Below are positions 1 to 64,000 of a stretch of 64,000 nt of DNA, piece by piece (positions within the stretch are counted from its first letter, which is position 1; each line of letters opens with the position of its first letter). Origin of the DNA: an uncultured virus (IMG/VR IMGVR_UViG_3300028805_000054) (lineage: Duplodnaviria; Heunggongvirae; Uroviricota; Caudoviricetes); the IMG/VR virus record IMGVR_UViG_3300028805_000054; one strand, given 5' to 3'. A program made the translations under genes and the position numbers. The notes beneath the pieces were generated by a model. That model did no database searches. It was not told the origin of the DNA and saw nothing but the letters and a program-made list of their open reading frames with translations.

Positions 1-2
1 TA

Positions 3-464
3 ATGAAGATAGATCCTGGCCGTATAGGAAAGGCGGGAGAGTGTGATGTTCAATTGGTGAAGACATTTCATGAGTTAAAACAAAAAAGTCTACTTGATCG
101 TTTTAAGGCTTTATTTAGTGGAAAGGCTGTGGTAAATAGTTATCATGTTATTTTCAAATTCATCGTAACCTCAACCAGCGGAAAGCCTTACACAGTTTTC
201 ATTCGGACTGACCCTGATTATGACTTGAAGAATTGGGAGGAGAATGAATGTAAGGTTTTTTGTGGATGTCCTGATTTCAAATTCAGGAGTGCATATTCAT
301 TGTATCAGAAGGGAGCACTTTTCGTGAATAACAGGATAAGGATAGAATTGGGTCAAGCTATTACAGACAAACCAAAGCGTGAACCATCTCTCTTGTGTAA
401 ACATTCATATGCTGCTCTTCTCTGGTTGGTAAAAAATTATAGCAATGTCATGAAAACAATCTAA
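3..464 (+). CDS. SWIM zinc-finger protein (may extend upstream of the window)
   Basis: VFCGCPDF...LLCKH matches the CxC-xn-CxH SWIM pattern. Confidence 0.7.
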   Translation: MKIDPGRIGKAGECDVQLVKTFHELKQKSLLDRFKALFSGKAVVNSYHVIFKFIVTSTSGKPYTVFIRTDPDYDLKNWEENECKVFCGCPDFKFRSAYSLYQKGALFVNNRIRIELGQAITDKPKREPSLLCKHSYAALLWLVKNYSNVMKTI

Positions 465-465
465 A

Positions 466-771
466 ATGAAAAGAAGGTCAGATTTTTCTAGGAGGTATTT
501 GTTTTATAGAATGATACCTTTTTTCGAACCTACTGATGGAAATAGTTTTGATCCTTCGGTAGATACTAGATTGACACTTAAAACGGTAGCTTTAGTGAAA
601 CCTGAAGTAGTAAGATTCATTGGAGAGAAAGTTCTGAGAATAGTACAGAAAATACCAAAAGAACAACGTAAAAATGAATATTGGATAAAAGATTCCTTAG
701 AGAAAGAAGCCATTCGTTTGTTTGAGAGTTTTCATCCTAAGGAGATAAAAATAGAGCTTAGTTATGAGTAA
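466..771 (+). CDS. hypothetical protein
   Basis: Operon-packed ORF overlapping the next start. Confidence 0.6.
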   Translation: MKRRSDFSRRYLFYRMIPFFEPTDGNSFDPSVDTRLTLKTVALVKPEVVRFIGEKVLRIVQKIPKEQRKNEYWIKDSLEKEAIRLFESFHPKEIKIELSYE

Positions 772-3610
772 AATATTGGCAATAGCGGACATACATCTAC
801 ATGATTATCCGCAGCGTAATAGTTTTCAATTTCAACGATTATATCAAGGATCAAGAATTGTAGCTAAAAATATTATTGAAGTAGGGAAGAGGGAAGGAGC
901 GAATTACATAGCGATTTGTGGTGATCTGATAGAGAAATCGATAATCAGACCGTACGTTATGGCAGAAGCATACAATTTCCTTCATACCATCATGTCAGAG
1001 TTCAAAGAAGGTTGGATTATCTGGGGAAATCATGATATAGATGCTAAGTCGTCAGATCAAGTAATGACAGATTCTTGCTTAGCTTTATTCCTTCCTCCCA
1101 ATCTTAAGTATATGCATCAACAGCAGATAGAACTGGAGGGAAAGATTTTGGGTTTTAACAATTGGCAGCCCGACATAGATCTGAGTTGGGTAAAAGGTGA
1201 GTTAGATATGTTATTTACTCACGCTAGGATATGTTATCAGGAAGGTTCAGACTTATATCAATCACAGTACTTAGATGAATCAAAGTTTAAGATTGCATTC
1301 TGTGGTGATATACATAGACCAGGACAACTAGGAAAATATGTCAGCATTGGTATCCCTCAAAGATGTAAGATGTCGGATGGAGAAAAATCGACCGGCGTAT
1401 TGATAGATCTTGAAACGGGAGATTGGAAATGGGTAGACCTGAATCCTAAAGATAATCTAATGAAATTCCAGTATGTGACAGTTCCGGAGCAAGAAGGATG
1501 GAATGAAGCTTTTAAGACCTGGAATATCTATAAGCCAAGTACCGATAACATGATAGATCCCTCTGCAAACATAAAAGTATCGGGGTGGGAGAAAATTGAG
1601 TCTTTGGTAGATGATGCTATAAAAAAGGCGTCTCTAGTAGAAGTTCATCAGCAAGTTTTAGCCTCCATCCCAAACTTAGATGCAGGGGAAGTAGATTTCA
1701 ATTTCACCCCAGTCCGTTTCTATTGTAAGAATTGGAGAAGTATAGACGAAGTTGAAATGTTTTTTGAAGAGGGAGATAAAATCCTGATTGTTGGTGAAAA
1801 TGGATCTGGTAAGTCTAGTCTCCTATCTGCCATTAAATATGCGTTCTGTGATGTTCGTTCTACTTCTGGTCTTTCCTCACTAAAGCCATTCATTCAATTT
1901 GGTACTAAGGATTGTGTAACAGAAGTAGAGTTTATGTATCAGGGAAATCGTTGTAAGCTGAGACGTGGAACAAAAGAATATGGTCTCTGGATAAACGAGG
2001 AGCCTATGAAATATAATAGTAAGGCAGATTTTGAAGCTGATGCACGCCGTAGATTCCCATTCATTGAGTATATGGAGGTAATGATTCACGACCAAGACCA
2101 TAACCAATTTATAGGAAGTCTTACCGGCGAGAGATTAGCAGAAATAATCAGTAAAGCTTTTAAACTAGACCGCATTGATACCTATAATGATGCTGCTTCT
2201 CTTATGCTCACTCAATTGGTAAAAGGAGCTGCAGAGTGGGAATCAAAGATAGGGGAGTCAAAGAAGGTATTAGGATTTATAAACAGCAAACTAGAATCAA
2301 TTGTCTTACCTACCAAAACAAAAGAAGAGTTGACGAAGGAAAAGGATGTTATGGTTGAGCTGCAGAGGAAAAATCGAGAGTGGAATATCTTTGTGTCTAC
2401 TTCTTCACGTCTTCAAGCTGGTATAGAAAGTAGGGAAGGTGAGAAGACTGAATTGCTGGAGAAGAAACGAGCGCAAAGAGAACCGTCGATAATAGATGCG
2501 GAGATAGAGAACCTAAGAAAAGAGATTGGAGTAAAGCAGGAACGTCTTATTGAATTGGGCGGACTTAAGAATGCAATCAGGGTAAAGGAATCAGAATTAA
2601 CCCGCATAATCTCCGACGGTAAAAATCTGCGCTCGGAATTTACAGCAATAGATCCCACCAAGATTTCCTATTGTCCTACTTGTCGCCAGCAGATTATCCC
2701 CTCTCCAGAAACTATCGAAGCCTTAAAAACAAAGAAGGAAGAGATTGGAAAGAAGCTGGAGGAAAAGTTGGCTGAATATGGAAAGGTTAATCAGGAGTTA
2801 GAGCAGATGAAGAACGATTTTGGAAACTCAGACTCCGAAATTCAGGCTATCAACGGAGAGATAGGGGGATTGAATGGAGAGATTACAAAGAGGATGTCAG
2901 AAATACGAGTCGGGAAGGAAATTGAGGAGAGACTAGGGAGAGTAGAACGTGAGCTGACCGAATGGAAAACTAAATTAGCGAATCTTGGTGCTCCCGAAAA
3001 AGTTGAACTTCCTGATGATTTTATGGAGAAGATGTCAACAATAGAGTCTGGCTTATCATCATGGAACCTTTGGGAATCTGGGGTGAAAGACAAAGAGGAA
3101 CAAGAGAAGAAAGTTAAGGCCTATGAGAAAGAAGTGGAAGGTAATCGAGAACAACAGGATAAACTCAAGTCTTATATAAAACTGACAGGACCAACGGGAG
3201 TTATTTATGAGGAGGTAATGAAAAAACTAGTCTCCCAATTCAATGACAATACCGTATCCTATGAAGTTAATGTCAGAGAGTTTAGAAAGAAAGATCACCT
3301 CACTCTCGTACCACAATTCTTTAATAATGGAAATTGGGTATCTTATGAGGCTTGTAGTGGTGGTCAGAAAACGGTACTCGACATTCACTTCTTGAGCAAA
3401 ATTATAAATCGTGTTGGAATATTAATCTTGGATGAATTTTTGAAACACCTTGATCCTTCTAACCACGATCTCTGTCTCGATATGATTCAGAGTATGAGTA
3501 TTGGTTGTACCTTTGTCTCATCTCATATGGAATCTATCGCAGCATTCAATAATAAAACGTGTAGCTTGTCTCTTAATCAGTCAGGCCTCACGCAGATGAA
3601 ATTTAGTTAA
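764..3610 (+). CDS. Fused Mre11/SbcD nuclease - Rad50/SbcC ABC-ATPase
   Basis: N-terminal metallophosphoesterase motifs (ADIH, CGD, GNHD, THA, GDIH); Walker A GENGSGKS; coiled coil with zinc hook CPTC; signature CSGGQ; Walker B LILDE; H-loop SSH. Confidence 0.92.
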   Translation: MSKILAIADIHLHDYPQRNSFQFQRLYQGSRIVAKNIIEVGKREGANYIAICGDLIEKSIIRPYVMAEAYNFLHTIMSEFKEGWIIWGNHDIDAKSSDQVMTDSCLALFLPPNLKYMHQQQIELEGKILGFNNWQPDIDLSWVKGELDMLFTHARICYQEGSDLYQSQYLDESKFKIAFCGDIHRPGQLGKYVSIGIPQRCKMSDGEKSTGVLIDLETGDWKWVDLNPKDNLMKFQYVTVPEQEGWNEAFKTWNIYKPSTDNMIDPSANIKVSGWEKIESLVDDAIKKASLVEVHQQVLASIPNLDAGEVDFNFTPVRFYCKNWRSIDEVEMFFEEGDKILIVGENGSGKSSLLSAIKYAFCDVRSTSGLSSLKPFIQFGTKDCVTEVEFMYQGNRCKLRRGTKEYGLWINEEPMKYNSKADFEADARRRFPFIEYMEVMIHDQDHNQFIGSLTGERLAEIISKAFKLDRIDTYNDAASLMLTQLVKGAAEWESKIGESKKVLGFINSKLESIVLPTKTKEELTKEKDVMVELQRKNREWNIFVSTSSRLQAGIESREGEKTELLEKKRAQREPSIIDAEIENLRKEIGVKQERLIELGGLKNAIRVKESELTRIISDGKNLRSEFTAIDPTKISYCPTCRQQIIPSPETIEALKTKKEEIGKKLEEKLAEYGKVNQELEQMKNDFGNSDSEIQAINGEIGGLNGEITKRMSEIRVGKEIEERLGRVERELTEWKTKLANLGAPEKVELPDDFMEKMSTIESGLSSWNLWESGVKDKEEQEKKVKAYEKEVEGNREQQDKLKSYIKLTGPTGVIYEEVMKKLVSQFNDNTVSYEVNVREFRKKDHLTLVPQFFNNGNWVSYEACSGGQKTVLDIHFLSKIINRVGILILDEFLKHLDPSNHDLCLDMIQSMSIGCTFVSSHMESIAAFNNKTCSLSLNQSGLTQMKFS
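2452..2649. repeat. Ladder nested inverted-repeat element 1 (inside Rad50 coiled-coil CDS)
   Basis: attgctg 2452/cagcaat 2643; cgagcgca 2468/tgcgctcg 2628; accgtcg 2482/cgacggt 2614; atgcgg 2496/ccgcat 2602. Confidence 0.85.
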
Positions 3611-3611
3611 G

Positions 3612-4124
3612 GTGAATAAAAATATGAGTAAAGAAGAAATTTTGAGTGAGTATTTCTTGGTGGAATCCGAGAAGACTGATGAGATTAAAGGTTGGAAAGT
3701 GTTAGGAACTATTGAGGTTGGGGGCTATGCTTCATCTTCCGTTTCTACCATCTTCGAGTTTAAAACCGATGGAGAAAGCTGGTTATGTGATTTTAGGATT
3801 AAACTGCTTGGATGTGGTTTAGTTCTTGCCAGTCCGGAGTATGTAATAGATGAGGATGAACTGGTGATGGAGGCTGTGGAGAAAATCTGGGAAAACTGGG
3901 GAATAACACCTGAGGTCCTAGAGAAACAGATAAATGGGGAATTGTGGAAAGAGTATATAAAAACGAACCCTGGAACATGGACAACTACAACAACTTCTAG
4001 TTCTCAATGGTGGAATAATACGATAACTTGTTCAGATGCCACTACTAATTATTATGCTTCCTATCTCCCCTCCTCCGACGAATGTAAAGTAACTACTTGT
4101 ACATCAGAATATGTTACCAATTAA
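3612..4124 (+). CDS. hypothetical protein, Thr/Ser-rich C-terminus
   Basis: ORF in operon. Confidence 0.7.
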   Translation: MNKNMSKEEILSEYFLVESEKTDEIKGWKVLGTIEVGGYASSSVSTIFEFKTDGESWLCDFRIKLLGCGLVLASPEYVIDEDELVMEAVEKIWENWGITPEVLEKQINGELWKEYIKTNPGTWTTTTTSSSQWWNNTITCSDATTNYYASYLPSSDECKVTTCTSEYVTN

Positions 4125-4506
4125 TTACCAATCCTTCAGTTTCGCTCAGGTAGGGAATTTGGCTAACTTCTATAAAGGAGGTCAACCAGAGATTCCTAAG
4201 CTGAAACTGATTGTAGAAAATATAAAACTGCTCTTCAAATTACCATCGACTTGTGTCTTTGTTGAAGTGGCAGAAGGTGAGAGAGTATATAAGGTAGTAA
4301 TGATTATGCCTGGAGTTAAGAAAACATCTCTAGGCTACTTTGTATATCTCCCGAATGAACGAAGACTTGATGTATATTCCTCTGATAATCCAACCATACC
4401 TCTCTTACAATGGAAACAAAAGAGATTGGTTTATTGTGGATGTTCCTCGTTGTTAGAGAGGATAGGAGTTTCATCACTCTTTGGAAATTTTGTAAATGTT
4501 CTGTAA
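4111..4506 (+). CDS. hypothetical protein
   Basis: Overlapping operon ORF. Confidence 0.7.
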   Translation: MLPINYQSFSFAQVGNLANFYKGGQPEIPKLKLIVENIKLLFKLPSTCVFVEVAEGERVYKVVMIMPGVKKTSLGYFVYLPNERRLDVYSSDNPTIPLLQWKQKRLVYCGCSSLLERIGVSSLFGNFVNVL

Positions 4507-4835
4507 TGAGAGACGATCACAATAGAATTACGGTTGCTCAGTGGAATATGCTTAAGCCGTATTTGATGATGGAGCCAGATGGAGAGATGACTCCTACTTT
4601 TGGTGATGTCGTGGATAAATTTAGAGAGTTATGGGGAATTTATATCTCTGTATCTCCTGCTTCCAATGATGACATCCTGATCTATAAATATCGCTATGAA
4701 GTTTACCGATTAAAAGGAAATGATATTAAGGATCAATTTACTGGAAGTGATCATGCATATTATCTGGCTATGAGGAAAGGTATACAAAAGGCCTATGAAT
4801 TTGTTAGCGTATTGGAACCGAACCCTAAGATGTAA
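4506..4835 (+). CDS. hypothetical protein (start moved to TAATG overlap)
   Basis: Stop/start overlap at 4504-4508. Confidence 0.65.
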   Translation: MRDDHNRITVAQWNMLKPYLMMEPDGEMTPTFGDVVDKFRELWGIYISVSPASNDDILIYKYRYEVYRLKGNDIKDQFTGSDHAYYLAMRKGIQKAYEFVSVLEPNPKM

Positions 4836-4840
4836 AAAAA

Positions 4841-4882
4841 AAAGAACCTGGAAGGATTTAATTCCCTCCGGGTTTTCTTTTC
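4841..4882. terminator. Bidirectional intrinsic terminator between convergent operons
   Basis: A-run + aacctgga...tccgggtt stem + T-run. Confidence 0.7.
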
Positions 4883-4883
4883 T

Positions 4884-5294
4884 TCAAACTACAAACTCTT
4901 TCTTGATTCCCTCTGATACAAACTCATGCTGTATTTGATGAACCTTTAAGAATTTACCTGTTACATCTTTTCGTATTGAGTCATCAGAAAATTTTGAATT
5001 CCCAATAATACGCATTCCCCAGATTCCACCAAGGCTGTCATAAAGGGTAACGTTGTAAAATCCATCTCCAGCACTAATACTCCACTTATATGAATTGTCT
5101 TCTCTTTTAAATCCGTTCTTAAGAAGGAAATCCGGCGTTAAGGGGATTTGCTGTATCTGATCTAATCTTACCCAGCTTAATCTCCCCGGCCACTTATGAT
5201 ATCCTACTTTCTTTTGATGAACAGCTGCTATCTGGATCGGTTTTCCCTCTACCATAATCCAGTCTCCAATTTGATAATTCACACAATGCCTCAT
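4884..5294 (-). CDS. hypothetical phage protein
   Basis: IGDW start and IPLTPDFLLKNGF motif typical of small phage accessory proteins. Confidence 0.7.
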   Translation of the reverse strand: MRHCVNYQIGDWIMVEGKPIQIAAVHQKKVGYHKWPGRLSWVRLDQIQQIPLTPDFLLKNGFKREDNSYKWSISAGDGFYNVTLYDSLGGIWGMRIIGNSKFSDDSIRKDVTGKFLKVHQIQHEFVSEGIKKEFVV

Positions 5295-5536
5295 TTTCGT
5301 TCCAATATTCTAATCATCAATTCTTTACACGCCGTAGTATCTGATCTTGATATTGTCCGTCTAAATTCCCAAATAGACTGGTTAAATCCGTTATTGAAAG
5401 TACAAGAGTCTATAATAATATAGTCTTTGGTAATAGTAAGTTTCAAATCACCTTTCCCAGTTTTATAATTCACATCTCTTCCTCCATTGCAACTTATCAC
5501 TAGGAGACTAAAACAAAGGCATAATATTTTCTTCAT
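5291..5536 (-). CDS. putative lipoprotein
   Basis: MKK + hydrophobic stretch + ISC lipobox-like. Confidence 0.6.
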   Translation of the reverse strand: MKKILCLCFSLLVISCNGGRDVNYKTGKGDLKLTITKDYIIIDSCTFNNGFNQSIWEFRRTISRSDTTACKELMIRILERK

Positions 5537-5864
5537 TGTTTCCAGGTTTTATTAGTTCTTCGGCCATTTCCTCGATCCACTTCTCTGTTTCCTTTATGAT
5601 TTCCTCCAGTTCCACCTCTGTATGTAACATCGCTGGTCCTTTCCCATTAATCTGATCGTTGTTGAGCTCCTGATAAAACACCCTGATATCCCATTCAGTG
5701 CGATCAAAACAGTAAAGCTCAATAGGGACTCTCTTTTTCTTAGTCTCCGGATCTACACCATACGCATGAAGCTGCCAGTCACAATCTATAGCAGCGTCAA
5801 AATGAAGACCCCTGACCGTATATCTCAGATTTACAACACGAGTAGGGAATATATAATCAAACAT
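5508..5864 (-). CDS. hypothetical protein
   Basis: Operon ORF. Confidence 0.7.
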   Translation of the reverse strand: MFDYIFPTRVVNLRYTVRGLHFDAAIDCDWQLHAYGVDPETKKKRVPIELYCFDRTEWDIRVFYQELNNDQINGKGPAMLHTEVELEEIIKETEKWIEEMAEELIKPGNNEENIMPLF

Positions 5865-6285
5865 CTAAGGTCTTTAAGAATTTGTCCATCTCATTATAGA
5901 AAATAGTCTCATCATCTATCAGAGTTTGGCATGCTCTTTTTCCCCAACCAAATCTATCTTCCCTAAAATCTTCCAACCTAGCTTCTGATAGTTCTAGTTG
6001 ATTTTTGATACACTCTGAGAAAATGGAGAGCTCAGAATCTGTCACCTCCATATTAGTTCCTTCTTGGAGACGTTTTGCTAAAGAATTGAAATTTTTAATA
6101 TGATCAAGAGTTTCCTCCGCCATTTTTATTTTCTCATCTTTCTCTTTTCCATCCAATTCTTTTGCTTCCTCAATTAAATAGTTTACCTCCTTCATCTCAA
6201 AATCTCGGAAATTGTCCAGCTGATATCTAATCAAACTCTCCAATCTTTTCCAACCTTCTTCTTTTGGTATTTTAATTTGTTTCAT
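5857..6285 (-). CDS. hypothetical coiled-coil protein (start at MKQIKIP)
   Basis: Start lies just downstream of promoter motif 6311-6321; the longer track ORF runs through non-coding structure. Confidence 0.7.
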   Translation of the reverse strand: MKQIKIPKEEGWKRLESLIRYQLDNFRDFEMKEVNYLIEEAKELDGKEKDEKIKMAEETLDHIKNFNSLAKRLQEGTNMEVTDSELSIFSECIKNQLELSEARLEDFREDRFGWGKRACQTLIDDETIFYNEMDKFLKTLDV

Positions 6286-6310
6286 AAAGTAATATTTCAA
6301 ACTAGTATTA

Positions 6311-6321
6311 CGTATATAAGG
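6311..6321 (-). promoter_or_regulatory. Phage promoter-like motif CCTTATATACG
   Basis: Member of the recurrent CCTTATWNRTR motif at operon starts. Confidence 0.65.
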
Positions 6322-6322
6322 T

Positions 6323-6480
6323 TTTCCTGGTGTGGTTGGGTCGCGCAAGTATAAGAAACACACAAGATTTTTCACGGCTGTAATTATAAACTTGTGTAAA
6401 AATAAATACAGGAGAAAATTAACGGCCGTATTTTTAATCCTCCTGTAATTAAATTCTTGCGCAAAAAAAACACCAGGAAA
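6323..6480. repeat. Branched ladder element 2 (intergenic)
   Basis: tttcctggtgt/acaccaggaaa; gcgcaag/cttgcgc; arm acacaag-(acggctgt)-cttgtgt; arm tacaggag-(acggccgt)-ctcctgta. Confidence 0.9.
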
Positions 6481-6502
6481 TTTTAATCCCAGTGTTTTCG
6501 TT

Positions 6503-7213
6503 TTATTCTTCATATTCTTTAAGCTCTTCTATGACTTTTGGTAATTTCTCTTTATATTCGTTCTCTGGGTCAAGTCTTAACAGGTCTTCTATCAATATCT
6601 TCATTTTCTTTAAGTCACGATATCTTTGATCCTTAGGCTTAACGATTTTTGGTGGAGTTGGAGTATAAGCATTACATTTTTCCTCCACATTATCTTCCCA
6701 CTCAAATAAGAACCTCCACTCCTTCTTATCTTGACCAAACTTTATTGCATCCTTAAACATTTGCTCTTTTGTTAAGATTCTGTGATGGTCAAATAATTTA
6801 TGTTGAGGATTAGCCAATAAACAATGACCTATCTTACCACGATCAAGAGAGGTAATATCATCAATCAAAGCCTCGAAGGAATCAAAACCACAAACCTGAG
6901 CTCCGTGATCTGTATCAAAACCACAAGCCGGATACTCACCATGAATTAGCCTAACCGAATTCCATTTTTCCCTCTGGTTATCCTTATTCTCATTCAGTGC
7001 TCTCTCCAATTCTTCCCACGTTGTATCTCCTCTCTTAACCATTTTTCCTAAGAGCGGTTCATAATGGAGGAGACGTGAATATAAGTTGAGGTTAGATTCA
7101 AAACAGATATATAGCCTCTCTGCTCTTCTTCTACCATCATTAAAGCCATAGAAGCAAAGAACCTTATCCTTATCTTTCTTTAGGCTCTCTATCAATTTCT
7201 TCAGTTTTTCCAT
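6503..7213 (-). CDS. hypothetical protein
   Basis: 236-aa ORF in operon. Confidence 0.75.
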   Translation of the reverse strand: MEKLKKLIESLKKDKDKVLCFYGFNDGRRRAERLYICFESNLNLYSRLLHYEPLLGKMVKRGDTTWEELERALNENKDNQREKWNSVRLIHGEYPACGFDTDHGAQVCGFDSFEALIDDITSLDRGKIGHCLLANPQHKLFDHHRILTKEQMFKDAIKFGQDKKEWRFLFEWEDNVEEKCNAYTPTPPKIVKPKDQRYRDLKKMKILIEDLLRLDPENEYKEKLPKVIEELKEYEE

Positions 7214-7215
7214 AA

Positions 7216-7473
7216 TTAATTTTCCTTATAAACACATAACTCCAACATGCTCACTCCTCCTAAAGTATTTCCAGAAGAAGCGGTCAGAATTTCATGAGTA
7301 AATCCGCGTTTATCTTTCACGTAGATTTTCTTAATGACATAATTACTGCCTGTCTCAACCTTTACCTCTTTTGCTTTCTCTACGTTTTTATTAGGGCAGC
7401 ACGATATAGCAAGAGATAGGAATAATCCAAGAACAAGAAGCACCGTCATCATAATTATCCAGGTTTTCTTCAT
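7216..7473 (-). CDS. putative lipoprotein/membrane protein
   Basis: N-terminal hydrophobic helix followed by Cys. Confidence 0.6.
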   Translation of the reverse strand: MKKTWIIMMTVLLVLGLFLSLAISCCPNKNVEKAKEVKVETGSNYVIKKIYVKDKRGFTHEILTASSGNTLGGVSMLELCVYKEN

Positions 7474-8426
7474 AGTTCGAGTATTTTCTGGTTTAACATC
7501 TTATATTCCTCCAGTACTTTATCATCAGCTTCCTCTCCCCAAACACTATGAATCACAACACCATAAGGGCAATACTGAAATACTATTGGATCTACTGGCA
7601 TTTGTGAGATCTTGAATTCAGTAGAGAAGCAATTTCTAGGAGCAGCAATCATAAGATCCTCACTTCCCATCTTTTTTAATCCCAGTACAAAATCGTCAAT
7701 TGGTCCAAATTTAAGGCCATTTGGAAGAAACGCTTTATAAATCTCTTCTACTCTGTCTAATCTTATATCAGTTGATTCGCTATTATAATAAGAATCAAAA
7801 ATCGCAATTATATTTCCGATTTCTTCAACACGATTTTTAACCCTCTCACAATCACTTTTCTCTTCACCTCTTCTACATCTAACTCCCTCAATATAATAAA
7901 ATAGAGAGTATCTATTAATTTTATCTTGTCCGGGTTTGTTTAAGTAAAGGTCTTCGACGTTCTTAGTTCTACCTCTCATCCTCAGAGTATTAGTTATACA
8001 CTCAATCTCGGAAATGTTTGATGATGGAATGATACCAACATATCTATTTAAGAAATTAGTAACTAAACCATAATCTTTTAAAATTTTCTTAAACTGATCG
8101 AATGACACTAAATATGAGTTCGGAAATTCTTTCTTCATTTCAAGAACCCAGTCTAGCACGTTCTTTCCAAATTTCGACTTATCTTTTCTTGATTGTATCT
8201 CGTCCAGCTTAACCTTCAAGAGTTTAGCGTTTTCAGTATTCGACAAACCAAGACTTACTAACCTATTAAACTCTTTTTCTAAGTCTGGTTCTTCTTTTAC
8301 TAACACCATATCTCCCTTACACTGTTCTAGATAATTATTCATTAGGGAAAGAATAAGAACCTTAACTTTCATCTCTGGAGCTACAAAAATTTTCTCCTTA
8401 CTTTTCTTGCTAAATAATTTAAACAT
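7470..8426 (-). CDS. conserved hypothetical phage protein
   Basis: 318 aa; C-terminal DPIV...WG motif. Confidence 0.75.
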   Translation of the reverse strand: MFKLFSKKSKEKIFVAPEMKVKVLILSLMNNYLEQCKGDMVLVKEEPDLEKEFNRLVSLGLSNTENAKLLKVKLDEIQSRKDKSKFGKNVLDWVLEMKKEFPNSYLVSFDQFKKILKDYGLVTNFLNRYVGIIPSSNISEIECITNTLRMRGRTKNVEDLYLNKPGQDKINRYSLFYYIEGVRCRRGEEKSDCERVKNRVEEIGNIIAIFDSYYNSESTDIRLDRVEEIYKAFLPNGLKFGPIDDFVLGLKKMGSEDLMIAAPRNCFSTEFKISQMPVDPIVFQYCPYGVVIHSVWGEEADDKVLEEYKMLNQKILEL

Positions 8427-8445
8427 ATTCTTTTGATTTTAATTA

Positions 8446-8476
8446 CATATATAAGGATTTCAAAACCTTATTAATA
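8446..8476. promoter_or_regulatory. Back-to-back promoter motifs (8446-8456 minus; 8466-8476 plus)
   Basis: catatataagg and ccttattaata between divergent genes. Confidence 0.7.
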
Positions 8477-8733
8477 TGAAGGTGTATTGGGTTTATAAAG
8501 ATGGAAGGTGGACATCAGTATTTATTACAACCTCAGATCTACCTAAAAATGGGCTTGGAGATATAGAAGGTGAGATCTATAATATGAGGAGGAAATATTC
8601 TCATAAAAGGTTGAGATTATGTTGGAGAAATTTGAGGGAGAAGTCAGCAAATGAATTTAAGGGGATCGATATGTGGCCGAAAGTGTTAGAGGAGAAATAT
8701 GAGGGGCCGTTTGTAGTTGATTGGAAATATTAG
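8476..8733 (+). CDS. hypothetical protein
   Basis: ATG directly follows the promoter motif. Confidence 0.6.
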   Translation: MKVYWVYKDGRWTSVFITTSDLPKNGLGDIEGEIYNMRRKYSHKRLRLCWRNLREKSANEFKGIDMWPKVLEEKYEGPFVVDWKY

Positions 8734-8824
8734 TCCAATCTTTTATTTTTGGTTTCTCTCAATTCCTTATAAGTAAAAGATAAACTTAAATCGTTAATAT
8801 AAAATTAACTAAAAAGATAAAACA

Positions 8825-10018
8825 ATGATTATTAGAAGTAAATGTGAAAACGATGTTTACAAGTGGAACATGAGTTATCTTATGATGATGAAATTCCCTA
8901 ACATGAAAGTTCGGTTCAAGTTTAAAAATAGAAGACCGGGCGAAAAGTTTGATCAAAAGTTTATTGAGGACATGAAGTTAGAACTCGCAAAACTTAGAAT
9001 GTTGAAATTAAGTGACGCAGAGAAAGCTTTCATGAAAAAGAATTTCTGGTGGATTCCGGGATGGTACTTCGACTGGTATCAACATGCGGATATTTTTAGA
9101 CCAGAAGCAGTTAAAATGTGGCTGGATGAAAACTCAGAATTCCAATGTGAGGTGGAAGATCTTGGATATATTGTGACCTTCTGGGAAACAAACATACTTC
9201 CTATCTTTGCTGAACTTAGAAATAGGACCTACGGATATACTTATGATAAGATGAATGAATCCGAAGCCCTCGAGTTGGTAAGAGAGCAGATAAATCTCTC
9301 TAACGAGCATCAACTTAAGTTTTCTGAGTTTGGATTGAGAAGAAGATTCAGTGCAACCTGGCAAGATAAGGTGGATGATATTATTAAAGCTGAAGCTAAA
9401 TATTGTGTAGGTAATAGTAATGTTTATGAAGCTTATCGTTTAGGGCAGAAAATTAGCGGTACACAAGCTCATGAAATTTATATGGCCTATAATGCTATTT
9501 ATGGTTATCGTGAGGGTAATTATAAGTGCGTAAAGGATTGGATGGAAGTATTCAACGGACATGCTGGTATTCTTTTAGGAGATACTATTGGACTTGATTC
9601 TTTCCTGAAATGTCTTACTACTTTGTATGCTAAAGCTAGTTCTGGTTATCGTCATGATTCTGGACCTTGGGAAGAAGCTACAACAAAGTATATTAAACGA
9701 CTCAAGGAACTTTATGTCAATCCTCTTCACAAATCAATCATATATTCAAACAGCATTAATATGTGGGACCTTGATGATATTGGAAATAATGTGAGAGGTA
9801 GAGTCGGAGATTTTGCTGGTGGTATGGGTGGAGCATTTACAAATAATATTCCAAGCCTTAAGCTAGCGAATCCGAATATTGTAATGAAATCTGACATGGT
9901 TCAGCTTGATGCAAATTCCTTCCCAGCTAATACAGTGAAAGTACCTGATGAGCCGGGTAAAGAAATGGGGGATCCGAAAGAGGTTGAATACTGTAAATAT
10001 GTAACAGAGCGATTATGA
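8825..10018 (+). CDS. pncB: Nicotinate phosphoribosyltransferase
   Basis: DVYKWNM, EFGLRRRFS, GNSNV, GTQAHE (phospho-His motif), GYRHDSG. Confidence 0.88.
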   Translation: MIIRSKCENDVYKWNMSYLMMMKFPNMKVRFKFKNRRPGEKFDQKFIEDMKLELAKLRMLKLSDAEKAFMKKNFWWIPGWYFDWYQHADIFRPEAVKMWLDENSEFQCEVEDLGYIVTFWETNILPIFAELRNRTYGYTYDKMNESEALELVREQINLSNEHQLKFSEFGLRRRFSATWQDKVDDIIKAEAKYCVGNSNVYEAYRLGQKISGTQAHEIYMAYNAIYGYREGNYKCVKDWMEVFNGHAGILLGDTIGLDSFLKCLTTLYAKASSGYRHDSGPWEEATTKYIKRLKELYVNPLHKSIIYSNSINMWDLDDIGNNVRGRVGDFAGGMGGAFTNNIPSLKLANPNIVMKSDMVQLDANSFPANTVKVPDEPGKEMGDPKEVEYCKYVTERL

Positions 10019-10218
10019 TAATTCCAATTTTAATTACAACTTATTTAGTCTGTGGGGCTATTTTTGAAGTGCTTTCAGAGGATAGCCAGCCAAATGTTAT
10101 AAAAAATAGTAGGATACTAAGGTTAATCACAATAATAGTAGCATTCTTTTTGTGGCTTCCTTGGCTCATAATTAATATGTGTTTTCCAAAAAGAGATATT
10201 TGGTTTAAGAAGAAATGA
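10015..10218 (+). CDS. small membrane protein
   Basis: Two hydrophobic segments; ATGA overlap. Confidence 0.6.
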   Translation: MIIPILITTYLVCGAIFEVLSEDSQPNVIKNSRILRLITIIVAFFLWLPWLIINMCFPKRDIWFKKK

Positions 10219-10451
10219 ATAGCATAGAAGAATATAAGGTGAACTTTGAGGTTGAAATTATTAAAGCAAGAAATTCAGAAACTATTGAAGAAGCTGTAAA
10301 ACATCTAAAGGAAGCTAGATATTGGATAGGGGAGATTGAGAAAGCCATACCAGAGATGAAACAGATCGAACATGACTTAACTCAGGATCTCTATAATCGC
10401 CTGAAACCTAGCGAAAAACCTTATGTAAAAACGATTAAGTTTAGAAAATGA
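10215..10451 (+). CDS. hypothetical protein
   Basis: ATGA overlaps. Confidence 0.65.
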   Translation: MNSIEEYKVNFEVEIIKARNSETIEEAVKHLKEARYWIGEIEKAIPEMKQIEHDLTQDLYNRLKPSEKPYVKTIKFRK

Positions 10452-10639
10452 TAGATAACTTAATTCTTGAAAATCTAAACAATAAATTTACAAGAGAATT
10501 GGCTAAAGGAGATCTGGTAGAAGCGGAAAAAGTTGTGAAAAGGTTGGAAGATCTATACCACCAACACACCAATGATTCCTTAGGCACTACGATCTACTTT
10601 ACGATAAGAGGTATGAAAACGTTGCTAAAGAACCAATGA
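10448..10639 (+). CDS. hypothetical protein
   Basis: ATGA overlaps. Confidence 0.6.
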   Translation: MIDNLILENLNNKFTRELAKGDLVEAEKVVKRLEDLYHQHTNDSLGTTIYFTIRGMKTLLKNQ

Positions 10640-11226
10640 AAACTATATATCCAAACGAGAAGGTGAAATTGACTAGGGGAGGAAGAAATGCTGACAAAAT
10701 AACAGTCACAGAATTCAAGAACCTAATCAAAGCAATCTATGAGAAACTGAAGAGCAAGGATAATGAACTGGAAGACTATGAATGGAATAGCCCGGCATGG
10801 ATATTCTATTTCTGTGATCGCCTCCCTAAAATTGCCAAAGACTTAAAGATTGATTTTGACTTTGAGAATATCCTTGTCTACCAAAATAAAGAATATAGTT
10901 TCAAGGAGTCAGATATTAAGATCACCCGAGGAGGAACACCATATCTAGAACTTTGGTGTGGTGGAGATTGGGAGAAAGGATTAATTGTCTATCTTTACCC
11001 TTCCGATAACACCCTGAGAGCCTATATTCCGACTAAAGGAAATAATGTCAGGAAAGATCTTAAGTGTGTATTTGGTGGGGAATCAGAAATGTACTCGGAT
11101 GTCTCTCGTCTTGCATACCTGAAGAAATATGCGAAGGAAAGTTTAGACGGAGAGGGAATAGACACGAAAGAGAATCCTGACTGGTGTTTGGAAGATTTTG
11201 AAACAAGATTAGGAGAAACATTATGA
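10636..11226 (+). CDS. hypothetical phage protein
   Basis: GGDWE...LRAYIPTKGN motif. Confidence 0.7.
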   Translation: MKTIYPNEKVKLTRGGRNADKITVTEFKNLIKAIYEKLKSKDNELEDYEWNSPAWIFYFCDRLPKIAKDLKIDFDFENILVYQNKEYSFKESDIKITRGGTPYLELWCGGDWEKGLIVYLYPSDNTLRAYIPTKGNNVRKDLKCVFGGESEMYSDVSRLAYLKKYAKESLDGEGIDTKENPDWCLEDFETRLGETL

Positions 11227-11486
11227 GTAACAAAACAGACCTAGAGCTAATCCCGGAAGTTGCAAAGCTAAGGGAACTAATGAGAGGAACGAGATTAAGG
11301 GAAGGGAAGTTAGTGGTGAAAGATTTGCCAGCTTACGTGAATTCTTTGAAGAGCGTTATCCCAATCTACCAAGAACTGAAGGACCGAGAACATTATAAGA
11401 ATACAGCTAGATATGTAGGATTTAAATTAGAAATGATTACAGAAGTTTTAAAGAATAATTATGGAATCGAACTGGAGGAAAAATAA
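11223..11486 (+). CDS. hypothetical protein
   Basis: Operon ORF. Confidence 0.6.
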   Translation: MSNKTDLELIPEVAKLRELMRGTRLREGKLVVKDLPAYVNSLKSVIPIYQELKDREHYKNTARYVGFKLEMITEVLKNNYGIELEEK

Positions 11487-12066
11487 ACCATACCTTGCCT
11501 TTAACCCGTCAGAAACAAAAAAGACTGGAGATGGATATGGTTGGTTAGTGTCGAAAGAAGATTGTAGAACTTTGTATGACGGTAGATATTGTGCTGTCTC
11601 TGGATTCTTCTATGCGGTAGTTAATGGTCAATATTCTGTGTTAGCCGAAAAACGTGGGGAAGGAACGCCAGATTTTCAAGGATGTTGGTGTTGTCCCTGT
11701 GGTTTCTTGGAAGGTGATGAAAATGCTAAAGAAGGAATCAAACGAGAAACTTACGAAGAATGTGGAGTAGAAATAGGGTATGATAAGATTAAATTTGTAG
11801 AAGCTGAAACTGAACCTGCCCTCTGTAATAATGGAAATGTAACTCTAAGACACACCGGATTTTTAGGGAAGCAACCGAAGATAGAGAGACCTGACCTATT
11901 AGAAACGGAAGAACGAGGAGGAGAGAAGAAAGAAGTTGCGGAAGTAGCCTGGATTCCTATCTCCCATGTCAATCGTTATGAGTGGGCTTTCGGACATGGA
12001 GAGGTGATTAAAGAATATGCTGAGAATCGTTTTTGGAGGTGGATCTTAGAATTACTGTACAGATGA
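11461..12066 (+). CDS. Nudix hydrolase (ADP-ribose pyrophosphatase-like)
   Basis: Nudix box GFLEGDENAKEGIKRETYEECGV; C-terminal WAFGH. Confidence 0.85.
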   Translation: MESNWRKNKPYLAFNPSETKKTGDGYGWLVSKEDCRTLYDGRYCAVSGFFYAVVNGQYSVLAEKRGEGTPDFQGCWCCPCGFLEGDENAKEGIKRETYEECGVEIGYDKIKFVEAETEPALCNNGNVTLRHTGFLGKQPKIERPDLLETEERGGEKKEVAEVAWIPISHVNRYEWAFGHGEVIKEYAENRFWRWILELLYR

Positions 12067-12247
12067 TTAACCCATATTATTACGTCAAGGAGAAAGGGAG
12101 ATTGATTCTGAAGATAAACTTTTTTGAATGGATCGAACGAGTGAGAGAAGAGCATAAGAAATAATAAACTTTTGAAGGAGATTGATGAGAAGTAGCTCTA
12201 AGTAATTTTTATAATTACATTAGTTACGGTCAATCTCTTTTTTTTTA

Positions 12248-12464
12248 TTCCACCGTATTCTTCCCCCCGTATTTTCAACCAGCATAAATAAAAACACAAG
12301 ATAAAATACGGCCGTTAAGATTCTTGTGTAAGGATTTGCTGGAGTAATATTGGGAGGAGATTTAAGGTTGAAAAATTACGGCCAAGTTATTTTTATAATA
12401 ACGATAAAAAACCCAACCTTATCATAACTCCCAATTATATTATCACGGAGGATTAACGGTGGAA
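12248..12464. repeat. Branched ladder element 3 (between convergent terminators)
   Basis: ttccaccgt/acggtggaa; ccagca/tgctgg; acacaaga-(acggccgt)-tcttgtgt; attgggag/ctcccaat; taaggttg/caacctta. Confidence 0.9.
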
Positions 12465-12508
12465 ACATGAGTGATCACTGAAATTTATGGTATTGTCCGG
12501 AGTGTGAG

Positions 12509-12541
12509 AAAAAAAAAAGAGTAACTATTAAAGCCACTCTT
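12509..12541 (-). terminator. Intrinsic terminator
   Basis: Minus-strand AAGAGTGGC..GTTACTCTT stem with G-U pairs, then a long U tract. Confidence 0.7.
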
Positions 12542-12651
12542 GTCTATCCGGAATCCTAGCCAAAACTTTCATCCTGATTATTCCTCTCTTATTCCCGGTC
12601 TTAAGATATATCAACATAATCTTTTTGTTAATATTAATAATTCAATCATAT

Positions 12652-12972
12652 TCATGCCTTATGTTGCGTTTCGTTAAATTTAATATTTGCTTTACTCACG
12701 ATTCGTATCTTACGAATAGGTACAAGACTAAGTTCACGAAGATTAACCTTAAACTTTTCCTTCACAAACTCTCTGATTGAGTAAGAAGCTTCCAACATTT
12801 TACATTCAGAGCGACAATCTGTATTATACATACAATTCCCACACTGATGAAATTTCCACTCATTCACATCAACTACCAGAGTATATAAGATAGGTCGTTT
12901 ATGAGATTTGGCCACATCTACAATAATCTGTCGTTCCCCTGCTTCTCTTTCTCTAACTCTCAAAAATTTCAT
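12652..12972 (-). CDS. hypothetical protein with Cys cluster
   Basis: CGNC...C...C. Confidence 0.65.
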   Translation of the reverse strand: MKFLRVREREAGERQIIVDVAKSHKRPILYTLVVDVNEWKFHQCGNCMYNTDCRSECKMLEASYSIREFVKEKFKVNLRELSLVPIRKIRIVSKANIKFNETQHKA

Positions 12973-13303
12973 CTAGTTCTGCATCCTCTAAGCCTAATTC
13001 CTTCATTACTCTCTCTATAGCCTCATCTTCTAATCGGCTTGGTAAAACATAATCTTCTCCATCCCACCACCATACTGAAGGCTGGCCAAACAGGGAGGTC
13101 ATTAATTCAGGAGTTTCACACAGACTCAGAAAATTTTGTCGGATAAGGAGAATAATGTTGAATATTCTTTTCTTTCCTGGCCATAGCGTTTCTTTGAATA
13201 TCTTGACCAGTACCTCAACAAATCTGCTCAATATCTCCTCTCTCTCCATCCACCAAATATCCTCTTCTACGTTATAATTCATCCATATTTTGTTTTTATT
13301 CAC
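12953..13303 (-). CDS. hypothetical protein
   Basis: Follows promoter motif 13303-13313; exact start uncertain. Confidence 0.65.
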   Translation of the reverse strand: MNKNKIWMNYNVEEDIWWMEREEILSRFVEVLVKIFKETLWPGKKRIFNIILLIRQNFLSLCETPELMTSLFGQPSVWWWDGEDYVLPSRLEDEAIERVMKELGLEDAELDEIFES

Positions 13304-13316
13304 ACATATAAGGATT

Positions 13317-13471
13317 CCGCCGTATCCTCTTCCTTCCGTAATAAAAAAATAAACAGGGATCTTCTTTGCGTACGCCTGATTTTTCCTGTTTGATTAGTTC
13401 CCAGCATAAAGAAAAACGGCCGTAAAGAAATATGCTGGGGAAGAGAAACGGAAGATTTTATGAGACGGCGG
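13317..13471. repeat. Branched ladder element 4 (intergenic)
   Basis: ccgccgt/acggcgg; cttccgt/acggaag; aaacagg-(gcgtacgc)-cctgttt; cccagcata-(acggccgt)-tatgctggg. Confidence 0.92.
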
Positions 13472-13503
13472 GAAATAAAAAAGAGCAACTATTAAAGTCA
13501 CTC

Positions 13504-13956
13504 TTAATCATTGAAACCAGCTAAGTCCTCTTCTCCTTCTTCCCATCCATCATCTCCTACCTCAATTAGCTTGGTGAAACAGAAATAAGCGATTGTATTT
13601 CCGGGTTTATACTTTAGCTCCGTTTTCCCTAAGTTGATGATATGGATAAAAACCTGCGATCTATCTACTACCACCGACATATGAAGGATTGGATGGGTTT
13701 CACTGAGTTTTCCATTCCACATTTCCATAACATCACTTCCCTTATTCGGATATGTATGATGAATGGGTATAATAATGAAATCTTTAAAAAGTCTAGGAAA
13801 ATGAAGGCCGGTAGGAATTAGGGTATCATCTCCAGGCATTAACACACATTCAGGCAATCCATAAGGCATATAAATCTTGAGGGCATTTGTTCCAGTATCT
13901 TCCTCCGGGCCCTTAACACTCCAATTATCTAAGATTTCATATTTCACTCGTCTCAT
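13504..13956 (-). CDS. Degenerate trimeric dUTPase-like protein
   Basis: LMPGDDTLIPTGL, IHIINLG and KPGNTIA resemble the dUTPase scaffold; catalytic RSG and GxID motifs absent. Confidence 0.55.
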   Translation of the reverse strand: MRRVKYEILDNWSVKGPEEDTGTNALKIYMPYGLPECVLMPGDDTLIPTGLHFPRLFKDFIIIPIHHTYPNKGSDVMEMWNGKLSETHPILHMSVVVDRSQVFIHIINLGKTELKYKPGNTIAYFCFTKLIEVGDDGWEEGEEDLAGFND

Positions 13957-13982
13957 ATCTCTCCGTAAAATTAAAAATTTTA

Positions 13983-14405
13983 CTAACGTTCAATGTTTTC
14001 CTCAAGATTTCTTCCTTCGTCAGACAATCTTTCGTTCACGGCTTTTCTTCGTCTTTCTAATGTCCAACCACTTCCGAATTCTAGATCAAAAGGTATTCTC
14101 TTCTTTGTCTTCACCCAACCTTCCAAATATTTCTCTTCTCGACGTTTCCAAGGCCAACCAACTCTCCGAACTTGAATTTCTTTTTCCTCTGGCTCGTTTT
14201 CCCAATAGCCATAAGGAGTTCTGTGGGTATAGAGATCATAAACGATTTCAGTTCCGGTTATCCTTAGTGTTCCATTCTCTCCAGTCACCACCTTAACATT
14301 CTCTAAAAAATGGCCACCAAAAACCTGGAAGGAATAGATCGGATTATTAAACACTACCGCATCCTTATCCCTTACATAACCAAATTTATATTCTTCTGTT
14401 TTCAT
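13983..14405 (-). CDS. hypothetical protein
   Basis: Operon ORF. Confidence 0.65.
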   Translation of the reverse strand: MKTEEYKFGYVRDKDAVVFNNPIYSFQVFGGHFLENVKVVTGENGTLRITGTEIVYDLYTHRTPYGYWENEPEEKEIQVRRVGWPWKRREEKYLEGWVKTKKRIPFDLEFGSGWTLERRRKAVNERLSDEGRNLEENIER

Positions 14406-14965
14406 TTTGTCTTCTTGTATAAAACTTCTTTCGGATCTTCCTTGAATAAAATCATCATAGCCTTCTTTATCTTTCCGGGAGTTATAATAATTGATCTCCC
14501 ATTGAACATTCTATGCGTGTAACCTGTCCCTCTATTCCTGCACTCTTTTTTAATAGCATGATAGAAAGAAACTAAGCGGTCAATATTAGAAAACCCAGAC
14601 GTAAAATATTCTTTCTCCATGCTGGTTAAGTCAAAAATAGAATAACCAAAGAACATTAATAAATCTGAACGTGCATCATCAACTGGGTTTCCACGTCTTA
14701 GAAAACTTACCATCTTTTCTTCATCTACCTCCTTCCATTCAAGATTATTATCAACAATTCTATCTGAAGGAACTGAGTAAATCTTCTTTGTAACAATCGG
14801 CCAGTTATTTCTCATTAAGATTCTCTCTAATCCTATTCTCTTATTACCCTTCTCTACAGTATCGGTTAGGTAAAATTGTGAGAGACCTTCCACTGTTTCT
14901 AGTTTATAATATATCCTTAATTTTCCGTAAATCTTTATTACTGCATACCAATATCTTTTCTTCAT
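14402..14965 (-). CDS. hypothetical protein
   Basis: Downstream of promoter motif 14987-14997. Confidence 0.7.
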   Translation of the reverse strand: MKKRYWYAVIKIYGKLRIYYKLETVEGLSQFYLTDTVEKGNKRIGLERILMRNNWPIVTKKIYSVPSDRIVDNNLEWKEVDEEKMVSFLRRGNPVDDARSDLLMFFGYSIFDLTSMEKEYFTSGFSNIDRLVSFYHAIKKECRNRGTGYTHRMFNGRSIIITPGKIKKAMMILFKEDPKEVLYKKTK

Positions 14966-14986
14966 CGAGTAATATTCTTCTTATTA

Positions 14987-15033
14987 CACATATAAGGAAA
15001 TAAACGTTCCTTTTTCTAAAAACCTTATAAATA
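14987..15033. promoter_or_regulatory. Back-to-back promoter motifs (14987-14997 minus; 15023-15033 plus)
   Basis: cacatataagg / ccttataaata. Confidence 0.7.
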
Positions 15034-15034
15034 G

Positions 15035-15304
15035 ATGATAGTAGTTGAATGGAATGTTACGAGATTGTTCACTGGGGATCATTATGTTATTAGGTTTTGG
15101 ATTTACGACGAGGAGGAGAGGTCATATCATTGGAAGCAGCGGGAAATCAAGTCTATACATAAGTTGAGGGATCCTAAGCGTTTATTTCTAAGATATCCTG
15201 AGTATCCTTCTTGGAGTTCTCACCTAAGTTATACAAAGGATTATAAAGAGTTTGAGGTAACACGGACTGAATTAGAGAAGGGATTTCCAGGGATTGATTT
15301 ATGA
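15035..15304 (+). CDS. hypothetical protein
   Basis: Starts immediately after the promoter motif. Confidence 0.6.
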   Translation: MIVVEWNVTRLFTGDHYVIRFWIYDEEERSYHWKQREIKSIHKLRDPKRLFLRYPEYPSWSSHLSYTKDYKEFEVTRTELEKGFPGIDL

Positions 15305-15552
15305 TTATTAAGTCGGGAAGTAAGTGGTTATGTTTAGAGGATGTTAGGATGAATGTTGGATTTCTCTGGATAACTTATAAGAAGGGTAAAGTTTATGTAA
15401 GTGAGAATGATTCTTGTATAACTGATGAGAATTCTAACAAAGATCATAGATGGACAGATGAAGAGAAAATTAAGAGATATTTTAAATTTTTGCCGAAGAA
15501 TAAAGGATTTACCATTTACCGCGCGATCCGTCAATCCTCTTCGAGAGATTGA
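15301..15552 (+). CDS. hypothetical protein
   Basis: ATGA overlap. Confidence 0.6.
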   Translation: MIIKSGSKWLCLEDVRMNVGFLWITYKKGKVYVSENDSCITDENSNKDHRWTDEEKIKRYFKFLPKNKGFTIYRAIRQSSSRD

Positions 15553-15756
15553 CTTTAACAGAGCGAAGAATAGTCCAGCATAATCGTTTCTCGCTTATTT
15601 TTTTTGCTCCGCTGATTAATAAAGCGAGGGTAGGGGATGCTGGGAATAATGTGAAGGCGGAGAAAATCAAGTCGGAGTTTTTACGGCCGTCATTATTTTC
15701 CGACTTTAAAGATCCCGCCTCTGATTGTGTCTGCTCTGTGATTAAGTTCGCGCGGT
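15518..15756. repeat. Branched ladder element 5
   Basis: accgcgcga/tcgcgcggt; acagagc/gctctgt; ccagcat/atgctgg; ctcgctt/aagcgag; aggcgg/ccgcct; aagtcgga-(acggccgt)-tccgactt. Confidence 0.92.
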
Positions 15757-15814
15757 GTCAAAAATAAAATAAAAGAAAAGACTAGAATCGCTCCTAATCT
15801 TCTCTCTTTTTTTT

Positions 15815-16165
15815 TTAGATTTTTGTTTTAGCCCAGTCATAGATCGTCTTGAAAGCTTCCTGATAATCTTTTGTCATCCAATGTTTCTGCTTTATGATTT
15901 CCAGTGCTTTCTCAATCTCTTCATTACCTTTCGCTTCTTTCCGGGCTAACTCTATAATTTCTAGGGATCGGGTTTGGCATTCTTTTGTTAGCCACCATCC
16001 CTTATTCTCCAATGACGCTCCAAGGATTTCCATATCTTCCTTCAAACGTTCACCTTGTTTTTTCTTGTCCTTCACCTTAACCAGATGATAAAGGACTCCA
16101 GTTACGATAGTGGTTACAGCTGCTACGCCAACACCACCAATCATCCATAAATTTTTGTTGTTCAT
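15815..16165 (-). CDS. membrane-anchored hypothetical protein
   Basis: N-terminal TM helix; promoter motif at 16213-16223. Confidence 0.7.
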   Translation of the reverse strand: MNNKNLWMIGGVGVAAVTTIVTGVLYHLVKVKDKKKQGERLKEDMEILGASLENKGWWLTKECQTRSLEIIELARKEAKGNEEIEKALEIIKQKHWMTKDYQEAFKTIYDWAKTKI

Positions 16166-16253
16166 TTGACTTGTTTGTTTTTTTATTATTGAGAACTGTA
16201 TAAATTCTCTTCTATATATAAGGGTTTGAGACGAATGTAGGCGGTTAAAAAAT

Positions 16254-16511
16254 TTATTCTTCCTTCATTGATTGTTTTAAATTCTTTATTAACAGTAAAT
16301 TATCACAACCAAAATTTCCACCTCTATCATCCCATAATGGAATATTTTCTTCTTTAGAAAGAAATTCAACAACCTTTTCTAACATTTCTTCCCTTCCAAT
16401 CTCCACAGCCTTTCTTGCTTGGTCAGGGGTTAGCCAAGGAATATAATCAAATCCATCCTCATTGCTAAATTGATTCGTATTCTTTCTGATATACTCTTCT
16501 GCCTTACTCAT
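16254..16511 (-). CDS. hypothetical protein
   Basis: Start at MSKAEE overlaps the upstream stop. Confidence 0.6.
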   Translation of the reverse strand: MSKAEEYIRKNTNQFSNEDGFDYIPWLTPDQARKAVEIGREEMLEKVVEFLSKEENIPLWDDRGGNFGCDNLLLIKNLKQSMKEE

Positions 16512-17028
16512 ATTTCTGTGCTTTAAGTCCAAGTTCAAAGAAATGCTTGGCGGTTTCTTTTATATAGTCTATCTCCTCTTCATCATTTGGTAAACCTTCA
16601 AACAGCCAATCTGAAATACTTTTTTCCAAATCCACCTCTTTCAATTTAAGGTTTTGTTTTTCTATATCTTCAATAATAGATGATGTTAATTCTTTATATT
16701 TAACACCAGACTTAAAACCATATTTGTATGCAGTTTCTATTTGCTTGTCACTTCTGAAATCATCACCATGATTCTCGTGGTAGGTAAAAGATTGAACTAT
16801 TGCCTCTTCTAAATCTTCACTTACAGGCTCTTCTTTTATATAGTTATTATTCTTTTTCAGGGTGTTTATAACTCTTTCTGTAATAATCCTGTAATATTCA
16901 TTGGAATCAATACCATCTTCCTCCAATCCGCTATATTCACCACCATGTTCATTAAGTAGCCTATCTTCTTCAAACAATGTAAGATGCACAATATGGTCTA
17001 TAAAATCGTATTTCTCTTTGTCTGTCAT
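16504..17028 (-). CDS. hypothetical protein
   Basis: EEPVSEDLEEA and AKHFFELGLKA motifs typical of mosaic accessory phage proteins. Confidence 0.7.
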   Translation of the reverse strand: MTDKEKYDFIDHIVHLTLFEEDRLLNEHGGEYSGLEEDGIDSNEYYRIITERVINTLKKNNNYIKEEPVSEDLEEAIVQSFTYHENHGDDFRSDKQIETAYKYGFKSGVKYKELTSSIIEDIEKQNLKLKEVDLEKSISDWLFEGLPNDEEEIDYIKETAKHFFELGLKAQKYE

Positions 17029-17030
17029 AG

Positions 17031-17465
17031 TTATTCTCCTTTCTGTGATTTAAGTAAAAGTTCTTCACTAAACTCTGGTATAGGTCTCCATGCAATTATC
17101 CCATGAACAAGTTGCCCTGTACAGCCACCTTTTTGTTCAGACATCCATTTACCATTCTTTGTAAAATCTACTCTACATCCATATGAGGAATCCCATGCAA
17201 GAACCAAATCACTTTCTGTCCATTCACGATGTCCTTGTAAAGTGTCTGATGTTTGCTTTGTTTCTTGTGGCATTTGCTTTGTGCAATCAATCCAACCGTT
17301 GTTATATAAGTCCATCTCTTTCACTTCAAGGCTGTCGATGAAAGATTTTAATCCGAATAAGGCTATTACAATATCAGAATTAGAATTTCCTGATTCTTCT
17401 GTAAAAAATTGGATTCTTCTTTCTATCTCTGCTACTACAGCGGCTTTCAATATATACTGTTCCAT
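17031..17465 (-). CDS. hypothetical protein (DUF551-like C-terminus)
   Basis: WIDC...IIAWRPIPE. Confidence 0.65.
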   Translation of the reverse strand: MEQYILKAAVVAEIERRIQFFTEESGNSNSDIVIALFGLKSFIDSLEVKEMDLYNNGWIDCTKQMPQETKQTSDTLQGHREWTESDLVLAWDSSYGCRVDFTKNGKWMSEQKGGCTGQLVHGIIAWRPIPEFSEELLLKSQKGE

Positions 17466-17644
17466 ATTTATTATGTTTTAATTCTTCCATTAGATAGCAT
17501 ATATTGTTCATATTGTTTGTCATCGCCATTTGGAAATTCTTTGTGAAATTTGATTGTTAATTTACAACCATTAGTATCACCTGATCCATAATAGGGACAT
17601 CCATAACAATTATCATCCATTTTTAGATTACAATGTGCCATATC

Positions 17645-17914
17645 TTACTCTCCTTTCATATACTTTTTGAAATCTTCAACACAATCTTCTGTTCTATCAA
17701 ATTGAGCCAAAATTCCTTCAGCAAATTCTCCAGCATATTGATAGAAATTTTTATTCATCCAACACTCAAGTTTCTCAATAAAGACATCAGTGCGGATGTA
17801 TTCAATGTCTGTATCTTGTGTACTGACTTCATGCCAATGCTCACTTAATTGTTCGTTTTCTGGCAATGCTTCTATGTCAAAGTTAGATATATAAATCTTC
17901 TCTGGTACTTTCAT
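17645..17914 (-). CDS. hypothetical protein
   Basis: PEKIYI...DIEYIRTD motif. Confidence 0.65.
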   Translation of the reverse strand: MKVPEKIYISNFDIEALPENEQLSEHWHEVSTQDTDIEYIRTDVFIEKLECWMNKNFYQYAGEFAEGILAQFDRTEDCVEDFKKYMKGE

Positions 17915-18003
17915 AACTTTATTCTTTTAGTTTCTTGTTATTAATCCTAATAGCATACCAAAAAGTAATGCTAATATCAATATCTCTGGTGGTACGTGCA
18001 TAA

Positions 18004-20091
18004 CTATTCCTCCCTTAGTTTCTTTAACTGCTCATATAACCCCATAAGACAAGTACCGTCTTTCTCAGCAGCAAGTCTTAATACTTCAAGTTCGTTATCA
18101 CTCGGCTTCCAAGTGTATCTGTCTTTGATGGATTTGAGTTTTCTTACACAAGCAATTAAATCTGTATGTGATATGTTTCCCAAATGATTTTGCCTGTCTA
18201 AAATATCAATTACGATTTGAAATAAACGTTCATCCTCTTCACCCCACTCTTTACTTGGTACAAGTCCTAAAAGAAAGTTTGCTTGCTCTTTTATTGCATT
18301 TGTATCATTTGGATCTAATCCTGCATTTTGACCAAAGAAAGAGTCACCTATGTGCATCATTGTATTTTCAAAGACAGTCAAGTCACTTGTATTCTCTTGT
18401 TTCCATTCATATTGCAATCGTACTCTGTTTTCAATGGATTTGAGCCAGTTTTGTTCTTCCTTTGTACAATCAATATCCTCTATTAAACTAATACAATTAT
18501 CTAACAGACGAGCATCCTCTTCACTCCAAGCAGGCTTTTGTTTTATTAACAAAGAATATAATTCCTTACACATAGCATGTATATCATATCCTCGATTAGG
18601 GAGCTCTATATCATACTGTCTTGCCTTCAGTTCAAACGCTTCTTGGAAATCCTTTAAGGAAATAAGGGGTTTTTCTTCAGGGTTTTGCTCAATCTTCCTC
18701 AACTGCTTTAGTTCAACATCCCATTCATAGCCAGCTTCCGTAATTGCTTTTTCAAGTTGTTCATGTTGTTCTTTGGTAGCTGGATAAAAAGCAGTCTTAT
18801 TTTGTAAGGTATCTACATAAAAACTTGGATTAGAACCCATATAATGATATGTGCAATAACATTTAATATTCAAACCATCAATTTCTTTAAACAGCACTAA
18901 ACATTCATGAGCAGCAAGCACATCACCATCCTTTGCATCTTGGATTGTCCATTTGTGCCAATTCTTAATATCAGGAACATCTGCATAGTGGTCTCCAAAA
19001 TAGGCATGATAACCCCACTCGTGAATTTCATCAATTTTTCCAACAAGAATACCATTGGTAATTAAATCACCTATCTCAAACTTTGGTTCAACCTTATTAA
19101 CAGCTCCGATCTTATTTAATCGCTTATGTTCTGAGTCCCAATTATATCCTGCTTCTTTCATTTTCTGGAATAGGTGATCTCGTTGTTCCTTAGTGGCTGG
19201 AAAACTTCCCCTTATATTATGACTTCCAACCATATCAACAAACACATCGGAATCTAAATCTACATAACAGAAAGACCTAAATGTTGTTTCTGAATTTGGA
19301 GTGGGGCTTTGATAAATTGTAACATATCTAGAACCCTCAACGATTATGTCTCCAGGTCTTACATCATTAATTGTCCAGAGATGAATTTCATTTTCCCACT
19401 CGAAAGGTAAACACTCTTCTCCACTTACATATCCCTGCTCTGTTATCTCCTCTACCAAGAAAGGCTCATGACTACGATACTGTAACCAATCTCCCTTCTT
19501 GAACATTGGCTTAGTTTTTCCAAAGAGTTCAAATATATCGATCTCCTCACGCACCAGAGATGAATCCTTTATGAAAACCGTCTCATTCTCGTATTCATGA
19601 TATTCTGTGGCAAGGTAGCGAGTGAATACAAATCCTTTCTTAATCAGTTCTTCCGCATCGTTTAAAGAATACCAATGGAGCAGATCTTCTTTTCGGGAGC
19701 AGGATGAAAACCAATCACGCCCATCCTGTTTATATCTTTCGTCGTAATCCATTGGCAGATCTTTAGTCTTACATCCAACCAAAGATCCTATACCCTCTTC
19801 AAAACACCACTTCCCTTCACCATTATACCAAAGACCACAAGTTCCATCCTTATATTCCAAACGATATAGCCATTTAGGAGGAACCAAACCCTTAAGCCAA
19901 TCTATACATTCATCTATTTCAACAGTAGATGCATGATGAGATTTCTGTAGCTCCAAAAAATGAATACAATTTTCTTTTATTCTTTCCCTATCGTCTTTCT
20001 TTAGTTCTGGAAGGATCGTTTCTAAGGCTTCTCTATCTTCATCTGCCAAAACCCAACCTCTCATTACATTTATTGCTTCTTCTCTTGTCAT
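18004..20091 (-). CDS. Mosaic repeat-containing hypothetical protein
   Basis: Two copies of WTI.D...GD...PATKEQ...AGY.WD; WSEED/WGEED repeats. Confidence 0.8.
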   Translation of the reverse strand: MTREEAINVMRGWVLADEDREALETILPELKKDDRERIKENCIHFLELQKSHHASTVEIDECIDWLKGLVPPKWLYRLEYKDGTCGLWYNGEGKWCFEEGIGSLVGCKTKDLPMDYDERYKQDGRDWFSSCSRKEDLLHWYSLNDAEELIKKGFVFTRYLATEYHEYENETVFIKDSSLVREEIDIFELFGKTKPMFKKGDWLQYRSHEPFLVEEITEQGYVSGEECLPFEWENEIHLWTINDVRPGDIIVEGSRYVTIYQSPTPNSETTFRSFCYVDLDSDVFVDMVGSHNIRGSFPATKEQRDHLFQKMKEAGYNWDSEHKRLNKIGAVNKVEPKFEIGDLITNGILVGKIDEIHEWGYHAYFGDHYADVPDIKNWHKWTIQDAKDGDVLAAHECLVLFKEIDGLNIKCYCTYHYMGSNPSFYVDTLQNKTAFYPATKEQHEQLEKAITEAGYEWDVELKQLRKIEQNPEEKPLISLKDFQEAFELKARQYDIELPNRGYDIHAMCKELYSLLIKQKPAWSEEDARLLDNCISLIEDIDCTKEEQNWLKSIENRVRLQYEWKQENTSDLTVFENTMMHIGDSFFGQNAGLDPNDTNAIKEQANFLLGLVPSKEWGEEDERLFQIVIDILDRQNHLGNISHTDLIACVRKLKSIKDRYTWKPSDNELEVLRLAAEKDGTCLMGLYEQLKKLREE

Positions 20092-20136
20092 AAGTAATAT
20101 TTATTATTACGATTTACGATTATATTTTTATTCATC

Positions 20137-20147
20137 TATATATAAGG
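20137..20147 (-). promoter_or_regulatory. Promoter-like motif CCTTATATATA
   Basis: Recurrent motif upstream of an operon. Confidence 0.65.
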
Positions 20148-20177
20148 TGTTGGCGTCTCTTATAAAAGAAGACTATA

Positions 20178-20411
20178 CTGTGGGGAAGAAACAGAGGGAA
20201 AGTGGAGGGCGTGAAAATTTAGGGTGGGATTTTCAAGGAGGAATTTTTTGCATATGCCTTTTTCACCTCCTTATTCTTCCACCCTTTTCCCTTACGCCAA
20301 AATGTGATAGAGTCGGAAGAAAAACACAAGAAATAACTGTGTGCGAAGCGATAAAGAAACTTGTGTGAAAATCTCGACTCTCCATAAATCCCTCTGTAAA
20401 AATTCCCACAG
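20178..20411. repeat. Branched ladder element 6 (between divergent promoters)
   Basis: ctgtggg/cccacag; acagaggga/tccctctgt; ggcgt/acgcc; agggtgg/ccaccct; aaggagg-(gcatatgc)-cctcctt; agagtcg/cgactct; acacaag-(gcgaagc)-cttgtgt. Confidence 0.92.
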
Positions 20412-20429
20412 AAAATTTTACCTCGATTC

Positions 20430-20440
20430 CCTTATATATG
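20430..20440 (+). promoter_or_regulatory. Promoter-like motif CCTTATATATG
   Basis: Consensus copy 20 nt upstream of ATG 20460. Confidence 0.7.
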
Positions 20441-20459
20441 AAAATAAAAGAGAAAGAAA

Positions 20460-21473
20460 ATGAAAATAGAAAAATTTGAAGACCTAGTACCGTATATTGG
20501 AAGAGTGGTATGTTATTGGTATAAGGATGAAGGGAAAGCTGAATATCCTTTCATCGACAATATTACATCCTATATCAAGAAAGCGGCGGATGGACTTGGA
20601 ATTGATTATAACAGTCTATACAATGATCTAAAGTCTAACATGTCTTATTACTTTTCGGATCCATACCAAGGAGCAATGAAATCTAGTGAAGAGTTAACTC
20701 ATATTATAGACGATTCACGAGTTCTTTGGCTTACTGATGTTGCTTGGGATAATGAGACAGGAGAAGTAGTAAGGAAAAATCTAAAGAAGGTGGTAGCTAG
20801 ATTTGAAATTTCTCTTCTTTATGAGACCCCTTTCTCCAGTGATAAAGGAAAGGTTACTGGAGAATTAAAGCCAGCAAAGAATTATGGGAGTAAGAAGTCA
20901 AAGAAAATGGATTTACAAGATGTGGTTAGATTTTATCCAGAGCCAGATTCATCTTCTTTCGTTTCTCAAAGTACTATGATTTGGGAATATCCAGAGTTTT
21001 ATTCTCTATTTACTACAGAGGAAGAGGCCAAAAAATTCATAGATTCAGTAAAGCCTAAAGAGAAAAAGAAGCCAAAGGTAAAGAAAACCTATGAAAAATT
21101 CTTGGAGGAAGCTGATAAACTAGGAGCGGAGCAGATACAAGAATTGATAGAAGAGTTGGAGAAATTGTATGATAATAAGATAGATGAACTCGATTTAAAT
21201 CCTCTTCAAGTTGCTCTTACCTATCAAGACAAAGCAGATCAAGTTGATTCTTCCATTATAGGAGAAGAAACCGCGATAAGAGATTGGATAGATAAAAACA
21301 TGGATCCTTATCGATATGAAACTGTTGAGTATAGAAATATCTTAGATCGAATCCTGGAAGAATATGATGAAGGAGTCGAGTGGAAAGATATCAAAGAAGA
21401 AGATCAAGAGGTTATTTCAGAGATCGCCAATGAACTTAGAGGTGGATGTAAAGGATTTAAGTGGGATTGGTAA
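20460..21473 (+). CDS. hypothetical protein
   Basis: 337-aa ORF. Confidence 0.8.
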   Translation: MKIEKFEDLVPYIGRVVCYWYKDEGKAEYPFIDNITSYIKKAADGLGIDYNSLYNDLKSNMSYYFSDPYQGAMKSSEELTHIIDDSRVLWLTDVAWDNETGEVVRKNLKKVVARFEISLLYETPFSSDKGKVTGELKPAKNYGSKKSKKMDLQDVVRFYPEPDSSSFVSQSTMIWEYPEFYSLFTTEEEAKKFIDSVKPKEKKKPKVKKTYEKFLEEADKLGAEQIQELIEELEKLYDNKIDELDLNPLQVALTYQDKADQVDSSIIGEETAIRDWIDKNMDPYRYETVEYRNILDRILEEYDEGVEWKDIKEEDQEVISEIANELRGGCKGFKWDW

Positions 21474-21474
21474 T

Positions 21475-22371
21475 ATGACATTGTACGAATTTTTAATGCA
21501 GAGTCCGAAGCAAATTCAGGCTGCTTTTAGAGAGAAGGATTGGTTTGACACATATCATAAAGTTCCGGCCGATATTCCAAGCTGGTGTAAATGTTTTGGC
21601 CTTACACCGGACCATAGGATTACTTATTATGGAAATTGTAGAAGTGTTTATTTCTATATTGATGAAGAAATTCCTGGAAGCTGGTTTGGTCACATTGAAT
21701 ACGAACTTAGTCTTAGTGTGACAGGCCGAAATCATAAAATAGTAGTTCATTTCTTAGGTTTTAGCTGTGCCCATTCTACTTCAGATAGCCCGGACATAGG
21801 ATCAGATAAATATGTCCCCGGTTATGATCCAAAAAAGAATGAAGCATGTTACAATGATCTTGGTTTCGATATAGAGCCTGCCATGTTTTCTGATGGTTAC
21901 AAGAAAGATGGAGATTATAAGTTCTACACCTGGAAAGATGGAACACCTATAAAAGAATATCATGATCGACTTTTAAAGATCGTCAAAGATATTGAGCCAT
22001 ATTTCAAAGAAGTTTATGATTCTTTCCATTCTGGTTTGTTCAAGAAGTTGTGGAAAAAGTATTATACTCGTGAACTTGTAAAAGGAGATATGACTAATGA
22101 TGGATTTGGAGTAGGACTGAGAGGATTAGTCTGTCTTATGTACTTCGGAGAAAACGTGTTGGATAGAAAAATTAGTTTAGAGGAAGCTGTTGCACTGTCC
22201 TCGAAGGTTTATGGGAAAAATTTATTCCCTTTCCGTGATAAAGAGCCTAATAAAGATGAGGAGCTTCTTTGTAGTATCATGTTTTATTGCAGAGGTGGAT
22301 TTTTCAATGAAGATCTTAAGACAGTAACTCTCAAATGGTTTGAAACACAGATAAAGGGATGTATAAAGTAA
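21475..22371 (+). CDS. hypothetical protein (start at MTLYEF)
   Basis: Start immediately after the upstream stop. Confidence 0.75.
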   Translation: MTLYEFLMQSPKQIQAAFREKDWFDTYHKVPADIPSWCKCFGLTPDHRITYYGNCRSVYFYIDEEIPGSWFGHIEYELSLSVTGRNHKIVVHFLGFSCAHSTSDSPDIGSDKYVPGYDPKKNEACYNDLGFDIEPAMFSDGYKKDGDYKFYTWKDGTPIKEYHDRLLKIVKDIEPYFKEVYDSFHSGLFKKLWKKYYTRELVKGDMTNDGFGVGLRGLVCLMYFGENVLDRKISLEEAVALSSKVYGKNLFPFRDKEPNKDEELLCSIMFYCRGGFFNEDLKTVTLKWFETQIKGCIK

Positions 22372-22540
22372 AGAAGCGTGATGGTGAAACAATCGAAGAA
22401 TATCTGATAAGAAGATATAAAAGACATCAGAGGAAATTAAAAGGTTACTGCAGTATAGCCGAAACAGATAAACTTTGGAGTGCTATAGATGAACTTAGAG
22501 AAATTTTGGAGGGCCTTGGAATAAAAATAGAGTAGGAGAT

Positions 22541-22891
22541 TCAAACTCCTACTTTTTCTTTCTTTTTTACCTTATATCCTTTTGCACTAAGATATTCTTT
22601 TTCTTTTCTCTTAACATATTCTATAGCAACATCTAGAGACATTCCGCGTTTGCTCTCTATGTACAGTCCCATATCCTCTTGATCAGTTTGCCAAAGAAAA
22701 GGTAACCCTAAAAAACCATTTATTTCTACATTATAATCAACCTTTCCAGAGACATGAGTAATCTTTATTATTCTTCTCTTGTGAAAAATCATTTTATTTT
22801 TTAGAATAACACAAGAGGATTTAATAATAAAAACTACAATCGCTGCCAATAAGAATATTCCTATAATGCACAGATAACCACCGATCCTCAT
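22541..22891 (-). CDS. membrane-anchored hypothetical protein
   Basis: N-terminal TM. Confidence 0.65.
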   Translation of the reverse strand: MRIGGYLCIIGIFLLAAIVVFIIKSSCVILKNKMIFHKRRIIKITHVSGKVDYNVEINGFLGLPFLWQTDQEDMGLYIESKRGMSLDVAIEYVKRKEKEYLSAKGYKVKKKEKVGV

Positions 22892-23169
22892 TTCTTCATT
22901 TCATCTTTATAAACTACTATAGAATCTGTTACGACTCCATCTTTAACCGTATATTCTAAGGTTGTTTTACCCTGATATACTTCGATTGCTTTTGGCTCGT
23001 GATATTCCTTCACACCAAACCAGAACAAGAAAATTACCACAAAACCCAGACTAATACCAACCCCAACTGTTCCCGGCTCTCTGTGTGATGCTCCATATCC
23101 AACCAAGACTATAGCAACAAAGATCAGGATAGTCACGCTGAACCCTAAATATAATGCTAAGATGCCCAT
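22888..23169 (-). CDS. membrane protein
   Basis: Two TM segments + AIEVYQGKTTLE motif. Confidence 0.7.
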   Translation of the reverse strand: MGILALYLGFSVTILIFVAIVLVGYGASHREPGTVGVGISLGFVVIFLFWFGVKEYHEPKAIEVYQGKTTLEYTVKDGVVTDSIVVYKDEMKK

Positions 23170-23301
23170 TTTTCTTTGATCCAGTCTAAAAGTTCACCAT
23201 ATACTTCTCTCCGGATTCTCGCCTCTGAAGATCGTAAGAAAGTAAGATCTGATTTTCTTCTTTCAATCTCTTCTACCAACTCTTTAATTTGTTCATCCAT
23301 A

Positions 23302-23661
23302 CTATTTTTCAGTTTTTGATTTTATAAGTTCAAGTACTTTTTCAATCCATTCTTTAGGTTCATCCTCTAAAGGTCCATCACCGAGAGCATTCCAGGATAC
23401 CCAGATTGTCCCAGCATGTTCGTAGAAAGTATAGAAGTCTTCATCTGTTGGCACTACTTCATAATGTTTCTCCCAAAATTCATCAGAGCCATCATTCATA
23501 ACGCCATTTTCCAGTTTTACCATAAGGATAGCTAATTCTTTGTTCTCCTCTTTGGTAAACTCTAGATCACATACTCGATTTCCTGGTAGACCTTTTTCTT
23601 TTCTCGTCCGATCTTGCCACTTCTTCAATAATTTTGCTACTTCTTTAATTTGCTCGTTCAT
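23302..23661 (-). CDS. hypothetical protein
   Basis: Operon ORF. Confidence 0.7.
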   Translation of the reverse strand: MNEQIKEVAKLLKKWQDRTRKEKGLPGNRVCDLEFTKEENKELAILMVKLENGVMNDGSDEFWEKHYEVVPTDEDFYTFYEHAGTIWVSWNALGDGPLEDEPKEWIEKVLELIKSKTEK

Positions 23662-23663
23662 AT

Positions 23664-24263
23664 CTATATCTTATAATCATCTTTAGTAAATTCGATCGGG
23701 AAAGCTTTATAACCACTCCCCACATATTCTTTCATCAGGTTCATAAAATAGGAAACACTAAGATATCTAACCCTGACTCTACTTCTTGGTCCAGGTTTTA
23801 TATTCACTTCATCTATCTTCCCATTCTTCTTAAGATTATACCACAGGAAGACGGGATGTTGTTTTCCATTATACCCCACTCCAAAATTCTGCATAAAAAT
23901 TTCATATGGTTCTTTCAGGGCATAACATATGGGGACAGAATCAATGGGGTATTCTTTGTCCCCGGTCATTACAAAACCAAGCGCATGTTCTTTCTCATAT
24001 ACCCTAAGTCCTTCTAAGTTTCCGTCCTCTAATAACCGAGACTTGATATTATCCTTTCTCGTGTTGTAAGGAAAATCTAAGGTTATACCAGCTCCAATAA
24101 ATGCTCTCCTCATCGGTTCACCACACAAAAGAGCAGGCATATATTGAATCTCTAATATTATCTCCTCCGTTCTCCCTACATGATGCCAGAAACGACGAAA
24201 AACTGTGTCAAGGAAAAATTCTAAACTAATCTCCTGCCATTCCGATTTCTGTCCAGTCATCAT
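23664..24263 (-). CDS. hypothetical protein
   Basis: Operon ORF. Confidence 0.7.
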   Translation of the reverse strand: MMTGQKSEWQEISLEFFLDTVFRRFWHHVGRTEEIILEIQYMPALLCGEPMRRAFIGAGITLDFPYNTRKDNIKSRLLEDGNLEGLRVYEKEHALGFVMTGDKEYPIDSVPICYALKEPYEIFMQNFGVGYNGKQHPVFLWYNLKKNGKIDEVNIKPGPRSRVRVRYLSVSYFMNLMKEYVGSGYKAFPIEFTKDDYKI

Positions 24264-24552
24264 AAATTGGAATCTTGTATGTTTCTTTTGTTATCATATT
24301 TTCAAATACCAGCTCCTCAATACCCTCGTGATAATGGAACAGAATTTCTTTGGTAACTGAGTCTTTGAAAAATAATGTTCCTTCTCCGATTTTATATGGT
24401 TCTAGACGTTCAGGAGAGTAGGAGAATTTAAGACCGGAATCAAGCAGAAAACTAACCTCTATTCCTAATCCCTTCAAAAATTGGTTCACTCCTTCTGGTC
24501 CATCTACATCTGGCCATATTGGACGGTACAGAATAACTTCACCTTTCTGCAT
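24226..24552 (-). CDS. hypothetical protein
   Basis: Downstream of promoter motif 24585-24595. Confidence 0.7.
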   Translation of the reverse strand: MQKGEVILYRPIWPDVDGPEGVNQFLKGLGIEVSFLLDSGLKFSYSPERLEPYKIGEGTLFFKDSVTKEILFHYHEGIEELVFENMITKETYKIPIYDDWTEIGMAGD

Positions 24553-24599
24553 ATTTTTTTACTTCTACTCATAATTATTTTCATCATATATAAGGTCTT

Positions 24600-24717
24600 C
24601 ACGCCGGTCCATATTACAAGCGAGAACCGTCTAAATTACCACACAATTTTTGAACACGCGAAGCAAGAACCTAATTGTGTTTCTAAAGTAAATTTTCAAT
24701 TTACATATTCCGGCGTG
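24600..24717. repeat. Ladder element 7 (between divergent promoters 24585-24595 and 24724-24734)
   Basis: cacgccgg/ccggcgtg; acacaatt-(gcgaagc)-aattgtgt; gtaaatt/aatttac. Confidence 0.8.
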
Positions 24718-24777
24718 TCTATTCCTTATATTTGTACGTAGAGTTAAAATCATAAATTTTAACGAATAAAATTAACT

Positions 24778-24945
24778 ATGGAACAAGAAAGATTACAATT
24801 AGCGGGACAAGTTTTACAAGGATTACTAGAACGTGATACTGGTTGGACTTCGAAAATACTAGATGACGTTTTCTATGAGAGACTGGCCAAACATACAGTG
24901 AAAATTGTAGATGCTGTGTTGAAAGAGTTAAAAAGAGGAGTGTAA
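24778..24945 (+). CDS. small hypothetical protein (55 aa, not in ORF track)
   Basis: MEQERLQLAGQVLQGLL...VDAVLKELKRGV*; first gene after promoter 24724. Confidence 0.65.
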   Translation: MEQERLQLAGQVLQGLLERDTGWTSKILDDVFYERLAKHTVKIVDAVLKELKRGV

Positions 24946-24947
24946 TC

Positions 24948-25517
24948 ATGGAAGATTATTATAAAACTAAAGTAGGAATATTCTTAGGAAGTTTTGATCC
25001 TTTTCACACTGGACATAAGGAAGCAGTTTTGGAAGCCCTAAGACGTGGAATGGATTCGGTTTGGGTTGTGCCGTCTGTTTGGAATCCTTGGAAAGATAAG
25101 CAGCCAGTTCCCATCGATGAAAGATTCTGGATTGCTCACTATGAATTGGAGAAAATAGAAAACGCCAGAGTCTTAGCCGTTGTAACCGATCCTGACCCAA
25201 CCGACGGAAAATGGTATTCGGTAGATCAACTAAGGAAAATAATCAGGGGGTATGGATCTAAGAACTATGAATTTTGGATTATCGGCGGAAAAGATGTAAC
25301 CGAGGAAATAGAGAACTGGAAAGAAGGGGATTGGATCTTGGGAAACTTTAAAACCTTGGAAATAGAATTCAAACATCAAGGAGAAGAGGTTGAAAAAATT
25401 AGTAGTACCCAAATTAGAGAGTGGATTGGGAAACGAGAATGGGATAAACTGAAAGGATTAGTATGCCCAAAATCGATTAAGTACATTCGAAATCATGAAC
25501 TCTACGTTACTGGCTAA
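24948..25517 (+). CDS. nadD: Nicotinate/nicotinamide mononucleotide adenylyltransferase
   Basis: GSFDPFHTGH (HxGH), NPWK, IIGG, ISSTQIR. Confidence 0.88.
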   Translation: MEDYYKTKVGIFLGSFDPFHTGHKEAVLEALRRGMDSVWVVPSVWNPWKDKQPVPIDERFWIAHYELEKIENARVLAVVTDPDPTDGKWYSVDQLRKIIRGYGSKNYEFWIIGGKDVTEEIENWKEGDWILGNFKTLEIEFKHQGEEVEKISSTQIREWIGKREWDKLKGLVCPKSIKYIRNHELYVTG

Positions 25518-25905
25518 ACTGATCTATATTCCATTATTACAGACAGGACAAAAATTCGACACGTTCTATTCTCCCCTTATAGATGATTGGTGCTTGGATT
25601 TTATGGAGACTGGGTTATCTAATTATACAAGACGATTATTACACTCTTTCTATTATGAAACGATGGTATGTAAAACGCATGTCAACTGTAATCCGGGTAC
25701 CTTGGGTTTCGAACATCTAATTTTGTTGGACTGGGTAAGGTGGATAGAAGGAGATGCTGATAGACTAGAGGAGATTATAGATAGGTTATTCAAGTTTTAT
25801 ACAGAAGATCTTGGGGGACTTGATTGGTGGAAAACAGAAAAAGGATTACCATCAAGCCCAGAGGAAGCGTTGGAATGGTTTTTGGCATATGTTGAAAAAC
25901 TGTAA
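25495..25905 (+). CDS. hypothetical protein
   Basis: Operon ORF followed by a terminator. Confidence 0.7.
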   Translation: MNSTLLAKLIYIPLLQTGQKFDTFYSPLIDDWCLDFMETGLSNYTRRLLHSFYYETMVCKTHVNCNPGTLGFEHLILLDWVRWIEGDADRLEEIIDRLFKFYTEDLGGLDWWKTEKGLPSSPEEALEWFLAYVEKL

Positions 25906-25949
25906 GGGATTAGAGAATAAAACCTCTATCCCTCTTTATTTTTCCTGCC

Positions 25950-26200
25950 GTTGAGAAGCCAAAACCAAAGCTGCAACCCTAAAAGATTATGAAAGCTATA
26001 ACAAATGTGCCTATGCTTTTTACGTTACACAAAGCATTTCTCTGAGGTTAAGCCTTCCCGTGGCCACTTCGCTGTTACTCTCATTATTACTCTCTGCGCT
26101 CATAATAATTCGTTTCACTACGCTACGAACCCTTAACCTCTCAATTTCAATTACCCTTTCACTTCGTTTCAGGGATTAAAATTGAAAGATTCCCTATTTT
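25950..26200. other. Conserved structured non-coding element, copy 1 (upstream of helicase-like gene)
   Basis: Homologous to 53194-53481; stems atgcttt/aaagcat, gaggttaag/cttaacctc, tttcaatt/aattgaaa with variable interiors. Confidence 0.8.
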
Positions 26201-26285
26201 TCTAATTTCTAATTTTTAGAGTTATATAAGCATTAACGAAATTCTTACGTAAAATATAGAAAACTCTCCTATCAAGGCCTCAACT

Positions 26286-26296
26286 CCTAATATATG
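26286..26296 (+). promoter_or_regulatory. Promoter-like motif variant CCTAATATATG
   Basis: Same relative position as motif 53568-53578 in the paralogous locus. Confidence 0.55.
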
Positions 26297-26446
26297 TAAA
26301 AGGATCTCTACTGATGTTAGAGAAAAGAGAGCTAAAGTTTAAAATACGCTTTAGCGGATTTTGTGAAAGACTGTGATGTAATCCAGGCTTTCATTTGTTT
26401 CAAAACATTAATCGTTATAATAGAATTATAACTAAAATTAACAATT

Positions 26447-28597
26447 ATGGAAAAGAAAGATATTATTGTACCTAAAGGAATAAGGTACATTGGAAATTGG
26501 AAAGAGTTTGACCTTGATAAATATAACAGCCCTTATATAATAAATAAAACACTTACGGGTTGTGGATTTACAGAGCATTGCTTGACTAATGATAAAGATA
26601 TTGTACTAATATCTCCTAGACGGTTTCTTCTTGAAAATAAAGAAGAGCAACATTCTGGAGACGTCTACTATTTCAGAAATGATAATGAAGTTTCCGTTGA
26701 TTTTGAATTAGAAATTGATAAAGATGACGTTAAGTCTATCAAAGAAAAGGCAGAGGAAACTGAGGACTCTAAGAATAAAACTTTAGAGAATCTTGATCGT
26801 ATAAAGAGAAATCTGAGGAGTGCTTACTTAACTTTTAAAAAGAATAATCCAAGTAAGCCATTCAAGATACTTGTAACATATGACTCTTTCAAACATGTTA
26901 AGGATGTTCTTAAAAATATCAAGAAAGAAGGCAGTGTCTCATACTTTGATACGGACAAGGACAGTGTTGTAAAGGCTGAAACTGAATTTGATAATTTCTT
27001 TTGTGTGGTTGATGAATTTCAGTCTATTTTCATTGATGCACGTTTCAAATCAGAAGCTGAAATAACACTTCTTAAAGAATTGGATGGTTGTAAGAGATTA
27101 TGCTATGTAAGTGCTACTCCTATGCTCGACAAGTATCTAGAGATGCTACCAGAGTTTAAAGATCTTCCTTATTATGAGCTGGATTGGGCAACAGAAGACC
27201 CAGGACGAATAAAGAAACCAAAAATTGAAATTAAGTTTACAAGATCACTTAATGAAGAGGCCAAAGCAGTAATTCATAGTTATCAGAATAAAAGATATGA
27301 GACTCGATTAAACTCAGAGACCGGGGATTTAGTAGATTCTAAAGAGGCAGTTCTATTCTTCAACTCTGTGGCTGGTATTTGTCAGGTAATCAGGACAAAT
27401 AGATTACACCTAGAGGAATGTAATATTATATGTGCTGACACTTCAAAAAATCAAGAATCTATTAGGAAAGCTTTAAACTCTGTTCTTAAGAAGGATGCTG
27501 AAGAGAAGGGGGAAACTGTAAAATATTTTACAAAGAATGATAAAGTAGTAGGTAAAATTCCAGTCAAAGGAGAGAAACATAAATTATTCACATTCTGTAC
27601 TCGAACTGTATATCTTGGTGCAGATTTCTATTCAACTAATGCTAGAACCTTTGTATTCTCAGATGCTAATATAGACTGTTTGAGTGTAGATATTAGTATG
27701 GACTTAGAGCAGATATTAGGTAGACAAAGGCTTATAGAGAACCCTTGGAAAGATTATGCTAAAGTGTTTGTTCGGACTGTTTCTAAGAAAAATATAACTA
27801 CTGAAGGGGAATTTAAAAAGAAATTAAACGCTAAGGTTAAAAATACTGAGCGATTATTAAATTCCCATAAAGAAGTAAGTTTCGAAAATAAAAAAGCTTT
27901 GGCTGGAGTATATCTAGAAAGGGCTAAAGTACAACACTATCGAAACGATTATATTTCAGTAAGAGTTATAAAAGACTGGGAAACTAATGAAGTCAAAGAG
28001 CTTATCCCAGAATTCAACAATCTTATGATGATTTCTGATATGCGAGCTTTCGAGGTTCAACAGATAGATTATAAAGATAGATTCACTGTATTCTCTACTG
28101 TTAATCAGAATGGTATCGAGGGAGCAACAATTAAGTCATGCGAATTGGTAGAAGAGTTTAATAAAATTGGTGATACTACAAAAAGACTAAAATTTCTAGT
28201 TGACATTAGTGAAGATGATCTTTTAAACAAAGATGACATAGTAGCATTTTTAGAATTAATCCCATCTAAATACAAAGATTACTATTATGATGTTGGCCCT
28301 GAAGTTATAAAGAAATGTAGATGTTTCGAGTCAGAAGTTAAGAAAGAGTGGAGACGACAAAAATCTAATGGAAAAATAGAGGATCAAGTTGTTTCTAGAA
28401 CATATGATCTCTTTAAAGTTGGAAAGAAGTACTCTAATAAATATATTAAGGATAAACTTAAAGACTTATATCAAGAACTGGAGTACAATCAAAAAGCCAA
28501 AGCTACTGATCTTGAACTCTTATACATTGTAAAAGCCATTAAACTGCAAGAAGATGGTAAGTGGGTTAATGGTCTAGAGATATTAGGTAAGAGATAA
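26447..28597 (+). CDS. SF2 helicase-like protein, paralog A (716 aa)
   Basis: Motif I-like TLTGCGFT, Ia LISPRR, II VVDEFQ, III SATP, V TRTVYLGADF, VI EQILGRQR; C-terminal KAKATDL domain. Confidence 0.75.
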   Translation: MEKKDIIVPKGIRYIGNWKEFDLDKYNSPYIINKTLTGCGFTEHCLTNDKDIVLISPRRFLLENKEEQHSGDVYYFRNDNEVSVDFELEIDKDDVKSIKEKAEETEDSKNKTLENLDRIKRNLRSAYLTFKKNNPSKPFKILVTYDSFKHVKDVLKNIKKEGSVSYFDTDKDSVVKAETEFDNFFCVVDEFQSIFIDARFKSEAEITLLKELDGCKRLCYVSATPMLDKYLEMLPEFKDLPYYELDWATEDPGRIKKPKIEIKFTRSLNEEAKAVIHSYQNKRYETRLNSETGDLVDSKEAVLFFNSVAGICQVIRTNRLHLEECNIICADTSKNQESIRKALNSVLKKDAEEKGETVKYFTKNDKVVGKIPVKGEKHKLFTFCTRTVYLGADFYSTNARTFVFSDANIDCLSVDISMDLEQILGRQRLIENPWKDYAKVFVRTVSKKNITTEGEFKKKLNAKVKNTERLLNSHKEVSFENKKALAGVYLERAKVQHYRNDYISVRVIKDWETNEVKELIPEFNNLMMISDMRAFEVQQIDYKDRFTVFSTVNQNGIEGATIKSCELVEEFNKIGDTTKRLKFLVDISEDDLLNKDDIVAFLELIPSKYKDYYYDVGPEVIKKCRCFESEVKKEWRRQKSNGKIEDQVVSRTYDLFKVGKKYSNKYIKDKLKDLYQELEYNQKAKATDLELLYIVKAIKLQEDGKWVNGLEILGKR

Positions 28598-28608
28598 GAA
28601 TTTTAAAT

Positions 28609-29700
28609 ATGGAAGATAATAAATTGATAGATAAAATATTGGTTTATTATCTTCTTTTAATTTTAGTTTTAATTATGAAAAAGAAAAACACTTATTTATA
28701 CGTTATTCTTCTACCCCAAATGAATGAAGAATTAGAGTTAGGGTATATGATTAAGTTTGGTTATACTAAAGACTTCAAAGATAGAATGAGAGGTGGTTAT
28801 AATCAATATCATAGATATGTGAAAGTATTACATATATATGAAGGAGAATTTACTATGATGGATGAATCTAAGCTTAAGCAGTATTTTAGGGATAATAATT
28901 TAGTATTATGCAAAGATGAATACTTAAAGAATTGTAATGAAGTTCTCGAATTTTTTAATACTTATGATACCTCAGAGAAACTTAAAGAGAAGATTGACAC
29001 TATTCCTTATAAACCAATGCCTAGAAAATATTATAAAGTTGATCTTAATTATATTGAATATATCATCTTCAAAATATATTCAAGCCTAACCGAACTTTTA
29101 GATATTCAGAGAAAGAGGGATGAGATATTTAAAGAGTTGAGAGAATTTAGTGAAAAAGAGCAGCTTATTCATATCAAGACAAAATATGGTATTACAGAAG
29201 AGGAGTTGGAAGGGTATGTATTGAAAGTAACTCCAAAAAACTCTACAGAAAAAGCTTGTGAAATGGCTATTGAATTTAATAATATTGGTGATACTTCAAA
29301 AAAACTTAGGATGTTAGTTGATCTGAGAGAAGTAGATGGAGCAACTGAGAAGGATATCAATTCTTTCTTAGAATTAATTCCACCTAAGTTTAAAGAGTAC
29401 TATACTATCATGGGTCCTGATTTTATCAAACAGTTCTCTTGCAATGAAGCTGAAATTAAAAAAGAATGGATTAAGCAGAGATCCAATAAAACGATAGATA
29501 TTGCTTCTGAGATTTATAAAATATTTGAAGTTGGAGAAAGATATACTAAGGCTGATATCAAAGCCACTTTAAAGAAATTATATTCTGAGGTTGGATACCA
29601 GAAGACAGCAAAAGCATCAGATCTTCAGGAATATTTTGAAGTAAAAGGAATCCTAACCTCTGATAAAAAGAATGGATTTGAATTACTAAAAAAGAAATAG
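28609..29700 (+). CDS. GIY-YIG/T5orf172-like nuclease fused to the C-terminal domain of the helicase-like paralogs (start may be 28675)
   Basis: YLYVI...IKFGYTKDFKDRM; last ~150 aa align by eye with the end of 26447..28597. Confidence 0.65.
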   Translation: MEDNKLIDKILVYYLLLILVLIMKKKNTYLYVILLPQMNEELELGYMIKFGYTKDFKDRMRGGYNQYHRYVKVLHIYEGEFTMMDESKLKQYFRDNNLVLCKDEYLKNCNEVLEFFNTYDTSEKLKEKIDTIPYKPMPRKYYKVDLNYIEYIIFKIYSSLTELLDIQRKRDEIFKELREFSEKEQLIHIKTKYGITEEELEGYVLKVTPKNSTEKACEMAIEFNNIGDTSKKLRMLVDLREVDGATEKDINSFLELIPPKFKEYYTIMGPDFIKQFSCNEAEIKKEWIKQRSNKTIDIASEIYKIFEVGERYTKADIKATLKKLYSEVGYQKTAKASDLQEYFEVKGILTSDKKNGFELLKKK

Positions 29701-29722
29701 GTATTACCATTAAAGGTTTTAC

Positions 29723-30631
29723 CTATTTTTTATTTCTCCACCCATTCACAAAGTCATTCCCTGTGATAGGTCCTTTTTCTCCCGCCCTCCATAATGTTTT
29801 TATTCCAAGCCAACAATCTCCGGTCATTATATAAAGATCTTTCCCAATGATTAATTCTGTTCCGGGTTCATTCTTTTTATTTGATATCATCCCATCTATC
29901 CAAGCATCCAATATTTTACATTCTTGTCCAAACACGAGAGATAGTGCTCCGGGTTTTGGTGATAATCCTCTTATAAAATCCAGTACACCCAACGCAGGTT
30001 CTCCCCAATCTATCCAAGTATTTGCTCTTGTCAATTTTGGTGCGATCTTTTCTTTCCCTGTTGTTTCCTGTATTGTTCCCTCACCGTCTCCGCATAATAT
30101 TTTAGTAATAGTAGTAATACAGAAGGTGCCAGCATAGAGGGACATGTTTTCATAAAGTTTTCCAAAGTTGAAGTAGGGATTAATGATGAATTTAACCTGA
30201 TGTATTATTCTCCCAGTATCTATCCCTGAGTCTAGCCAAAATGCGGATAATCCAGTTTCTATTTCTCCATTTATTATAGCCCAATTAATAGGTGCTGCTC
30301 CTCTATAATCTGGAAGATATGAGGCATGGATATTAAAGGTCCCTAGTTTTGGAAAATCATAGACGGTTGGTGGTAGAATTTTGAAAGCTACTACGATTCC
30401 TAAGTTTGGTTTAGTTTGTTTAAGTTTTTCAATCAATCCTTCATCATTCTTTGGGTCTTTAGTTTGGTAGATAGGGAGGAACAGTCTTTTAGCTTCTCTC
30501 TTGACTGGTGTATTTTCTATTCCTGTCACTACTAATACCACCTTTATATCTCTTTCTACCAACTCAGACAAAACTGGGACGGAAAAACTCGGACTACCAT
30601 AAAATACTACTCTTAATTCTTCTTTTTTCAT
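29723..30631 (-). CDS. fmt: Methionyl-tRNA formyltransferase-like
   Basis: RVVFYGSPSFSV, NIHASYLPDYRGAAPINWAI, IDTG, IRGLSPKPGA. Confidence 0.88.
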   Translation of the reverse strand: MKKEELRVVFYGSPSFSVPVLSELVERDIKVVLVVTGIENTPVKREAKRLFLPIYQTKDPKNDEGLIEKLKQTKPNLGIVVAFKILPPTVYDFPKLGTFNIHASYLPDYRGAAPINWAIINGEIETGLSAFWLDSGIDTGRIIHQVKFIINPYFNFGKLYENMSLYAGTFCITTITKILCGDGEGTIQETTGKEKIAPKLTRANTWIDWGEPALGVLDFIRGLSPKPGALSLVFGQECKILDAWIDGMISNKKNEPGTELIIGKDLYIMTGDCWLGIKTLWRAGEKGPITGNDFVNGWRNKK

Positions 30632-30645
30632 CTCGTCTATAAGGA

Positions 30646-30729
30646 GTTGGGGAGATTATGCAAGATTCTCACACAAGCTCTTCACCCTCCGTCTTGTGTC
30701 CGTTTCCTCTTGCATTAAAAATCCCCAAC
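30646..30729. repeat. Ladder element 8 (between terminator and promoter 30634-30644)
   Basis: gttgggga/tccccaac; atgcaaga/tcttgcat; acacaag/cttgtgt. Confidence 0.88.
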
Positions 30730-30752
30730 AAAAAAAAAGACGAGGAAAGTTT

Positions 30753-31178
30753 TTATTTCCCCGTTTTCTTTCTATCTCTGACCCAGACTTTTGGTTTTCC
30801 CAGTAGTATAAGAGGTTCTGTCAAGGTCCACTCTTTGATATGATTCGAGTCCACCGGTTTTCCTCCTTTCTCTGGATTTACTCCTAGTGTTATGTGTTTA
30901 TGTTTATTCCTTGTTGGAGCACTACACATAACTTTAACCGCTGCCACTCTATCATCCATTCCAAAGTGTGTAACAATCAAGAACAGAGTCTTATCTTTAT
31001 TCTGTTCATACCAATACTTTTCTGAGCCAGTAAGTTCCACATCAGGTCCTGTATTGAATACTATTGTCATATGGTGGCAAAATATTCTCCAGCCCTCATG
31101 TTCGCCAAATTTCTGTTTTAGGATGTCTTGGCTTTCTTTGTCAAGTTCCACCCCATAGTATAATATATTTTTATCCAT
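30753..31178 (-). CDS. 2H phosphoesterase (cyclic phosphodiesterase-like)
   Basis: Two HxT motifs: HMT and HIT. Confidence 0.7.
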   Translation of the reverse strand: MDKNILYYGVELDKESQDILKQKFGEHEGWRIFCHHMTIVFNTGPDVELTGSEKYWYEQNKDKTLFLIVTHFGMDDRVAAVKVMCSAPTRNKHKHITLGVNPEKGGKPVDSNHIKEWTLTEPLILLGKPKVWVRDRKKTGK

Positions 31179-31233
31179 GTTGTTGAAATTTAAACTCCCC
31201 GTCCTACTAATAAGGATTTCGGGGAGCGTGAAC

Positions 31234-31623
31234 CTACAAAATCTGATACTTACCTTTTGGTTCTCCTAGATAATGTACTTTTAATGCTACAACGTCTTTT
31301 ACTCTAGTTACAGTCATCGAGCTCATTTCCAGGAGTCTATTTAGGTCTTCACATATGTCATCAGATATTTTGTCTTTCATTCTTTTTACTTCTCTGTCGT
31401 TTTCTCCTACCTTTCTTATTTCATTCAGGTAATCAGAGAAATCGATACTTACATCTCCACCAAACAGAATTTCTCCTTCTTCAATCCATCCGGTGAATTT
31501 TCCTTCAATACTTTCCAACTGTAAGGCCACTATCTGAAAAGGTTGACCATACTTTGGATCTTCGGAGTGATAGTACTTATGTTTCATCACTTCCGTTCCT
31601 AGCCATAATTTTCTTTGTCCCAT
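31234..31623 (-). CDS. hypothetical protein (start at MGQRKL)
   Basis: Track start lies inside promoter motif 31684-31694. Confidence 0.65.
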   Translation of the reverse strand: MGQRKLWLGTEVMKHKYYHSEDPKYGQPFQIVALQLESIEGKFTGWIEEGEILFGGDVSIDFSDYLNEIRKVGENDREVKRMKDKISDDICEDLNRLLEMSSMTVTRVKDVVALKVHYLGEPKGKYQIL

Positions 31624-31715
31624 GTTTGTTTGTTTTAAAAAAATTAAAAAGAGCCCCAATAATTTCTTTAGGAGCTCTTCTCTCATTAATAAGGGTTTCA
31701 GGCTTTCTCAGACGG

Positions 31716-32156
31716 TCAACTTTTCCGATATTTCCAGAGTGAGCATTCGGGGTTACATTCCATAAAGCATTCATTCTGGCAGTGACATTCTAGATCGGAT
31801 AAGGTTTGTACTTCCTCATGTACCTCTTCTATTCGTTTCAGGTATTTAGAAGCGGTATATCTAACTCTCAACATATTCTCCCCCGTCTTAGGATCTTTAG
31901 AGAGGGTCATTATAGTACACGTGTTAGCCTCCGGAAAAGTTTGGATAGGGATATTGGCCAGCATTGATTTTTTAGCCACATTATTCTCCATATGTTTCCC
32001 GATTTCTATGGGTGGTTTGACGGCGAGTAGGATTCCATTTTCTCTATTCTTCTCGTCGTATACCAAATCTCCCATCATCAGTTTCTCATCACCTTTTCCC
32101 TTAACTCCTCTTTTTGATAATACTCTTACACCCTTTAATATATCAATTTCTTCCAT
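31716..32156 (-). CDS. hypothetical protein with C-terminal Cys cluster
   Basis: CHCQNECFMECNPEC. Confidence 0.7.
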   Translation of the reverse strand: MEEIDILKGVRVLSKRGVKGKGDEKLMMGDLVYDEKNRENGILLAVKPPIEIGKHMENNVAKKSMLANIPIQTFPEANTCTIMTLSKDPKTGENMLRVRYTASKYLKRIEEVHEEVQTLSDLECHCQNECFMECNPECSLWKYRKS

Positions 32157-32751
32157 ATATTGTTCTGGATAGTTCGGTTAGGCTTTTCTTTCCCATTCCG
32201 TTCTTCCATTCAATATTAAGGATTTGGGTTATATCTTCATCTACATCTTTCCATTCCCACCCTGACCATCTAGCTTCCGACAATTTTACAAGGATAGCGT
32301 GTTCTGGTGTTGGTGAATTAAACTGTGAAACCTGCTCGAGAACCTTCCAGAAAAAATCAGACTGGAAAAGTACGGCCGGAGATTTTAAGGCAGCTCTCCA
32401 TATTCCTTCTATTCTCCAAGCCACTCCATTCCAATCTCCCGGTTCTATTCCCCTTAATATTCCTTCGGTTGGTTTTTGTTCAGTTAAGGTCAAGAATTCA
32501 AAGTCAGTTTTAGTCGCATCATCTCTTCCTTCTCCCGTTGTTCCTGCCACAAAAGATTTCTCGGCCGTTATAAAATCCCAGTCTAAGATCCTGGAAGAAT
32601 GGGTGAGCAGGGAATAATTGGCTTTAGTATCTTTCATTTCCATCACCACCTCTATTTCCCCTTGTCCTATTTCAAGTTCTTCCAATAATAGTATGAGTGA
32701 TTCTTTATCTCTCAGTGTTACTTTTATTTTCCTAGTTGTATTGTCTTCCAT
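32143..32751 (-). CDS. hypothetical protein
   Basis: Operon ORF. Confidence 0.7.
   Translation of the reverse strand: MEDNTTRKIKVTLRDKESLILLLEELEIGQGEIEVVMEMKDTKANYSLLTHSSRILDWDFITAEKSFVAGTTGEGRDDATKTDFEFLTLTEQKPTEGILRGIEPGDWNGVAWRIEGIWRAALKSPAVLFQSDFFWKVLEQVSQFNSPTPEHAILVKLSEARWSGWEWKDVDEDITQILNIEWKNGMGKKSLTELSRTIYGRN
32331..32611. repeat. Ladder element 9 (inside CDS)
   Basis: cctgctc 32331/gagcagg 32605; cttccag 32344/ctggaag 32591; agactgg 32359/ccagtct 32578; acggccg 32372/cggccgt 32562; ggcag 32389/ctgcc 32544. Confidence 0.88.
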
Positions 32752-33944
32752 GAGTTTTTCTCCTGTTCTGCATAAATTACTTCTCCGTTTGTTTGGGGAT
32801 CTAGGTTTACCACATTTCTATATTTGTGCGTATTCCAATCTCCGTAGTATTTGCAATGAGCATGAACTGACCACCACCCTGAACCTGAAGTATGGGCAGC
32901 AAATTCTTTATCTACTTTATTCATGTCTCTATTTCCGTATATAACATTCCCTATAAACTTTGGAGATATTTGTTCGATATATTTAAGTCCGGAATGAGTG
33001 CAAACATACTTTAGTTTTCCAGTATCAATTATAACGAATAGCTTAAGAATTCTGTTCAGCCTGTCTAGATATGTTTTTGCTTGTTCCGGATTTAAGTCCA
33101 TAAATTCTTTGTAGGTTGTCTTGAAATAATCGGCGGGAATAGATTCATATAATAATTCTCTTACCTCTCTATTTCTTCCCCCTACATTCAACATGATAAG
33201 TCCGAGTTGTTTTCTGAGTCTTAGTTCGTGATTTCCTTCAAGCCAGACGATCCCACTTCTCGCTCCTCTCCGTATTACCTCATCAATCATTGCCCTACTT
33301 CCTCCTTCCTCTGGTCCATCTATATAATCACCATGAAAGATAGTCAGTCCATAATCTTTGAAGTTGGGGAGTAGTTTAAAGAGTGAGTAGTTGGAGTGGA
33401 TATCAGAGACATGTAGTATTTTCTTTCCTTGTCCCCCTATCCAATTTTCTCGTTTGGCTTTTTTCTCCCAATACAACTCTACATCTCGGTATTTCTTTAT
33501 CACGTGTTTTCCTTCCTCTGTAAAATCAAGGTGTTCTACAACCTCTCTCTTTATTTCATCTTTTCGTTTTGGGATATAGTAGGGGAGGCCATAAGCTTTT
33601 TGATTCTTCATGTAATCTTTAGGGATGGATTGGTAGACATAGAAAATAGTATAACCGAATATGAAGGCCAATGATTCAAAGACCTTAAGGCATTCATTTT
33701 CTGGATCCAACACAATCAGACATCCTTTACTCAGTTTTGTTATGAAGACCTTGAGAAATTCCGAATAGACTGTATCACCGTAAGACCTATTTAGCACCTC
33801 CTTAAATGGTACCAAGAGTTCAGGGCTAGAGTACAGTTTTTTCAGGACATCTATATCAAGGAAAAAATTCTTAAGTCCTTCCCTTTCTACCCACCTAAGT
33901 TTTTCAGTTTTAGCAACACCTTTCAATATGATTAGTGATTTCAT
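32724..33944 (-). CDS. Pnkp-like protein: degenerate P-loop kinase + calcineurin-like phosphatase
   Basis: LIILKGVAKTEK; SDIH, HGDYIDG, GNHE, THSG, HAH. Confidence 0.7.
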   Translation of the reverse strand: MKSLIILKGVAKTEKLRWVEREGLKNFFLDIDVLKKLYSSPELLVPFKEVLNRSYGDTVYSEFLKVFITKLSKGCLIVLDPENECLKVFESLAFIFGYTIFYVYQSIPKDYMKNQKAYGLPYYIPKRKDEIKREVVEHLDFTEEGKHVIKKYRDVELYWEKKAKRENWIGGQGKKILHVSDIHSNYSLFKLLPNFKDYGLTIFHGDYIDGPEEGGSRAMIDEVIRRGARSGIVWLEGNHELRLRKQLGLIMLNVGGRNREVRELLYESIPADYFKTTYKEFMDLNPEQAKTYLDRLNRILKLFVIIDTGKLKYVCTHSGLKYIEQISPKFIGNVIYGNRDMNKVDKEFAAHTSGSGWWSVHAHCKYYGDWNTHKYRNVVNLDPQTNGEVIYAEQEKNSWKTIQLGK

Positions 33945-33946
33945 AA

Positions 33947-34516
33947 TTATCCTGGGAGTTGCATTTGCTGAAGATCTTGAAATTTTTGGATATAAGAACC
34001 AGCGCAAAGTATGACATCCTTAACCGAAGTTTTACCGGTAAGAAGAGGAACACCATACTTCTCACAATAAAGATGAATCTGAGAATACATCTGATTACCT
34101 TCCCCGCATCTAACCACCAATTTTCCTGACGTGACTAGAGACCCGAATTCTAAGATTGGGGTGGGAGATACAGATTTATTCATAATGTTTAAGAATACAA
34201 AATCAGCCATATCCATCATCGCCATTCTCCACTGCATGGTCGCAACAAATTCGGGGTTTTCCAACGTCGGGGCTAATCTATTGGTGGGAGGAACATGCGG
34301 GTTGAAAATAATCCAGTTAGCTCCCTTAATCATCAGCAAACCTTTTAGAGGATCAGACAATTTTTCCAATCCCTCTACAAATTTAGTCTGCCAATCATTC
34401 TCGGAGGAACCAAAATCCATAGTACCACCGAGATAAACTTTAATAGCGTCATTTGTAACCACCGGCAGCTGATCGCCAGGGTACAAGACGGTAATTTTCT
34501 CACTTACTTGCAACAT
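33947..34516 (-). CDS. Nucleoside 2-deoxyribosyltransferase-like protein
   Basis: VYLGGTMD...DWQ...IFNP...SPTPILEFG...KLVVRC. Confidence 0.75.
   Translation of the reverse strand: MLQVSEKITVLYPGDQLPVVTNDAIKVYLGGTMDFGSSENDWQTKFVEGLEKLSDPLKGLLMIKGANWIIFNPHVPPTNRLAPTLENPEFVATMQWRMAMMDMADFVFLNIMNKSVSPTPILEFGSLVTSGKLVVRCGEGNQMYSQIHLYCEKYGVPLLTGKTSVKDVILCAGSYIQKFQDLQQMQLPG
34103..34301. repeat. Ladder element 10 (inside CDS)
   Basis: cccgcat/atgcggg; ccaccaa/ttggtgg; gacgt/acgtc; cccgaatt/aattcggg. Confidence 0.8.
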
Positions 34517-35799
34517 AATACTTCCTCAAGGATACCCACTGCTTTAGCTGTGGGAGGAATTGAGGTTGATTCCTTCTTTTTGTTATACATAATTAATCTA
34601 CTAGATATCCTACAAAGTCTGAGATTCTTGTAAGAGGTACCTAATTTATTTCCATCAAATGTGCGAATATCAAAATAACCACAGCTTCTTCTACCACCTA
34701 TATAGTATTGTCCTCCTTTATATCTAACAATATCATTTAGCCTATAACCACAAACTTTATATGAAGCTTGATTCTTTTTAAGTTTACCTCCTTTTAAAAT
34801 TTTAAACTTATGAATTTGACGATTATGTCTCCTAACCTGTTTCATAATATATCTATAATCTAACAGCTTAGCTCCAAAATTCTCACTAATTACAAAAGCA
34901 TCATTGTCATGATCCTTAGAGATACTATTCTGAATACGATTATATTTTGTAATATATCCCCAAGTATAGAAAACATTACTATATCTTATTCCAGATTCCC
35001 TAAGAAGATAATTCTTCATAATATTCATTACTGCTGCATCACGAAGAGATCTGGATCTCTTAAAAGACAACTTAATCTTACCTTCATGATAATCCTTGTG
35101 ACAAGTTTTACACAAAGTAATCAGGTTTCCTGGAGAGTTACCCCCTATCTTTCTTGATACAATATGATGTACATTTAAGATCTTATCACCAGACCTACCT
35201 TTACAATGTTGACAGGTGTGATTATCCCGGGACAAAATATACTCTCTAATATTCCAGAAATCTTTTTGCGGCCCCTCCTGATATTGTACTCCACTAATAC
35301 TAGGGTTATTTATCTTCTGAGGATCAAAAGAACCAACTTCAATAATAAGTTTTGTGATTGGAAGAATAGAGTAGACTAGATCTATCAGTTTAAAGTGAAA
35401 TTGTATCTTATTCTGTATAGAGGGTGCTATCCAACCAGGTTTCTTAGTTTTTATTCTATTCAGAAATCTAGCCTCTCTGTGACGAAGTCTTCCTCTTCTA
35501 GTTCTTCTAACTTCTCTCCTAGTTGAAAGGAGATTTACTATATCTGTTCTTAATTCACCTATCCCACAAAATAATTCTTCTTTTGAAGTAGTAGCAGATA
35601 GGCCAACATGTTTTGACCCACTGTCTACGCCAAGAGTAATATTTTGTGTATATCTTTTCTTTTCTGTGGTCAACTGGATTGTGAATGGTTCTTTTCTTAC
35701 CACCACTGCTTGACCTGTTTTAAGTAGCCACCTGACATGTCCTAATCTTTTAGTAGGCATTAAAGGCGTGCCATCATAGTTCAATACATATACAATCAT
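34504..35799 (-). CDS. iscB: RNA-guided endonuclease IscB
   Basis: PLMP domain; RuvC-I LGVDSG; Arg-rich RRTRR bridge helix; RuvC-II IIEV; HNH CQHC..HHIV..N..TLCKTCH; RuvC-III HDNDA. Confidence 0.95.
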   Translation of the reverse strand: MIVYVLNYDGTPLMPTKRLGHVRWLLKTGQAVVVRKEPFTIQLTTEKKRYTQNITLGVDSGSKHVGLSATTSKEELFCGIGELRTDIVNLLSTRREVRRTRRGRLRHREARFLNRIKTKKPGWIAPSIQNKIQFHFKLIDLVYSILPITKLIIEVGSFDPQKINNPSISGVQYQEGPQKDFWNIREYILSRDNHTCQHCKGRSGDKILNVHHIVSRKIGGNSPGNLITLCKTCHKDYHEGKIKLSFKRSRSLRDAAVMNIMKNYLLRESGIRYSNVFYTWGYITKYNRIQNSISKDHDNDAFVISENFGAKLLDYRYIMKQVRRHNRQIHKFKILKGGKLKKNQASYKVCGYRLNDIVRYKGGQYYIGGRRSCGYFDIRTFDGNKLGTSYKNLRLCRISSRLIMYNKKKESTSIPPTAKAVGILEEVLCCK

Positions 35800-36140
35800 A
35801 ATAATTAAATTTAATTAATAACTTCATTCCCCTAAGGGAAGTTAGGCTCCCATCGTCAATGTTATTATGTGGTTTAATTGTTATCAACACTTTCCCTACC
35901 CCATAGGAATGTTTAATCAATAACCGTAGAGCTACAGACTTGGAAGAATTTACATCCGTAGGTACCTATTGTATAGAAGGTTGAATACAAAACAACTCCT
36001 CTACATTCACACATAACGTAGTTCATCTCTTTCTATCATCTCGTGATACATAGAGACTTCACTTAGACTAATCAGCATAGGGCATTTACATTCCCTCGAC
36101 CAGATATTTTTATAATATCGTTCAGTCGTGGGTTACTGAC
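34504..36140 (-). mobile_element. Non-autonomous IS200/IS605-family IscB (OMEGA) element
   Basis: Begins GTCAGTAACCCACGACTGAA on the minus strand; ends with subterminal hairpin CCCACAGCTAAAGCAGTGGG; no tnpA. Confidence 0.85.
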
Positions 36141-36160
36141 TTACTTGTAACATTATATTA
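35810..36160 (-). ncRNA. omega-RNA (HEARO-like) scaffold with 5' guide of about 16-20 nt (36141-~36160)
   Basis: Non-coding region upstream of iscB with typical motifs (GTCAGTAACCC, GATTAGTCTAAG, CTACGTTA, GCTCTACGG, ACATTGACGATGGG). Confidence 0.8.
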
Positions 36161-36164
36161 AAAC

Positions 36165-36175
36165 CAAATTTAAGG
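36165..36175 (-). promoter_or_regulatory. Promoter-like motif CCTTAAATTTG driving guide/omega-RNA
   Basis: Motif variant that also contains the Bacteroidota -7 consensus TAnnTTTG. Confidence 0.6.
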
Positions 36176-36209
36176 AGAAAGGAAACTATCCTCTCTCCGA
36201 TTTCACATT

Positions 36210-36791
36210 CTAGCACCAATCTTCCAAAACCAATTTTCCTTCGTAGATATCCCTGAGAGACTTTAGATCTCCCTTGAATAACATGATAGAGGCTTCAGAA
36301 TATTCGTGCGTTCCATATTCTACCATAGCCTGATGAAAAATATACTTCCTTTCCCCTGACATAGCTTTATACTCTGAGAAATCTTTTATAATACAAAGTT
36401 TTCTCTTATTCTTCACTGCTTCCTGTATATCCTTCTGTAGTTCTTCTTTCGGATAACCATGGAGAGGTATAAATTCGGTAGTCTTCAGTTCTTTCTTTAG
36501 GGCACATTCCAAGAAAGAGTTAATGATACCCTGAAAAACATTCATACTATTTTCATTTATCCCAATCGCCATCTTATTTTCCGAAGCCTTAATGATTGAT
36601 CCTCCATTATCTATTGGGAATGTGATTATGGCAGTTCTATCATTAAACCATTCAACTTCAGTATCTTTAGGAACACTAGGATTATCAGTGACCATGCCAG
36701 AGAAATTATTGAAATATCTCATCATCAAGTAAGTTTCAACACTTAAGGTAATTCTTCTCTTCTCTGGGTTATATCCAGGCTGTACATTCAT
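36210..36791 (-). CDS. hypothetical protein
   Basis: Follows promoter motif 36817-36827. Confidence 0.75.
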   Translation of the reverse strand: MNVQPGYNPEKRRITLSVETYLMMRYFNNFSGMVTDNPSVPKDTEVEWFNDRTAIITFPIDNGGSIIKASENKMAIGINENSMNVFQGIINSFLECALKKELKTTEFIPLHGYPKEELQKDIQEAVKNKRKLCIIKDFSEYKAMSGERKYIFHQAMVEYGTHEYSEASIMLFKGDLKSLRDIYEGKLVLEDWC

Positions 36792-36828
36792 AAGCTAAAC
36801 GATTTTTATTATTTAACATGTATAAGGA

Positions 36829-37425
36829 TTACAGGGGTCGGTTTACGTGATTTCTTATGTTTACCAAGAAATCGAAGACTCCCGGACTTTCTAAGGGTTT
36901 CATTTTTCTCATCTCCGCACATAAGGCTCTAAATTCTTTCTTCTGTACGCTTCCTTTTTCCAGGTGTGATATTCGGTAAGTCTTGATTCCTATTCCCTCC
37001 AAGTATAAATCTCTCAGTCCGTCTTTCTTACCGTTGTGATATTCCGAATCTAGTTCTACGGCAAGTCTTAGGGTGGGGAAATAATAGTCTAGGAGAAAGA
37101 AACCACCCTCTACTCCAGCCGTTCTTTTCAGATTCGAGATTACAACGGGGAATTCACGGACTACAACTAATGGATCCCAAAAGCCGATATTAATCAAGAA
37201 ATCAAAGAACTTAGCTTGGAGAGATCGTTTCTTTAGTTGCTTCATCCGGGTAAAACGTTTGATTGAAGTTGGGGATGGGTAGACTGTATTTTTGAAATTA
37301 TAGACTCTTCCCTTCTCAGACACCGAATAAACAGGATAAGGCTGCCATGGAATATCTGGGAAGGTGAAAGTCTCTAAGTAATTTTTCTCCTTCATATCTT
37401 CATTATAAAAAGAGAGGAGTGACAA
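36829..37425 (-). CDS. DUF559/Vsr-like PD-(D/E)xK endonuclease (start may be 37395)
   Basis: LLDYYFP..LAVELDSEYH...D..RD..L...GIKTYRI. Confidence 0.75.
   Translation of the reverse strand: MSLLSFYNEDMKEKNYLETFTFPDIPWQPYPVYSVSEKGRVYNFKNTVYPSPTSIKRFTRMKQLKKRSLQAKFFDFLINIGFWDPLVVVREFPVVISNLKRTAGVEGGFFLLDYYFPTLRLAVELDSEYHNGKKDGLRDLYLEGIGIKTYRISHLEKGSVQKKEFRALCAEMRKMKPLESPGVFDFLVNIRNHVNRPL
37016..37162. repeat. Ladder element 11 (inside CDS)
   Basis: agtccgt/acggact; ccgttgt/acaacgg; cgaatct/agattcg; acggc/gccgt; agggtgg/ccaccct. Confidence 0.88.
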
Positions 37426-37470
37426 CCTTTTCTTTAGATCATCACTTCCTCCTTTATTTAGTCTTTACTC

Positions 37471-39153
37471 TTAATTTACAGCCTTAACTTCGAATACACC
37501 AGGCTCAACCTCCACTGACTCATAACCTTCCTGAACGAACGATACTTCTCCACCAGGCTCTGACATAGAATGAGCAGGATCGAAACCATAGAATTTACCA
37601 CCAAATACCTTGATGTTAGCAGTTCCGGCAGTATAAGCATCGTCCTTACAGTTCAACAGATATTTCTTATCCTCAGTGCTAACCTTGAATTCACCACCAT
37701 AGATTTCAATGATACCCTTCTCAGCATATACAGCATGAGTTTGAGCAATGAAAATACCACCATAAATTTTCAGGTCACCAGTTGCATAAGCCTTCCAAAT
37801 ACCATAACCTTTCGGATTCTCCCAAATACCATTACCCTCAAAGTAAACATTAACAGCAGAACGAGTCAGACAAATAGCATTCTTGTTTTCACCTACCATA
37901 TAAGCATTGTTGTTGAATTTGTAATTACCAGAAGCAAAGGCACCAAAAACGATACAGTTGGTCGAAGTACAATCCTCAGTGATCTCATAAATACCAGGAT
38001 CACTAGTCAAGTCAGTACCTTCAGCGGGAACATATTTGGTATATGGCTTGATAGTACAGCCCTCAGCCAATTCTATCTCATCATAGTTCTGCTCAGGGAA
38101 ACAGTTATAAACAACCACATTACCTGAATTAACCTTTAGCTTATTAACATGACACTTAGCACCAATGTATAAGGTATGAGTAGAAACAGTTGCCTCTACC
38201 TCACCCCACTGACCATTCAAAGTAACAGTAGCACGAGGAGCAGTAATATTCAGACTCTCAAGAACAGTAGTATCCGAAGCATTCTGGATAGAGAGCTTGT
38301 TTGTGCTGTAGCTGATTACTTCTACAGGATCGTTCCAGTCAGCATTTACACTTAAGTTGCCCTTTCCTTCCAGTTCAGTGTCAAACGTTACAGACTGAAT
38401 CTTAGCACCTGAAGCACTTACTGTCTTAGAATTAGCCCATACATTGTTGAAATTACCCTTCAAAGTAATCGATGCATTCTCAGAGTTAATCACAATGTCA
38501 ACAGGATCACCAGTATTGTTAATGGTAATACTCTTTGCACCATCATTAGTAATTGTAGCACCATCCTGGAAAGCACTATTGATAGTTACAGCCTTTGGAG
38601 TCTCGGCAGGAATAGTTAGGTTGTTCGCAATACCATCCAAAGTAATAGAATAAGTTCCACCCTGTATCTGCTGCTCAACATTATCCTCAATTACTTGCTG
38701 CTCTGGGGTATTTTCATTCTCGGCAGGCTTCTCAGGACCAATTTTACCGTCGAGAGTAACAAAAACACTAATCACATCACTAATCTCAGAAGCGGGTTTA
38801 GAGACTGTGATATCTGTATTTCCTTCAGCGGTAGCATAAACAATACCATCCTGATTTATCCAAGCAACTTCAGGTTTAGAGCTCTCCCAACAGAGTTCCG
38901 GGAGATTAGCAAGTTCTGGATTCTGTTCTACATTCAATTTTACCGATCCACCAACCTGAAGAACAGGAGCAGGAGTGGTGATCTTAATACTTTCAAGCTT
39001 AGCGGGGTCATAAATCTCAGAATCTTTTTTCCAAGGTATAACATCATAAGCTTTTCTAGAAGCCATACCATTGTGAGATTTCTTTAGTACATCTTCCGGA
39101 GTCACACCAGTTTCGTACAAGTTAACCTCAGGCTCATTAATCATTTCATCCAT
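37471..39153 (-). CDS. Ig-like (Big_2) domain protein with beta-rich C-terminus, probable virion/structural protein
   Basis: LQVGGSVKL...WESSKPEVA.I...G.V.A..EG...ITV; repeated IxIYGGxF strands. Confidence 0.7.
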   Translation of the reverse strand: MDEMINEPEVNLYETGVTPEDVLKKSHNGMASRKAYDVIPWKKDSEIYDPAKLESIKITTPAPVLQVGGSVKLNVEQNPELANLPELCWESSKPEVAWINQDGIVYATAEGNTDITVSKPASEISDVISVFVTLDGKIGPEKPAENENTPEQQVIEDNVEQQIQGGTYSITLDGIANNLTIPAETPKAVTINSAFQDGATITNDGAKSITINNTGDPVDIVINSENASITLKGNFNNVWANSKTVSASGAKIQSVTFDTELEGKGNLSVNADWNDPVEVISYSTNKLSIQNASDTTVLESLNITAPRATVTLNGQWGEVEATVSTHTLYIGAKCHVNKLKVNSGNVVVYNCFPEQNYDEIELAEGCTIKPYTKYVPAEGTDLTSDPGIYEITEDCTSTNCIVFGAFASGNYKFNNNAYMVGENKNAICLTRSAVNVYFEGNGIWENPKGYGIWKAYATGDLKIYGGIFIAQTHAVYAEKGIIEIYGGEFKVSTEDKKYLLNCKDDAYTAGTANIKVFGGKFYGFDPAHSMSEPGGEVSFVQEGYESVEVEPGVFEVKAVN

Positions 39154-39242
39154 ATTTTTATCGCGATTTTATGGGTTACAAAAAAGAGAGAACCAGACTT
39201 ATATCTAGTTTCTCTCTATCAATTCTTATTCTTCTCTCGTTA

Positions 39243-39842
39243 TTAAGGATTTGAGGTCTCTTCCGACGTGAAATCCGGCTTTGGAGTAGGTTTCCAATTA
39301 GTTAAGAAATCTGGCCCCTCTATCTTAGAAATCAATTCCGCTGAGTATGCAAGTTGTACTAAACAATCCTTACACATACAGACACTTGATTCGCTCGATA
39401 TGAAAGCAAGTGATTCATCTTCCGGGTCCATATTTTTGTCATGTGATCCAACATAGAATACAGGTTTGCCACATATAGGACACTTATCTTCTCCTTCTCC
39501 TGCCACCGAACTTATTGTCTCTGGTTTCTCAATAAAAGCATGCATCAGGTGTCTCATAAATCTACCATATTGAAGACTCCTATAAGCTTCCACCAAGATA
39601 CAGGCTTCCTCAGGATTTACGGATATCAAACCCTTAATGTCTATTCCATGAGATTTCCGATAGTTCATTATAATACTAGGCAATTCATAGTCCCCAATTT
39701 TTCTCGGGTAACAATAGGAATAGACTAGTAGCTTATCAATATCTCCAATCTTCTGAGAACCCATTATCAACTCTTTCCCTTTCTCCTCATCTATCCCACT
39801 CTTCAGGAGATAGTCGGTAAAAACACTTAATTCTTCAACCAT
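39243..39842 (-). CDS. hypothetical Zn-binding protein
   Basis: CPIC...CKDC. Confidence 0.7.
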   Translation of the reverse strand: MVEELSVFTDYLLKSGIDEEKGKELIMGSQKIGDIDKLLVYSYCYPRKIGDYELPSIIMNYRKSHGIDIKGLISVNPEEACILVEAYRSLQYGRFMRHLMHAFIEKPETISSVAGEGEDKCPICGKPVFYVGSHDKNMDPEDESLAFISSESSVCMCKDCLVQLAYSAELISKIEGPDFLTNWKPTPKPDFTSEETSNP

Positions 39843-40038
39843 AGTATTGTGTAAAGTAAGATGGACAAACTGTATTTTCCTGTTTTGTCTTCTTCAGATT
39901 TACCACCTTAATGATATCAACCTTCTGAGTTTTCTCTTTCTCTTTCTCAGGTTCTCCAATAACTTTCACTGATATCAATTCTTCTCTCAATGCATCTGGC
40001 CTTACAAAACCAACTTCTGTTTCAATAATATTCTTCAT
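39835..40038 (-). CDS. hypothetical protein
   Basis: Follows promoter motif 40058-40068. Confidence 0.6.
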   Translation of the reverse strand: MKNIIETEVGFVRPDALREELISVKVIGEPEKEKEKTQKVDIIKVVNLKKTKQENTVCPSYFTQYYG

Positions 40039-40054
40039 TTTGTTTTAGATTTTA

Positions 40055-40351
40055 CTACATATATAAGGATGTCGGGGCCTCTTGAAAGATATGTACCTCT
40101 GTGATCTTATGAAAACCCGAGACAGGAGTAGGGAGACGTGTAGTGAGGGAATTCCAACCAGGCCATCCAGAATATAGAAGGTCAGGTCTAGGGTCTCCGT
40201 CTTTTATGTGATTTGGGGTAGGGAAATAACCAGAATTCTTTTCTATCTCCTTTACCAAACCCCACATCTCGAAGGCTTCACGTTCTCCAATCTCAGTCAA
40301 CCAGCAACTTTCCTCGCCTTCTCTCGCATCTACTTTTATAAGAATGTACAT
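40055..40351 (-). CDS. hypothetical protein
   Basis: Operon ORF. Confidence 0.65.
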   Translation of the reverse strand: MYILIKVDAREGEESCWLTEIGEREAFEMWGLVKEIEKNSGYFPTPNHIKDGDPRPDLLYSGWPGWNSLTTRLPTPVSGFHKITEVHIFQEAPTSLYM

Positions 40352-41607
40352 GTTTTTGCTAACTCTTTAAATTTATCTTCTCCAATATAATCAAGAACAT
40401 TATAAACATCACATCCATAATATCGGTAGATAGGTTTATTGTTCTTTATATAGGTTAACAATTTCTCTGGATTTTGTGCTGTTGAGAGATCCATTTGGGG
40501 TGTTGAAGATCCATAACTTCTTCCTCTCTTACCTCTAACGTAGGATTCAATTTTATCCTTCATCTCTTTATCCAACTTCTTCTTATCTTCCTCCTTAAGA
40601 TCATCATACTTAACCAATAATTCATGTCCAGTCACTTTTGGATATCGAGTTGTATAGAAGTCAGTAATCAAAGTTTTCATATCTTTCTCATCGTCCTCAA
40701 AGATTTTCTCAATTTCTATAGCTGAATGTGTAGATCTTCTCATAGTCCTTAGATTATTTCTATAGACTCCATAACCATTAATGGCGAGGTAAGATAAGTA
40801 GGAGATAATGAATACAGAAATCCAACCATTCTTTGCTTCTTTCAATAAATCTTTCTCATCTTGTCCTAGGTTTGTTGTGTCTAAGATTAAGGCTAAAGTT
40901 TCCGAGGTTTTATTTACAGTACAAGAGAATCCGGTAGGTAGAGAATCACCAAAGCCACTTCCATATGCAGGTCTTAGCCACCCTCCCTTGATATCTCCCA
41001 AGTAAATAAAGGTTCTTTCTGTCTTTGTAACGTACTGATAACCTACCTTCCACTTAGTAGTTCCTTTACCTTCCGAAATAATCTTGCCTATTCCTTTCCC
41101 CTCTTCCATCTTTTTATCGGACGGGTCTTCTATATCAAAAACAGTATGCCAAATTCCTGAAGTACCACTAACATGAATACAACAGAATTTACCAGACAAT
41201 TCCCCTTCCAATATATTTCTAGACTTAGCCATCAGAGAGACTAGATTTCTACTTTCCATATAGGTAGCAATTGTAAAAGGATATTTGGCCAATTCCGGAT
41301 GCTCAAGTTTTACTAGATGAACATCACAGTAAGATTTGGCGTAATAGTGATAACGTGGTTCTTCATAATTTGGGAATAATGAAATTGTAAAACCTGAATT
41401 TGGAATCACTACTTTCTCCCATACTATCTTATTACCCTTCGGAAGAAACATATCTTTGTATCTGATATACTCCTTATCCTTTCTCCACTTCAGGGTATCA
41501 ATCGGAAGAACTACCACTATTCCTTTTGATCCAACCATTCCCCAACTTTCCATAGTCGGTAACATCATCGCAACATTTTTTCCGATGCTTTTCATATTTA
41601 ATTTCAT
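40336..41607 (-). CDS. hypothetical protein
   Basis: 423-aa ORF after promoter motif 41647-41657. Confidence 0.8.
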   Translation of the reverse strand: MKLNMKSIGKNVAMMLPTMESWGMVGSKGIVVVLPIDTLKWRKDKEYIRYKDMFLPKGNKIVWEKVVIPNSGFTISLFPNYEEPRYHYYAKSYCDVHLVKLEHPELAKYPFTIATYMESRNLVSLMAKSRNILEGELSGKFCCIHVSGTSGIWHTVFDIEDPSDKKMEEGKGIGKIISEGKGTTKWKVGYQYVTKTERTFIYLGDIKGGWLRPAYGSGFGDSLPTGFSCTVNKTSETLALILDTTNLGQDEKDLLKEAKNGWISVFIISYLSYLAINGYGVYRNNLRTMRRSTHSAIEIEKIFEDDEKDMKTLITDFYTTRYPKVTGHELLVKYDDLKEEDKKKLDKEMKDKIESYVRGKRGRSYGSSTPQMDLSTAQNPEKLLTYIKNNKPIYRYYGCDVYNVLDYIGEDKFKELAKTCTFL

Positions 41608-41646
41608 TTCTTAACCCTCCCTTCATTATCTGAGGAGGGCTTTTTG

Positions 41647-41677
41647 CATTAATAAGGATTTGAAACTCTTATTAGTG
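41647..41677. promoter_or_regulatory. Back-to-back promoter motifs
   Basis: cattaataagg (minus) / tcttattagtg (plus). Confidence 0.65.
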
Positions 41678-41695
41678 TGAAAAGAATATAAAAAT

Positions 41696-41989
41696 ATGAA
41701 TAAAAATCAAAAAGTAACGTTATTTAGGGCGATCTTAAAGTCAGTATTCATCTTTATTACCGTCTCCTTTATTTTCTGGGGCGGTTGGAATTTAGTGTTT
41801 GTTGAGGAGCTTGAAATAGGGAATAAAGTTGAGGTTGAGAGATTTTGGGTGTTTGGTTTTCCTACTCTCCTGTTCTTCTACTTTCTCCGTCTCTTATCTC
41901 CTGCTTGGTTTGTTCTGCTTAAGGTATCCGATTTTATCATTTACACTATGATCATCCTCGCGTGGTTAGCTTTGATTTGGTGGTTGTAA
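41696..41989 (+). CDS. membrane protein
   Basis: Three hydrophobic segments. Confidence 0.65.
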   Translation: MNKNQKVTLFRAILKSVFIFITVSFIFWGGWNLVFVEELEIGNKVEVERFWVFGFPTLLFFYFLRLLSPAWFVLLKVSDFIIYTMIILAWLALIWWL

Positions 41990-42062
41990 AGAGAAATCTG
42001 GACACACGACTTTAATTCTTCCTTCGGGTTGGGTTTAGGTCGTGTTTTTATTATCACGCGAG
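41957..42062. repeat. Small ladder element 12 abutting promoter 42065-42075
   Basis: ctcgcgtg/cacgcgag enclosing acacgac/gtcgtgt (inner hairpin may double as a terminator). Confidence 0.6.
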
Positions 42063-42101
42063 ATCCTTAATAGTGTGGAAATCAAAATCGGGAAATAAAA
42101 A

Positions 42102-42884
42102 TTGAATCAGAATATGGAATACAAGTTTACAGATTTCATGAAGAGCCTAACGGGAAAATTAGACTCAATACACGGAAATAGAGGAAATGTGCCGGAAGAT
42201 AGTTATTACCTTTACGAAATGGATCTTAAAGCAGATGCCACAGAGTTAGAGAAAGCAGAACATATAGCAAAAGAAAAACTCTGGCTGGTTGATAAGGGAG
42301 AATCTTTTGTGTATGATTTTATGAGAGGGCACAATGGAGAAGACTTAGGAAACGGAGACGAGAGATATAATTTTGAACAAGACGTTAGATTTTATTGTTT
42401 GAGAGGACTTGGAATTTATATGAATGTTCGTCGTATTGTTCTCCCTCCAAAGAAAACCGTTGAAGTTGGGAAAACAAAAAGGTTATATGTACTAAGAGAC
42501 GGAAGAGAATTTTGGAAAACACCATCTCTTCTATTCCCATCCTCTCCTAAAGATTTGTTGAAGTGGTTGAGAAAGAAAAAGAAAATTAGTTTAGGGAAAG
42601 ATACGGAAATTTGGAATCACAACGAAACTCTTGATACGATGGTCCATACTTATACCCCCATGAAGAATATTAAGAGTGAAGAAGATTTGTCAGATTATAA
42701 TGTATGGATTGAAACCGAATATAGGGACTGGATTGAGAACGTTCATAATAAATTTTGGACTAGAGTGTGTGTAATGGATAAATCTAAGGCGGTAAAAATT
42801 AATCCAAAAGAGCTAAAGATTACACAAGAAGATATCACCCAATTTGTAATTGACTATAATAATCGCTTTAAGATTGAGAGATGA
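42102..42884 (+). CDS. hypothetical protein
   Basis: 260-aa ORF. Confidence 0.75.
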   Translation: MNQNMEYKFTDFMKSLTGKLDSIHGNRGNVPEDSYYLYEMDLKADATELEKAEHIAKEKLWLVDKGESFVYDFMRGHNGEDLGNGDERYNFEQDVRFYCLRGLGIYMNVRRIVLPPKKTVEVGKTKRLYVLRDGREFWKTPSLLFPSSPKDLLKWLRKKKKISLGKDTEIWNHNETLDTMVHTYTPMKNIKSEEDLSDYNVWIETEYRDWIENVHNKFWTRVCVMDKSKAVKINPKELKITQEDITQFVIDYNNRFKIER

Positions 42885-42980
42885 CTGGCCTTTAATTGGG
42901 CTGGTCTTCTTTTTGGTTAAATTGATGAAACGCACTCCTCAAACCCTGACAACCTTATATAAGTAATAAACTTAAAAAAT

Positions 42981-43667
42981 ATGAAAACAAGACAAGAAAT
43001 ATTGAAAGAAAGATATGGATTTGATAAAGGTTCATATCAGTACGTTCCTAGAGGTGCTGAGATTTTGAAGATGATCGGCCAAAATGTGATAAAGGTAGAG
43101 TATGATAAAAAAGAAGATGGAACTTGGGATACTCACTTTGGACCTGCTTTCTTAGTTTCTATCTCTGACTTTGATCCGGTAAACATGTCTTATAAATGTG
43201 TCTATCGTGAATCAATCGAGGGAGGAGATCAAGAATTTAGAATGATTCCAGAAGGTTATTCCTGGGCAGATTCAGAGGATGTAACTCATATTATTCGACT
43301 TCTTCCTGGTTCTATGCATTGTCAACTTATGGAAGATGAACTTTTCTATGGGAGGATGAAGCAGTTGTGGGAGACAAGAGATACCTTAGACTTTACTGCT
43401 CTCGCCGGTTTAGCCTCTTCAAAAGATAAGGATACAACTCTCAGATATTCTCGTCATCTCGCTTGCTTGATTCGTCTAGAGGGTGAGGAGAACGTACTAT
43501 ATTTCAGAATTCATAAGCTGGGTCTAAAACATAAGGCTGGTAAACAATATGCACTTTCTTTGTGGGATGGTGAAGATAATCCGGTAAAGGCATTGATAGA
43601 GAGTGACCAGAAAGAATATGATTTTGAACTCGGAACAGGAACTTTTAAAATTATTGATCTATGTTAG
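42981..43667 (+). CDS. hypothetical protein
   Basis: After promoter motif 42953-42963. Confidence 0.75.
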   Translation: MKTRQEILKERYGFDKGSYQYVPRGAEILKMIGQNVIKVEYDKKEDGTWDTHFGPAFLVSISDFDPVNMSYKCVYRESIEGGDQEFRMIPEGYSWADSEDVTHIIRLLPGSMHCQLMEDELFYGRMKQLWETRDTLDFTALAGLASSKDKDTTLRYSRHLACLIRLEGEENVLYFRIHKLGLKHKAGKQYALSLWDGEDNPVKALIESDQKEYDFELGTGTFKIIDLC

Positions 43668-44011
43668 AAGCGAATCAAATCGAAATTCCCGACATGATTT
43701 TTCAAGGTTGGGAAGAGCCAGAAGCAATTGAGGTGTTTTACTATAGCGATCCGGAGACAGGAAATAAAGTATCATCTGGTTTCTCCGTGACTTTTCCAAT
43801 TTCTAAGGAGGGATTAATGACCGATGAATTCTTGGATAAACTGGAGAAAATAAATCTAGAGAAAGTAATTTTAGTGGATCATAATGAGGGGATTGGAGAC
43901 TTGGAGACAACTTACTTAGGCCTAACAAGTTCTGGAGTTGAGGTTGAAGATTCTATTACCTTTAGCTTCTCCTCTGAATCATCCCTCACTTATATTAAAC
44001 CTGCATTCTAA
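43661..44011 (+). CDS. hypothetical protein
   Basis: Operon ORF. Confidence 0.65.
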   Translation: MLEANQIEIPDMIFQGWEEPEAIEVFYYSDPETGNKVSSGFSVTFPISKEGLMTDEFLDKLEKINLEKVILVDHNEGIGDLETTYLGLTSSGVEVEDSITFSFSSESSLTYIKPAF

Positions 44012-44015
44012 AAAT

Positions 44016-44285
44016 ATGAGGGTAGTCAAAGAAAGATATAAGCTAGTATTGAGAGAGCCAGATAAAGATGAAAAAATATTGTGGAAAGGAAGTAAGAGGG
44101 AGTGTGAAAAGAAAAAACTCGATTTTAGCTTCTCCCATAATAAAGAGTGGCTGGTTATCGAAGAAGGGGATCCAGAAGTTAAAGAAGTTGGAATTGGATT
44201 GTCGAGTATCTTAGGATTTTTGGCTATAGCAAGTTTAATGTATCTTAGTTGGTTTAATGAAAAGAAAATACATATTACTGATTAA
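44016..44285 (+). CDS. C-terminally anchored membrane protein
   Basis: Start at MRVVKE; C-terminal TM. Confidence 0.6.
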   Translation: MRVVKERYKLVLREPDKDEKILWKGSKRECEKKKLDFSFSHNKEWLVIEEGDPEVKEVGIGLSSILGFLAIASLMYLSWFNEKKIHITD

Positions 44286-44538
44286 CGACGAACAGGCTGG
44301 AACTGTTTGTTGGAAGGGAGAAGGAACGGTTGGCCAAGTTAAGGGTGATATAGAGGAACTGGTAGGAAAGGAAGGTATCGAGCCAGAAATGCTTGAGGTT
44401 ATTCCCGTTATAGGTTCTCGTCTAGATCCTTGGAAAATTGGTGCTGTTCTTGGATTGATGGGTTTAATAGCAGCAGTAGGTTATGAAAGTCTACGTAAAA
44501 GAGCTAGGGAAAGACGAAGAGAACATCCAAGTACTTAA
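44257..44538 (+). CDS. C-terminally anchored membrane protein
   Basis: Same layout as the preceding gene. Confidence 0.6.
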   Translation: MKRKYILLINDEQAGTVCWKGEGTVGQVKGDIEELVGKEGIEPEMLEVIPVIGSRLDPWKIGAVLGLMGLIAAVGYESLRKRARERRREHPST

Positions 44539-44911
44539 CACCTCGACCGACAAATTCTTCATGCCTCGGATTGGGGATAATGTGCTGGTTTCTTATACGG
44601 TTGTCAAGGTAGAGTGGATTTCGTTCAGAAGCGGGAATGAGACAGCAGTTATATGGGTTGTCAAAAGAAAAGATAATCTAGTAAAGGTGACTGTTATGGA
44701 GAGGCTGAAAGATGGATTCCGAAAAACTAAAGATCGATTATTGGTAGAAACAAGCATAGAAAGAACCCAACTACCTGAAGCTCTTATCCCTAGAATTTCT
44801 GAAAGAATGGAAGTTGAGGGAAGAGTATATGAGGTTTTGGAAGTTACAAAGGTCGGTAGTTTATTCAATTTTAGTGAACTTAGGGTAGTTGTTCATGAGA
44901 TATCCGGATAA
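44483..44911 (+). CDS. hypothetical protein with internal PRI duplication
   Basis: MPRIGD / IPRISE. Confidence 0.65.
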   Translation: MKVYVKELGKDEENIQVLNTSTDKFFMPRIGDNVLVSYTVVKVEWISFRSGNETAVIWVVKRKDNLVKVTVMERLKDGFRKTKDRLLVETSIERTQLPEALIPRISERMEVEGRVYEVLEVTKVGSLFNFSELRVVVHEISG

Positions 44912-45120
44912 TCAAGGTCAGAAGTTTGGTTGTCAGGTTAGTGGATGTTTAGCTTGGTTGTTTATTCTGTTTATCCTACTTTGCATATTCAGAACAACCA
45001 TAACTATACAACGTGAGAGTCCTTGGGTTAAGATTGAGTTTAGGAGTTTTTGATGTGTTTTGTTCCAGGCCTTCATTTTATAACGATGGGGACCTGGATT
45101 TTACTTTTGAAAAAAAGATT

Positions 45121-45633
45121 ATGGATAAATTTTTAAAAGATTTATGTTATCGTCTTCCATATCGGCTTAGAGGAAGATTGGAAGATACAGAAGGAGAATT
45201 AGTGGGAATAAATCTTAAGGACCCACAGAAACCTACCGTAGATGTCTTAGTCCCAGGTTTTAAATCTCCCTGGACTTGTGACTATACTATGTTTCACCCT
45301 TTCCTCAAACCACTATTCCCTACTATCTATGAGAAACAACCCGATGGAAGAGTACCTTGGCTTGAATATAAGAAAAGATGGTACGATGAAGGGTTAATTG
45401 GGACTGGAAAAACTGGATCCGAATTTCTGAATAATTTGGTGAGCTGGGAATTCAAAAGAAAACAGGATAAGTGGTGGCATTTTGAAGGGAAGATAAGATA
45501 CGGCGATAAGGTTGGTGATATCTTTGAAACTGCTACCTTCTATCATCACCTCGCTTATCAAGTTGCCTACGAGATGGGAATTGATGTGAACAGTTTGATT
45601 GATGAAGGGAGAGCTATCTTATGGACACACTAA
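45121..45633 (+). CDS. hypothetical phage protein (KDLCxRLPY family)
   Basis: Start MDKFLKDLCYRLPY; C-terminal D.N.LI..G.AI. Confidence 0.7.
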   Translation: MDKFLKDLCYRLPYRLRGRLEDTEGELVGINLKDPQKPTVDVLVPGFKSPWTCDYTMFHPFLKPLFPTIYEKQPDGRVPWLEYKKRWYDEGLIGTGKTGSEFLNNLVSWEFKRKQDKWWHFEGKIRYGDKVGDIFETATFYHHLAYQVAYEMGIDVNSLIDEGRAILWTH

Positions 45634-45971
45634 AAGGATTTATATATCTAGAGACTTTATCTATGGGATTAGACAGAAGAGAAGAGGCTTGGTGTTTAGC
45701 GGTGGAAAATCCTAAAAATTCAATGGAGTCTATAGTTGTTAGGTGTAGGGCTAAGAAAACCTGTGGTGGTGATTATTATTATTTTGAAAAAACTAATAGT
45801 AAGAAAAGGGGAGGCCATTGGAAGTTTAAGGCTTTCAGATTTAACGGAAATATAGAAAAGATTGAAGCTAGTAAGAAACCTGTAACAAAAATAATTCCCA
45901 GCCTCCCCGAATCTTGTTATAGTCAAATTCCACTATCAGAACTTAAAAAACTAGACGGATGGACAGATTAA
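45621..45971 (+). CDS. hypothetical protein
   Basis: Operon ORF. Confidence 0.65.
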   Translation: MDTLKGFIYLETLSMGLDRREEAWCLAVENPKNSMESIVVRCRAKKTCGGDYYYFEKTNSKKRGGHWKFKAFRFNGNIEKIEASKKPVTKIIPSLPESCYSQIPLSELKKLDGWTD

Positions 45972-46258
45972 AAGCTTTATCAATGTACTATGGTTATAAG
46001 ACCCTAGTAATGAGAGATGGTTCAATACATCCCCTTAATATTGCTGATCTTGCTCACGCGGATGACTCAGATTGGGATGTTAAATTAGTTTTATACCCTC
46101 TCCAAGATCCTTCCCTTTGCCCAGGAACTTTAGAAGAGGCAGCAGGATTTTTTGAAGGATTGAAAACGGCTCATATAGATTTCCTAAACTTAATAGAACA
46201 AGGATATGCAATTTCCGTGGACTCTCTCGAAGAAGATCCTTATTGTAGCACACCGTGA
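45959..46258 (+). CDS. hypothetical protein, distant paralog of 45121..45633
   Basis: HIDFLNLIEQGYAI C-terminal motif. Confidence 0.65.
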   Translation: MDRLKALSMYYGYKTLVMRDGSIHPLNIADLAHADDSDWDVKLVLYPLQDPSLCPGTLEEAAGFFEGLKTAHIDFLNLIEQGYAISVDSLEEDPYCSTP

Positions 46259-46580
46259 TTGTCTGAGGAGTAACACTGAAAGACTGATATTCTCTTATAT
46301 CGGAAAAAATTGGGAACTAACTCTCTACTACTATCGGAAAGACGGAAGAATCATGAGGAGAAAGAAACGACACTCAAGAATTTCAAGTCGGAGATGGGAA
46401 ATGTATGATATAACTGCGGAAAGGTTTAAGTCAAGTCTGGAAGGTTATAGATTCATAAAAGTAGAGAGGAAAACTATTTTAGAGATTTGCCGGTTTTGGA
46501 ATAGATATCTGGGAAATCTAGGAATAATAGATTCAAAACTAATAGGAGATGTTAATAAAGATAGCATACAGAATAAATAA
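46206..46580 (+). CDS. hypothetical basic protein
   Basis: Operon ORF; start uncertain. Confidence 0.55.
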   Translation: MQFPWTLSKKILIVAHRDCLRSNTERLIFSYIGKNWELTLYYYRKDGRIMRRKKRHSRISSRRWEMYDITAERFKSSLEGYRFIKVERKTILEICRFWNRYLGNLGIIDSKLIGDVNKDSIQNK

Positions 46581-46872
46581 AGGAACAGGAAATGATGAGA
46601 TGATGTTTGGAATGGAAGGGACAAATTATAGACTCATTTCTTATAACCACGGGAATTGGAATCATAAACGCCGAACACATGTCCCACTCAACCGATGGAT
46701 TTCACGAGGTTCTATCTCAATTTCTATCTACCGTACTCCAATGCATGCTCCGGGTCATATAATGGAAATAAAGAAAGGAGTGGTCAGAAAAATCCTATCT
46801 AACTATCGGGCATACTTGGAAAAATGTGGAATAAAAAATTTCAGGAGGATAGAAGATGTTATACTTGATTAG
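46549..46872 (+). CDS. hypothetical basic protein
   Basis: Operon ORF. Confidence 0.6.
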   Translation: MLIKIAYRINKGTGNDEMMFGMEGTNYRLISYNHGNWNHKRRTHVPLNRWISRGSISISIYRTPMHAPGHIMEIKKGVVRKILSNYRAYLEKCGIKNFRRIEDVILD

Positions 46873-47341
46873 ATCTTTCACACGCACTGGAACATTCTTA
46901 AAGGTAGGATACACAGAGAACATAGAAAGAAGAATGGGAGAATATCTGGTGGAAAATCCGGGACGAGAGTTGATATCTATACGCGCGGGAGATTTAACGG
47001 AGGAAACTAGAATGCACCTTTATCTTACGGCGTGTGGATTTAAAGCGGATTTTTTAGAGGAGTGGTTCCAAGATTGTCCTGAAGTTCTCCTTGGTTTTCA
47101 TCAGGCTCAGGAGAAAATGAATAAAATGATATGGAGGAAGCGTGAATTAATTTTTACTTCCTTCGATTTTTCACGCCGTTCTCTCAAGGTGCAAATATAT
47201 GAAGAACTCCGTTTCCTTCATCGCGCGGAAAACTTGAATGCCTTAATGATAGATAAAGAATGGAGAAAATGGAACCTAAAGAAAGACCTAAAAACGTGGC
47301 AGAATATTTTGAACGATGGAGAGGTGATGTTTTTGAAGTGA
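46856..47341 (+). CDS. GIY-YIG/T5orf172-like protein
   Basis: MLYLI...LKVGYTENIERRM..Y...NP...E..MH...EWF. Confidence 0.75.
   Translation: MLYLIRSFTRTGTFLKVGYTENIERRMGEYLVENPGRELISIRAGDLTEETRMHLYLTACGFKADFLEEWFQDCPEVLLGFHQAQEKMNKMIWRKRELIFTSFDFSRRSLKVQIYEELRFLHRAENLNALMIDKEWRKWNLKKDLKTWQNILNDGEVMFLK
46982..47227. repeat. Ladder element 13 (inside CDS)
   Basis: cgcgcg/cgcgcg; aacggag/ctccgtt; tgcacctt/aaggtgca; acggcgtg/cacgccgt. Confidence 0.88.
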
Positions 47342-47712
47342 TGGCATATGCAGGAAAAATAGTAACTGCAGACAAAGCTCATTATTCTCACTGCCTAATA
47401 ATCCCACTTCCACCAGATTTTAAATTCCCAGATGACATTAGAAGATTCCCTAATTCTATCCTGATTACAGAAAATACAAAAAGAAGAAAGAGAAAAGGGA
47501 AGAAATATTTTAAACCTTTGGGACCATTCTTAGGAGGTAGATTGGGAACTACATCAGCATTAATAACAACATTTACCGGAGAATTTGGACCTAGAAGTAA
47601 AGTTTGGATCAATGAGGAGACGTTTATGCGAATAACTAAGCGAAATCTTTATGTTGACGAATTCTATGCAGCCAGAATATTTAAAGGACGAAATATTAAA
47701 GGACAAATATGA
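47341..47712 (+). CDS. hypothetical protein
   Basis: TGATG overlap start. Confidence 0.6.
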   Translation: MAYAGKIVTADKAHYSHCLIIPLPPDFKFPDDIRRFPNSILITENTKRRKRKGKKYFKPLGPFLGGRLGTTSALITTFTGEFGPRSKVWINEETFMRITKRNLYVDEFYAARIFKGRNIKGQI

Positions 47713-48350
47713 AAAGATTAACACTAGAATCAATAGCAGAAACAATCCTAGGAAACGGGTTGTGCTTTAAAGATGTCTATTACCCAGAACTTACCGATTG
47801 TGTGGATGAGCTGACCGAATTTATAAAGAAAAAAGTACCGGGAGGATTAACTCGGGTAATGATTGAGAGGAACGGTTATAAGAAATGGGGTCCGTGTCTG
47901 AAGGAAGCACCAAGTCTTGACAGCGACTTTGGAAGGATTGTGTTAAACGCTTGGATTAGTTTCTTCTTTGAGTACCCTGATCTTATGGAGCTTGTTGGGA
48001 TAATTGCGGAACAGGAAAACCCAAACGCAGATCCGGAGGTAATCAAAGAAATGAGAGCCTTGAAGACCGGAACTCTAGTAACAAAGTCGAACAAACGAGG
48101 ACCACTAACAGGAATGAAGGTTGTTTTTACAGGAGCGTCGTCATATTTCAAAGGAGAGAATATGGAGAGATTCCTGGAGAAGAACGGTGCAATAACTTCT
48201 CACACAGTTACCTCCTCTACTGAACTCCTCATAACCGGAAGTCGACCCGCATCTAGTAAACTTGTGAGAGCTAAGAACAACGGAGTCAGGATCATCACAG
48301 AGGAAGATTTTATGAAGGAGTTTAAAGGTCAGCTAGTCGGATTGCCATGA
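47709..48350 (+). CDS. BRCT-domain protein (NAD-ligase-type BRCT)
   Basis: LTGMKVVFTG...GA....VT.ST.LLITG....SSKL.RA...GVRIITEEDF. Confidence 0.85.
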   Translation: MKRLTLESIAETILGNGLCFKDVYYPELTDCVDELTEFIKKKVPGGLTRVMIERNGYKKWGPCLKEAPSLDSDFGRIVLNAWISFFFEYPDLMELVGIIAEQENPNADPEVIKEMRALKTGTLVTKSNKRGPLTGMKVVFTGASSYFKGENMERFLEKNGAITSHTVTSSTELLITGSRPASSKLVRAKNNGVRIITEEDFMKEFKGQLVGLP

Positions 48351-48700
48351 TCGAATTAATAGAAGTACCTGTTCATTCAGCTGACGAGGGAGAAAATTGT
48401 TATAGAAAATCTCTTGTTATCTTACTCCCTAATTTTAGAGAACGGAATAAAGTGTTAATGCTGAAATCTAGACGATTATATTCTTCTCCCGTCTCAAAGA
48501 AAAGATGGAACCTGATTAAGAAATTTAAAAAAGAGGGATGTAGACTAATGAGATCAGCTTTATTTATTAATCCATCTAAAAAATACAGGAAACGATATAG
48601 GATGAGTCTGGATCAAGTAATTGAATTAGGGCACATCTATGATAGTAATATTGTGGAAGAGTTGAGACAGGTAGATTATAAAGAATATAAAAAGAGCTAA
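48347..48700 (+). CDS. hypothetical protein
   Basis: Operon ORF followed by a terminator. Confidence 0.6.
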   Translation: MIELIEVPVHSADEGENCYRKSLVILLPNFRERNKVLMLKSRRLYSSPVSKKRWNLIKKFKKEGCRLMRSALFINPSKKYRKRYRMSLDQVIELGHIYDSNIVEELRQVDYKEYKKS

Positions 48701-48750
48701 GGTTAAATCCCTAGCCCTTTTATTTTTATTCGCAAAATCGTTTCAAGATT

Positions 48751-49104
48751 TTACTTAACTTCAATCTTCCTTTGACCTTCTTTACTCTTCGGAACAATAA
48801 TATACAAAATTCCATTCTCTACCTTAGCCTCAATGTTTTCGATGTCAATTCCGGAAGGTAGTTGGAGGCGAGTATCAAAACAGTCCTTCCAAAATTCATG
48901 TCTACTGTAATCTTCTTTCTTTTCAGCCTCCCTATTACCAGCCTTAATCCATAAAACATCTTCACCTTTATACTCAATCTGAACATCCTCTTTCGTCAGT
49001 CCAGCAGCTCTAAACTCAATCTCCCATTCCCCATCACTCTCTTTAACATTCATTGGGTGATTCTCAGGCATTCCATAGTAAAAATTATTGAATAACATAA
49101 TCAA
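48751..49104 (-). CDS. Small heat-shock protein (Hsp20)
   Basis: NVKE...AGLTKEDVQI...LPSGIDIENIEAKVENGILYIIVPK. Confidence 0.9.
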   Translation of the reverse strand: MIMLFNNFYYGMPENHPMNVKESDGEWEIEFRAAGLTKEDVQIEYKGEDVLWIKAGNREAEKKEDYSRHEFWKDCFDTRLQLPSGIDIENIEAKVENGILYIIVPKSKEGQRKIEVK

Positions 49105-49208
49105 AGTCTCCTATTATTTAATTGTTCTTGGTCCTTCATTGTCCAGACCCTTCACCATATATATTGCAAATCTCATGCCTATCAGAAAAAGAATGACATA
49201 GTGACAGC

Positions 49209-49595
49209 CTAAATTGTCAAAATGTCATAATCTGTTAATAATCCTTCTCTAATCATATCATCTCCATTTATAAAGTTTAACCACTCTTCTCTTAATAGGT
49301 CTTGGAAAGTAGCAAATCTGAGCCGGGTTTTAAAATCTTTGGATAAATCGGTATAACAAACGAAAGGAAACTCGGAGATAAATATTTGTTCCATCTTTAT
49401 TCCTTCCGGATTTCCAAAACGCCTAGATATTATCATCCCAGCATCTAAACATTCTCTTGCTCCGTTCCTAATCCACCACCAACATCCTCCTTCCGTTTTC
49501 GCCCAACTAATGAAAGGACCGGATAATGGAGGTAACGGATTTTTATTTTCATCAATCTTAATTCCAACTAACATCTCAAACGTTATCTCTCTCAT
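49209..49595 (-). CDS. hypothetical protein, tandem paralog 1
   Basis: EITFEML...W...EG..WWI..GA.E shared with the next gene. Confidence 0.7.
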   Translation of the reverse strand: MREITFEMLVGIKIDENKNPLPPLSGPFISWAKTEGGCWWWIRNGARECLDAGMIISRRFGNPEGIKMEQIFISEFPFVCYTDLSKDFKTRLRFATFQDLLREEWLNFINGDDMIREGLLTDYDILTI

Positions 49596-49918
49596 TAGAA
49601 TGGAAGGCTTTGAAGAAATTTATATTCATCCTTTATAGTTTTTACTAATTTCTCATCACTGTTCAAAAATCGTAACCAAACCTCCACTAACATATCTTTA
49701 TAATCTGAGGGGACTTTGATGAATGGGAGCTCTTTGATTATAACTTTTGGATCATATTTCCCATCCGCAAGTTCAACAGCTCCTCCCCAAATCCAATAAA
49801 ACTCTCCTTCCTCCTGAGACCACACCAAGAAGTCATCCACTAAGAAGGAATGTTTCTCACCTAGCGGATTATAACTTTCGTATATCTTGTCCAACATCTC
49901 ATAGGTTACTTCACTCAT
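49595..49918 (-). CDS. hypothetical protein, tandem paralog 2
   Basis: EVTYEML...W..EEG..YWI.GGA.E. Confidence 0.7.
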   Translation of the reverse strand: MSEVTYEMLDKIYESYNPLGEKHSFLVDDFLVWSQEEGEFYWIWGGAVELADGKYDPKVIIKELPFIKVPSDYKDMLVEVWLRFLNSDEKLVKTIKDEYKFLQSLPF

Positions 49919-50132
49919 ATGGTATTAACTTGAATTCTCGACCTTCAAAAATTAGTGATCCTTCTTCTCTTTGATATCGCTGAAAGAATCCTAGACTAAC
50001 AATCTCACCTTCTTCCTGACGTCTTGAAGCTGATCTTTCTCCCCATGTTATTCTCTTCAGATAGACACCAGATTTTCTTTTTGGTCGACCTATCACAACC
50101 CTTACTCTAACAAGCTTTTCCAAGTTGATCAT
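49911..50132 (-). CDS. hypothetical basic protein
   Basis: Operon ORF. Confidence 0.55.
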   Translation of the reverse strand: MINLEKLVRVRVVIGRPKRKSGVYLKRITWGERSASRRQEEGEIVSLGFFQRYQREEGSLIFEGREFKLIPYE

Positions 50133-50403
50133 AAAATTCTTCCCAAGTTAATACCTGAATCCCTAACTTCTTTTTTACTACCTCATCTCCTATCTCTCCT
50201 TCTATCCATCCCTCAGCACTAACACATCTAGGAATGAGAGGGTCTTTGTAGGATGAGTGATTAATTTGACGAGTGAAGATTGAACGAGGGTGGAATCTTT
50301 TATGACGACCTCTCTTAGGAAACCAATAGTAGACGACCTGCCCTAATACCCTAAGACTTAAATAAACTCCTCCACGATTTAATTTCCACCTGATTTTTAC
50401 CAT
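50107..50403 (-). CDS. hypothetical basic protein
   Basis: Operon ORF. Confidence 0.6.
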   Translation of the reverse strand: MVKIRWKLNRGGVYLSLRVLGQVVYYWFPKRGRHKRFHPRSIFTRQINHSSYKDPLIPRCVSAEGWIEGEIGDEVVKKKLGIQVLTWEEFYDQLGKAC

Positions 50404-50714
50404 CCAATGATCAGGAGAATAAAACCTTCAACTTCTGGATTTTCATATAGATCAACAACAAATCCATTCTCACTAAAATGCTTTCTCAACTCTTCTACCA
50501 AATCCTTCTTGTAATCTGGATAAGTTGAAGTTAAGATCCTAAAACCAGAGGAAGATTTGGATTTTATGGAGTCCTCAATATCGTTCACTTCTCTCTCGAG
50601 TACCTCCTGAAAAGTAACTCCTCTAAATCCATACTTCAAAATGTTTCGAGCTTCTTCTGCACTCAAAAACTTTTTCTCATGCTTAAAAAATAAAAGCTTC
50701 ATAATATAATTCAT
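50397..50714 (-). CDS. hypothetical protein
   Basis: After promoter motif 50722-50732. Confidence 0.7.
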   Translation of the reverse strand: MNYIMKLLFFKHEKKFLSAEEARNILKYGFRGVTFQEVLEREVNDIEDSIKSKSSSGFRILTSTYPDYKKDLVEELRKHFSENGFVVDLYENPEVEGFILLIIGW

Positions 50715-50721
50715 TCGTTTT

Positions 50722-50787
50722 CATGTATAAGGAAATTAAGTCAGGAAAAATTCAACCGTCTCTGATCGCCTCAAAGCCTTATATGTG
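50722..50787. promoter_or_regulatory. Divergent promoter motifs (50722-50732 minus; 50777-50787 plus)
   Basis: catgtataagg / ccttatatgtg. Confidence 0.7.
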
Positions 50788-50875
50788 TAATAAAAGCCTG
50801 CCTCGTAATAAAGGTGGGCTTTTTCAACATTAATCGTTTATAATAGAATTATAACTAAAATTAACAAACAAACTT

Positions 50876-51370
50876 ATGGATATAGAAGAAAAAATATTTA
50901 AGAAAGGAATTAAATTCTTTTCCCTGTGGTTTTTGTGTATGGCTCTATTTGTATGGGAAACGCCGAAACCTAGGGAATGGAAAACAGAAGAAACTGAGTA
51001 TTCTTGTGTTCCGGATGAATATGATGAGGAAGATTGGAATAAGGTGACAGTAACCGTATACAATCCTGTGGTAGAACAATGTGATTCTACTCCTTACACA
51101 ACAGCCGACAATTCAGAGATAAACATGGCTAAACTAAAGCAAGGAAAGCTAAAGTGGGTTGCCGTTAGTAGAGATCTCCTGAAAAACGGAAAGGTTAAGT
51201 ATGGAGGAAAAGTCAAGATCAATTGTAAAGAAGATCCTACCCTAAGTGGAATTTATACAGTTCATGACACAATGCACCCGAGATGGACAAAGCATGTGGA
51301 TATCTTAACTCATCAAGATAATAGAACAACCGGAATGTATAAGGACGTAGAAGTAGAGTACCTGGATTGA
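50876..51370 (+). CDS. 3D-domain (double-psi beta-barrel) lytic-transglycosylase-like protein
   Basis: N-terminal TM; TVYNP..QCD..P..TAD...VAVSRDL...VHDTM...VDIL. Confidence 0.8.
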   Translation: MDIEEKIFKKGIKFFSLWFLCMALFVWETPKPREWKTEETEYSCVPDEYDEEDWNKVTVTVYNPVVEQCDSTPYTTADNSEINMAKLKQGKLKWVAVSRDLLKNGKVKYGGKVKINCKEDPTLSGIYTVHDTMHPRWTKHVDILTHQDNRTTGMYKDVEVEYLD

Positions 51371-51453
51371 TTCATGTCTTTCCAGGTTTTTCGAGATAAC
51401 AACAGTCCAACCATGAAGGAAGGACACAATATTAACAAAACAAATTAAAAAAA

Positions 51454-51726
51454 ATGAAAGCAACAATTTATTTAAGCGAGGAAAATCATAACCCGATTAA
51501 CCTCGACGGAACCTTAGCCGAATTAATGCAGGGTTCAGAAGGCTTGACTGTTGTAATGTCAGGCGGTGAGAATAACAAAAAACTTAATGGCCTTTTTACT
51601 GAGATACGTGAAAAGGAAGAAACAAAAACGATGAAGGGGCTAATAGAAGGAGCAATCTGTATTTTGAACACAGATGGAACAGAAACTCTCTACTTCCCAG
51701 CCCCAGTTAGAATTCATGCCATTTAA
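51454..51726 (+). CDS. hypothetical protein
   Basis: A-rich leader. Confidence 0.65.
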   Translation: MKATIYLSEENHNPINLDGTLAELMQGSEGLTVVMSGGENNKKLNGLFTEIREKEETKTMKGLIEGAICILNTDGTETLYFPAPVRIHAI

Positions 51727-51730
51727 AAAG

Positions 51731-51994
51731 ATGGAAGAACTGAAAAATTTATTAATCAATTCCACGCTGATAAAGCTGGAAAAAGATCTCGCATACTTAC
51801 AGAGAATGTATCGCGAGGAAAAAGAGAAGGTGGTGAAAATCGTGTCAGAAAAGAAACTGATTGAAGCATTCACCTTTGTAGAAAATGTGAAAGGAGAAGA
51901 CCTATTAAAGAAACCCTGGGAACCTGACTCGGATCTTAGGGTAAAACTCAATATCTTCTACCTTTATTACTACATGATTAAAGAGGCGGTCTAG
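51731..51994 (+). CDS. hypothetical protein
   Basis: Start MEELKN; terminator follows. Confidence 0.6.
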   Translation: MEELKNLLINSTLIKLEKDLAYLQRMYREEKEKVVKIVSEKKLIEAFTFVENVKGEDLLKKPWEPDSDLRVKLNIFYLYYYMIKEAV

Positions 51995-52046
51995 AAACTG
52001 TCTCTTTTTTTTGCCCTCTGAAAGAACTGAAAGACTTAATAATGAT

Positions 52047-52682
52047 ATGATGAAAATGAAAAAGAGACTGAAGATTGAAGAAAGATTTGATCAGGTTTAT
52101 GTTTATGACTTAGAGAAACCTGAACCTGATATCGATGAATACTTTAGGGCGGAAGCAGAACAACATCGATCAGAGTTTAGGTTTATGGTGGTCAGATGTA
52201 AAACCGAAGAAGAAAAATTTGAGTTTGAATATTACCGCAACTTGAAGGAATTGCTGTGTCATTATAAAACTTGTAAGATGTTCACTAAATCAGATCGTAG
52301 CTCTTTCAAATATTGGTTCTCTCATTGGGCTGGTTTTCAATTGACGGCTCTAAATCTTGGAATCTGGAAACCTAAATACCTCTTCCATGATATCGAAAAA
52401 CCATGGCTGAAGTTGTGGTGGAGAGGAGATTATGGGAGAGTACAGAAGTGGCATAGAGAACATAATAAACATCACCTGGAATATGGATTAAAACACGGAT
52501 GGAATAAGATAGATTGGATTGCTCTTATGATCGACTGGGAATGCTGCGGATTATCAAAACAAGAAGCACAACTAGACGCAAGAGAGACAATGCTATATGA
52601 GATAGAAACGGAGAAGTGGATGCCCTATAAAAAAGAAATTGTTGGACACCTTCTCCCAATATTAAACATGTATAAACTATGA
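52047..52682 (+). CDS. HD-like metal-dependent hydrolase (DUF5662-like)
   Basis: LFHDIEK, HREHNKHH, MIDWE. Confidence 0.65.
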   Translation: MMKMKKRLKIEERFDQVYVYDLEKPEPDIDEYFRAEAEQHRSEFRFMVVRCKTEEEKFEFEYYRNLKELLCHYKTCKMFTKSDRSSFKYWFSHWAGFQLTALNLGIWKPKYLFHDIEKPWLKLWWRGDYGRVQKWHREHNKHHLEYGLKHGWNKIDWIALMIDWECCGLSKQEAQLDARETMLYEIETEKWMPYKKEIVGHLLPILNMYKL

Positions 52683-53071
52683 AAAAGATTGAAGAAAATG
52701 TTAGTCCAGAAGGTAGTAAAGTGAATTCAGAAGAAAATTCACGATGGACTTATGCAGGGGCGGAAAACCTGGAAACCGCAACAAAATTGAAAGAGGGAGA
52801 GGTTTGTAAAGTGACGGGAGTGGGAAATAGTATGACACCAATCCTGAAATCTAGACAAGCCGTAATTTGTGAACCAGTGACCGAAGAAACAGTACTGGAG
52901 AAGAAAGATATCGTTCTGTGTAAAGTTAAAGGGCATTTCTATCTTCACTTGATCTGGGCAACTAGAGTGGATGGTGAGAAACAAATGTACTTAATAGGAA
53001 ATAATCACGGCCATGCAAACGGATGGATTCCTAGGTCACAAGTCTTCGGAAAAGTGGTGGAAATCTTGTAA
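52679..53071 (+). CDS. S24/S26 peptidase-like protein
   Basis: GNSMTPIL; DIVLCKV..HFYLHLI; GNN...NGW.....FGKV. Confidence 0.7.
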   Translation: MKKIEENVSPEGSKVNSEENSRWTYAGAENLETATKLKEGEVCKVTGVGNSMTPILKSRQAVICEPVTEETVLEKKDIVLCKVKGHFYLHLIWATRVDGEKQMYLIGNNHGHANGWIPRSQVFGKVVEIL

Positions 53072-53193
53072 AAATTAATGGGGAAAATGAAATTCCCTCT
53101 TTTATTTTACATTTTTTTTGTTCCTGATCCTTGAAAACTGACAGATCAAAATAACGAAATTATTTCGTAAAAAATTGGAAATAAAATTCCACA

Positions 53194-53481
53194 GTTGAGA
53201 GGCCGAAATAAAAGCTGTAACCCTAAAAGATTATGAAAGCTGAAACAAAAGCTATAGCTTAGTTTTATCATAAAGATAAAAATGTCTATGCTTTTTGCGT
53301 TACACAAAGCATTTTTCTGAGGTTAAGCCTCCCCGTAGCCACTACGCTATTCCGTAATTCATCGTGAACTCAGAATTACTACATTAACGCTTCGGACCCT
53401 TAACCTCTCAATTTCAATTACCCTACGCTCGTTCGTAAAGCTCACTAAGCTTCGGGATTAAAATTGAAAGATTCCCTATTT
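53194..53481. other. Conserved structured non-coding element, copy 2
   Basis: Homologous to 25950-26200 with the same outer stems and divergent inner stems. Confidence 0.8.
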
Positions 53482-53567
53482 CTTATTTTCTTATTTTAGA
53501 CCTCTATATTAGCTAATCGACATTCTCAAGTTTAAATTAAGAAAACTCCCCTCATAAAGGCTGAAAG

Positions 53568-53578
53568 CCTTATGAGTG
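53568..53578 (+). promoter_or_regulatory. Promoter-like motif CCTTATGAGTG
   Basis: Recurrent motif. Confidence 0.6.
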
Positions 53579-53747
53579 TAGATAATATCTGGTCCTCAAT
53601 TGTGATGACCTAGATCTCTACTCTTCAAAGAGAGAAGAAGATAAAGAGAACTAATACGTTTAAAATACGCTTTAGCGGATTTTGTGAGAGACTGTGTTCG
53701 AAGAACCAGGCTTTCATTTGTTTCAACATATAAAAATTATATTAACA

Positions 53748-55898
53748 ATGGAAAAACATAAAATTATAGTACCGAAAGGAATTAGGTATATAGGTGATTG
53801 GAAGGATTTTGATCTTGAGAATTATGAAGGTCCTTATATTATCAATAAAACTCTCACAGGATGTGGATTTACTGAACATTGTCTTACTAATGATAAAGAT
53901 ATAGTTCTGATATCCCCAAGGCGTTTCCTCTTAGAGAATAAGGAGGAACAACACCCAGGAGATGTCTACTATTTCAGAAATGATAATGAAGTATCCGTTG
54001 ATTTTGAGTTAGATATTGAGAAAGATGACGTTAAGGCTATTCAGGAGAAAGCCGAGGAAACAGAAGACTCAAAGAATAAGACCCTGGAAAATCTTGATCG
54101 GATAAAGAGGAATCTGGGGAATACTTATTTGACATTTAAACATGATAATCCAGATAAACCTTTTAAGATTCTTGTTACTTACGACTCTTTCAAGCATGTC
54201 AAGAATGTGCTTAAAGATCTTAAGAAGGAAGGTAGTGTCTCATACTTTGATACAGACAAGGACAGTATTGTAGAGGCTGAAACTGAATTTGATAATTTCT
54301 TCTGTGTGGTAGACGAATTTCAATCTATCTTCATTGATGCTAGATTCAAATCAGAGGCAGAAATAACGCTTCTCAAGGAGTTGGATGGATGTAAGAGATT
54401 ATGTTTTGTTTCAGCTACTCCAATGCTTGATAAATATCTGGAGATGCTTAAAGAATTTAAAGACTTACCATATTATGAATTAGACTGGAGTGCTGAGGAT
54501 CCAGGTCGAGTAGTAAAGCCAAAGATTGAGATTAAATTTACAAAGAGTCTTAATGAGGAGGCAAGAATGGTAGTTAATAGTTATAAGAATGGGAAGTATG
54601 ATGTGCGAATTGATCCTGACACTAAAGAAATTATAGAGTCTAGAGAAGCAGTCTTATTCTTTAACTCAGTGGCTGGTATTTGTCAAGTGATTAGAACTAA
54701 TAAACTTCACCTAGAGGATTGTAATATTATATGTGCAGATACTTCTAAGAATAAGGAGGCAGTTAAGAAAGCCTTAAATTCAGTTCTTAAGAAGGAGGCA
54801 GAAGAAAAAGGATTAACTCCAAAATATTTCACTAAGAATGATAAGGTGATTGGAAAAATTCCTGTGAAGGGAGAACCGCATAAGATGTTCACTTTCTGTA
54901 CTCGAACTGTATATCTAGGAGCTGATTTCTATTCAACAAACGCTAGATCTTTTATATTCTCAGATGCTAATATAGATTGTCTGAGCGTAGATATTAGTAT
55001 GGACTTAGAACAAATCCTAGGTAGACAGAGACTTTTAATCAACCCCTGGAAAGATTATGCTAAAGTATTTATTCGTACTCTTTCAAAGAAAAATACTAAA
55101 ACTGAAGGGGAATTTAAAAAGAGGCTAAACACTAAGATCAAGAAGACAGAAAATCTTTTAGCTTCATATACAGAAGTTGATCCGAGTAGAAGAAAAGATT
55201 TAGCAGAAAACTATCTTACTGTTGCTAAGATGTGTCACTATAGAAATGATTATGTATCAGTAAGAGTTGAAAAAGATTGGGAGACTAAAAAAATTATTTC
55301 AATGACTCCAGAATTCAATGAGCTGATGATGATTTCTGACATGAGAGCCTTTGAAGTCCAGCAGGTAGATTACAAAGATCGATTTACAGTATTCTCAGCA
55401 GTTAATCAAAGCGGAATAGAAGGTGCTACCATCAAGTCATGTGAGCTAGTAGAAGAATTCAATCATTACGGAGATACTACATCAAGACTTAAGATGCTAG
55501 TTCAGATTAGTGAAGATAAGAGTCTGACTAGTAGTGACATTGGTGCCTTCTTAGAAATGATACCACCAAAATATAAAGATTATTACCTAATAGTTGGACC
55601 AGATATTATTAGGGCTTGCGGTTGTTTTGAATGTGAAGTTAAGAAAAGATGGAGAAAAGAAGTTGAGGGTGATGACTATAACGAACAAGTTATTTCCAGG
55701 ATGGGAGATATGTTCAGGATTGGTCATAAGTATTCAAAATCTGGCATAAAAGAATCACTGAAAAAATTATATCAGGAGTTAGATTACAAGAAGACAGCTA
55801 AAGCCACTGATCTAGAAGTTATATATGTTACGAAAGCCATCAAACTACAGGAAGATGGTAAATGGGTAAATGGCTTTGAGATATTAGGTAAACGATAA
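53748..55898 (+). CDS. SF2 helicase-like protein, paralog B (716 aa from MEKHKII)
   Basis: Colinear with, and the same length as, 26447..28597; same motifs. Confidence 0.78.
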   Translation: MEKHKIIVPKGIRYIGDWKDFDLENYEGPYIINKTLTGCGFTEHCLTNDKDIVLISPRRFLLENKEEQHPGDVYYFRNDNEVSVDFELDIEKDDVKAIQEKAEETEDSKNKTLENLDRIKRNLGNTYLTFKHDNPDKPFKILVTYDSFKHVKNVLKDLKKEGSVSYFDTDKDSIVEAETEFDNFFCVVDEFQSIFIDARFKSEAEITLLKELDGCKRLCFVSATPMLDKYLEMLKEFKDLPYYELDWSAEDPGRVVKPKIEIKFTKSLNEEARMVVNSYKNGKYDVRIDPDTKEIIESREAVLFFNSVAGICQVIRTNKLHLEDCNIICADTSKNKEAVKKALNSVLKKEAEEKGLTPKYFTKNDKVIGKIPVKGEPHKMFTFCTRTVYLGADFYSTNARSFIFSDANIDCLSVDISMDLEQILGRQRLLINPWKDYAKVFIRTLSKKNTKTEGEFKKRLNTKIKKTENLLASYTEVDPSRRKDLAENYLTVAKMCHYRNDYVSVRVEKDWETKKIISMTPEFNELMMISDMRAFEVQQVDYKDRFTVFSAVNQSGIEGATIKSCELVEEFNHYGDTTSRLKMLVQISEDKSLTSSDIGAFLEMIPPKYKDYYLIVGPDIIRACGCFECEVKKRWRKEVEGDDYNEQVISRMGDMFRIGHKYSKSGIKESLKKLYQELDYKKTAKATDLEVIYVTKAIKLQEDGKWVNGFEILGKR

Positions 55899-55913
55899 AC
55901 ACCTTATATATAT

Positions 55914-56087
55914 ATGAAGAAAAAGAAAGTGATGAACGTTAAGACCTTGGCAGAAAAGGTACGGCGTGAAAACGAGTTAAAGGATTATGGGAGGATCTTA
56001 AGTCTTCGTCCTTCCATAGTTCACACTGATAAGACAAAATACAACCGGAAGACTAAACATCGTAATCAAGAGGAGGATGAAGCATGA
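55914..56087 (+). CDS. Small basic protein (57 aa, not in ORF track), ArfA-like tail
   Basis: MKKKKV...SLRPSIVHTDKTKYNRKTKHR; promoter motif 55902-55912; ATGA overlap with the next gene. Confidence 0.65.
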   Translation: MKKKKVMNVKTLAEKVRRENELKDYGRILSLRPSIVHTDKTKYNRKTKHRNQEEDEA

Positions 56088-56734
56088 ACCTAGGACAGAA
56101 GATTGACCTGGATAATAACGACAGGAATAGGAAGATTTGGTTTATGTCTGATCTTCACTACAACCACAGGAATATACTTTGGATTAACCAGTCGACAAGA
56201 GGAGATAGGTTTAAGGATTTGGAAGAGATGAACCAATATATCCTGAGTGAGTTAAGGGCGAAAGTTAAGGAGGGGGATATTCTATTTGACCTTGGAGACC
56301 TGATATGGAAAGAAGGACCACCCGAGATTAAATTATTCAGCGAGGTTCTTCCCGTTAGATCTCACCGTGTATTAGGCAACCACGATGGAAGAAATCTAGA
56401 AGCATGGGGAAAATGTTGGTGTAGTATTTCTGATCTCCTTGACTTGATTGTGAAATACCAGGGAGAGGATATTCGGATTACTCTTTCCCATTACCCCTTA
56501 CTAGACTGGAATCATAGATATCGTGGGTCTTGGAATATACACGGTCATTGTCACGGGAATCTCGACTTGCTGAATAATGAGAGCGGAGAGTTAAGGATGG
56601 ATATAGGTTTTGATTCTGAGATTGCTTCGCGTGTTGGTTCTTTCCTGATACCTTTCGAGAGTATATTGGTTGAGATGAAGAAGCGAACAGGTGGGAAAGG
56701 ATTTAGAGACTGGGCAAAAGAAAGGTTTAATTGA
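56084..56734 (+). CDS. Calcineurin-like metallophosphoesterase
   Basis: SDLHYNH, LGD, GNHD, SHYP, HGHCH. Confidence 0.9.
   Translation: MNLGQKIDLDNNDRNRKIWFMSDLHYNHRNILWINQSTRGDRFKDLEEMNQYILSELRAKVKEGDILFDLGDLIWKEGPPEIKLFSEVLPVRSHRVLGNHDGRNLEAWGKCWCSISDLLDLIVKYQGEDIRITLSHYPLLDWNHRYRGSWNIHGHCHGNLDLLNNESGELRMDIGFDSEIASRVGSFLIPFESILVEMKKRTGGKGFRDWAKERFN
56332..56578. repeat. Ladder element 14 (inside CDS)
   Basis: attattcagc/gctgaataat; ttcccgt/acgggaa; accgtgtat/atacacggt; ccacgat/atcgtgg; tctag/ctaga. Confidence 0.9.
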
Positions 56735-56906
56735 CTATGATAGGTTTCATTAAATTTGGATTGGCGAAAAGTGGAGCATTATTTCCTATCTGTGAAGTTC
56801 TCCTCTTGATAGATCTTCTAATTCTTATTCTGCGCTTAGGAAATGTGTGGACTTGGATTTATAGGATATAATATTTTGTTGGTGATTGAATATTTAAAGC
56901 AAAGTT

Positions 56907-57263
56907 ATGGAGAAAGAAGAGTATAAAAAGTTGAAGGTTGGGGATATTGTTTACCTATTCAAACTTGATATCTCCAGGAATGCTTATCGTGTTAATTTTG
57001 GAGTAGCAGCCGAACTTAAGATGATAGGAAAAGATGAATTTGAAGTCACTAAGCTCATCAATGGCAAACACTTCAAGATTGGCGAAACAGTAAAAATAGA
57101 TGACCTAAGCTGGAGAAGTAAATTCAGATCTCTTAATCTCTGGAAAAAGTTGGAGGATGGTGTAGCGTCTTGGAATGCAGTTATCATAAATGCAGAAGAC
57201 CTGTTAACCTCTACTTACGAAACTAGAAAGAAAGGACTAATAAAACGATTAATTCAGGTATGA
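56907..57263 (+). CDS. hypothetical protein, tandem paralog 1
   Basis: KEEY..LK.GD...SWN..I....LTSTYE. Confidence 0.7.
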   Translation: MEKEEYKKLKVGDIVYLFKLDISRNAYRVNFGVAAELKMIGKDEFEVTKLINGKHFKIGETVKIDDLSWRSKFRSLNLWKKLEDGVASWNAVIINAEDLLTSTYETRKKGLIKRLIQV

Positions 57264-57613
57264 CAAAAGAAGAATATAATGGATTGAAACCTGGAGATCA
57301 TGTTTGGGTTTCTAAGGTATCTTTCAGTGACCGTGGAACAATGACCTTAGGATTATTTGCGGAACTTGAGAAAGAGAAGGGAGGAGGCTTTTTGGTAGTG
57401 AAGGTAGAGAAAGGAACGACACTGAAAGAAGGTAGATCTGTTTGTGCTACTTATTGGAGTTCTCCTTTTGGATATTCAGACCTACACAAAACCAGGAAAG
57501 ATGCTCTGGAGTCTTGGAACCGGAATATCTATAACACTATCGATCGCTTAACTTCTACCTACGAACAGACAATAAAGCGAATTAGGAAGAAGATAATTAG
57601 TGATGAAGTCTAA
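57260..57613 (+). CDS. hypothetical protein, tandem paralog 2
   Basis: Same motifs. Confidence 0.7.
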   Translation: MTKEEYNGLKPGDHVWVSKVSFSDRGTMTLGLFAELEKEKGGGFLVVKVEKGTTLKEGRSVCATYWSSPFGYSDLHKTRKDALESWNRNIYNTIDRLTSTYEQTIKRIRKKIISDEV

Positions 57614-57637
57614 TGTTATTTTAGAGGAGGAAGTGAC

Positions 57638-58177
57638 ATGATATTATGGTTGAAATTTATATGTCCGATTCTTATTCTGATTGCCTTATGGTTTTGGAAT
57701 CATCGGAAAAGGTACCAGAAATTAGTAATGGAAAAGATGGTAGTCCCGCATTATGAGTTTGGGATGTTAGATGAGGGAACCAAAGAGAAGATTTCTGTAC
57801 TCCCTGGCATTGGAACTGTGTTAGAAGGACTGGGGAATACGGTCAAAGTTTATCAGGTTGTCGAAGATGAAAAGGTTATTGCTGCTATCTTATTCTCCTG
57901 GCCTTCCTCTTTATGGCGTTTCAGGGAGGAGCGTGGAGAAACTGAAACTTTAGGCTCTTACTCTCATATATATTGGGTAGAAGTCTTAGAGTTACATCGA
58001 GGAAAGGGTCACTTAAGTCGGCTCCTGGATATGGTAATTTCAGACACTCACCGGATATCTGAAGGTATTACTATTGACATTGAGGACCCGGAGATTAAAG
58101 GACTATTTAGACGGAAGTTCGAATTTAAGGATATGGGAAATAATAAATTGGTATTGAGTTATGACAATTGGAGTTGA
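57638..58177 (+). CDS. GNAT-like protein with N-terminal TM
   Basis: VEVLELHRGKGH motif A. Confidence 0.6.
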   Translation: MILWLKFICPILILIALWFWNHRKRYQKLVMEKMVVPHYEFGMLDEGTKEKISVLPGIGTVLEGLGNTVKVYQVVEDEKVIAAILFSWPSSLWRFREERGETETLGSYSHIYWVEVLELHRGKGHLSRLLDMVISDTHRISEGITIDIEDPEIKGLFRRKFEFKDMGNNKLVLSYDNWS

Positions 58178-58622
58178 TTTTGATAATACGATAGTTATAG
58201 ATGAGTGGCCAGAAATAGGAGCCCTCATTCCCGGAGCCATAGAAACATTGAAAGAATTACAGGCGAGGGGTCATCGGATAATTCTTTACACACAGCGGAC
58301 GGATGACTATTATTGTTATTGTCCGGAGTTGATAGAGTATGGGAAGAAACACGGGAAGAGTTTTAAAGATACGGTGAATTTATTGGAACCCGCTGTGAAA
58401 CTCTTATCCGATAATGGAATCTCGCCTGATGCTATCAATTCAAATCCTTGGTGGGAAGCGGAGTGTCAGGATTATGGAAGGAAAGTTTATTTTGATGTCC
58501 TGATAGATGACCATAACGCAGGGATAACCAGGAAGACCGTTAAGAACAGTAAAGGAGAGTGGTGTGAAGTTGTAGATTGGGATGCTCTCCGGGAATGGTT
58601 AAAGAAAGAGGGAATATTATGA
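58161..58622 (+). CDS. HAD-superfamily hydrolase
   Basis: IGVDFDNTIV, ILYT.R, RKV..D.LIDD. Confidence 0.85.
   Translation: MTIGVDFDNTIVIDEWPEIGALIPGAIETLKELQARGHRIILYTQRTDDYYCYCPELIEYGKKHGKSFKDTVNLLEPAVKLLSDNGISPDAINSNPWWEAECQDYGRKVYFDVLIDDHNAGITRKTVKNSKGEWCEVVDWDALREWLKKEGIL
58260..58428. repeat. Ladder element 15 (inside CDS)
   Basis: caggcgag/ctcgcctg; atcggataa/ttatccgat; cacagcgg/ccgctgtg. Confidence 0.85.
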
Positions 58623-58840
58623 GCATCTGGAAAACGCTAAGACAAGAGAAGCCTAAAGATTATCACAACTTATTTATTCTCACTAGATCTAATAAGGTAA
58701 TAAGAGGATTTTATTGCTCAGAAAATAAAAAATTTTATTACAGAGACGGTTGGGTTAAGCCAGTCGTATATAAGAGGTGGTGTTATGAAGAAGATCTTGT
58801 GGCTAACATCTTGGAAGAAATTAAAAAGGATAAGCATTAA
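58619..58840 (+). CDS. hypothetical protein
   Basis: ATGA overlap; WCY.EDL motif. Confidence 0.6.
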   Translation: MSIWKTLRQEKPKDYHNLFILTRSNKVIRGFYCSENKKFYYRDGWVKPVVYKRWCYEEDLVANILEEIKKDKH

Positions 58841-59127
58841 AACTTATCCTTCTTTTTCTTTTCTCTTCCTAATGGTCCGAGAGGTTGCCATCCGACTATT
58901 TTATCTCTTCCTTCAAACTCATTATCACCTTTCATTTCCCACAACATACTACAGAGATCATCATTCCACAATCTACAGATGGGATTACTATTGAATGGAC
59001 ATTTTTCACAACGAGTATTATCGGAAGGGATTAAGGTAAAAGATATTCGGCCTCTTTTGTTTGTCCACCTCATAGAAGCCTTTAATCTACCTCCACTCTC
59101 CCACCATATATCAACTTGTCTGGCCAT
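58837..59127 (-). CDS. hypothetical protein with Cys cluster
   Basis: CEKCPF...C...C. Confidence 0.55.
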   Translation of the reverse strand: MARQVDIWWESGGRLKASMRWTNKRGRISFTLIPSDNTRCEKCPFNSNPICRLWNDDLCSMLWEMKGDNEFEGRDKIVGWQPLGPLGREKKKKDKF

Positions 59128-59789
59128 AATTCTTTCAGTTCTTCCAGAGACCACCAACATTCAGGATCCTCGGCTTCTTGGAGATGTTTATTATAAGTTT
59201 CCTCGTCTATCCCATCATATGTAATATCCTTAGTCTCATAGTCTTCTCTCACTTTGGTCACTTTTCCATCTTTCACTTTCCATTCAGCATAAACCCAAAG
59301 AGGATCACCCTGTTCAACGAGATATGTAGTAAAGTCAAGGAAAGGCCAAGTTTCTGCTACCTTCTTCAGATCTTCTTCCAGCTCATCTTCATCAACTCCA
59401 TATTTACCTCCCCATAATAGACCACCAACATCTCCTTCTGGGCTAATCCATCCATGAGGTCCGTTCACAGAGCAACAAGATATCCAATGGTTTAATAGGT
59501 GATGAAGACCAAGACATCCCCATTCTTTTGTTTTCCATTCATCATAAACTCGAATCTTATCTAGTATGCCATCTCCTTCTAACATATACCCATAGTCAAG
59601 GTCGCAGCAGGAATGATCTCTTTCGATAGCTTCAAAATCTGCTCTAACTCCTGATAACTTGTAGAGAAGACGATTAAATTTATGATTATTTCCATTCCAC
59701 ATTTTCTCATAAAATGCATCGGTTCTTCTTATAATCTCGATCGCATCTTCCTTACTAACCTTCTTTCCACTAACCACTATATATTCCAT
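59082..59789 (-). CDS. conserved hypothetical phage protein
   Basis: EIIRRTD; NHWISC...GPHGW. Confidence 0.75.
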   Translation of the reverse strand: MEYIVVSGKKVSKEDAIEIIRRTDAFYEKMWNGNNHKFNRLLYKLSGVRADFEAIERDHSCCDLDYGYMLEGDGILDKIRVYDEWKTKEWGCLGLHHLLNHWISCCSVNGPHGWISPEGDVGGLLWGGKYGVDEDELEEDLKKVAETWPFLDFTTYLVEQGDPLWVYAEWKVKDGKVTKVREDYETKDITYDGIDEETYNKHLQEAEDPECWWSLEELKELWPDKLIYGGRVEVD

Positions 59790-60061
59790 TCTTCAAACCA
59801 ATCATAAAAAATAGTGGGATCAAAATTTAAGATTCTTTTATTCCAATAGTCTTTTAGTAAGATTTGTCCGGTACATATCTTTCTACCATCTCTTGTTTCA
59901 ATCCACATACCATACAAAAGGGAATCAATCTCTCTAACCTCTAATTTTCCAAGATTGTCCAAAAATGCTGAAATTTCTTTAGAGCTTAAATCATATCCAA
60001 ATTCTAAAGCTTCATAGCACTTCTTTCTTCGTTTATTAGATCCTTTTCTTCCTACCAGCAT
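59777..60061 (-). CDS. hypothetical protein
   Basis: Operon ORF. Confidence 0.6.
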   Translation of the reverse strand: MLVGRKGSNKRRKKCYEALEFGYDLSSKEISAFLDNLGKLEVREIDSLLYGMWIETRDGRKICTGQILLKDYWNKRILNFDPTIFYDWFEEWNI

Positions 60062-60290
60062 CCTTAAATTTTCTAGGTGGGATAATCATGTCAACCAGCA
60101 ATTCTTTATCTGGCTTTTGGTACTTATTTTTCGGATTTTCTTTCTTCAATGTTGTTCTCATGAATAATCTCTTTAAGTTGACTTTCTTTCTCCCCTTAAC
60201 TGTTGCAAAAGAATAAAACAAAGGACTCACCCGAAATGCAAAACTCCTTATTCCGTTCTCCCCTAAGTACTCATATATTTTTACCTTCAC
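60036..60290 (-). CDS. basic hypothetical protein, tandem paralog 1
   Basis: VKG.K.V.L.RL..RT....NP..KY..PD. Confidence 0.65.
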   Translation of the reverse strand: MKVKIYEYLGENGIRSFAFRVSPLFYSFATVKGRKKVNLKRLFMRTTLKKENPKNKYQKPDKELLVDMIIPPRKFKDAGRKKRI

Positions 60291-60320
60291 ATTAATAAGG
60301 AAAATAAAGGAGCAAGAAAT

Positions 60321-60572
60321 TTAATTCTGCTTCATAATTCTTTTGAAAATTTTATCTTGAATATAAAACTTCTTAACTTCATCTGGATTTGAGTATTTAA
60401 TTCTAGGATTAACTCTAGAGAAATGAGTTCTAAGGATGAGTCGACTTAATTTTACTCTCTTATTACCCTTCACATTAATCTCAGATCCAAAAACCTTCAT
60501 GATAAAAAATCTATATTGCCTATAGTGTCTATAATCTTTTCTTCTGTAAATCCAAACTATTACTTTCACCAT
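60321..60572 (-). CDS. basic hypothetical protein, tandem paralog 2
   Basis: Same motif. Confidence 0.65.
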   Translation of the reverse strand: MVKVIVWIYRRKDYRHYRQYRFFIMKVFGSEINVKGNKRVKLSRLILRTHFSRVNPRIKYSNPDEVKKFYIQDKIFKRIMKQN

Positions 60573-60921
60573 TCAAGATTTTTATCATATCTGTATAGCC
60601 ATATTCACCCGGACCTAACACAGAATAACCAAGCTTTTCATACCAGCCTATCAGATCTTTATTCCAGGACTCAACGCATAAACAAATTTCTTCCTCCCCA
60701 ATTTCATCCTGCACTATTCTCTCTGCTTCCTTCACTAATTCCGTTCCTATTCCACGGTTTCGGTTTTCAGGAAGGACAGATAAACCAGACAATACAACAC
60801 CTTCCTCCAAATCTTGACTCACTTTGATTATTCCACTTCCGTCATCACACACTATCACCCAAGTTTTACCCCAGATCCATTCATTCCGATGTACTATAAA
60901 ACGTCTTTCATTTTTTCCCAT
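60529..60921 (-). CDS. GNAT acetyltransferase
   Basis: LSVLPENRNRGIGTELV; WYEKLGY. Confidence 0.85.
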   Translation of the reverse strand: MGKNERRFIVHRNEWIWGKTWVIVCDDGSGIIKVSQDLEEGVVLSGLSVLPENRNRGIGTELVKEAERIVQDEIGEEEICLCVESWNKDLIGWYEKLGYSVLGPGEYGYTDMIKILNGESNSLDLQKKRL

Positions 60922-61304
60922 AATGTCTTCGGATTTTTGCCTTTATTTGGTTTTCTCTTTGGCTTGACACTTAAAGGTCCATCCCCTGCAACCATTTTTA
61001 TTTCAGAACCAATGTGGAGGGAATTGTAGTGATCTTTTATTTTCCAATCTCTGAAGCCTTTATAATCTCTAAATCTTTCTTCGGGAGGTAGGTGGATTGG
61101 TTTTTCTCCGGAGTATAAGTGTTGTTCATCGCCAAAGTAATCGTTCACACATATCAGCCATAATCCTGTTTCCTCTTCAGCTTCCACTATCTCAATCCTA
61201 ACCGTTCCTTCTTCCGGTTTTAGGTCGATGCAATTAGGAATCCACATCTCATAGCCCATAGGAGTGTCTGGAGGGTAACCATATTTTCCATTCTCTTTCT
61301 TCAC
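60894..61304 (-). CDS. hypothetical protein
   Basis: Operon ORF. Confidence 0.6.
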   Translation of the reverse strand: MKKENGKYGYPPDTPMGYEMWIPNCIDLKPEEGTVRIEIVEAEEETGLWLICVNDYFGDEQHLYSGEKPIHLPPEERFRDYKGFRDWKIKDHYNSLHIGSEIKMVAGDGPLSVKPKRKPNKGKNPKTLWEKMKDVL

Positions 61305-61391
61305 CGGTTTTAAAGGCTGATAATAAAATATCTCCAGAAGGGTCGCCAGTATTAGTAACCCATAATTTATCTTTGGCTATTCCCATAACTT

Positions 61392-61811
61392 TCAGTGTTT
61401 ACGTTTCTCCAGTTCATCCTTCATAAAATTTGTAATGCCAATCTTAATATTATCTTGCTCATCGCTCCATTTTTCTAGCTCTTCCCAATATTCTAGAGTT
61501 GGGTCATCACATTCTAACATCCAAAGGTCGAAATAATGTTGAATCACTTTAATAGGGTATGATTTTCCTGCAGATGTTCTTTCTTGTAACATAACCATCT
61601 CACCTTTCGGAAGATTGGACCTAAGATACTCAACATCAATAGAGCATTCAATTTCTAAGTCAGGATCAAACCGAATTTCCCACCATCCTATATTCTGACT
61701 ATCCTCTAAGCCAGTAATAGGATAAAATTCATTTCCTATCTTTACAATTACCTTAGCACTATTTTCTTCACTCTCCAACTTCCTTAATATATCGTCACTC
61801 CAAATTATCAT
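61392..61811 (-). CDS. hypothetical protein
   Basis: Operon ORF. Confidence 0.65.
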   Translation of the reverse strand: MIIWSDDILRKLESEENSAKVIVKIGNEFYPITGLEDSQNIGWWEIRFDPDLEIECSIDVEYLRSNLPKGEMVMLQERTSAGKSYPIKVIQHYFDLWMLECDDPTLEYWEELEKWSDEQDNIKIGITNFMKDELEKRKH

Positions 61812-62527
61812 CTCTTTATAACCACTTCGAAAAGATGTCCATAAATACTATAAACTCGTAACCTAACCCCGGCCGGAAATCCACACTTCTTTATATACCG
61901 CTTGAATTTCCTCCGCGTGATTGGTCCCTTTATCGTTTCCGTATTAGTATTCCATTCCCGACACTCTAACCAATGATGCCACTTTCCCGTTTCTTCACTA
62001 TACATCCAGTCAGTATCCTCAACCTGAACATTCAACCTTAAGTTTCTTTGTCTAATACGCGGAAAAGAACCAAGCGGAAGAATCTTGAAGTGTGAGGAAG
62101 CGGCCGGTCTAACATAACTATCAAATTCTGAGTTTCTCGCTTTAATTTCTTCATAATCACTATATTGTTGTTTGAGTCTCCTCTGTATGAAATCGATTGG
62201 ACAATACCTGATCAACCATACATCAAAGTAAGTAGGCGTATTCCATAAGACCAGCTCACCTTTTCCGTTCGGGTCTGGTTCCCAATCTTCTCCGAGTGCA
62301 TCTTTGGCTTCTTGTACATGCTTAGGATCTTTATAATAATTCCGATATCTCTCCTTCTGTGCTTCAATTCTCTCCTTAAATTCGGCTTCTTCATATTCTG
62401 CCACCCAATCAATCGGAGCAAAGACATTACCAAAATCATCCGTTACCGTCCCTACACTTTTGGCCCAATCATACGCTGCCTTGTAATCTTCCCAACAAGT
62501 TACATAAGTCTTATCTATTCCTGCCAT
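61808..62527 (-). CDS. hypothetical phage protein
   Basis: MAGIDKTY...LWNTP..FD.WLIR.CP. Confidence 0.75.
   Translation of the reverse strand: MAGIDKTYVTCWEDYKAAYDWAKSVGTVTDDFGNVFAPIDWVAEYEEAEFKERIEAQKERYRNYYKDPKHVQEAKDALGEDWEPDPNGKGELVLWNTPTYFDVWLIRYCPIDFIQRRLKQQYSDYEEIKARNSEFDSYVRPAASSHFKILPLGSFPRIRQRNLRLNVQVEDTDWMYSEETGKWHHWLECREWNTNTETIKGPITRRKFKRYIKKCGFPAGVRLRVYSIYGHLFEVVIKR
61869..62107. repeat. Ladder element 16 (inside CDS)
   Basis: ccggccg/cggccgg; cacacttc/gaagtgtg; ccgcttg/caagcgg; tccgcgt/acgcgga. Confidence 0.88.
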
Positions 62528-62569
62528 AGTCGTAAACTCCTATCTTTTTCTCCTACGTCGAACAATAAC

Positions 62570-62851
62570 TCACTCATGATTCACGGTCTTGTTTTCTTGT
62601 TTGCGTCTCTCTTTACAAAACTTACAATTTCCTTTATGAGACATTAGACCAAAACTATAACCACTTCTTATTAAATACTCACAAGAATCGATCTCAATAA
62701 CTCGAAATCCCTTGAACTTAGCTTCCATGATTGAATCTTGTTTGGCCTTCTCTTTCTTGGCTAGATAATCTCGATATCTTTGTTCCTCTGTTCGGCTTTC
62801 ACATCCAAACATTAAAATAACCGCTAATATAATCAATATCTTTTTCATCAT
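62570..62851 (-). CDS. putative lipoprotein
   Basis: Signal + FGC lipobox; IDSCEY...HKGNC..C. Confidence 0.7.
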   Translation of the reverse strand: MMKKILIILAVILMFGCESRTEEQRYRDYLAKKEKAKQDSIMEAKFKGFRVIEIDSCEYLIRSGYSFGLMSHKGNCKFCKERRKQENKTVNHE

Positions 62852-62999
62852 ATATAAGGTTTTTGATTTAGAATTTTTACCATAAAGGGAAAAAAGGAGG
62901 GTTTAATTCCTCAGTTAGCTTTTTAAGTTAACAAGTCCAAAATAAGTAAATTTCATATTTACGTTAAGTTTGGCAAAAATATGAAAATTTTGTTATGAT

Positions 63000-64000
63000 A
63001 TGAGTGAAATAAGAAACTTAACTAGAAATGGAGAAACCTTTTATCCATTGACTTGTACCGAAGGCTTAGTTAATAGAGATGGTGATATTGTAGGTGAAAT
63101 CAATGATATTTTTGATGTCTCCGAATATAATGCCTATGGTACTCCTCCTACTCTAGCTAAATATACATCTTTGTCCTTAGCTTTAGCTGCAGTACCTTCT
63201 AGTAAGCAAAAAGGAGGTATGACTATTAGATATGTACAGACTTCTGACAATAAGTATGTACAGTATAGGTTGATGTCAAACTCTTGGAGTAGCAATGTGG
63301 GAGATTGGCAAGGAGTTGATGATGTACCAGAAAAAGGTAGTAAAAACCTGATTGAAAGTGGTGCGGTGTTTGATGCTTTAACTACAATTATGTCTGATAC
63401 GAAAGCTCAGTATGATCAGTATTCTCCTTATATCAGAAATGTCTATTTGATTCCTATTTCTAATTCTGGTGTAACCCTATTAAAAACATTAGAGAACAAT
63501 AATACTAAAATTAAAATCACATATCTTGGCATAAATAGTTCCGCAATCTCTTCAACATCCGTATTTGGACTTCAATTTAAAATAGGTGATGATAACATCG
63601 CATTTTATATTAAAAATGTTCCAAATTTTTCTGAATCAAGAATTTTTGAACTTGGCAATGTTGGCTATCATAGTGGAGGACTTGAAACAATGTTTAAATG
63701 TTTTGTTGAATTTAATGAAATGGCAGATTTTACTCCAATGGTTTTATATAATCTGCCTTCTACCTATATTAAGGTATTAAGTTCAACACAATTATCATTT
63801 CTTGCATCTTACTACAAATTATTAAAAATAGATAATAGTCCATCTTCATATTCAAGTAATGTTGTTGCAGGAAATGGAATATTTGGAATGACAAATACAA
63901 TATTTGCTCCTAATAAAGAACAGGAAGATAAATATTCACCTTATATAAAGAACATATTTTTAGTTCCTACTACTTCTGTAAAATTTAATTCTTTAAAACA
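63000..64000 (+). CDS. Partial large ORF (runs off the window), probable tail/virion protein
   Basis: MSEIRNL...KGGMTIRYVQTSDNKYVQYRLM...WQGVDDVPEKGSKNLIESG; repeated YSPYI(R/K)N unit. Confidence 0.65.
   Translation, partial: MSEIRNLTRNGETFYPLTCTEGLVNRDGDIVGEINDIFDVSEYNAYGTPPTLAKYTSLSLALAAVPSSKQKGGMTIRYVQTSDNKYVQYRLMSNSWSSNVGDWQGVDDVPEKGSKNLIESGAVFDALTTIMSDTKAQYDQYSPYIRNVYLIPISNSGVTLLKTLENNNTKIKITYLGINSSAISSTSVFGLQFKIGDDNIAFYIKNVPNFSESRIFELGNVGYHSGGLETMFKCFVEFNEMADFTPMVLYNLPSTYIKVLSSTQLSFLASYYKLLKIDNSPSSYSSNVVAGNGIFGMTNTIFAPNKEQEDKYSPYIKNIFLVPTTSVKFNSLK

Follow-up and report, generated by a model that had tools for sequence, protein, structure and literature searches.

Hairpin ladders in the window

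The window, a 64,000-nt stretch of DNA from an uncultured giant gut phage, carries within 32331..37162 three elements (9, 10 and 11) lying in three minus-strand genes. Each is a ladder, defined here as nested perfect inverted-repeat segments ("rungs") with mismatched internal loops between them. The genes and features of this interval are given below, with rungs in plus-strand coordinates.

32143..32751, minus: hypothetical 202-aa gene (ORF), host of ladder 9
32331..32611, minus: ladder 9, five nested rungs (7, 7, 7, 7 and 5 bp), 150-nt centre, score 44; rungs 1-3 at 32331-37/32605-11, 32344-50/32591-97 and 32359-65/32578-84, rungs 4-5 at 32372-78/32562-68 and 32389-93/32544-48
33947..34516, minus: nucleoside 2-deoxyribosyltransferase-like (NDT-like) gene, host of ladder 10 (PF15891, E 2.7e-14)
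34093..34313, minus: ladder 10, five nested rungs (5, 7, 8, 5 and 8 bp) across the conserved domain of the NDT-like gene; rungs 1-3 at 34093-97/34309-13, 34103-09/34295-301 and 34114-21/34280-87, rungs 4-5 at 34128-32/34264-68 and 34142-49/34248-55
34504..35799, minus: IscB RNA-guided nuclease gene (NCBIfam guided_IscB, 326.9 bits against 175; Pfam RRXRR and HNH)
35841..36140, minus: HEARO RNA (IscB omega RNA; Rfam RF02033, 92.3 bits vs a gathering score of 83, matching all 211 model positions)
36829..37425, minus: 198-aa gene, host of ladder 11, nuclease-like by sub-threshold DUF559/PvuRts1I-like matches only
37016..37162, minus: ladder 11, five nested rungs (7, 7, 7, 5 and 7 bp), 26-nt centre, score 41; rungs 1-3 at 37016-22/37156-62, 37031-37/37142-48 and 37045-51/37130-36, rungs 4-5 at 37058-62/37118-22 and 37070-76/37103-09

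An earlier note, made from the letters alone, had described nested stems in three minus-strand coding sequences here, and we confirm them, one element to a gene; the interval it gave matches exactly, as 32331 opens the outermost rung of ladder 9 and 37162 closes that of ladder 11. Its stem counts of five, four and five are right for elements 9 and 11 but not for element 10, where five rungs were found, two of them of just 5 bp. The deoxyribosyltransferase-like label holds (53.8 bits against a cut-off of 30), while the "DUF559 nuclease" label has sub-threshold matches behind it (17.9 vs 20.6 bits; PvuRts1I, E 0.28), and the 198-aa gene has no match in NCBIfam. The 202-aa gene has no family match in Pfam, PHROGs or NCBIfam; its protein carries a conserved W-x-I-E-x-x-W motif directly before the 3' arm of ladder 9, and its frame stays open in 10 relatives despite in-frame length changes.

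Other ladders and ladder-like elements of the window are the following.

2452..2649, plus: four rungs, in an Mre11-Rad50/SbcCD-like fusion gene, score 38; the ortholog alignment is continuous through the ladder
6323..6480, minus: branched ladder-like element, two outer rungs (11 and 7-9 bp) and two inner hairpins, score 28, folding z -5.2
20178..20411, no strand assigned: branched non-coding ladder between two outward-facing promoter-like motifs, score 28, z -6.0 and -5.5
24588-24731: non-coding ladder between outward-facing promoter-like motifs
30632..30744, minus: non-coding ladder, four rungs, 15-nt centre, score 39
41928..42091, plus: three rungs, running from the end of a small ORF into the spacer after it, score 30
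46982..47227, plus: four rungs, in a 161-aa T5orf172-like gene, score 42
56332..56578, plus: four rungs (7-10 bp), within a phosphoesterase gene, score 45
58228..58457, plus: five rungs, in a phosphoheptose-isomerase-like gene, score 44
61869..62107, minus: four rungs, in a hypothetical 239-aa gene, score 43

About a dozen hairpin ladders in the 64-kb window are kept by selection, sharing a geometry and differing in their letters. Elements 9-11 each have five perfectly paired rungs of 5-8 bp; overall a ladder has three to five strictly Watson-Crick rungs, 33 of the 46 rungs are 7-8 bp long, and the longest perfect run in any ladder is 11 bp. Rungs are 59% G+C, and the A/T-rich, mismatched loops between them measure about 7x7 nt (36 internal loops in 12 ladders, three to four large ones per ladder), enclosing centres of 15-175 nt. 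From one rung start to the next the mean distance is 14.9 nt in the 5' arms and 14.5 nt in the 3' arms (36 loops, 12 ladders; sd 2.1-2.4), a regularity partly imposed by the search because the ladder finder admitted only 9-20 nt spacing. The non-coding ladders have the same geometry, with loops likewise unpaired. No two of the 46 rung sequences are identical, and the coding ladders have no common sequence. Small cores are shared in the non-coding subset only: a CACAAG...CTTGTG stem occurs four times (0.07 expected), as do ACGGCCGT loops. Two palindromes are over-represented in the window (CGGCCG, 9 vs about 1 expected; CGCGCG, 4 vs 0.2), some copies forming rungs or hairpin centres.

Eight of the 12 ladders lie inside genes, always with both arms in a single gene, and both arms of all 12 lie on one side of every strand switch. 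Rungs fall in the three reading-frame phases 11, 14 and 11 times (n=36 rungs). The earlier note had proposed an element every few kb regardless of gene content. The independence from gene content stands, the hosts being eight unrelated genes and non-coding DNA. Regular few-kb spacing was not shown: gaps between ladders average 5.4 kb (CV 0.75) within a range of 1.7-13.9 kb, and placing the ladders at random gives a spacing no less even in 22% of cases.

Non-randomness and dual coding

Against eight block-wise dinucleotide shuffles of the window, nested perfect stems of at least 6 bp at 11-18 nt spacing were in clear excess, with 8 loci of at least three stems (shuffle mean 0.8, range 0-2) and 3 loci of at least four (0 in shuffles). 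Ladders of 4-5-bp stems showed no excess over shuffles (e.g. 120 vs 116.6; 33 vs 32.0), so ladders of such very short stems are chance occurrences. By a GC-weighted score, 11 window loci reached at least 28, compared with 0.05 per shuffle and a top score of 29 in 20 shuffles, and 8 loci reached at least 36. Synonymous-codon shuffles, which preserve protein and codon usage, gave the same picture within genes: the observed scores of ladders 9, 10 and 11 (44, 38 and 41, the second obtained with looser arm asymmetry and only 23 at the strict setting) were reached by 0 of 300 shuffles each, with shuffle means of 13.2-13.8, sd about 3 and a maximum of 26. Four neighbouring control genes (kinase-phosphatase, IscB, hyp193 and an Ig-domain protein) scored 13-17, values reached by 108-222 of 300 shuffles. 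Thermodynamically, ladder folds stand out only moderately (z -0.8 to -4.5), with modest z-scores for ladders 9 and 10. Identical ladders were recovered independently in separate assemblies.

The earlier note's proposal that the structure is kept by dual coding was supported by substitution patterns, and the checks proposed there, on synonymous change and CG-containing codons, turned out as expected. Variable synonymous third positions are less frequent in rungs (12/51) than outside them (142/258; Fisher 5e-5) or in inter-rung loops (19/39; p 0.015), and amino-acid-variable codons number 12/84 in rungs vs 130/401 outside. CG-containing codons make up 41 of 171 rung codons vs 85 of 2143 in the remainder of the eight host genes (odds ratio 7.6), and third-position GC is likewise 105/171 vs 782/2143. 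Ladders in genes are written at the codon level, through G/C-ending and CG-containing synonymous codons with some tolerated amino-acid changes, and these data support dual coding as the means by which they are kept. Rungs were built via G+C-adding substitutions: 12 of 55 rung sites in the NDT-like gene are derived, 10 of them AT>GC, as are 14 of the 15 derived sites among 42 in the 198-aa gene.

Conservation and turnover among relatives

Ladders are specific to a single uncultured clade of giant gut phages, at about one per 5 kb, and are absent from three related giant-phage genomes. Within the close clade, 84.2% of 221 cells are paired, vs 29.9-46.2% with the structure slid along the alignment. 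There is next to no column-wise covariation there, with 1 of 33 pairs changed on both sides, a level that shuffles match, and 14 pairs invariant. Pairing is retained in close orthologs, with some compensated changes; in more distant orthologs of elements 10 and 11 it is absent, which is part of what the earlier note had named as refuting its proposal.

Ladder 9 is retained in six relatives (L026, L027, L028, L030, L035 and L038). More distant relatives L029 and L031 carry a ladder at the same codons of the 202-aa gene in other letters, with compensated pair differences between the two. In an alignment anchored on the protein, the window clade and L029/L031 have the two innermost 3'-arm rungs at identical codons past the conserved motif; the letters of these rungs differ between clades, each with its own matching 5' partner. 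Ladder position in this gene thus appears to have been held across deep divergence.

Ladders 10 and 11 are young, gained and lost between relatives. Ladder 10 is perfect in L026, mostly retained in L027 and unpaired in G001, G002 and others. Ladder 11 is retained in L026 and L028 with one compensated pair and lost in L027; orthologs of its host are present in all relatives, ladder-free G001 and G003 included. At rung 1 of ladder 11 the window has C:G, L026 has U.G (sense strand) and L028 has U:A, a series that reads as one classic compensatory intermediate. The non-coding ladder at 30632..30744 is missing from L038, where synteny breaks. Judging from the alignments, ladders are not insertions, as ladder-free orthologs align straight across: the NDT-like gene aligns to its G001/G002 orthologs with 0 gaps across ladder 10, and the SbcCD-like, phosphoesterase and 198-aa orthologs align in one segment through the ladder. 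Taken together, the analyses show that the ladders exist as non-random, dual-coding, clade-restricted elements that turn over and whose rungs are under selection; in our best explanation, purifying selection on pairing holds them.

How the ladders may act and what they resemble

Our tentative best explanation, at a probability of roughly 0.4, is that ladders are RNA fold-backs serving as cis-acting clamps in long polycistronic mRNAs. One nucleic-acid strand would fold back so that the rungs clamp a centre of 15-175 nt shut; in the transcript, such long-range clamps could serve as stability, processing or protein-docking elements whose number counts more than their exact location. Interrupted rungs would give a strong RNA fold and a weak DNA hairpin with no long perfect palindrome. 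That the ladders act as RNA, with an effect on the transcript, we infer from several features. Arms of coding ladders never leave a single gene and perfect runs stop at 11 bp, which suggests RNA, as does a sense-strand G.U count of 20 among 86 stem-end appositions vs 12 for A.C. Minimum-free-energy folding reproduces ladder 11 both as RNA, at -51.8 and -53.7 kcal/mol for the two strands (z -3.8 and -4.5), and as DNA, at -25.5 (z -3.8), and this predicted difference also suggests RNA. Against RNA, non-Watson-Crick cells of the seven-genome alignment number 16 sense G.U vs 23 A.C, ladders have the same sense-minus-antisense folding energy (mean -8.7) as background coding sequence (-9.1, sd 8.9, n=150; p 0.50), and covariation is at 1/33. 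Furthermore, transcription of the ladders at 20178-20411 and 24588-24731 may be doubtful given their outward-facing promoter-like motifs. The ladder at 41928-42091 encloses a terminator-like hairpin, and that at 30632-30744, which ends at the ATG of a formyltransferase gene, starts on the T-run of another; terminated transcripts would therefore be without the 3' arm.

Alternatively, and less probably, the same selected fold-back could work as single-stranded DNA, forming on the lagging-strand template or at resected ends to serve replication or recombination, for example as entry points for the phage Mre11-Rad50/SbcCD-like nuclease in recombination-dependent replication. Strict Watson-Crick rungs, with no net sense-strand G.U preference across the two pooled counts, are consistent with this possibility, as are the location of some ladders in possibly untranscribed DNA or past terminators, the indifference to gene content, reading frame and gene boundaries, the SbcCD-like fusion encoded by the phage, and turnover between relatives, which fits a role for density over place. 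Folding persists as DNA (z -3.8 and -3.7), but at about half the energy of RNA. From general palindrome biology, hairpin extrusion would be unlikely with 7x7 loops and centres as long as 175 nt, which also counts against a DNA role. So do the arms of all 12 ladders, which lie on the same side of each strand switch, and, weakly, the contigs of four runs, in which neither ladder 10 nor ladder 11 showed a break, inversion or deletion.

It is improbable that the ladders are a functionless by-product of template switching during replication between nearby imperfect inverted repeats, by which short patches copied in reverse complement would keep the arms matched while selection removed protein-damaging ones. 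Template switching reportedly creates perfect stems and repairs pairing in one event (PMC8794818) and reportedly homogenises inverted-repeat arms in coding DNA (PMC8604942). Ladders are like the hairpins of PMC8794818 in their short perfect reverse-complement stems and apparent compensatory change, and this mutational route would account for wobble-free pairing, the apparent compensation, indifference to gene content, turnover and confinement to a clade that has replication machinery of its own. However, ladders differ from it in that rung letters are conserved between genomes beyond mere pairing (the 12/51 vs 142/258 comparison above) and in changes on both arms: rungs 2 and 5 of the NDT-like gene differ from the outgroup consensus on both (2+2 and 1+2 single changes), whereas a one-way copy leaves the donor unchanged. 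All 12 derived rung changes in this gene are synonymous single-base changes, not multi-base patches. The narrow range of rung lengths, the loops unpaired even in non-coding ladders and the ladder position kept in the 202-aa gene also argue against this route.

We consider it very improbable that the inverted repeats act in double-stranded DNA, as paired protein half-sites or as borders of invertible segments in genes. The CGGCCG and CGCGCG excess would fit such a role, but no single protein could read the rungs because each has its own sequence, and a conserved enzyme would be lost if the centre within the NDT-like domain were inverted. None of the 14 joints listed from 4 runs changes strand, in contigs that drop rare forms; the only listed joint to fall within a ladder skips 76 nt of the ladder 9 centre in X4. 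Finally, a chance or compositional artefact of an A/T-rich genome, for which the equally common 4-5-bp-stem ladders in shuffled sequence and the modest z-scores of ladders 9 and 10 might speak, is refuted by the shuffle and codon controls, alongside the reduced synonymous variation and CG-codon excess in rungs and the recovery of the same ladders from separate assemblies.

Several known systems share features with the ladders. Phage T7 RNase III hairpins occur in early and late transcripts, contain internal loops and affect RNA stability in cis; their sites are intergenic, with a single bubble in a near-continuous duplex of about two turns. Ladders are similar in their unrelated sequences, internal loops and occurrence every few kb along phage DNA or polycistronic mRNA, but differ in their genic locations (8/12), runs of at most 11 bp and three to four large loops. 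We therefore do not class them as RNase III processing stems, given perfect runs mostly of 7-8 bp and 36 loops of about 7x7 nt. REP/BIME, REPIN, MITE-like and Rickettsia palindromic elements likewise provide many hairpins per genome, some in genes, but are insertions that belong to a single sequence family. In the window, no two ladders are joined by any of the 20 largest direct-repeat families or 25 longest inverted pairs, and the gapless NDT-like alignment and the single-segment alignments of other orthologs show that these ladders are not such insertions; the CACAAG/CTTGTG stems of non-coding elements are a partial exception to the lack of a consensus.

Integron attC sites, which bound cassettes next to an integrase and are recognised by structure as single-stranded DNA, have two boxes (outer motif RYYYAAC ... 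GTTRRRY, with an AAC/GTT triplet) and a variable centre. Ladders resemble them in short paired boxes, unpaired spacer and variable centre; unlike attC they have 3-5 rungs, no conserved outer triplet and positions inside genes. RYYYAAC/GTTRRRY is absent from the outermost rungs examined, and no integrase was found in a Pfam scan of 37 window ORFs. In RNA viruses and RNA phages, functional RNA structures overlap coding sequence, among them cis-acting replication elements and dispersed packaging hairpins; they share with ladders dual coding, suppressed synonymous change at paired sites and a structure that persists as the sequence drifts. Those genomes are RNA, whereas ladders lie in a DNA phage.

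Hairworm (Nematomorpha) mitochondrial genomes are described as having long inverted repeats in coding sequences (PMC10380579) that, like ladders, form hairpins, number many per genome, belong to one lineage and have no assigned function there. The hairworm repeats are long and sit in an animal organelle, whereas ladder arms are split into 7-8-bp rungs with mismatched loops of about 7 nt in a double-stranded DNA phage. Full-text literature searches returned no account of geometrically uniform ladders spread genome-wide through a DNA phage.

Intrinsic terminators, G+C-rich small-loop hairpins before a T-run, were also considered: none of five terminator-like sites in 29500-42500 lies in ladders 9-11 and no T-run follows the ladders; one site (30764-30740) abuts the non-coding ladder at 30632..30744. 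A permissive Rfam scan (E<=1) gave 5 matches, none on ladders 9-11; a weak ylbH leader match (25.4 bits vs 50, E 0.28) at 30647-30773 overlaps the same non-coding ladder. At gathering scores, HEARO was the only Rfam match in the whole window, with no match to a ladder. The HEARO RNA is full-length and lies directly upstream of IscB on the same strand, ending 42 nt before the ORF start; IscB/HEARO is an ordinary insertion within the span of elements 9-11, not a ladder, and the ladder score of IscB is ordinary.

Nested stems written into protein-coding genes

The ladders of this window (nested perfect inverted repeats, or rungs, separated by mismatched A/T-rich loops) form a family of fold-backs that are under selection, specific to their locus and defined by geometry. 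A search for nested perfect inverted repeats found just the stems that an earlier note on this DNA had placed in three minus-strand genes: ladder 9 (32331–32611), ladder 10 (34093–34313) and ladder 11 (37016–37162) have five rungs each, where the note counted four in ladder 10; two of the rungs in ladder 10 are just 5 bp long.

Features of the span around ladders 9–11
32143–32751, minus strand, hypothetical 202-aa gene
32724–34007, minus strand, kinase/metallophosphatase gene
33947–34516, minus strand, nucleoside deoxyribosyltransferase-like (NDT-like) gene
34504–35799, minus strand, IscB gene
35841–36140, minus strand, HEARO RNA of IscB
36210–36791, minus strand, hypothetical 193-aa gene
36829–37425, minus strand, 198-aa gene, carrier of ladder 11

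The DUF559 nuclease label given to the 198-aa gene is based on matches that fall below threshold. Family searches with the 202-aa protein gave no match, and its best protein-atlas score (0.91, to unnamed clusters) offered no usable lead; IMG/VR likewise returned no matches to the 198-aa or the 202-aa protein.

Ladders with 4–5-bp stems were equally frequent in shuffled sequence and in the window. With stems of at least 6 bp, the window held 8 loci versus 0.8 expected from shuffles, and at a GC-weighted score of at least 28 it held 11 versus 0.05 per shuffle (top score in 20 shuffles, 29). The sharpest control permuted synonymous codons while keeping each protein and its codon usage: the genes of ladders 9, 10 and 11 scored 44, 38 and 41, whereas their codon shuffles averaged about 13.5 ± 3 (maximum 26), 0 of 300 reaching the observed score for any of the three, and four neighboring genes scored at chance level (13–17). 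Minimum-energy folds recover the ladders as RNA (either strand) and as DNA, with folding energies that by themselves are moderately unusual (z −0.8 to −4.5).

These codon shuffles, together with synonymous-site and CG-codon counts, support the proposal that structure is kept within codons by dual coding. Among ladder-bearing relatives, synonymous third positions varied at 12/51 rung sites versus 142/258 outside (p 5e-5), as predicted for stems under selection, and the comparison of rung sites with loop sites pointed the same way (12/51 versus 19/39, p 0.015); synonymous variation inside rungs is less than half of the level elsewhere. The expected excess of CG-containing codons at stems was also found (41/171 in rungs, 85/2143 elsewhere in the same genes), but it stems from rung G+C content and not from a special CpG preference: CG occurs in 31/62 rungs versus 27.3 expected, with no enrichment beyond composition. 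The 4-mer ACGG/CCGT occurs in 11/62 rungs versus 2.8 expected, uncorrected for multiple testing. Rungs showed no preference for codon phase (11/14/11 of 36) or for wobble-with-wobble pairing (11/36).

Ladders as insertions were considered and rejected: orthologs from ladder-free genomes align straight across them, that of the NDT-like gene with no gap. Against outgroups, 12 of 55 rung sites in the NDT-like gene are derived, all 12 synonymously and 10 by AT>GC change, and in the 198-aa gene 15 of 42 are derived (14 AT>GC, 8 synonymous); this AT>GC trend is due in part to the window being G+C-richer overall than its relatives.

Across 12 ladders, 22 of 46 rungs are 7 bp long and 11 are 8 bp, with 59% G+C versus 36% for the genome. 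Internal loops (n = 36) measure about 7 nt per side (means 7.6 and 7.2) and are about 68% A+T, arms are near-symmetric, and centers span 15–175 nt. No sequence is common to any two of the 12. Non-coding ladders have the same rung-and-loop pattern, so protein constraints against pairing do not by themselves account for the loops. Of the suggestion that an element occurs every few kb whatever the gene content, the density (12 in 64 kb) and the indifference to gene content hold, while regular spacing does not (CV 0.75, not significant; 22% of random sets were equally even).

Retention and turnover among relatives

A metagenome scan for relatives yielded 28 loci. Six close relatives still carry ladder 9, with 84.2% of 221 cells paired versus 30–46% for a slid structure. 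In this close-clade alignment 14 pairs are invariant and both sides changed in only 1 of 33, so it lends no covariation support. Two deeper loci (L029 and L031, protein about 31% identical) carry a five- or four-rung ladder in the same gene region with entirely different letters. When 3' arms are aligned on the conserved protein motif W-x-I-E-x-x-W, the two innermost rungs of both loci fall at the codons used by the window's clade, and differences between the L029 and L031 ladders include compensated pairs. These deeper loci are stronger evidence than the close-clade alignment. The arms of ladder 9 are conserved among relatives and its center is hypervariable; contigs of the DNA run X4 drop 76 nt from that center (32480–32557), consistent with the in-frame length variation of the center among relatives.

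Every rung of ladder 11 pairs perfectly in L028, where one C:G pair is exchanged for U:A; L026 has the U.G intermediate, and in L027 the ladder is lost. L026 has ladder 10 in perfect form and L027 most of it, whereas other relatives lack it. Ladder-like loci are present in the more distant L036, L039 and L042/L043. Three related giant-phage genomes, two obtained through an IMG/VR scan with the NDT-like protein and a complete one of 353 kb through a kinase-phosphatase alignment scan, contained no ladders in 184 kb, plain terminator hairpins only in 210 kb, and one ladder versus about one expected in 353 kb. It follows that the trait is specific to one clade, within which single ladders come and go.

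The window is A/T-rich (G+C about 36%) and appears to come from a very large phage. Viral contigs of 184, 210 and 353 kb are the closest relatives found. Its genes include a Mre11-Rad50/SbcCD-like fusion, NAPRTase, NUDIX, a formyltransferase and an Ig-domain structural protein, and no tRNA genes were found in it. Runs labeled as sheep gut metagenome contain 0.89 of the region's sampled words, and the GenBank phage records searched held no DNA relative and, at the protein level, one weak 15% match. Around the ladders lies an RNA-repair-like gene set: the kinase/metallophosphatase (32724–34007) matches the leading part of a PHROG that carries the annotation 'RNA ligase', and a 141-aa protein (30753–31178) weakly matches a tRNA-ligase cyclic phosphodiesterase domain. 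In L029, a stop codon interrupts the frame of the kinase/phosphatase ortholog at codon 403 of about 425 (L029 8207–8209), which may reflect truncation, a sequencing error or recoding.

Possible readings: folding in RNA, folding in single-stranded DNA or no function

At a probability of roughly 0.4, a ladder would act as a clamp folded in RNA. Each coding ladder has both arms inside one gene, one wobble intermediate was found, and folding is twice as stable in RNA as in DNA, all of which count for RNA, as does a mild G.U excess at stem ends (G.U 20 versus A.C 12 of 86), in itself not decisive. Folding energies of the arms alone and of full ladders, computed for both strands, did not decide between RNA and DNA. 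No wobble preference appeared among non-Watson-Crick cells of the multi-genome alignment (G.U 16 versus A.C 23), and no strand difference in ladder folding energy beyond that of 150 background coding segments (p 0.50).

Alternatively, the ladders may act as single-stranded DNA, which we think unlikely but worth weighing. The missing strand difference in energy and the lack of a wobble preference in pooled counts favor this explanation, as do two non-coding ladders lying between outward-facing promoter-like motifs and two others interrupted by, or starting on, terminator-like hairpins. RNA-library contigs from one sample (X3 and X16) leave ladder 11 and the 41928–42091 bins uncovered and cover other ladders, but these gaps are not evidence; short-read libraries are also reported to have blind spots at inverted repeats (PMC10380579).

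That the ladders are a by-product without function, arising mutationally by template switching (PMC8794818), is improbable, though a rival to be taken seriously: such an origin fits poorly with both arms having changed, with synonymous changes made one at a time, with conservation of the rung letters and with the narrow range of rung lengths. Roles in duplex DNA are very improbable, and no inversion or strand-change joints were seen among the joints listed for the run contigs. Chance as the source of the ladders is next to impossible.

Known systems offer limited likeness. The ladders share one trait each with T7 RNase III sites, with attC sites and with REP-type repeats but lack defining traits of these. 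No family in Rfam matched them, and a permissive scan gave no match on ladders 9–11. Full-text searches of literature outside the subscription journals turned up no account of such ladders; the nearest published parallel found is the inverted repeats embedded in hairworm mitochondrial genes (PMC10380579). Being defined by geometry alone, ladders are missed by sequence-based repeat finders and RNA family libraries.

Implications and accompanying elements

It is possible, if somewhat doubtful, that a giant gut phage clade keeps a genome-wide set of sequence-free ladders, with a dedicated factor peculiar to the clade to read them. The proposed geometry is 7–8-bp rungs, roughly 7×7-nt loops and 3–5 rungs each, at about one ladder per 5 kb; ladders would overwrite whatever DNA is present, including conserved enzyme cores. 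If true, such ladders would make up a new cis-element class that punctuates a phage chromosome or its transcripts, and phage synonymous sites could face strong, portable structural selection. Functional ladders would hint at a clade-specific giant-phage process that needs many fixed-geometry fold-backs and is indifferent to their place. A sizeable share of the 'silent' sites of phage genes would then not be silent, and the rare CG codons in rungs would be chosen on purpose. This would bear on codon-usage and dN/dS analyses of phage genes. A phage genome that is recoded synonymously or refactored could have its ladders broken, and metagenome gene calling would have to allow for them. A nested-stem scan scored against synonymous-codon shuffles detects ladders and is applicable to other genomes.

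IscB and its HEARO/omega RNA form a mobile insertion of ~1.65 kb (34520–36169) flanked by the 193-aa and NDT-like genes. It is missing from every relative compared, and X4 contigs skip it, joining 34519/20 to 36162/70; in contigs of the RNA-library run X3, depth across the stretch compared peaks at the HEARO region. The insertion represents a known family in ordinary form and has no connection with the ladders.

The motif CCTTATATAT occurs, with up to one mismatch, at 27 sites versus 9.3 expected.

Example sites of CCTTATATAT
20138–20147, minus strand
20430–20439, plus strand
36818–36827, minus strand

At the sites read it lies in gene orientation about 20–45 nt before a start codon (20, 26 and 45 nt at three), and because of this placement it is likely a phage promoter. 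A link between ladders and the motif was not borne out: only four ladder-like elements are found in the 40 nt preceding a motif site, accounting for 6/27 sites, and most sites have none.

Recurrent cores occur in the non-coding ladders and are missing from the coding ones. Four non-coding hairpins (6423, 12309, 13417 and 15684) have locus-specific stems and ~21-nt loops centered on the palindrome ACGGCCGT. CGGCCG is the most over-represented 6-nt palindrome (9 copies versus about 1 expected), four of its nine copies being ladder rungs, and its excess was not found in the ladder-free genomes G001–G003. A CACAAG...CTTGTG stem occurs four times versus 0.07 expected (6361–6396, 12295–12328, 20325–20365 and 30672–30698), each copy being the hairpin deepest inside a non-coding ladder-like element. 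A 97-codon plus-strand ORF (41697–41989), read by eye and shorter than the ORF length cut-off used, codes for a product that is hydrophobic and membrane-like; its 3' end provides the left arm of ladder 41928–42091.

Finally, 25950–28623 and 53194–55924 are two diverged copies of a ~2.7-kb module. No relative of its 716/734-aa ORF turned up in Pfam, PHROGs or PDB, and the ORF is less well conserved (73–80%) than the ~490-nt non-coding leader in front of it (88–97% blocks); the module could be an RNA-protein pair of a new kind.

Follow-up and report, generated by a model that had tools for sequence, protein, structure and literature searches.

The stretch of DNA analyzed here (64,000 nucleotides of IMG/VR record IMGVR_UViG_3300028805_000054, an uncultured member of the Caudoviricetes; hereafter the window) contains an iscB gene with its omega-RNA scaffold directly 5' on the same strand and, immediately downstream, a nucleoside 2-deoxyribosyltransferase-like gene (Table 1). 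The latter is complete, has a start codon that overlaps the iscB end, and shows 67–81% identity to its homologues in the relatives L001, L002 and L138. The initial annotation had placed a promoter motif at 36165–36175; the scan found no sigma-70 promoter there, and a terminator-like hairpin lies just upstream, in an architecture that is the same in L138, an allele lacking the element.

Table 1. Features of the iscB locus in window coordinates, with the evidence for each
Feature	Position	Strand	Evidence and remarks
Nucleoside 2-deoxyribosyltransferase-like gene, 189 aa, intact	33947..34516	-	Pfam PF15891, 2.7e-14
TAM-like hexamer GTGAGA	34498..34503	-	Equivalents: ATGAAA in L138, ATGATA in L002, GTGATA in L001
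Copy 2 of the gene start, 13 nt, ATGTTGCAAGTAA	34504..34516	-	12/13 identical to copy 1
iscB, 431 aa	34504..35799	-	Pfam RRXRR and HNH; ends in copy 2 (13 nt), hence the locus-specific tail ...LCCK*
LE	34517..34554	-	Subterminal hairpin 34535-34554, followed by the conserved terminus of 18 nt, TATCCTTGAGGAAGTATT, up to 34517
Omega-RNA (HEARO) scaffold	35841..36140	-	Rfam RF02033, full model, 92.3 bits (cutoff 83), E 8e-19
RE subterminal hairpin	36093-36132	-	ssDNA fold, z about -2.4; 8 nt from the boundary
Omega-RNA guide, 16 nt, ATAATGTTACAAGTAA	36141..36156	-	Scaffold start at 36140, X4/X5 divergence, alignment to empty alleles
Terminator-like hairpin after the upstream gene (36210-36791)	36174..36198	-	Output of the sigma-70 scan; followed by TTAAATTTGG

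The encoded IscB matches the Pfam families RRXRR (PF14239, 6.6e-55) and HNH (PF01844, 3.7e-08) and aligns with IscBs of solved structure (E 1e-45). The protein has a split RuvC domain with an inserted HNH domain, and its motifs GVDSGS, IIEVGSF, VHHI and KDHDNDAF fall into register with those of the solved proteins, in agreement with the earlier statement that the catalytic residues look intact. Compared with two sister copies, dN/dS of iscB is about 0.10 and the gene is, as judged from its coding sequence, under purifying selection. A second IscB, P0123, encoded on a separate contig, is identical at 392 of 431 residues (about 9% diverged) and ends in the same LCCK tail; the arrangement of the copies described below is therefore inherited.

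The element spans 36140–34517 on the minus strand and is an intact, non-autonomous IscB/omega-RNA element of the IS200/IS605 type, hosted by a large ruminant-gut phage. Its limits are defined by the sister insertions L083 and L084/85, which share a common sequence from the scaffold start to ...GAGGAAGTATT (34517), with an identical LE terminus, and diverge beyond it. The LE hairpin (ssDNA fold, z about -2.4) is kept in relatives. The 71 window ORFs of at least 110 aa gave no match to the Y1 transposase TnpA (PF01797); tnpA is reported nearby for only about 1.5% of iscB genes in the part of a recent preprint used here (10.1101/2023.03.14.532601).

The guide and the duplicated gene start

Since the Rfam scaffold starts at 36140, the guide has its 3' end exactly at 36141, and contigs of X4 and X5 (possibly one data set filed twice) diverge from the window exactly at 36140. 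The guide is composed of a 3-nt leader and the first 13 nt of the deoxyribosyltransferase-like gene, the latter (copy 1, 36153–36141 on the minus strand) in their native position. Indeed, the guide DNA is native because the ATG of copy 1 sits at the position of the single ATG in the empty alleles L138 and L001, which upholds the earlier proposal that the guide is the original start of the interrupted gene. On the minus strand, 36157–36141 reads TATAATGTTACAAGTAA, followed by GTCAGTAACC, and 34520–34504 reads TATTATGTTGCAAGTAA, followed by GTGAGA. Re-reading this strand reproduced both the claimed identity of 15 out of 17 nt, with mismatches 8 and 14 nt from the junction, and the assignment of the iscB stop to the last TAA of the downstream copy (34506–34504). 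Copy 2 provides this stop as well as the start codon of the downstream gene, whose N-terminus, given as an intact MLQVSEK, is of native length (cf. MIQLNEK and MIQLSDK).

Two elements of the initial description had to be revised. The repeat is real, but the copy is shorter than the 17 nt first assigned to it: the leftmost TATT is part of the conserved terminus found in L083 and L084/85, and as the element end at 34517 is conserved in these sisters the true duplication is 13 nt. Likewise, to call the copy recoded was an overstatement, one mismatch being a single synonymous change and the other coming from the element's own end. The likeness between GTCAG and GTGAG following the two copies is one between the element's own first bases and native sequence.

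A search for direct repeats ranked the copy pair first in the region, with 21 of 25 nt identical and a spacing of 1637. The 15-mer ATGTTACAAGTAAGT, allowing at most two mismatches, has four occurrences in the window, where 0.23 would be expected; the copy pair accounts for two of them, and the other two sites (26865–26879 and 61578–61592) have no further identity to the guide and no purines at TAM positions 3–4.

Insertion sites and distribution of the arrangement

A survey of 40 de-duplicated insertion flanks, ten of which were regex mis-hits, left 30 TAMs: 25 ATGAA, two ATGAT, and one each of ATGAC, ATAAA and ATGTT, the last being that of the window. As read from these flanks the TAM of the lineage is ATGAA, and its IscB elements normally insert directly 5' of it. 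A position before a start codon is the family norm, given that 21 of the 29 ATG-type flanks open an ORF of at least 50 codons. The LE of the window element is adjoined by ATGTT, not by the family TAM, and the TAM-like GTGAG is found 13 nt further; the 13-nt unit is the interval between these two motifs (+1 and +14). The counterpart sites in L138 are ATGATT and ATGAAA, both TAM-like, and there is a precedent for adjacent TAMs in L068, whose insertion lies 12 nt upstream of the TAM used by the L034 group.

GTGAGA had been put forward as a TAM on account of its fit to NWRRNA, the TAM of OgeuIscB. This fit stands, and extends to the equivalents ATGAAA and ATGATA, as far as the TAM is described in the portion of that work used here (PMC12660989). 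Compared with the lineage TAM, however, GTGAGA keeps T2, G3 and A4 but has G at position 1, which is A in each of the other 29 TAM-type flanks, and the IscB may therefore reject it. According to the passages drawn upon from Kato et al. 2022 (PMC9640706), OgeuIscB requires purines at TAM positions 3–4, and mismatches at positions 1–14 abolish its cleavage. The window IscB resembles OgeuIscB in its aligned RuvC and HNH motifs, in the 16-nt guide and in the purines at positions 3–4 of a 3' TAM. The alignment obtained with phmmer is partial (best stretch residues 105–341 of 431, E 7e-44), and since the C-terminal, TAM-reading part lies outside this stretch, the TAM specificity of OgeuIscB may not transfer.

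The locus is polymorphic for presence of the element, being empty in L001, L002, L138, X1 and X3 and filled in the window, in P0123 and in the X4/X5 contig, and filled and empty alleles occur together in the same habitat. Element-skipping joints in contigs of runs X1 (possibly the window's own source sample) and X3 were placed at 85% likeness, with one side of an X3 joint only 23 letters long, and each is weak alone. Of the 24 sequencing runs listed, none is recorded as RNA. The earlier expectation of a single gene start in empty alleles was borne out in L001, L002 and L138 and at the X1/X3 joints, none of which has a tandem pair; a tandem duplication predating the insertion is thereby ruled out. 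The empty alleles known from assemblies have diverged too far to act as targets, as exemplified by L138, which matches the guide at 10 of 16 positions (counted by eye). Close empty alleles are expected, from the structure of the locus, to carry a perfect guide match followed by GTGAGA.

The duplicated start was absent from the 18 mapped distant relatives and the two sister insertions examined. When sequence upstream of iscB was compared with the 3' end of the gene at 82 loci, the best-matching 16-mers agreed at 11–14 of 16 positions. In the 18 relatives whose scaffold start was mapped, the match was 9–13/16 in 17, and the 14/16 of the remaining one, L035, falls within a conserved part of the iscB coding sequence. 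On these two comparisons a 3' copy of the guide was rejected as a family trait, and the arrangement is, over the loci compared, that of one lineage only and not a family strategy. The element also has sister copies at unrelated loci. One of them, L084, shows no significant flank repeat: an apparent duplication (15/24 ungapped) was discarded, both stretches being A-rich and starting with ATGAA and the other 10/19 positions being, by estimate, not above chance.

A single-protein pattern scan of viral contigs gave no IscB relatives, and no IscB was found in the record behind L138 with the query used. In INPHARED phages, blastn gave one 82-nt match and tblastn at most 49% identity. The LE-end pattern ATCCTTGAGGAAGTATT had 22 matches in viral contigs, all of them chance coding sequence and none with iscB, and the only match to the scaffold-start pattern was L115, a stand-alone omega-RNA.

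Origin and possible role of the duplication

IS200/IS605 elements classically insert without duplicating their target, and the prevailing view of OMEGA nucleases is that they restore the element to the donor joint. The present copy departs from both: a 13-nt direct repeat flanks it and rebuilds the gene, and its guide would be aimed at empty alleles rather than at the joint of its own ends. The explanation that we prefer, and hold to be somewhat more probable than not, is that the duplication stems from two adjacent TAM-like sites, that the gene was kept whole and that homing on empty alleles is possible. We infer that TnpA-type events, or recombination, at two adjacent TAM sites gave rise to the duplication as a rare by-product. 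TnpA-type events at ATGTT (+1) and GTGAG (+14) could have placed the element at both sites, with subsequent recombination inside it, or an aberrant strand transfer could have carried the 13 nt along; of the single-site forms, with insertion at one or the other site, neither was seen. The duplication would have been retained because the gene remains functional.

Empty alleles would offer a guide match beside GTGAGA, and cutting by IscB is possible because this hexamer has purines at TAM positions 3–4; the element could then be copied into the cut alleles by recombination during co-infection. The filled allele would be spared twice over, since the hexamer after the guide DNA, GTCAGT, has a pyrimidine at position 3 and copy 2 mismatches the guide at positions 8 and 14. 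Homing on empty alleles combined with self-protection by mismatches may be at work here, a coherent though unproven scheme. In its strongest form it would make the element a transposase-independent, RNA-guided homing cassette with a guide derived from the gene start and a 13-nt replacement start, cutting the empty alleles of co-infecting phages and self-immune through one synonymous mid-guide mismatch and one terminus mismatch, that is, a natural gene drive with a recoded target; we regard this form as tentative, and probably too strong. If the nuclease does accept GTGAGA, such a recoded-target drive would operate between phages, and transposon-borne guide RNAs would be directly linked to phage homing endonucleases.

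The same observations could be read more passively, a possibility that we consider real but on the unlikely side: the duplication would be neutral and IscB idle at this locus, the family being selected elsewhere through restorative homing coupled to TnpA. The restriction of the arrangement to one lineage (0/18 relatives and 0/2 sisters) and the off-consensus motif at +14 agree with this, as does the fact that TnpA cutting at the canonical 18-nt distance would yield a donor joint with ATGTTG beside the target. On the other hand, iscB, scaffold and LCCK tail have been kept through about 9% protein divergence, filled and empty alleles share a habitat, and the guide-plus-TAM geometry of the empty alleles fits known rules.

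A different history of the same structure, which we judge unlikely, starts from a usual insertion 5' of the start codon with ATGTT as TAM, the gene never having been broken. The extra 13 nt would be the guide-side copy, and a register shift of 13 nt, from ATGTTG with its pyrimidine at TAM position 4 to GTGAGA, would have enabled homing. The distance of 18 nt from the LE hairpin to the ATG lies within the 17–21 nt of ten relatives, the position before a start codon is the norm noted above (21/29), and the purine requirement of OgeuIscB at positions 3–4 would give the shift its effect; but ATGTT lacks the A at position 4 that is present in each of the other 29 TAM-type flanks, and the transfer of 13 nt to the RE flank calls for an equally unusual event.

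Autoregulation, in which IscB/omega-RNA would bind the copy with two mismatches without cutting it and damp transcription into the downstream gene, or its own expression, is very improbable in our view. A near-match with a TAM-like motif does lie exactly where the iscB stop and the gene start overlap; the guide, however, would pair with the template strand, and with dCas9 such pairing gives only weak roadblocks. In OgeuIscB, moreover, mismatches at positions 1–14 prevent a cleavage-competent heteroduplex, as stated in the section consulted (PMC9640706). A false repeat through chimeric assembly, for which only the general risk of metagenome assemblies speaks, can be given next to no weight, as the LCCK tail recurs in the independent, diverged protein on another contig, the X4/X5 contigs run from the gene across its junction with the end of iscB (33981–34563) and the exact IscB of the window is present on two contigs. 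Campbell-type integration was discarded, there being no integrase and the element ends being of the IS605 type.

Relation to known systems

The closest parallel is with the ISGst-type IS605 elements and GstIscB, as presented in the part of the preprint of Meers et al. used here (10.1101/2023.03.14.532601): both these and the window element are non-autonomous, carry the HEARO/omega-RNA before iscB, bounded by RE, and take the guide from the RE flank. As in the wider lineage of the window, the TAM of GstIscB adjoins LE, and TTCAT, written 5' of LE, is the same pentamer as ATGAA in iscB orientation. The window element differs in that 13 nt of target are duplicated between LE and the TAM-like motif, with ATGTT next to LE, and in its phage host, where it would likely target the empty alleles of other phages and not the donor joint on a sister chromosome. 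With the free-standing homing endonuclease genes Seg and Mob of T-even phages, in the aspects covered by the source excerpted (PMC13565253), it shares a nuclease gene between conserved phage genes, a locus polymorphic for presence and absence, a self allele that differs from the target by few substitutions and an expected spread during co-infection, whereas the predicted RNA-guided recognition, the guide supplied by the flank, the transposon ends and the sister copies at unrelated loci set it apart. IStrons, which combine an IS605-type element with a group I intron, are likewise OMEGA-type elements harmless to the gene that they occupy, through RNA splicing according to the parts of the reports used (PMC4227781, PMC10690162); in the window the same end would be reached by a DNA copy of the first 13 nt and a restart of translation at the element end.

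A further outcome of the flank survey is a natural TAM logo, ATGAA, which applies to a large clade of phage IscBs of compact size (406–431 aa). The elements of this clade usually lie directly before a start codon, the TAM (ATGA) containing the iscB stop, and joining the flanks of the sister L083 gives a clean ATGA stop/start gene junction.

Element boundaries and the duplicated unit

On the minus strand, the terminator-like hairpin that follows the upstream gene (Table) is succeeded by TTAAATTTGGTTTTAATATA, then by ATGTTACAAGTAA (copy 1 of the gene start) and the beginning of the omega-RNA scaffold, GTCAGTAACC... HEARO is the sole Rfam match across the 64 kb and, since it begins at 36140, the last base of the guide is 36141. 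The iscB gene ends in ...GAGGAAGTATTATGTTGCAAGTAA, followed by GTGAGAAAATT, and a repeat search placed the two junctions first among the direct repeats of the region, as a 25-nt pair with 21/25 identity at a spacing of 1637. Re-reading of the sequence bore out the coordinates of the initial annotation, its count of 15 matches in 17 nt between the two gene starts, the mismatch positions and the iscB stop codon. The catalytic residues described there as looking intact are indeed so: the RuvC-I, RuvC-II, HNH and RuvC-III motifs align with those of solved IscB structures.

Features of the IscB element and its neighbours
Feature	Coordinates	Strand	Basis or remark
Upstream gene	ends at 36210	minus	
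Terminator-like hairpin	36198–36174	minus	predicted from sequence
Copy 1 of the gene start	36153–36141	minus	
omega-RNA (HEARO) scaffold	36140–35841	minus	Rfam model matched end to end, 92.3 bits, E 8e-19
RE (omega-RNA-side) subterminal hairpin	36093–36132		8 nt from boundary; single-stranded DNA fold
iscB, 431 aa	35799–34504	minus	Pfam RRXRR 6.6e-55 and HNH
LE (iscB-side) subterminal hairpin	34535–34554		18 nt from terminus; single-stranded DNA fold
Nucleoside 2-deoxyribosyltransferase-like gene, 189 aa	ATG at 34516	minus	PF15891, 2.7e-14

The proposed 17-nt duplication is a real repeat, the true unit of which is 13 nt (ATGTTACAAGTAA vs. ATGTTGCAAGTAA, 12/13 identical), TATT being the element's own terminus and common to the sister insertions. 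These sisters were taken from one metagenome scan and lie at two other loci (L083; L084, the same as L085), their IscB proteins being 89–90% identical. Read in iscB orientation, the three insertions share the stretch that opens with (G/A)TCAGTAACCC at the scaffold start and closes with ...GGTATCCTTGAGGAAGTATT; past this common terminus they differ, the window continuing with ATGTTGCAAG, L084 with ATGAAACTAA and L083 with ATGATACTTA. Contigs of the public runs X4 and X5, possibly one data set filed twice, part from the window exactly at 36140. The extent shared by the sisters, together with this break, therefore defines the conserved element as 36140–34517. The resemblance of GTCAG to GTGAG is one between the element's first bases and native sequence. 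The arrangement of the two subterminal hairpins is the IS200/IS605 geometry, as in IS608. No Y1 transposase was found among the 71 window ORFs of at least 110 aa, so that the element is non-autonomous; as tnpA is given by Meers et al. (preprint 10.1101/2023.03.14.532601) as lying near only ~1.5% of iscB genes, this is the usual state. By protein, RNA and end structure the element belongs to the IscB/OMEGA IS200/IS605 kind; two family features fail in the window copy, namely the lack of target duplication and the family target-adjacent motif (TAM) abutting LE.

Insertion habit and empty alleles

In the same preprint, the IscB omega-RNA is described as bounded by the transposon RE, and TnpA and IscB as reading a common TAM, which for GstIscB is TTCAT written 5' of LE, or ATGAA 3' of the target in iscB orientation. 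We surveyed the flanks of 80 phage loci with IscB relatives (53–61% identity) and of 32 metagenome loci. Pairwise alignments of the 3' regions place the homology break directly after the T-rich terminus, where ATGA follows. De-duplication at 30 nt left 40 flanks, in which near-identical sites are still counted repeatedly (~21 distinct sites by eye). The terminus is followed by the pentamer ATGAA in 25 of them, by ATGAT in two, and by ATGAC, ATAAA and, in the window, ATGTT in one each; the remaining 10 calls are regex mis-hits within coding sequence or elsewhere. An ORF of at least 50 codons is opened by 21 of the 29 ATG-type flanks, and iscB terminates at the TGA of the flanking ATGA in the sisters and in a large 414-aa clade; the elements therefore normally lie immediately before a start codon, with no damage to the gene. 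Across the 3' flanks of L026–L098, ATGAA as TAM usually supplies the start codon for an ORF that follows on the same strand, often with the iscB stop as TGA inside ATGA. Such a stop within the ATGA of the next ORF suggests that translation of iscB and of the host gene is coupled. Within the window's 90% protein cluster, ten members are full-length or have an intact C-terminus; eight of them end in EEVL or EEVS, consistent with ATGA after the terminus, and two, the window protein and the diverged P0123, in EEVLCCK. At one further locus, two different family members on different phage contigs use TAMs 12 nt apart (ATGAAACAGACA, then ATGAAAACACTGG), the position in L068 lying upstream of that in the L034 group, a precedent for adjacent-TAM use.

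The search for empty alleles called for by the initial annotation recovered them, each with a single gene start. Three assembled relatives carry the gene free of the element, after hairpin and leader: L138 (81% aa identity, syntenic, on a 376-kb contig titled Bacilli MAG; N-terminus MIQLNEK), L001 (70%, with a syntenic upstream gene; MIQLSDK) and L002 (67%; MQNLNDR), these N-termini being equal in length to MLQVSEK of the window. The leader is also joined to the gene start, the element being skipped, in contigs of two public ruminant-gut runs, X1 (34516 to 36164; the contig differs at 52 positions over 350 nt), possibly the window's own source sample, and X3 (34519 to 36162 and 34520 to 36170); these joints were placed at 85% likeness, one of X3 with just 23 letters on its short side. 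A filled allele is represented by an X4/X5 contig covering 33981–34563. Both copies in tandem were seen in none of L001, L002, L138, X1 and X3, and the single gene start in these relatives and joints led us to reject a tandem pair already present in the empty allele.

Origin and distribution of the 13-nt unit

A TAM-like motif lies at either side of the unit. Counted from the ATG of the gene, the window has the hexamers ATGTTG at +1 and GTGAGA at +14, L138 has ATGATT and ATGAAA, L001 has ATGATA and GTGATA, and L002 has ATGATA at +14; both positions in the relatives hold pentamers used elsewhere by the IscB lineage. The plus strand reads TCTCAC, TTACTTGCAACAT, LE...RE ending CTGAC, TTACTTGTAACAT, TATATT, all boundaries being preceded by CAC, CAT or GAC, of the TnpA-cleavage type. 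Insertions at both sites in separate genomes could have been joined by recombination inside the 1.6-kb element, or an aberrant excision could have taken the 13 nt along and reintegrated in an empty allele; judging from the structure, either route would yield exactly the observed product. The 18-nt distance from hairpin to ATG and the family habit would favour an original insertion in front of the ATG, and the logic of guide and TAM one at +14.

A guide copy at the iscB 3' end is not general: of the 18 relatives whose scaffold start was mapped with Rfam, 17 have a 16-nt guide that agrees with the 3' region at 9–13 of 16 positions. Only in L035 does the match reach 14/16 (2265–2280), inside conserved iscB coding sequence and 26 nt before the stop; this element may have inserted beside the remnant of a related one. 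Sister L083 is without the duplication, its flanks, once joined, giving two ORFs whose stop and start overlap in ATGA. The downstream gene of L084 starts where paralogues at the same locus start, and a duplication was rejected there, the 15/24 flank similarity being not above chance given the common ATGAA and A-richness. P0123 (392/431 identical to the window IscB) keeps on a separate contig the LCCK tail, which requires TTG in the downstream copy; the window arrangement is therefore inherited. Further near-copies of ATGTTACAAG... occur on the minus strand of the window at 26865–26879 and 61578–61592 (4 matches in the window vs. 0.23 expected by chance), neither reaching the full guide nor having purines at TAM positions 3–4.

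Possible homing at the locus and neighbouring observations

The iscB gene is under purifying selection (dN/dS 0.10 vs. L083 and vs. L084, dS ~0.6). This value, the full HEARO scaffold match and the filled and empty alleles in one habitat fit the homing drive proposed in the initial annotation, with its guide from the gene start and GTGAGA as TAM; the element would then behave as the free-standing homing endonuclease genes of phages do. Kato et al. (PMC9640706) report that OgeuIscB has a guide of ~16 nt, requires purines at TAM positions 3–4 and no longer cleaves when positions 1–14 are mismatched. If the same held here, an empty allele of a close relative, with a guide match and then GTGAGA, would be a target, and the predicted non-targets would be the DNA of the guide itself (with GTCAGT next to it), the downstream copy (mismatches 8 and 14) and the donor joint from canonical TnpA cutting (target, then ATGTTG). 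Against homing, the first base of GTGAGA is G, whereas the other 29 TAM-type flanks all carry A at this position, the C-terminus of the window IscB, which reads the TAM, did not align to OgeuIscB, and the assembled empty alleles are too diverged as targets (L138 vs. guide 10/16 by eye). Homing at this locus is thus a tentative reading, with the balance leaning somewhat the other way. A 2026 review (PMC13565253) has among its categories the 'non-restorative homing' of transposons on co-infecting phages, and refers to a plasmid gene-drive result obtained with TnpB lacking TnpA. Our literature search, of limited coverage, returned no paper showing IscB homing in phages and none describing an IS605 element that bears a copy of its target at one end. 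The case concerns one lineage; its structure is unusual and instructive, and the mechanism is offered as a proposal.

Two genes upstream, a 198-aa ORF (36829–37425, minus strand) gives weak, sub-threshold matches to NUMOD4, DUF559 and a PvuRts1I-like N-terminal domain (E 7e-4 to 3e-3) and may be a second homing-type nuclease adjoining the element. Elsewhere the window holds NAD-salvage-type genes (NAPRTase, NUDIX and a cytidylyltransferase-like protein, within 8825–12066 and 24948–25517), a fused Mre11/Rad50-like ORF (764–3610), HSP20 and a formyltransferase, a gene content of large-phage type. Three adjacent plus-strand ORFs of L083 (1916, 2563, 4875) start MIIQRLF, MIIQRLF and MIIKRLL, the second, of 36 codons, running into the omega-RNA scaffold. 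Finally, a 131-kb viral contig (L115, 2999–3232, plus strand) carries a HEARO/omega-RNA of full length (126 bits) that is not followed by iscB, the next ORF (3285–3668) encoding an unrelated 127-aa protein; this RNA is a guide RNA in its own right or else a derivative without IscB.
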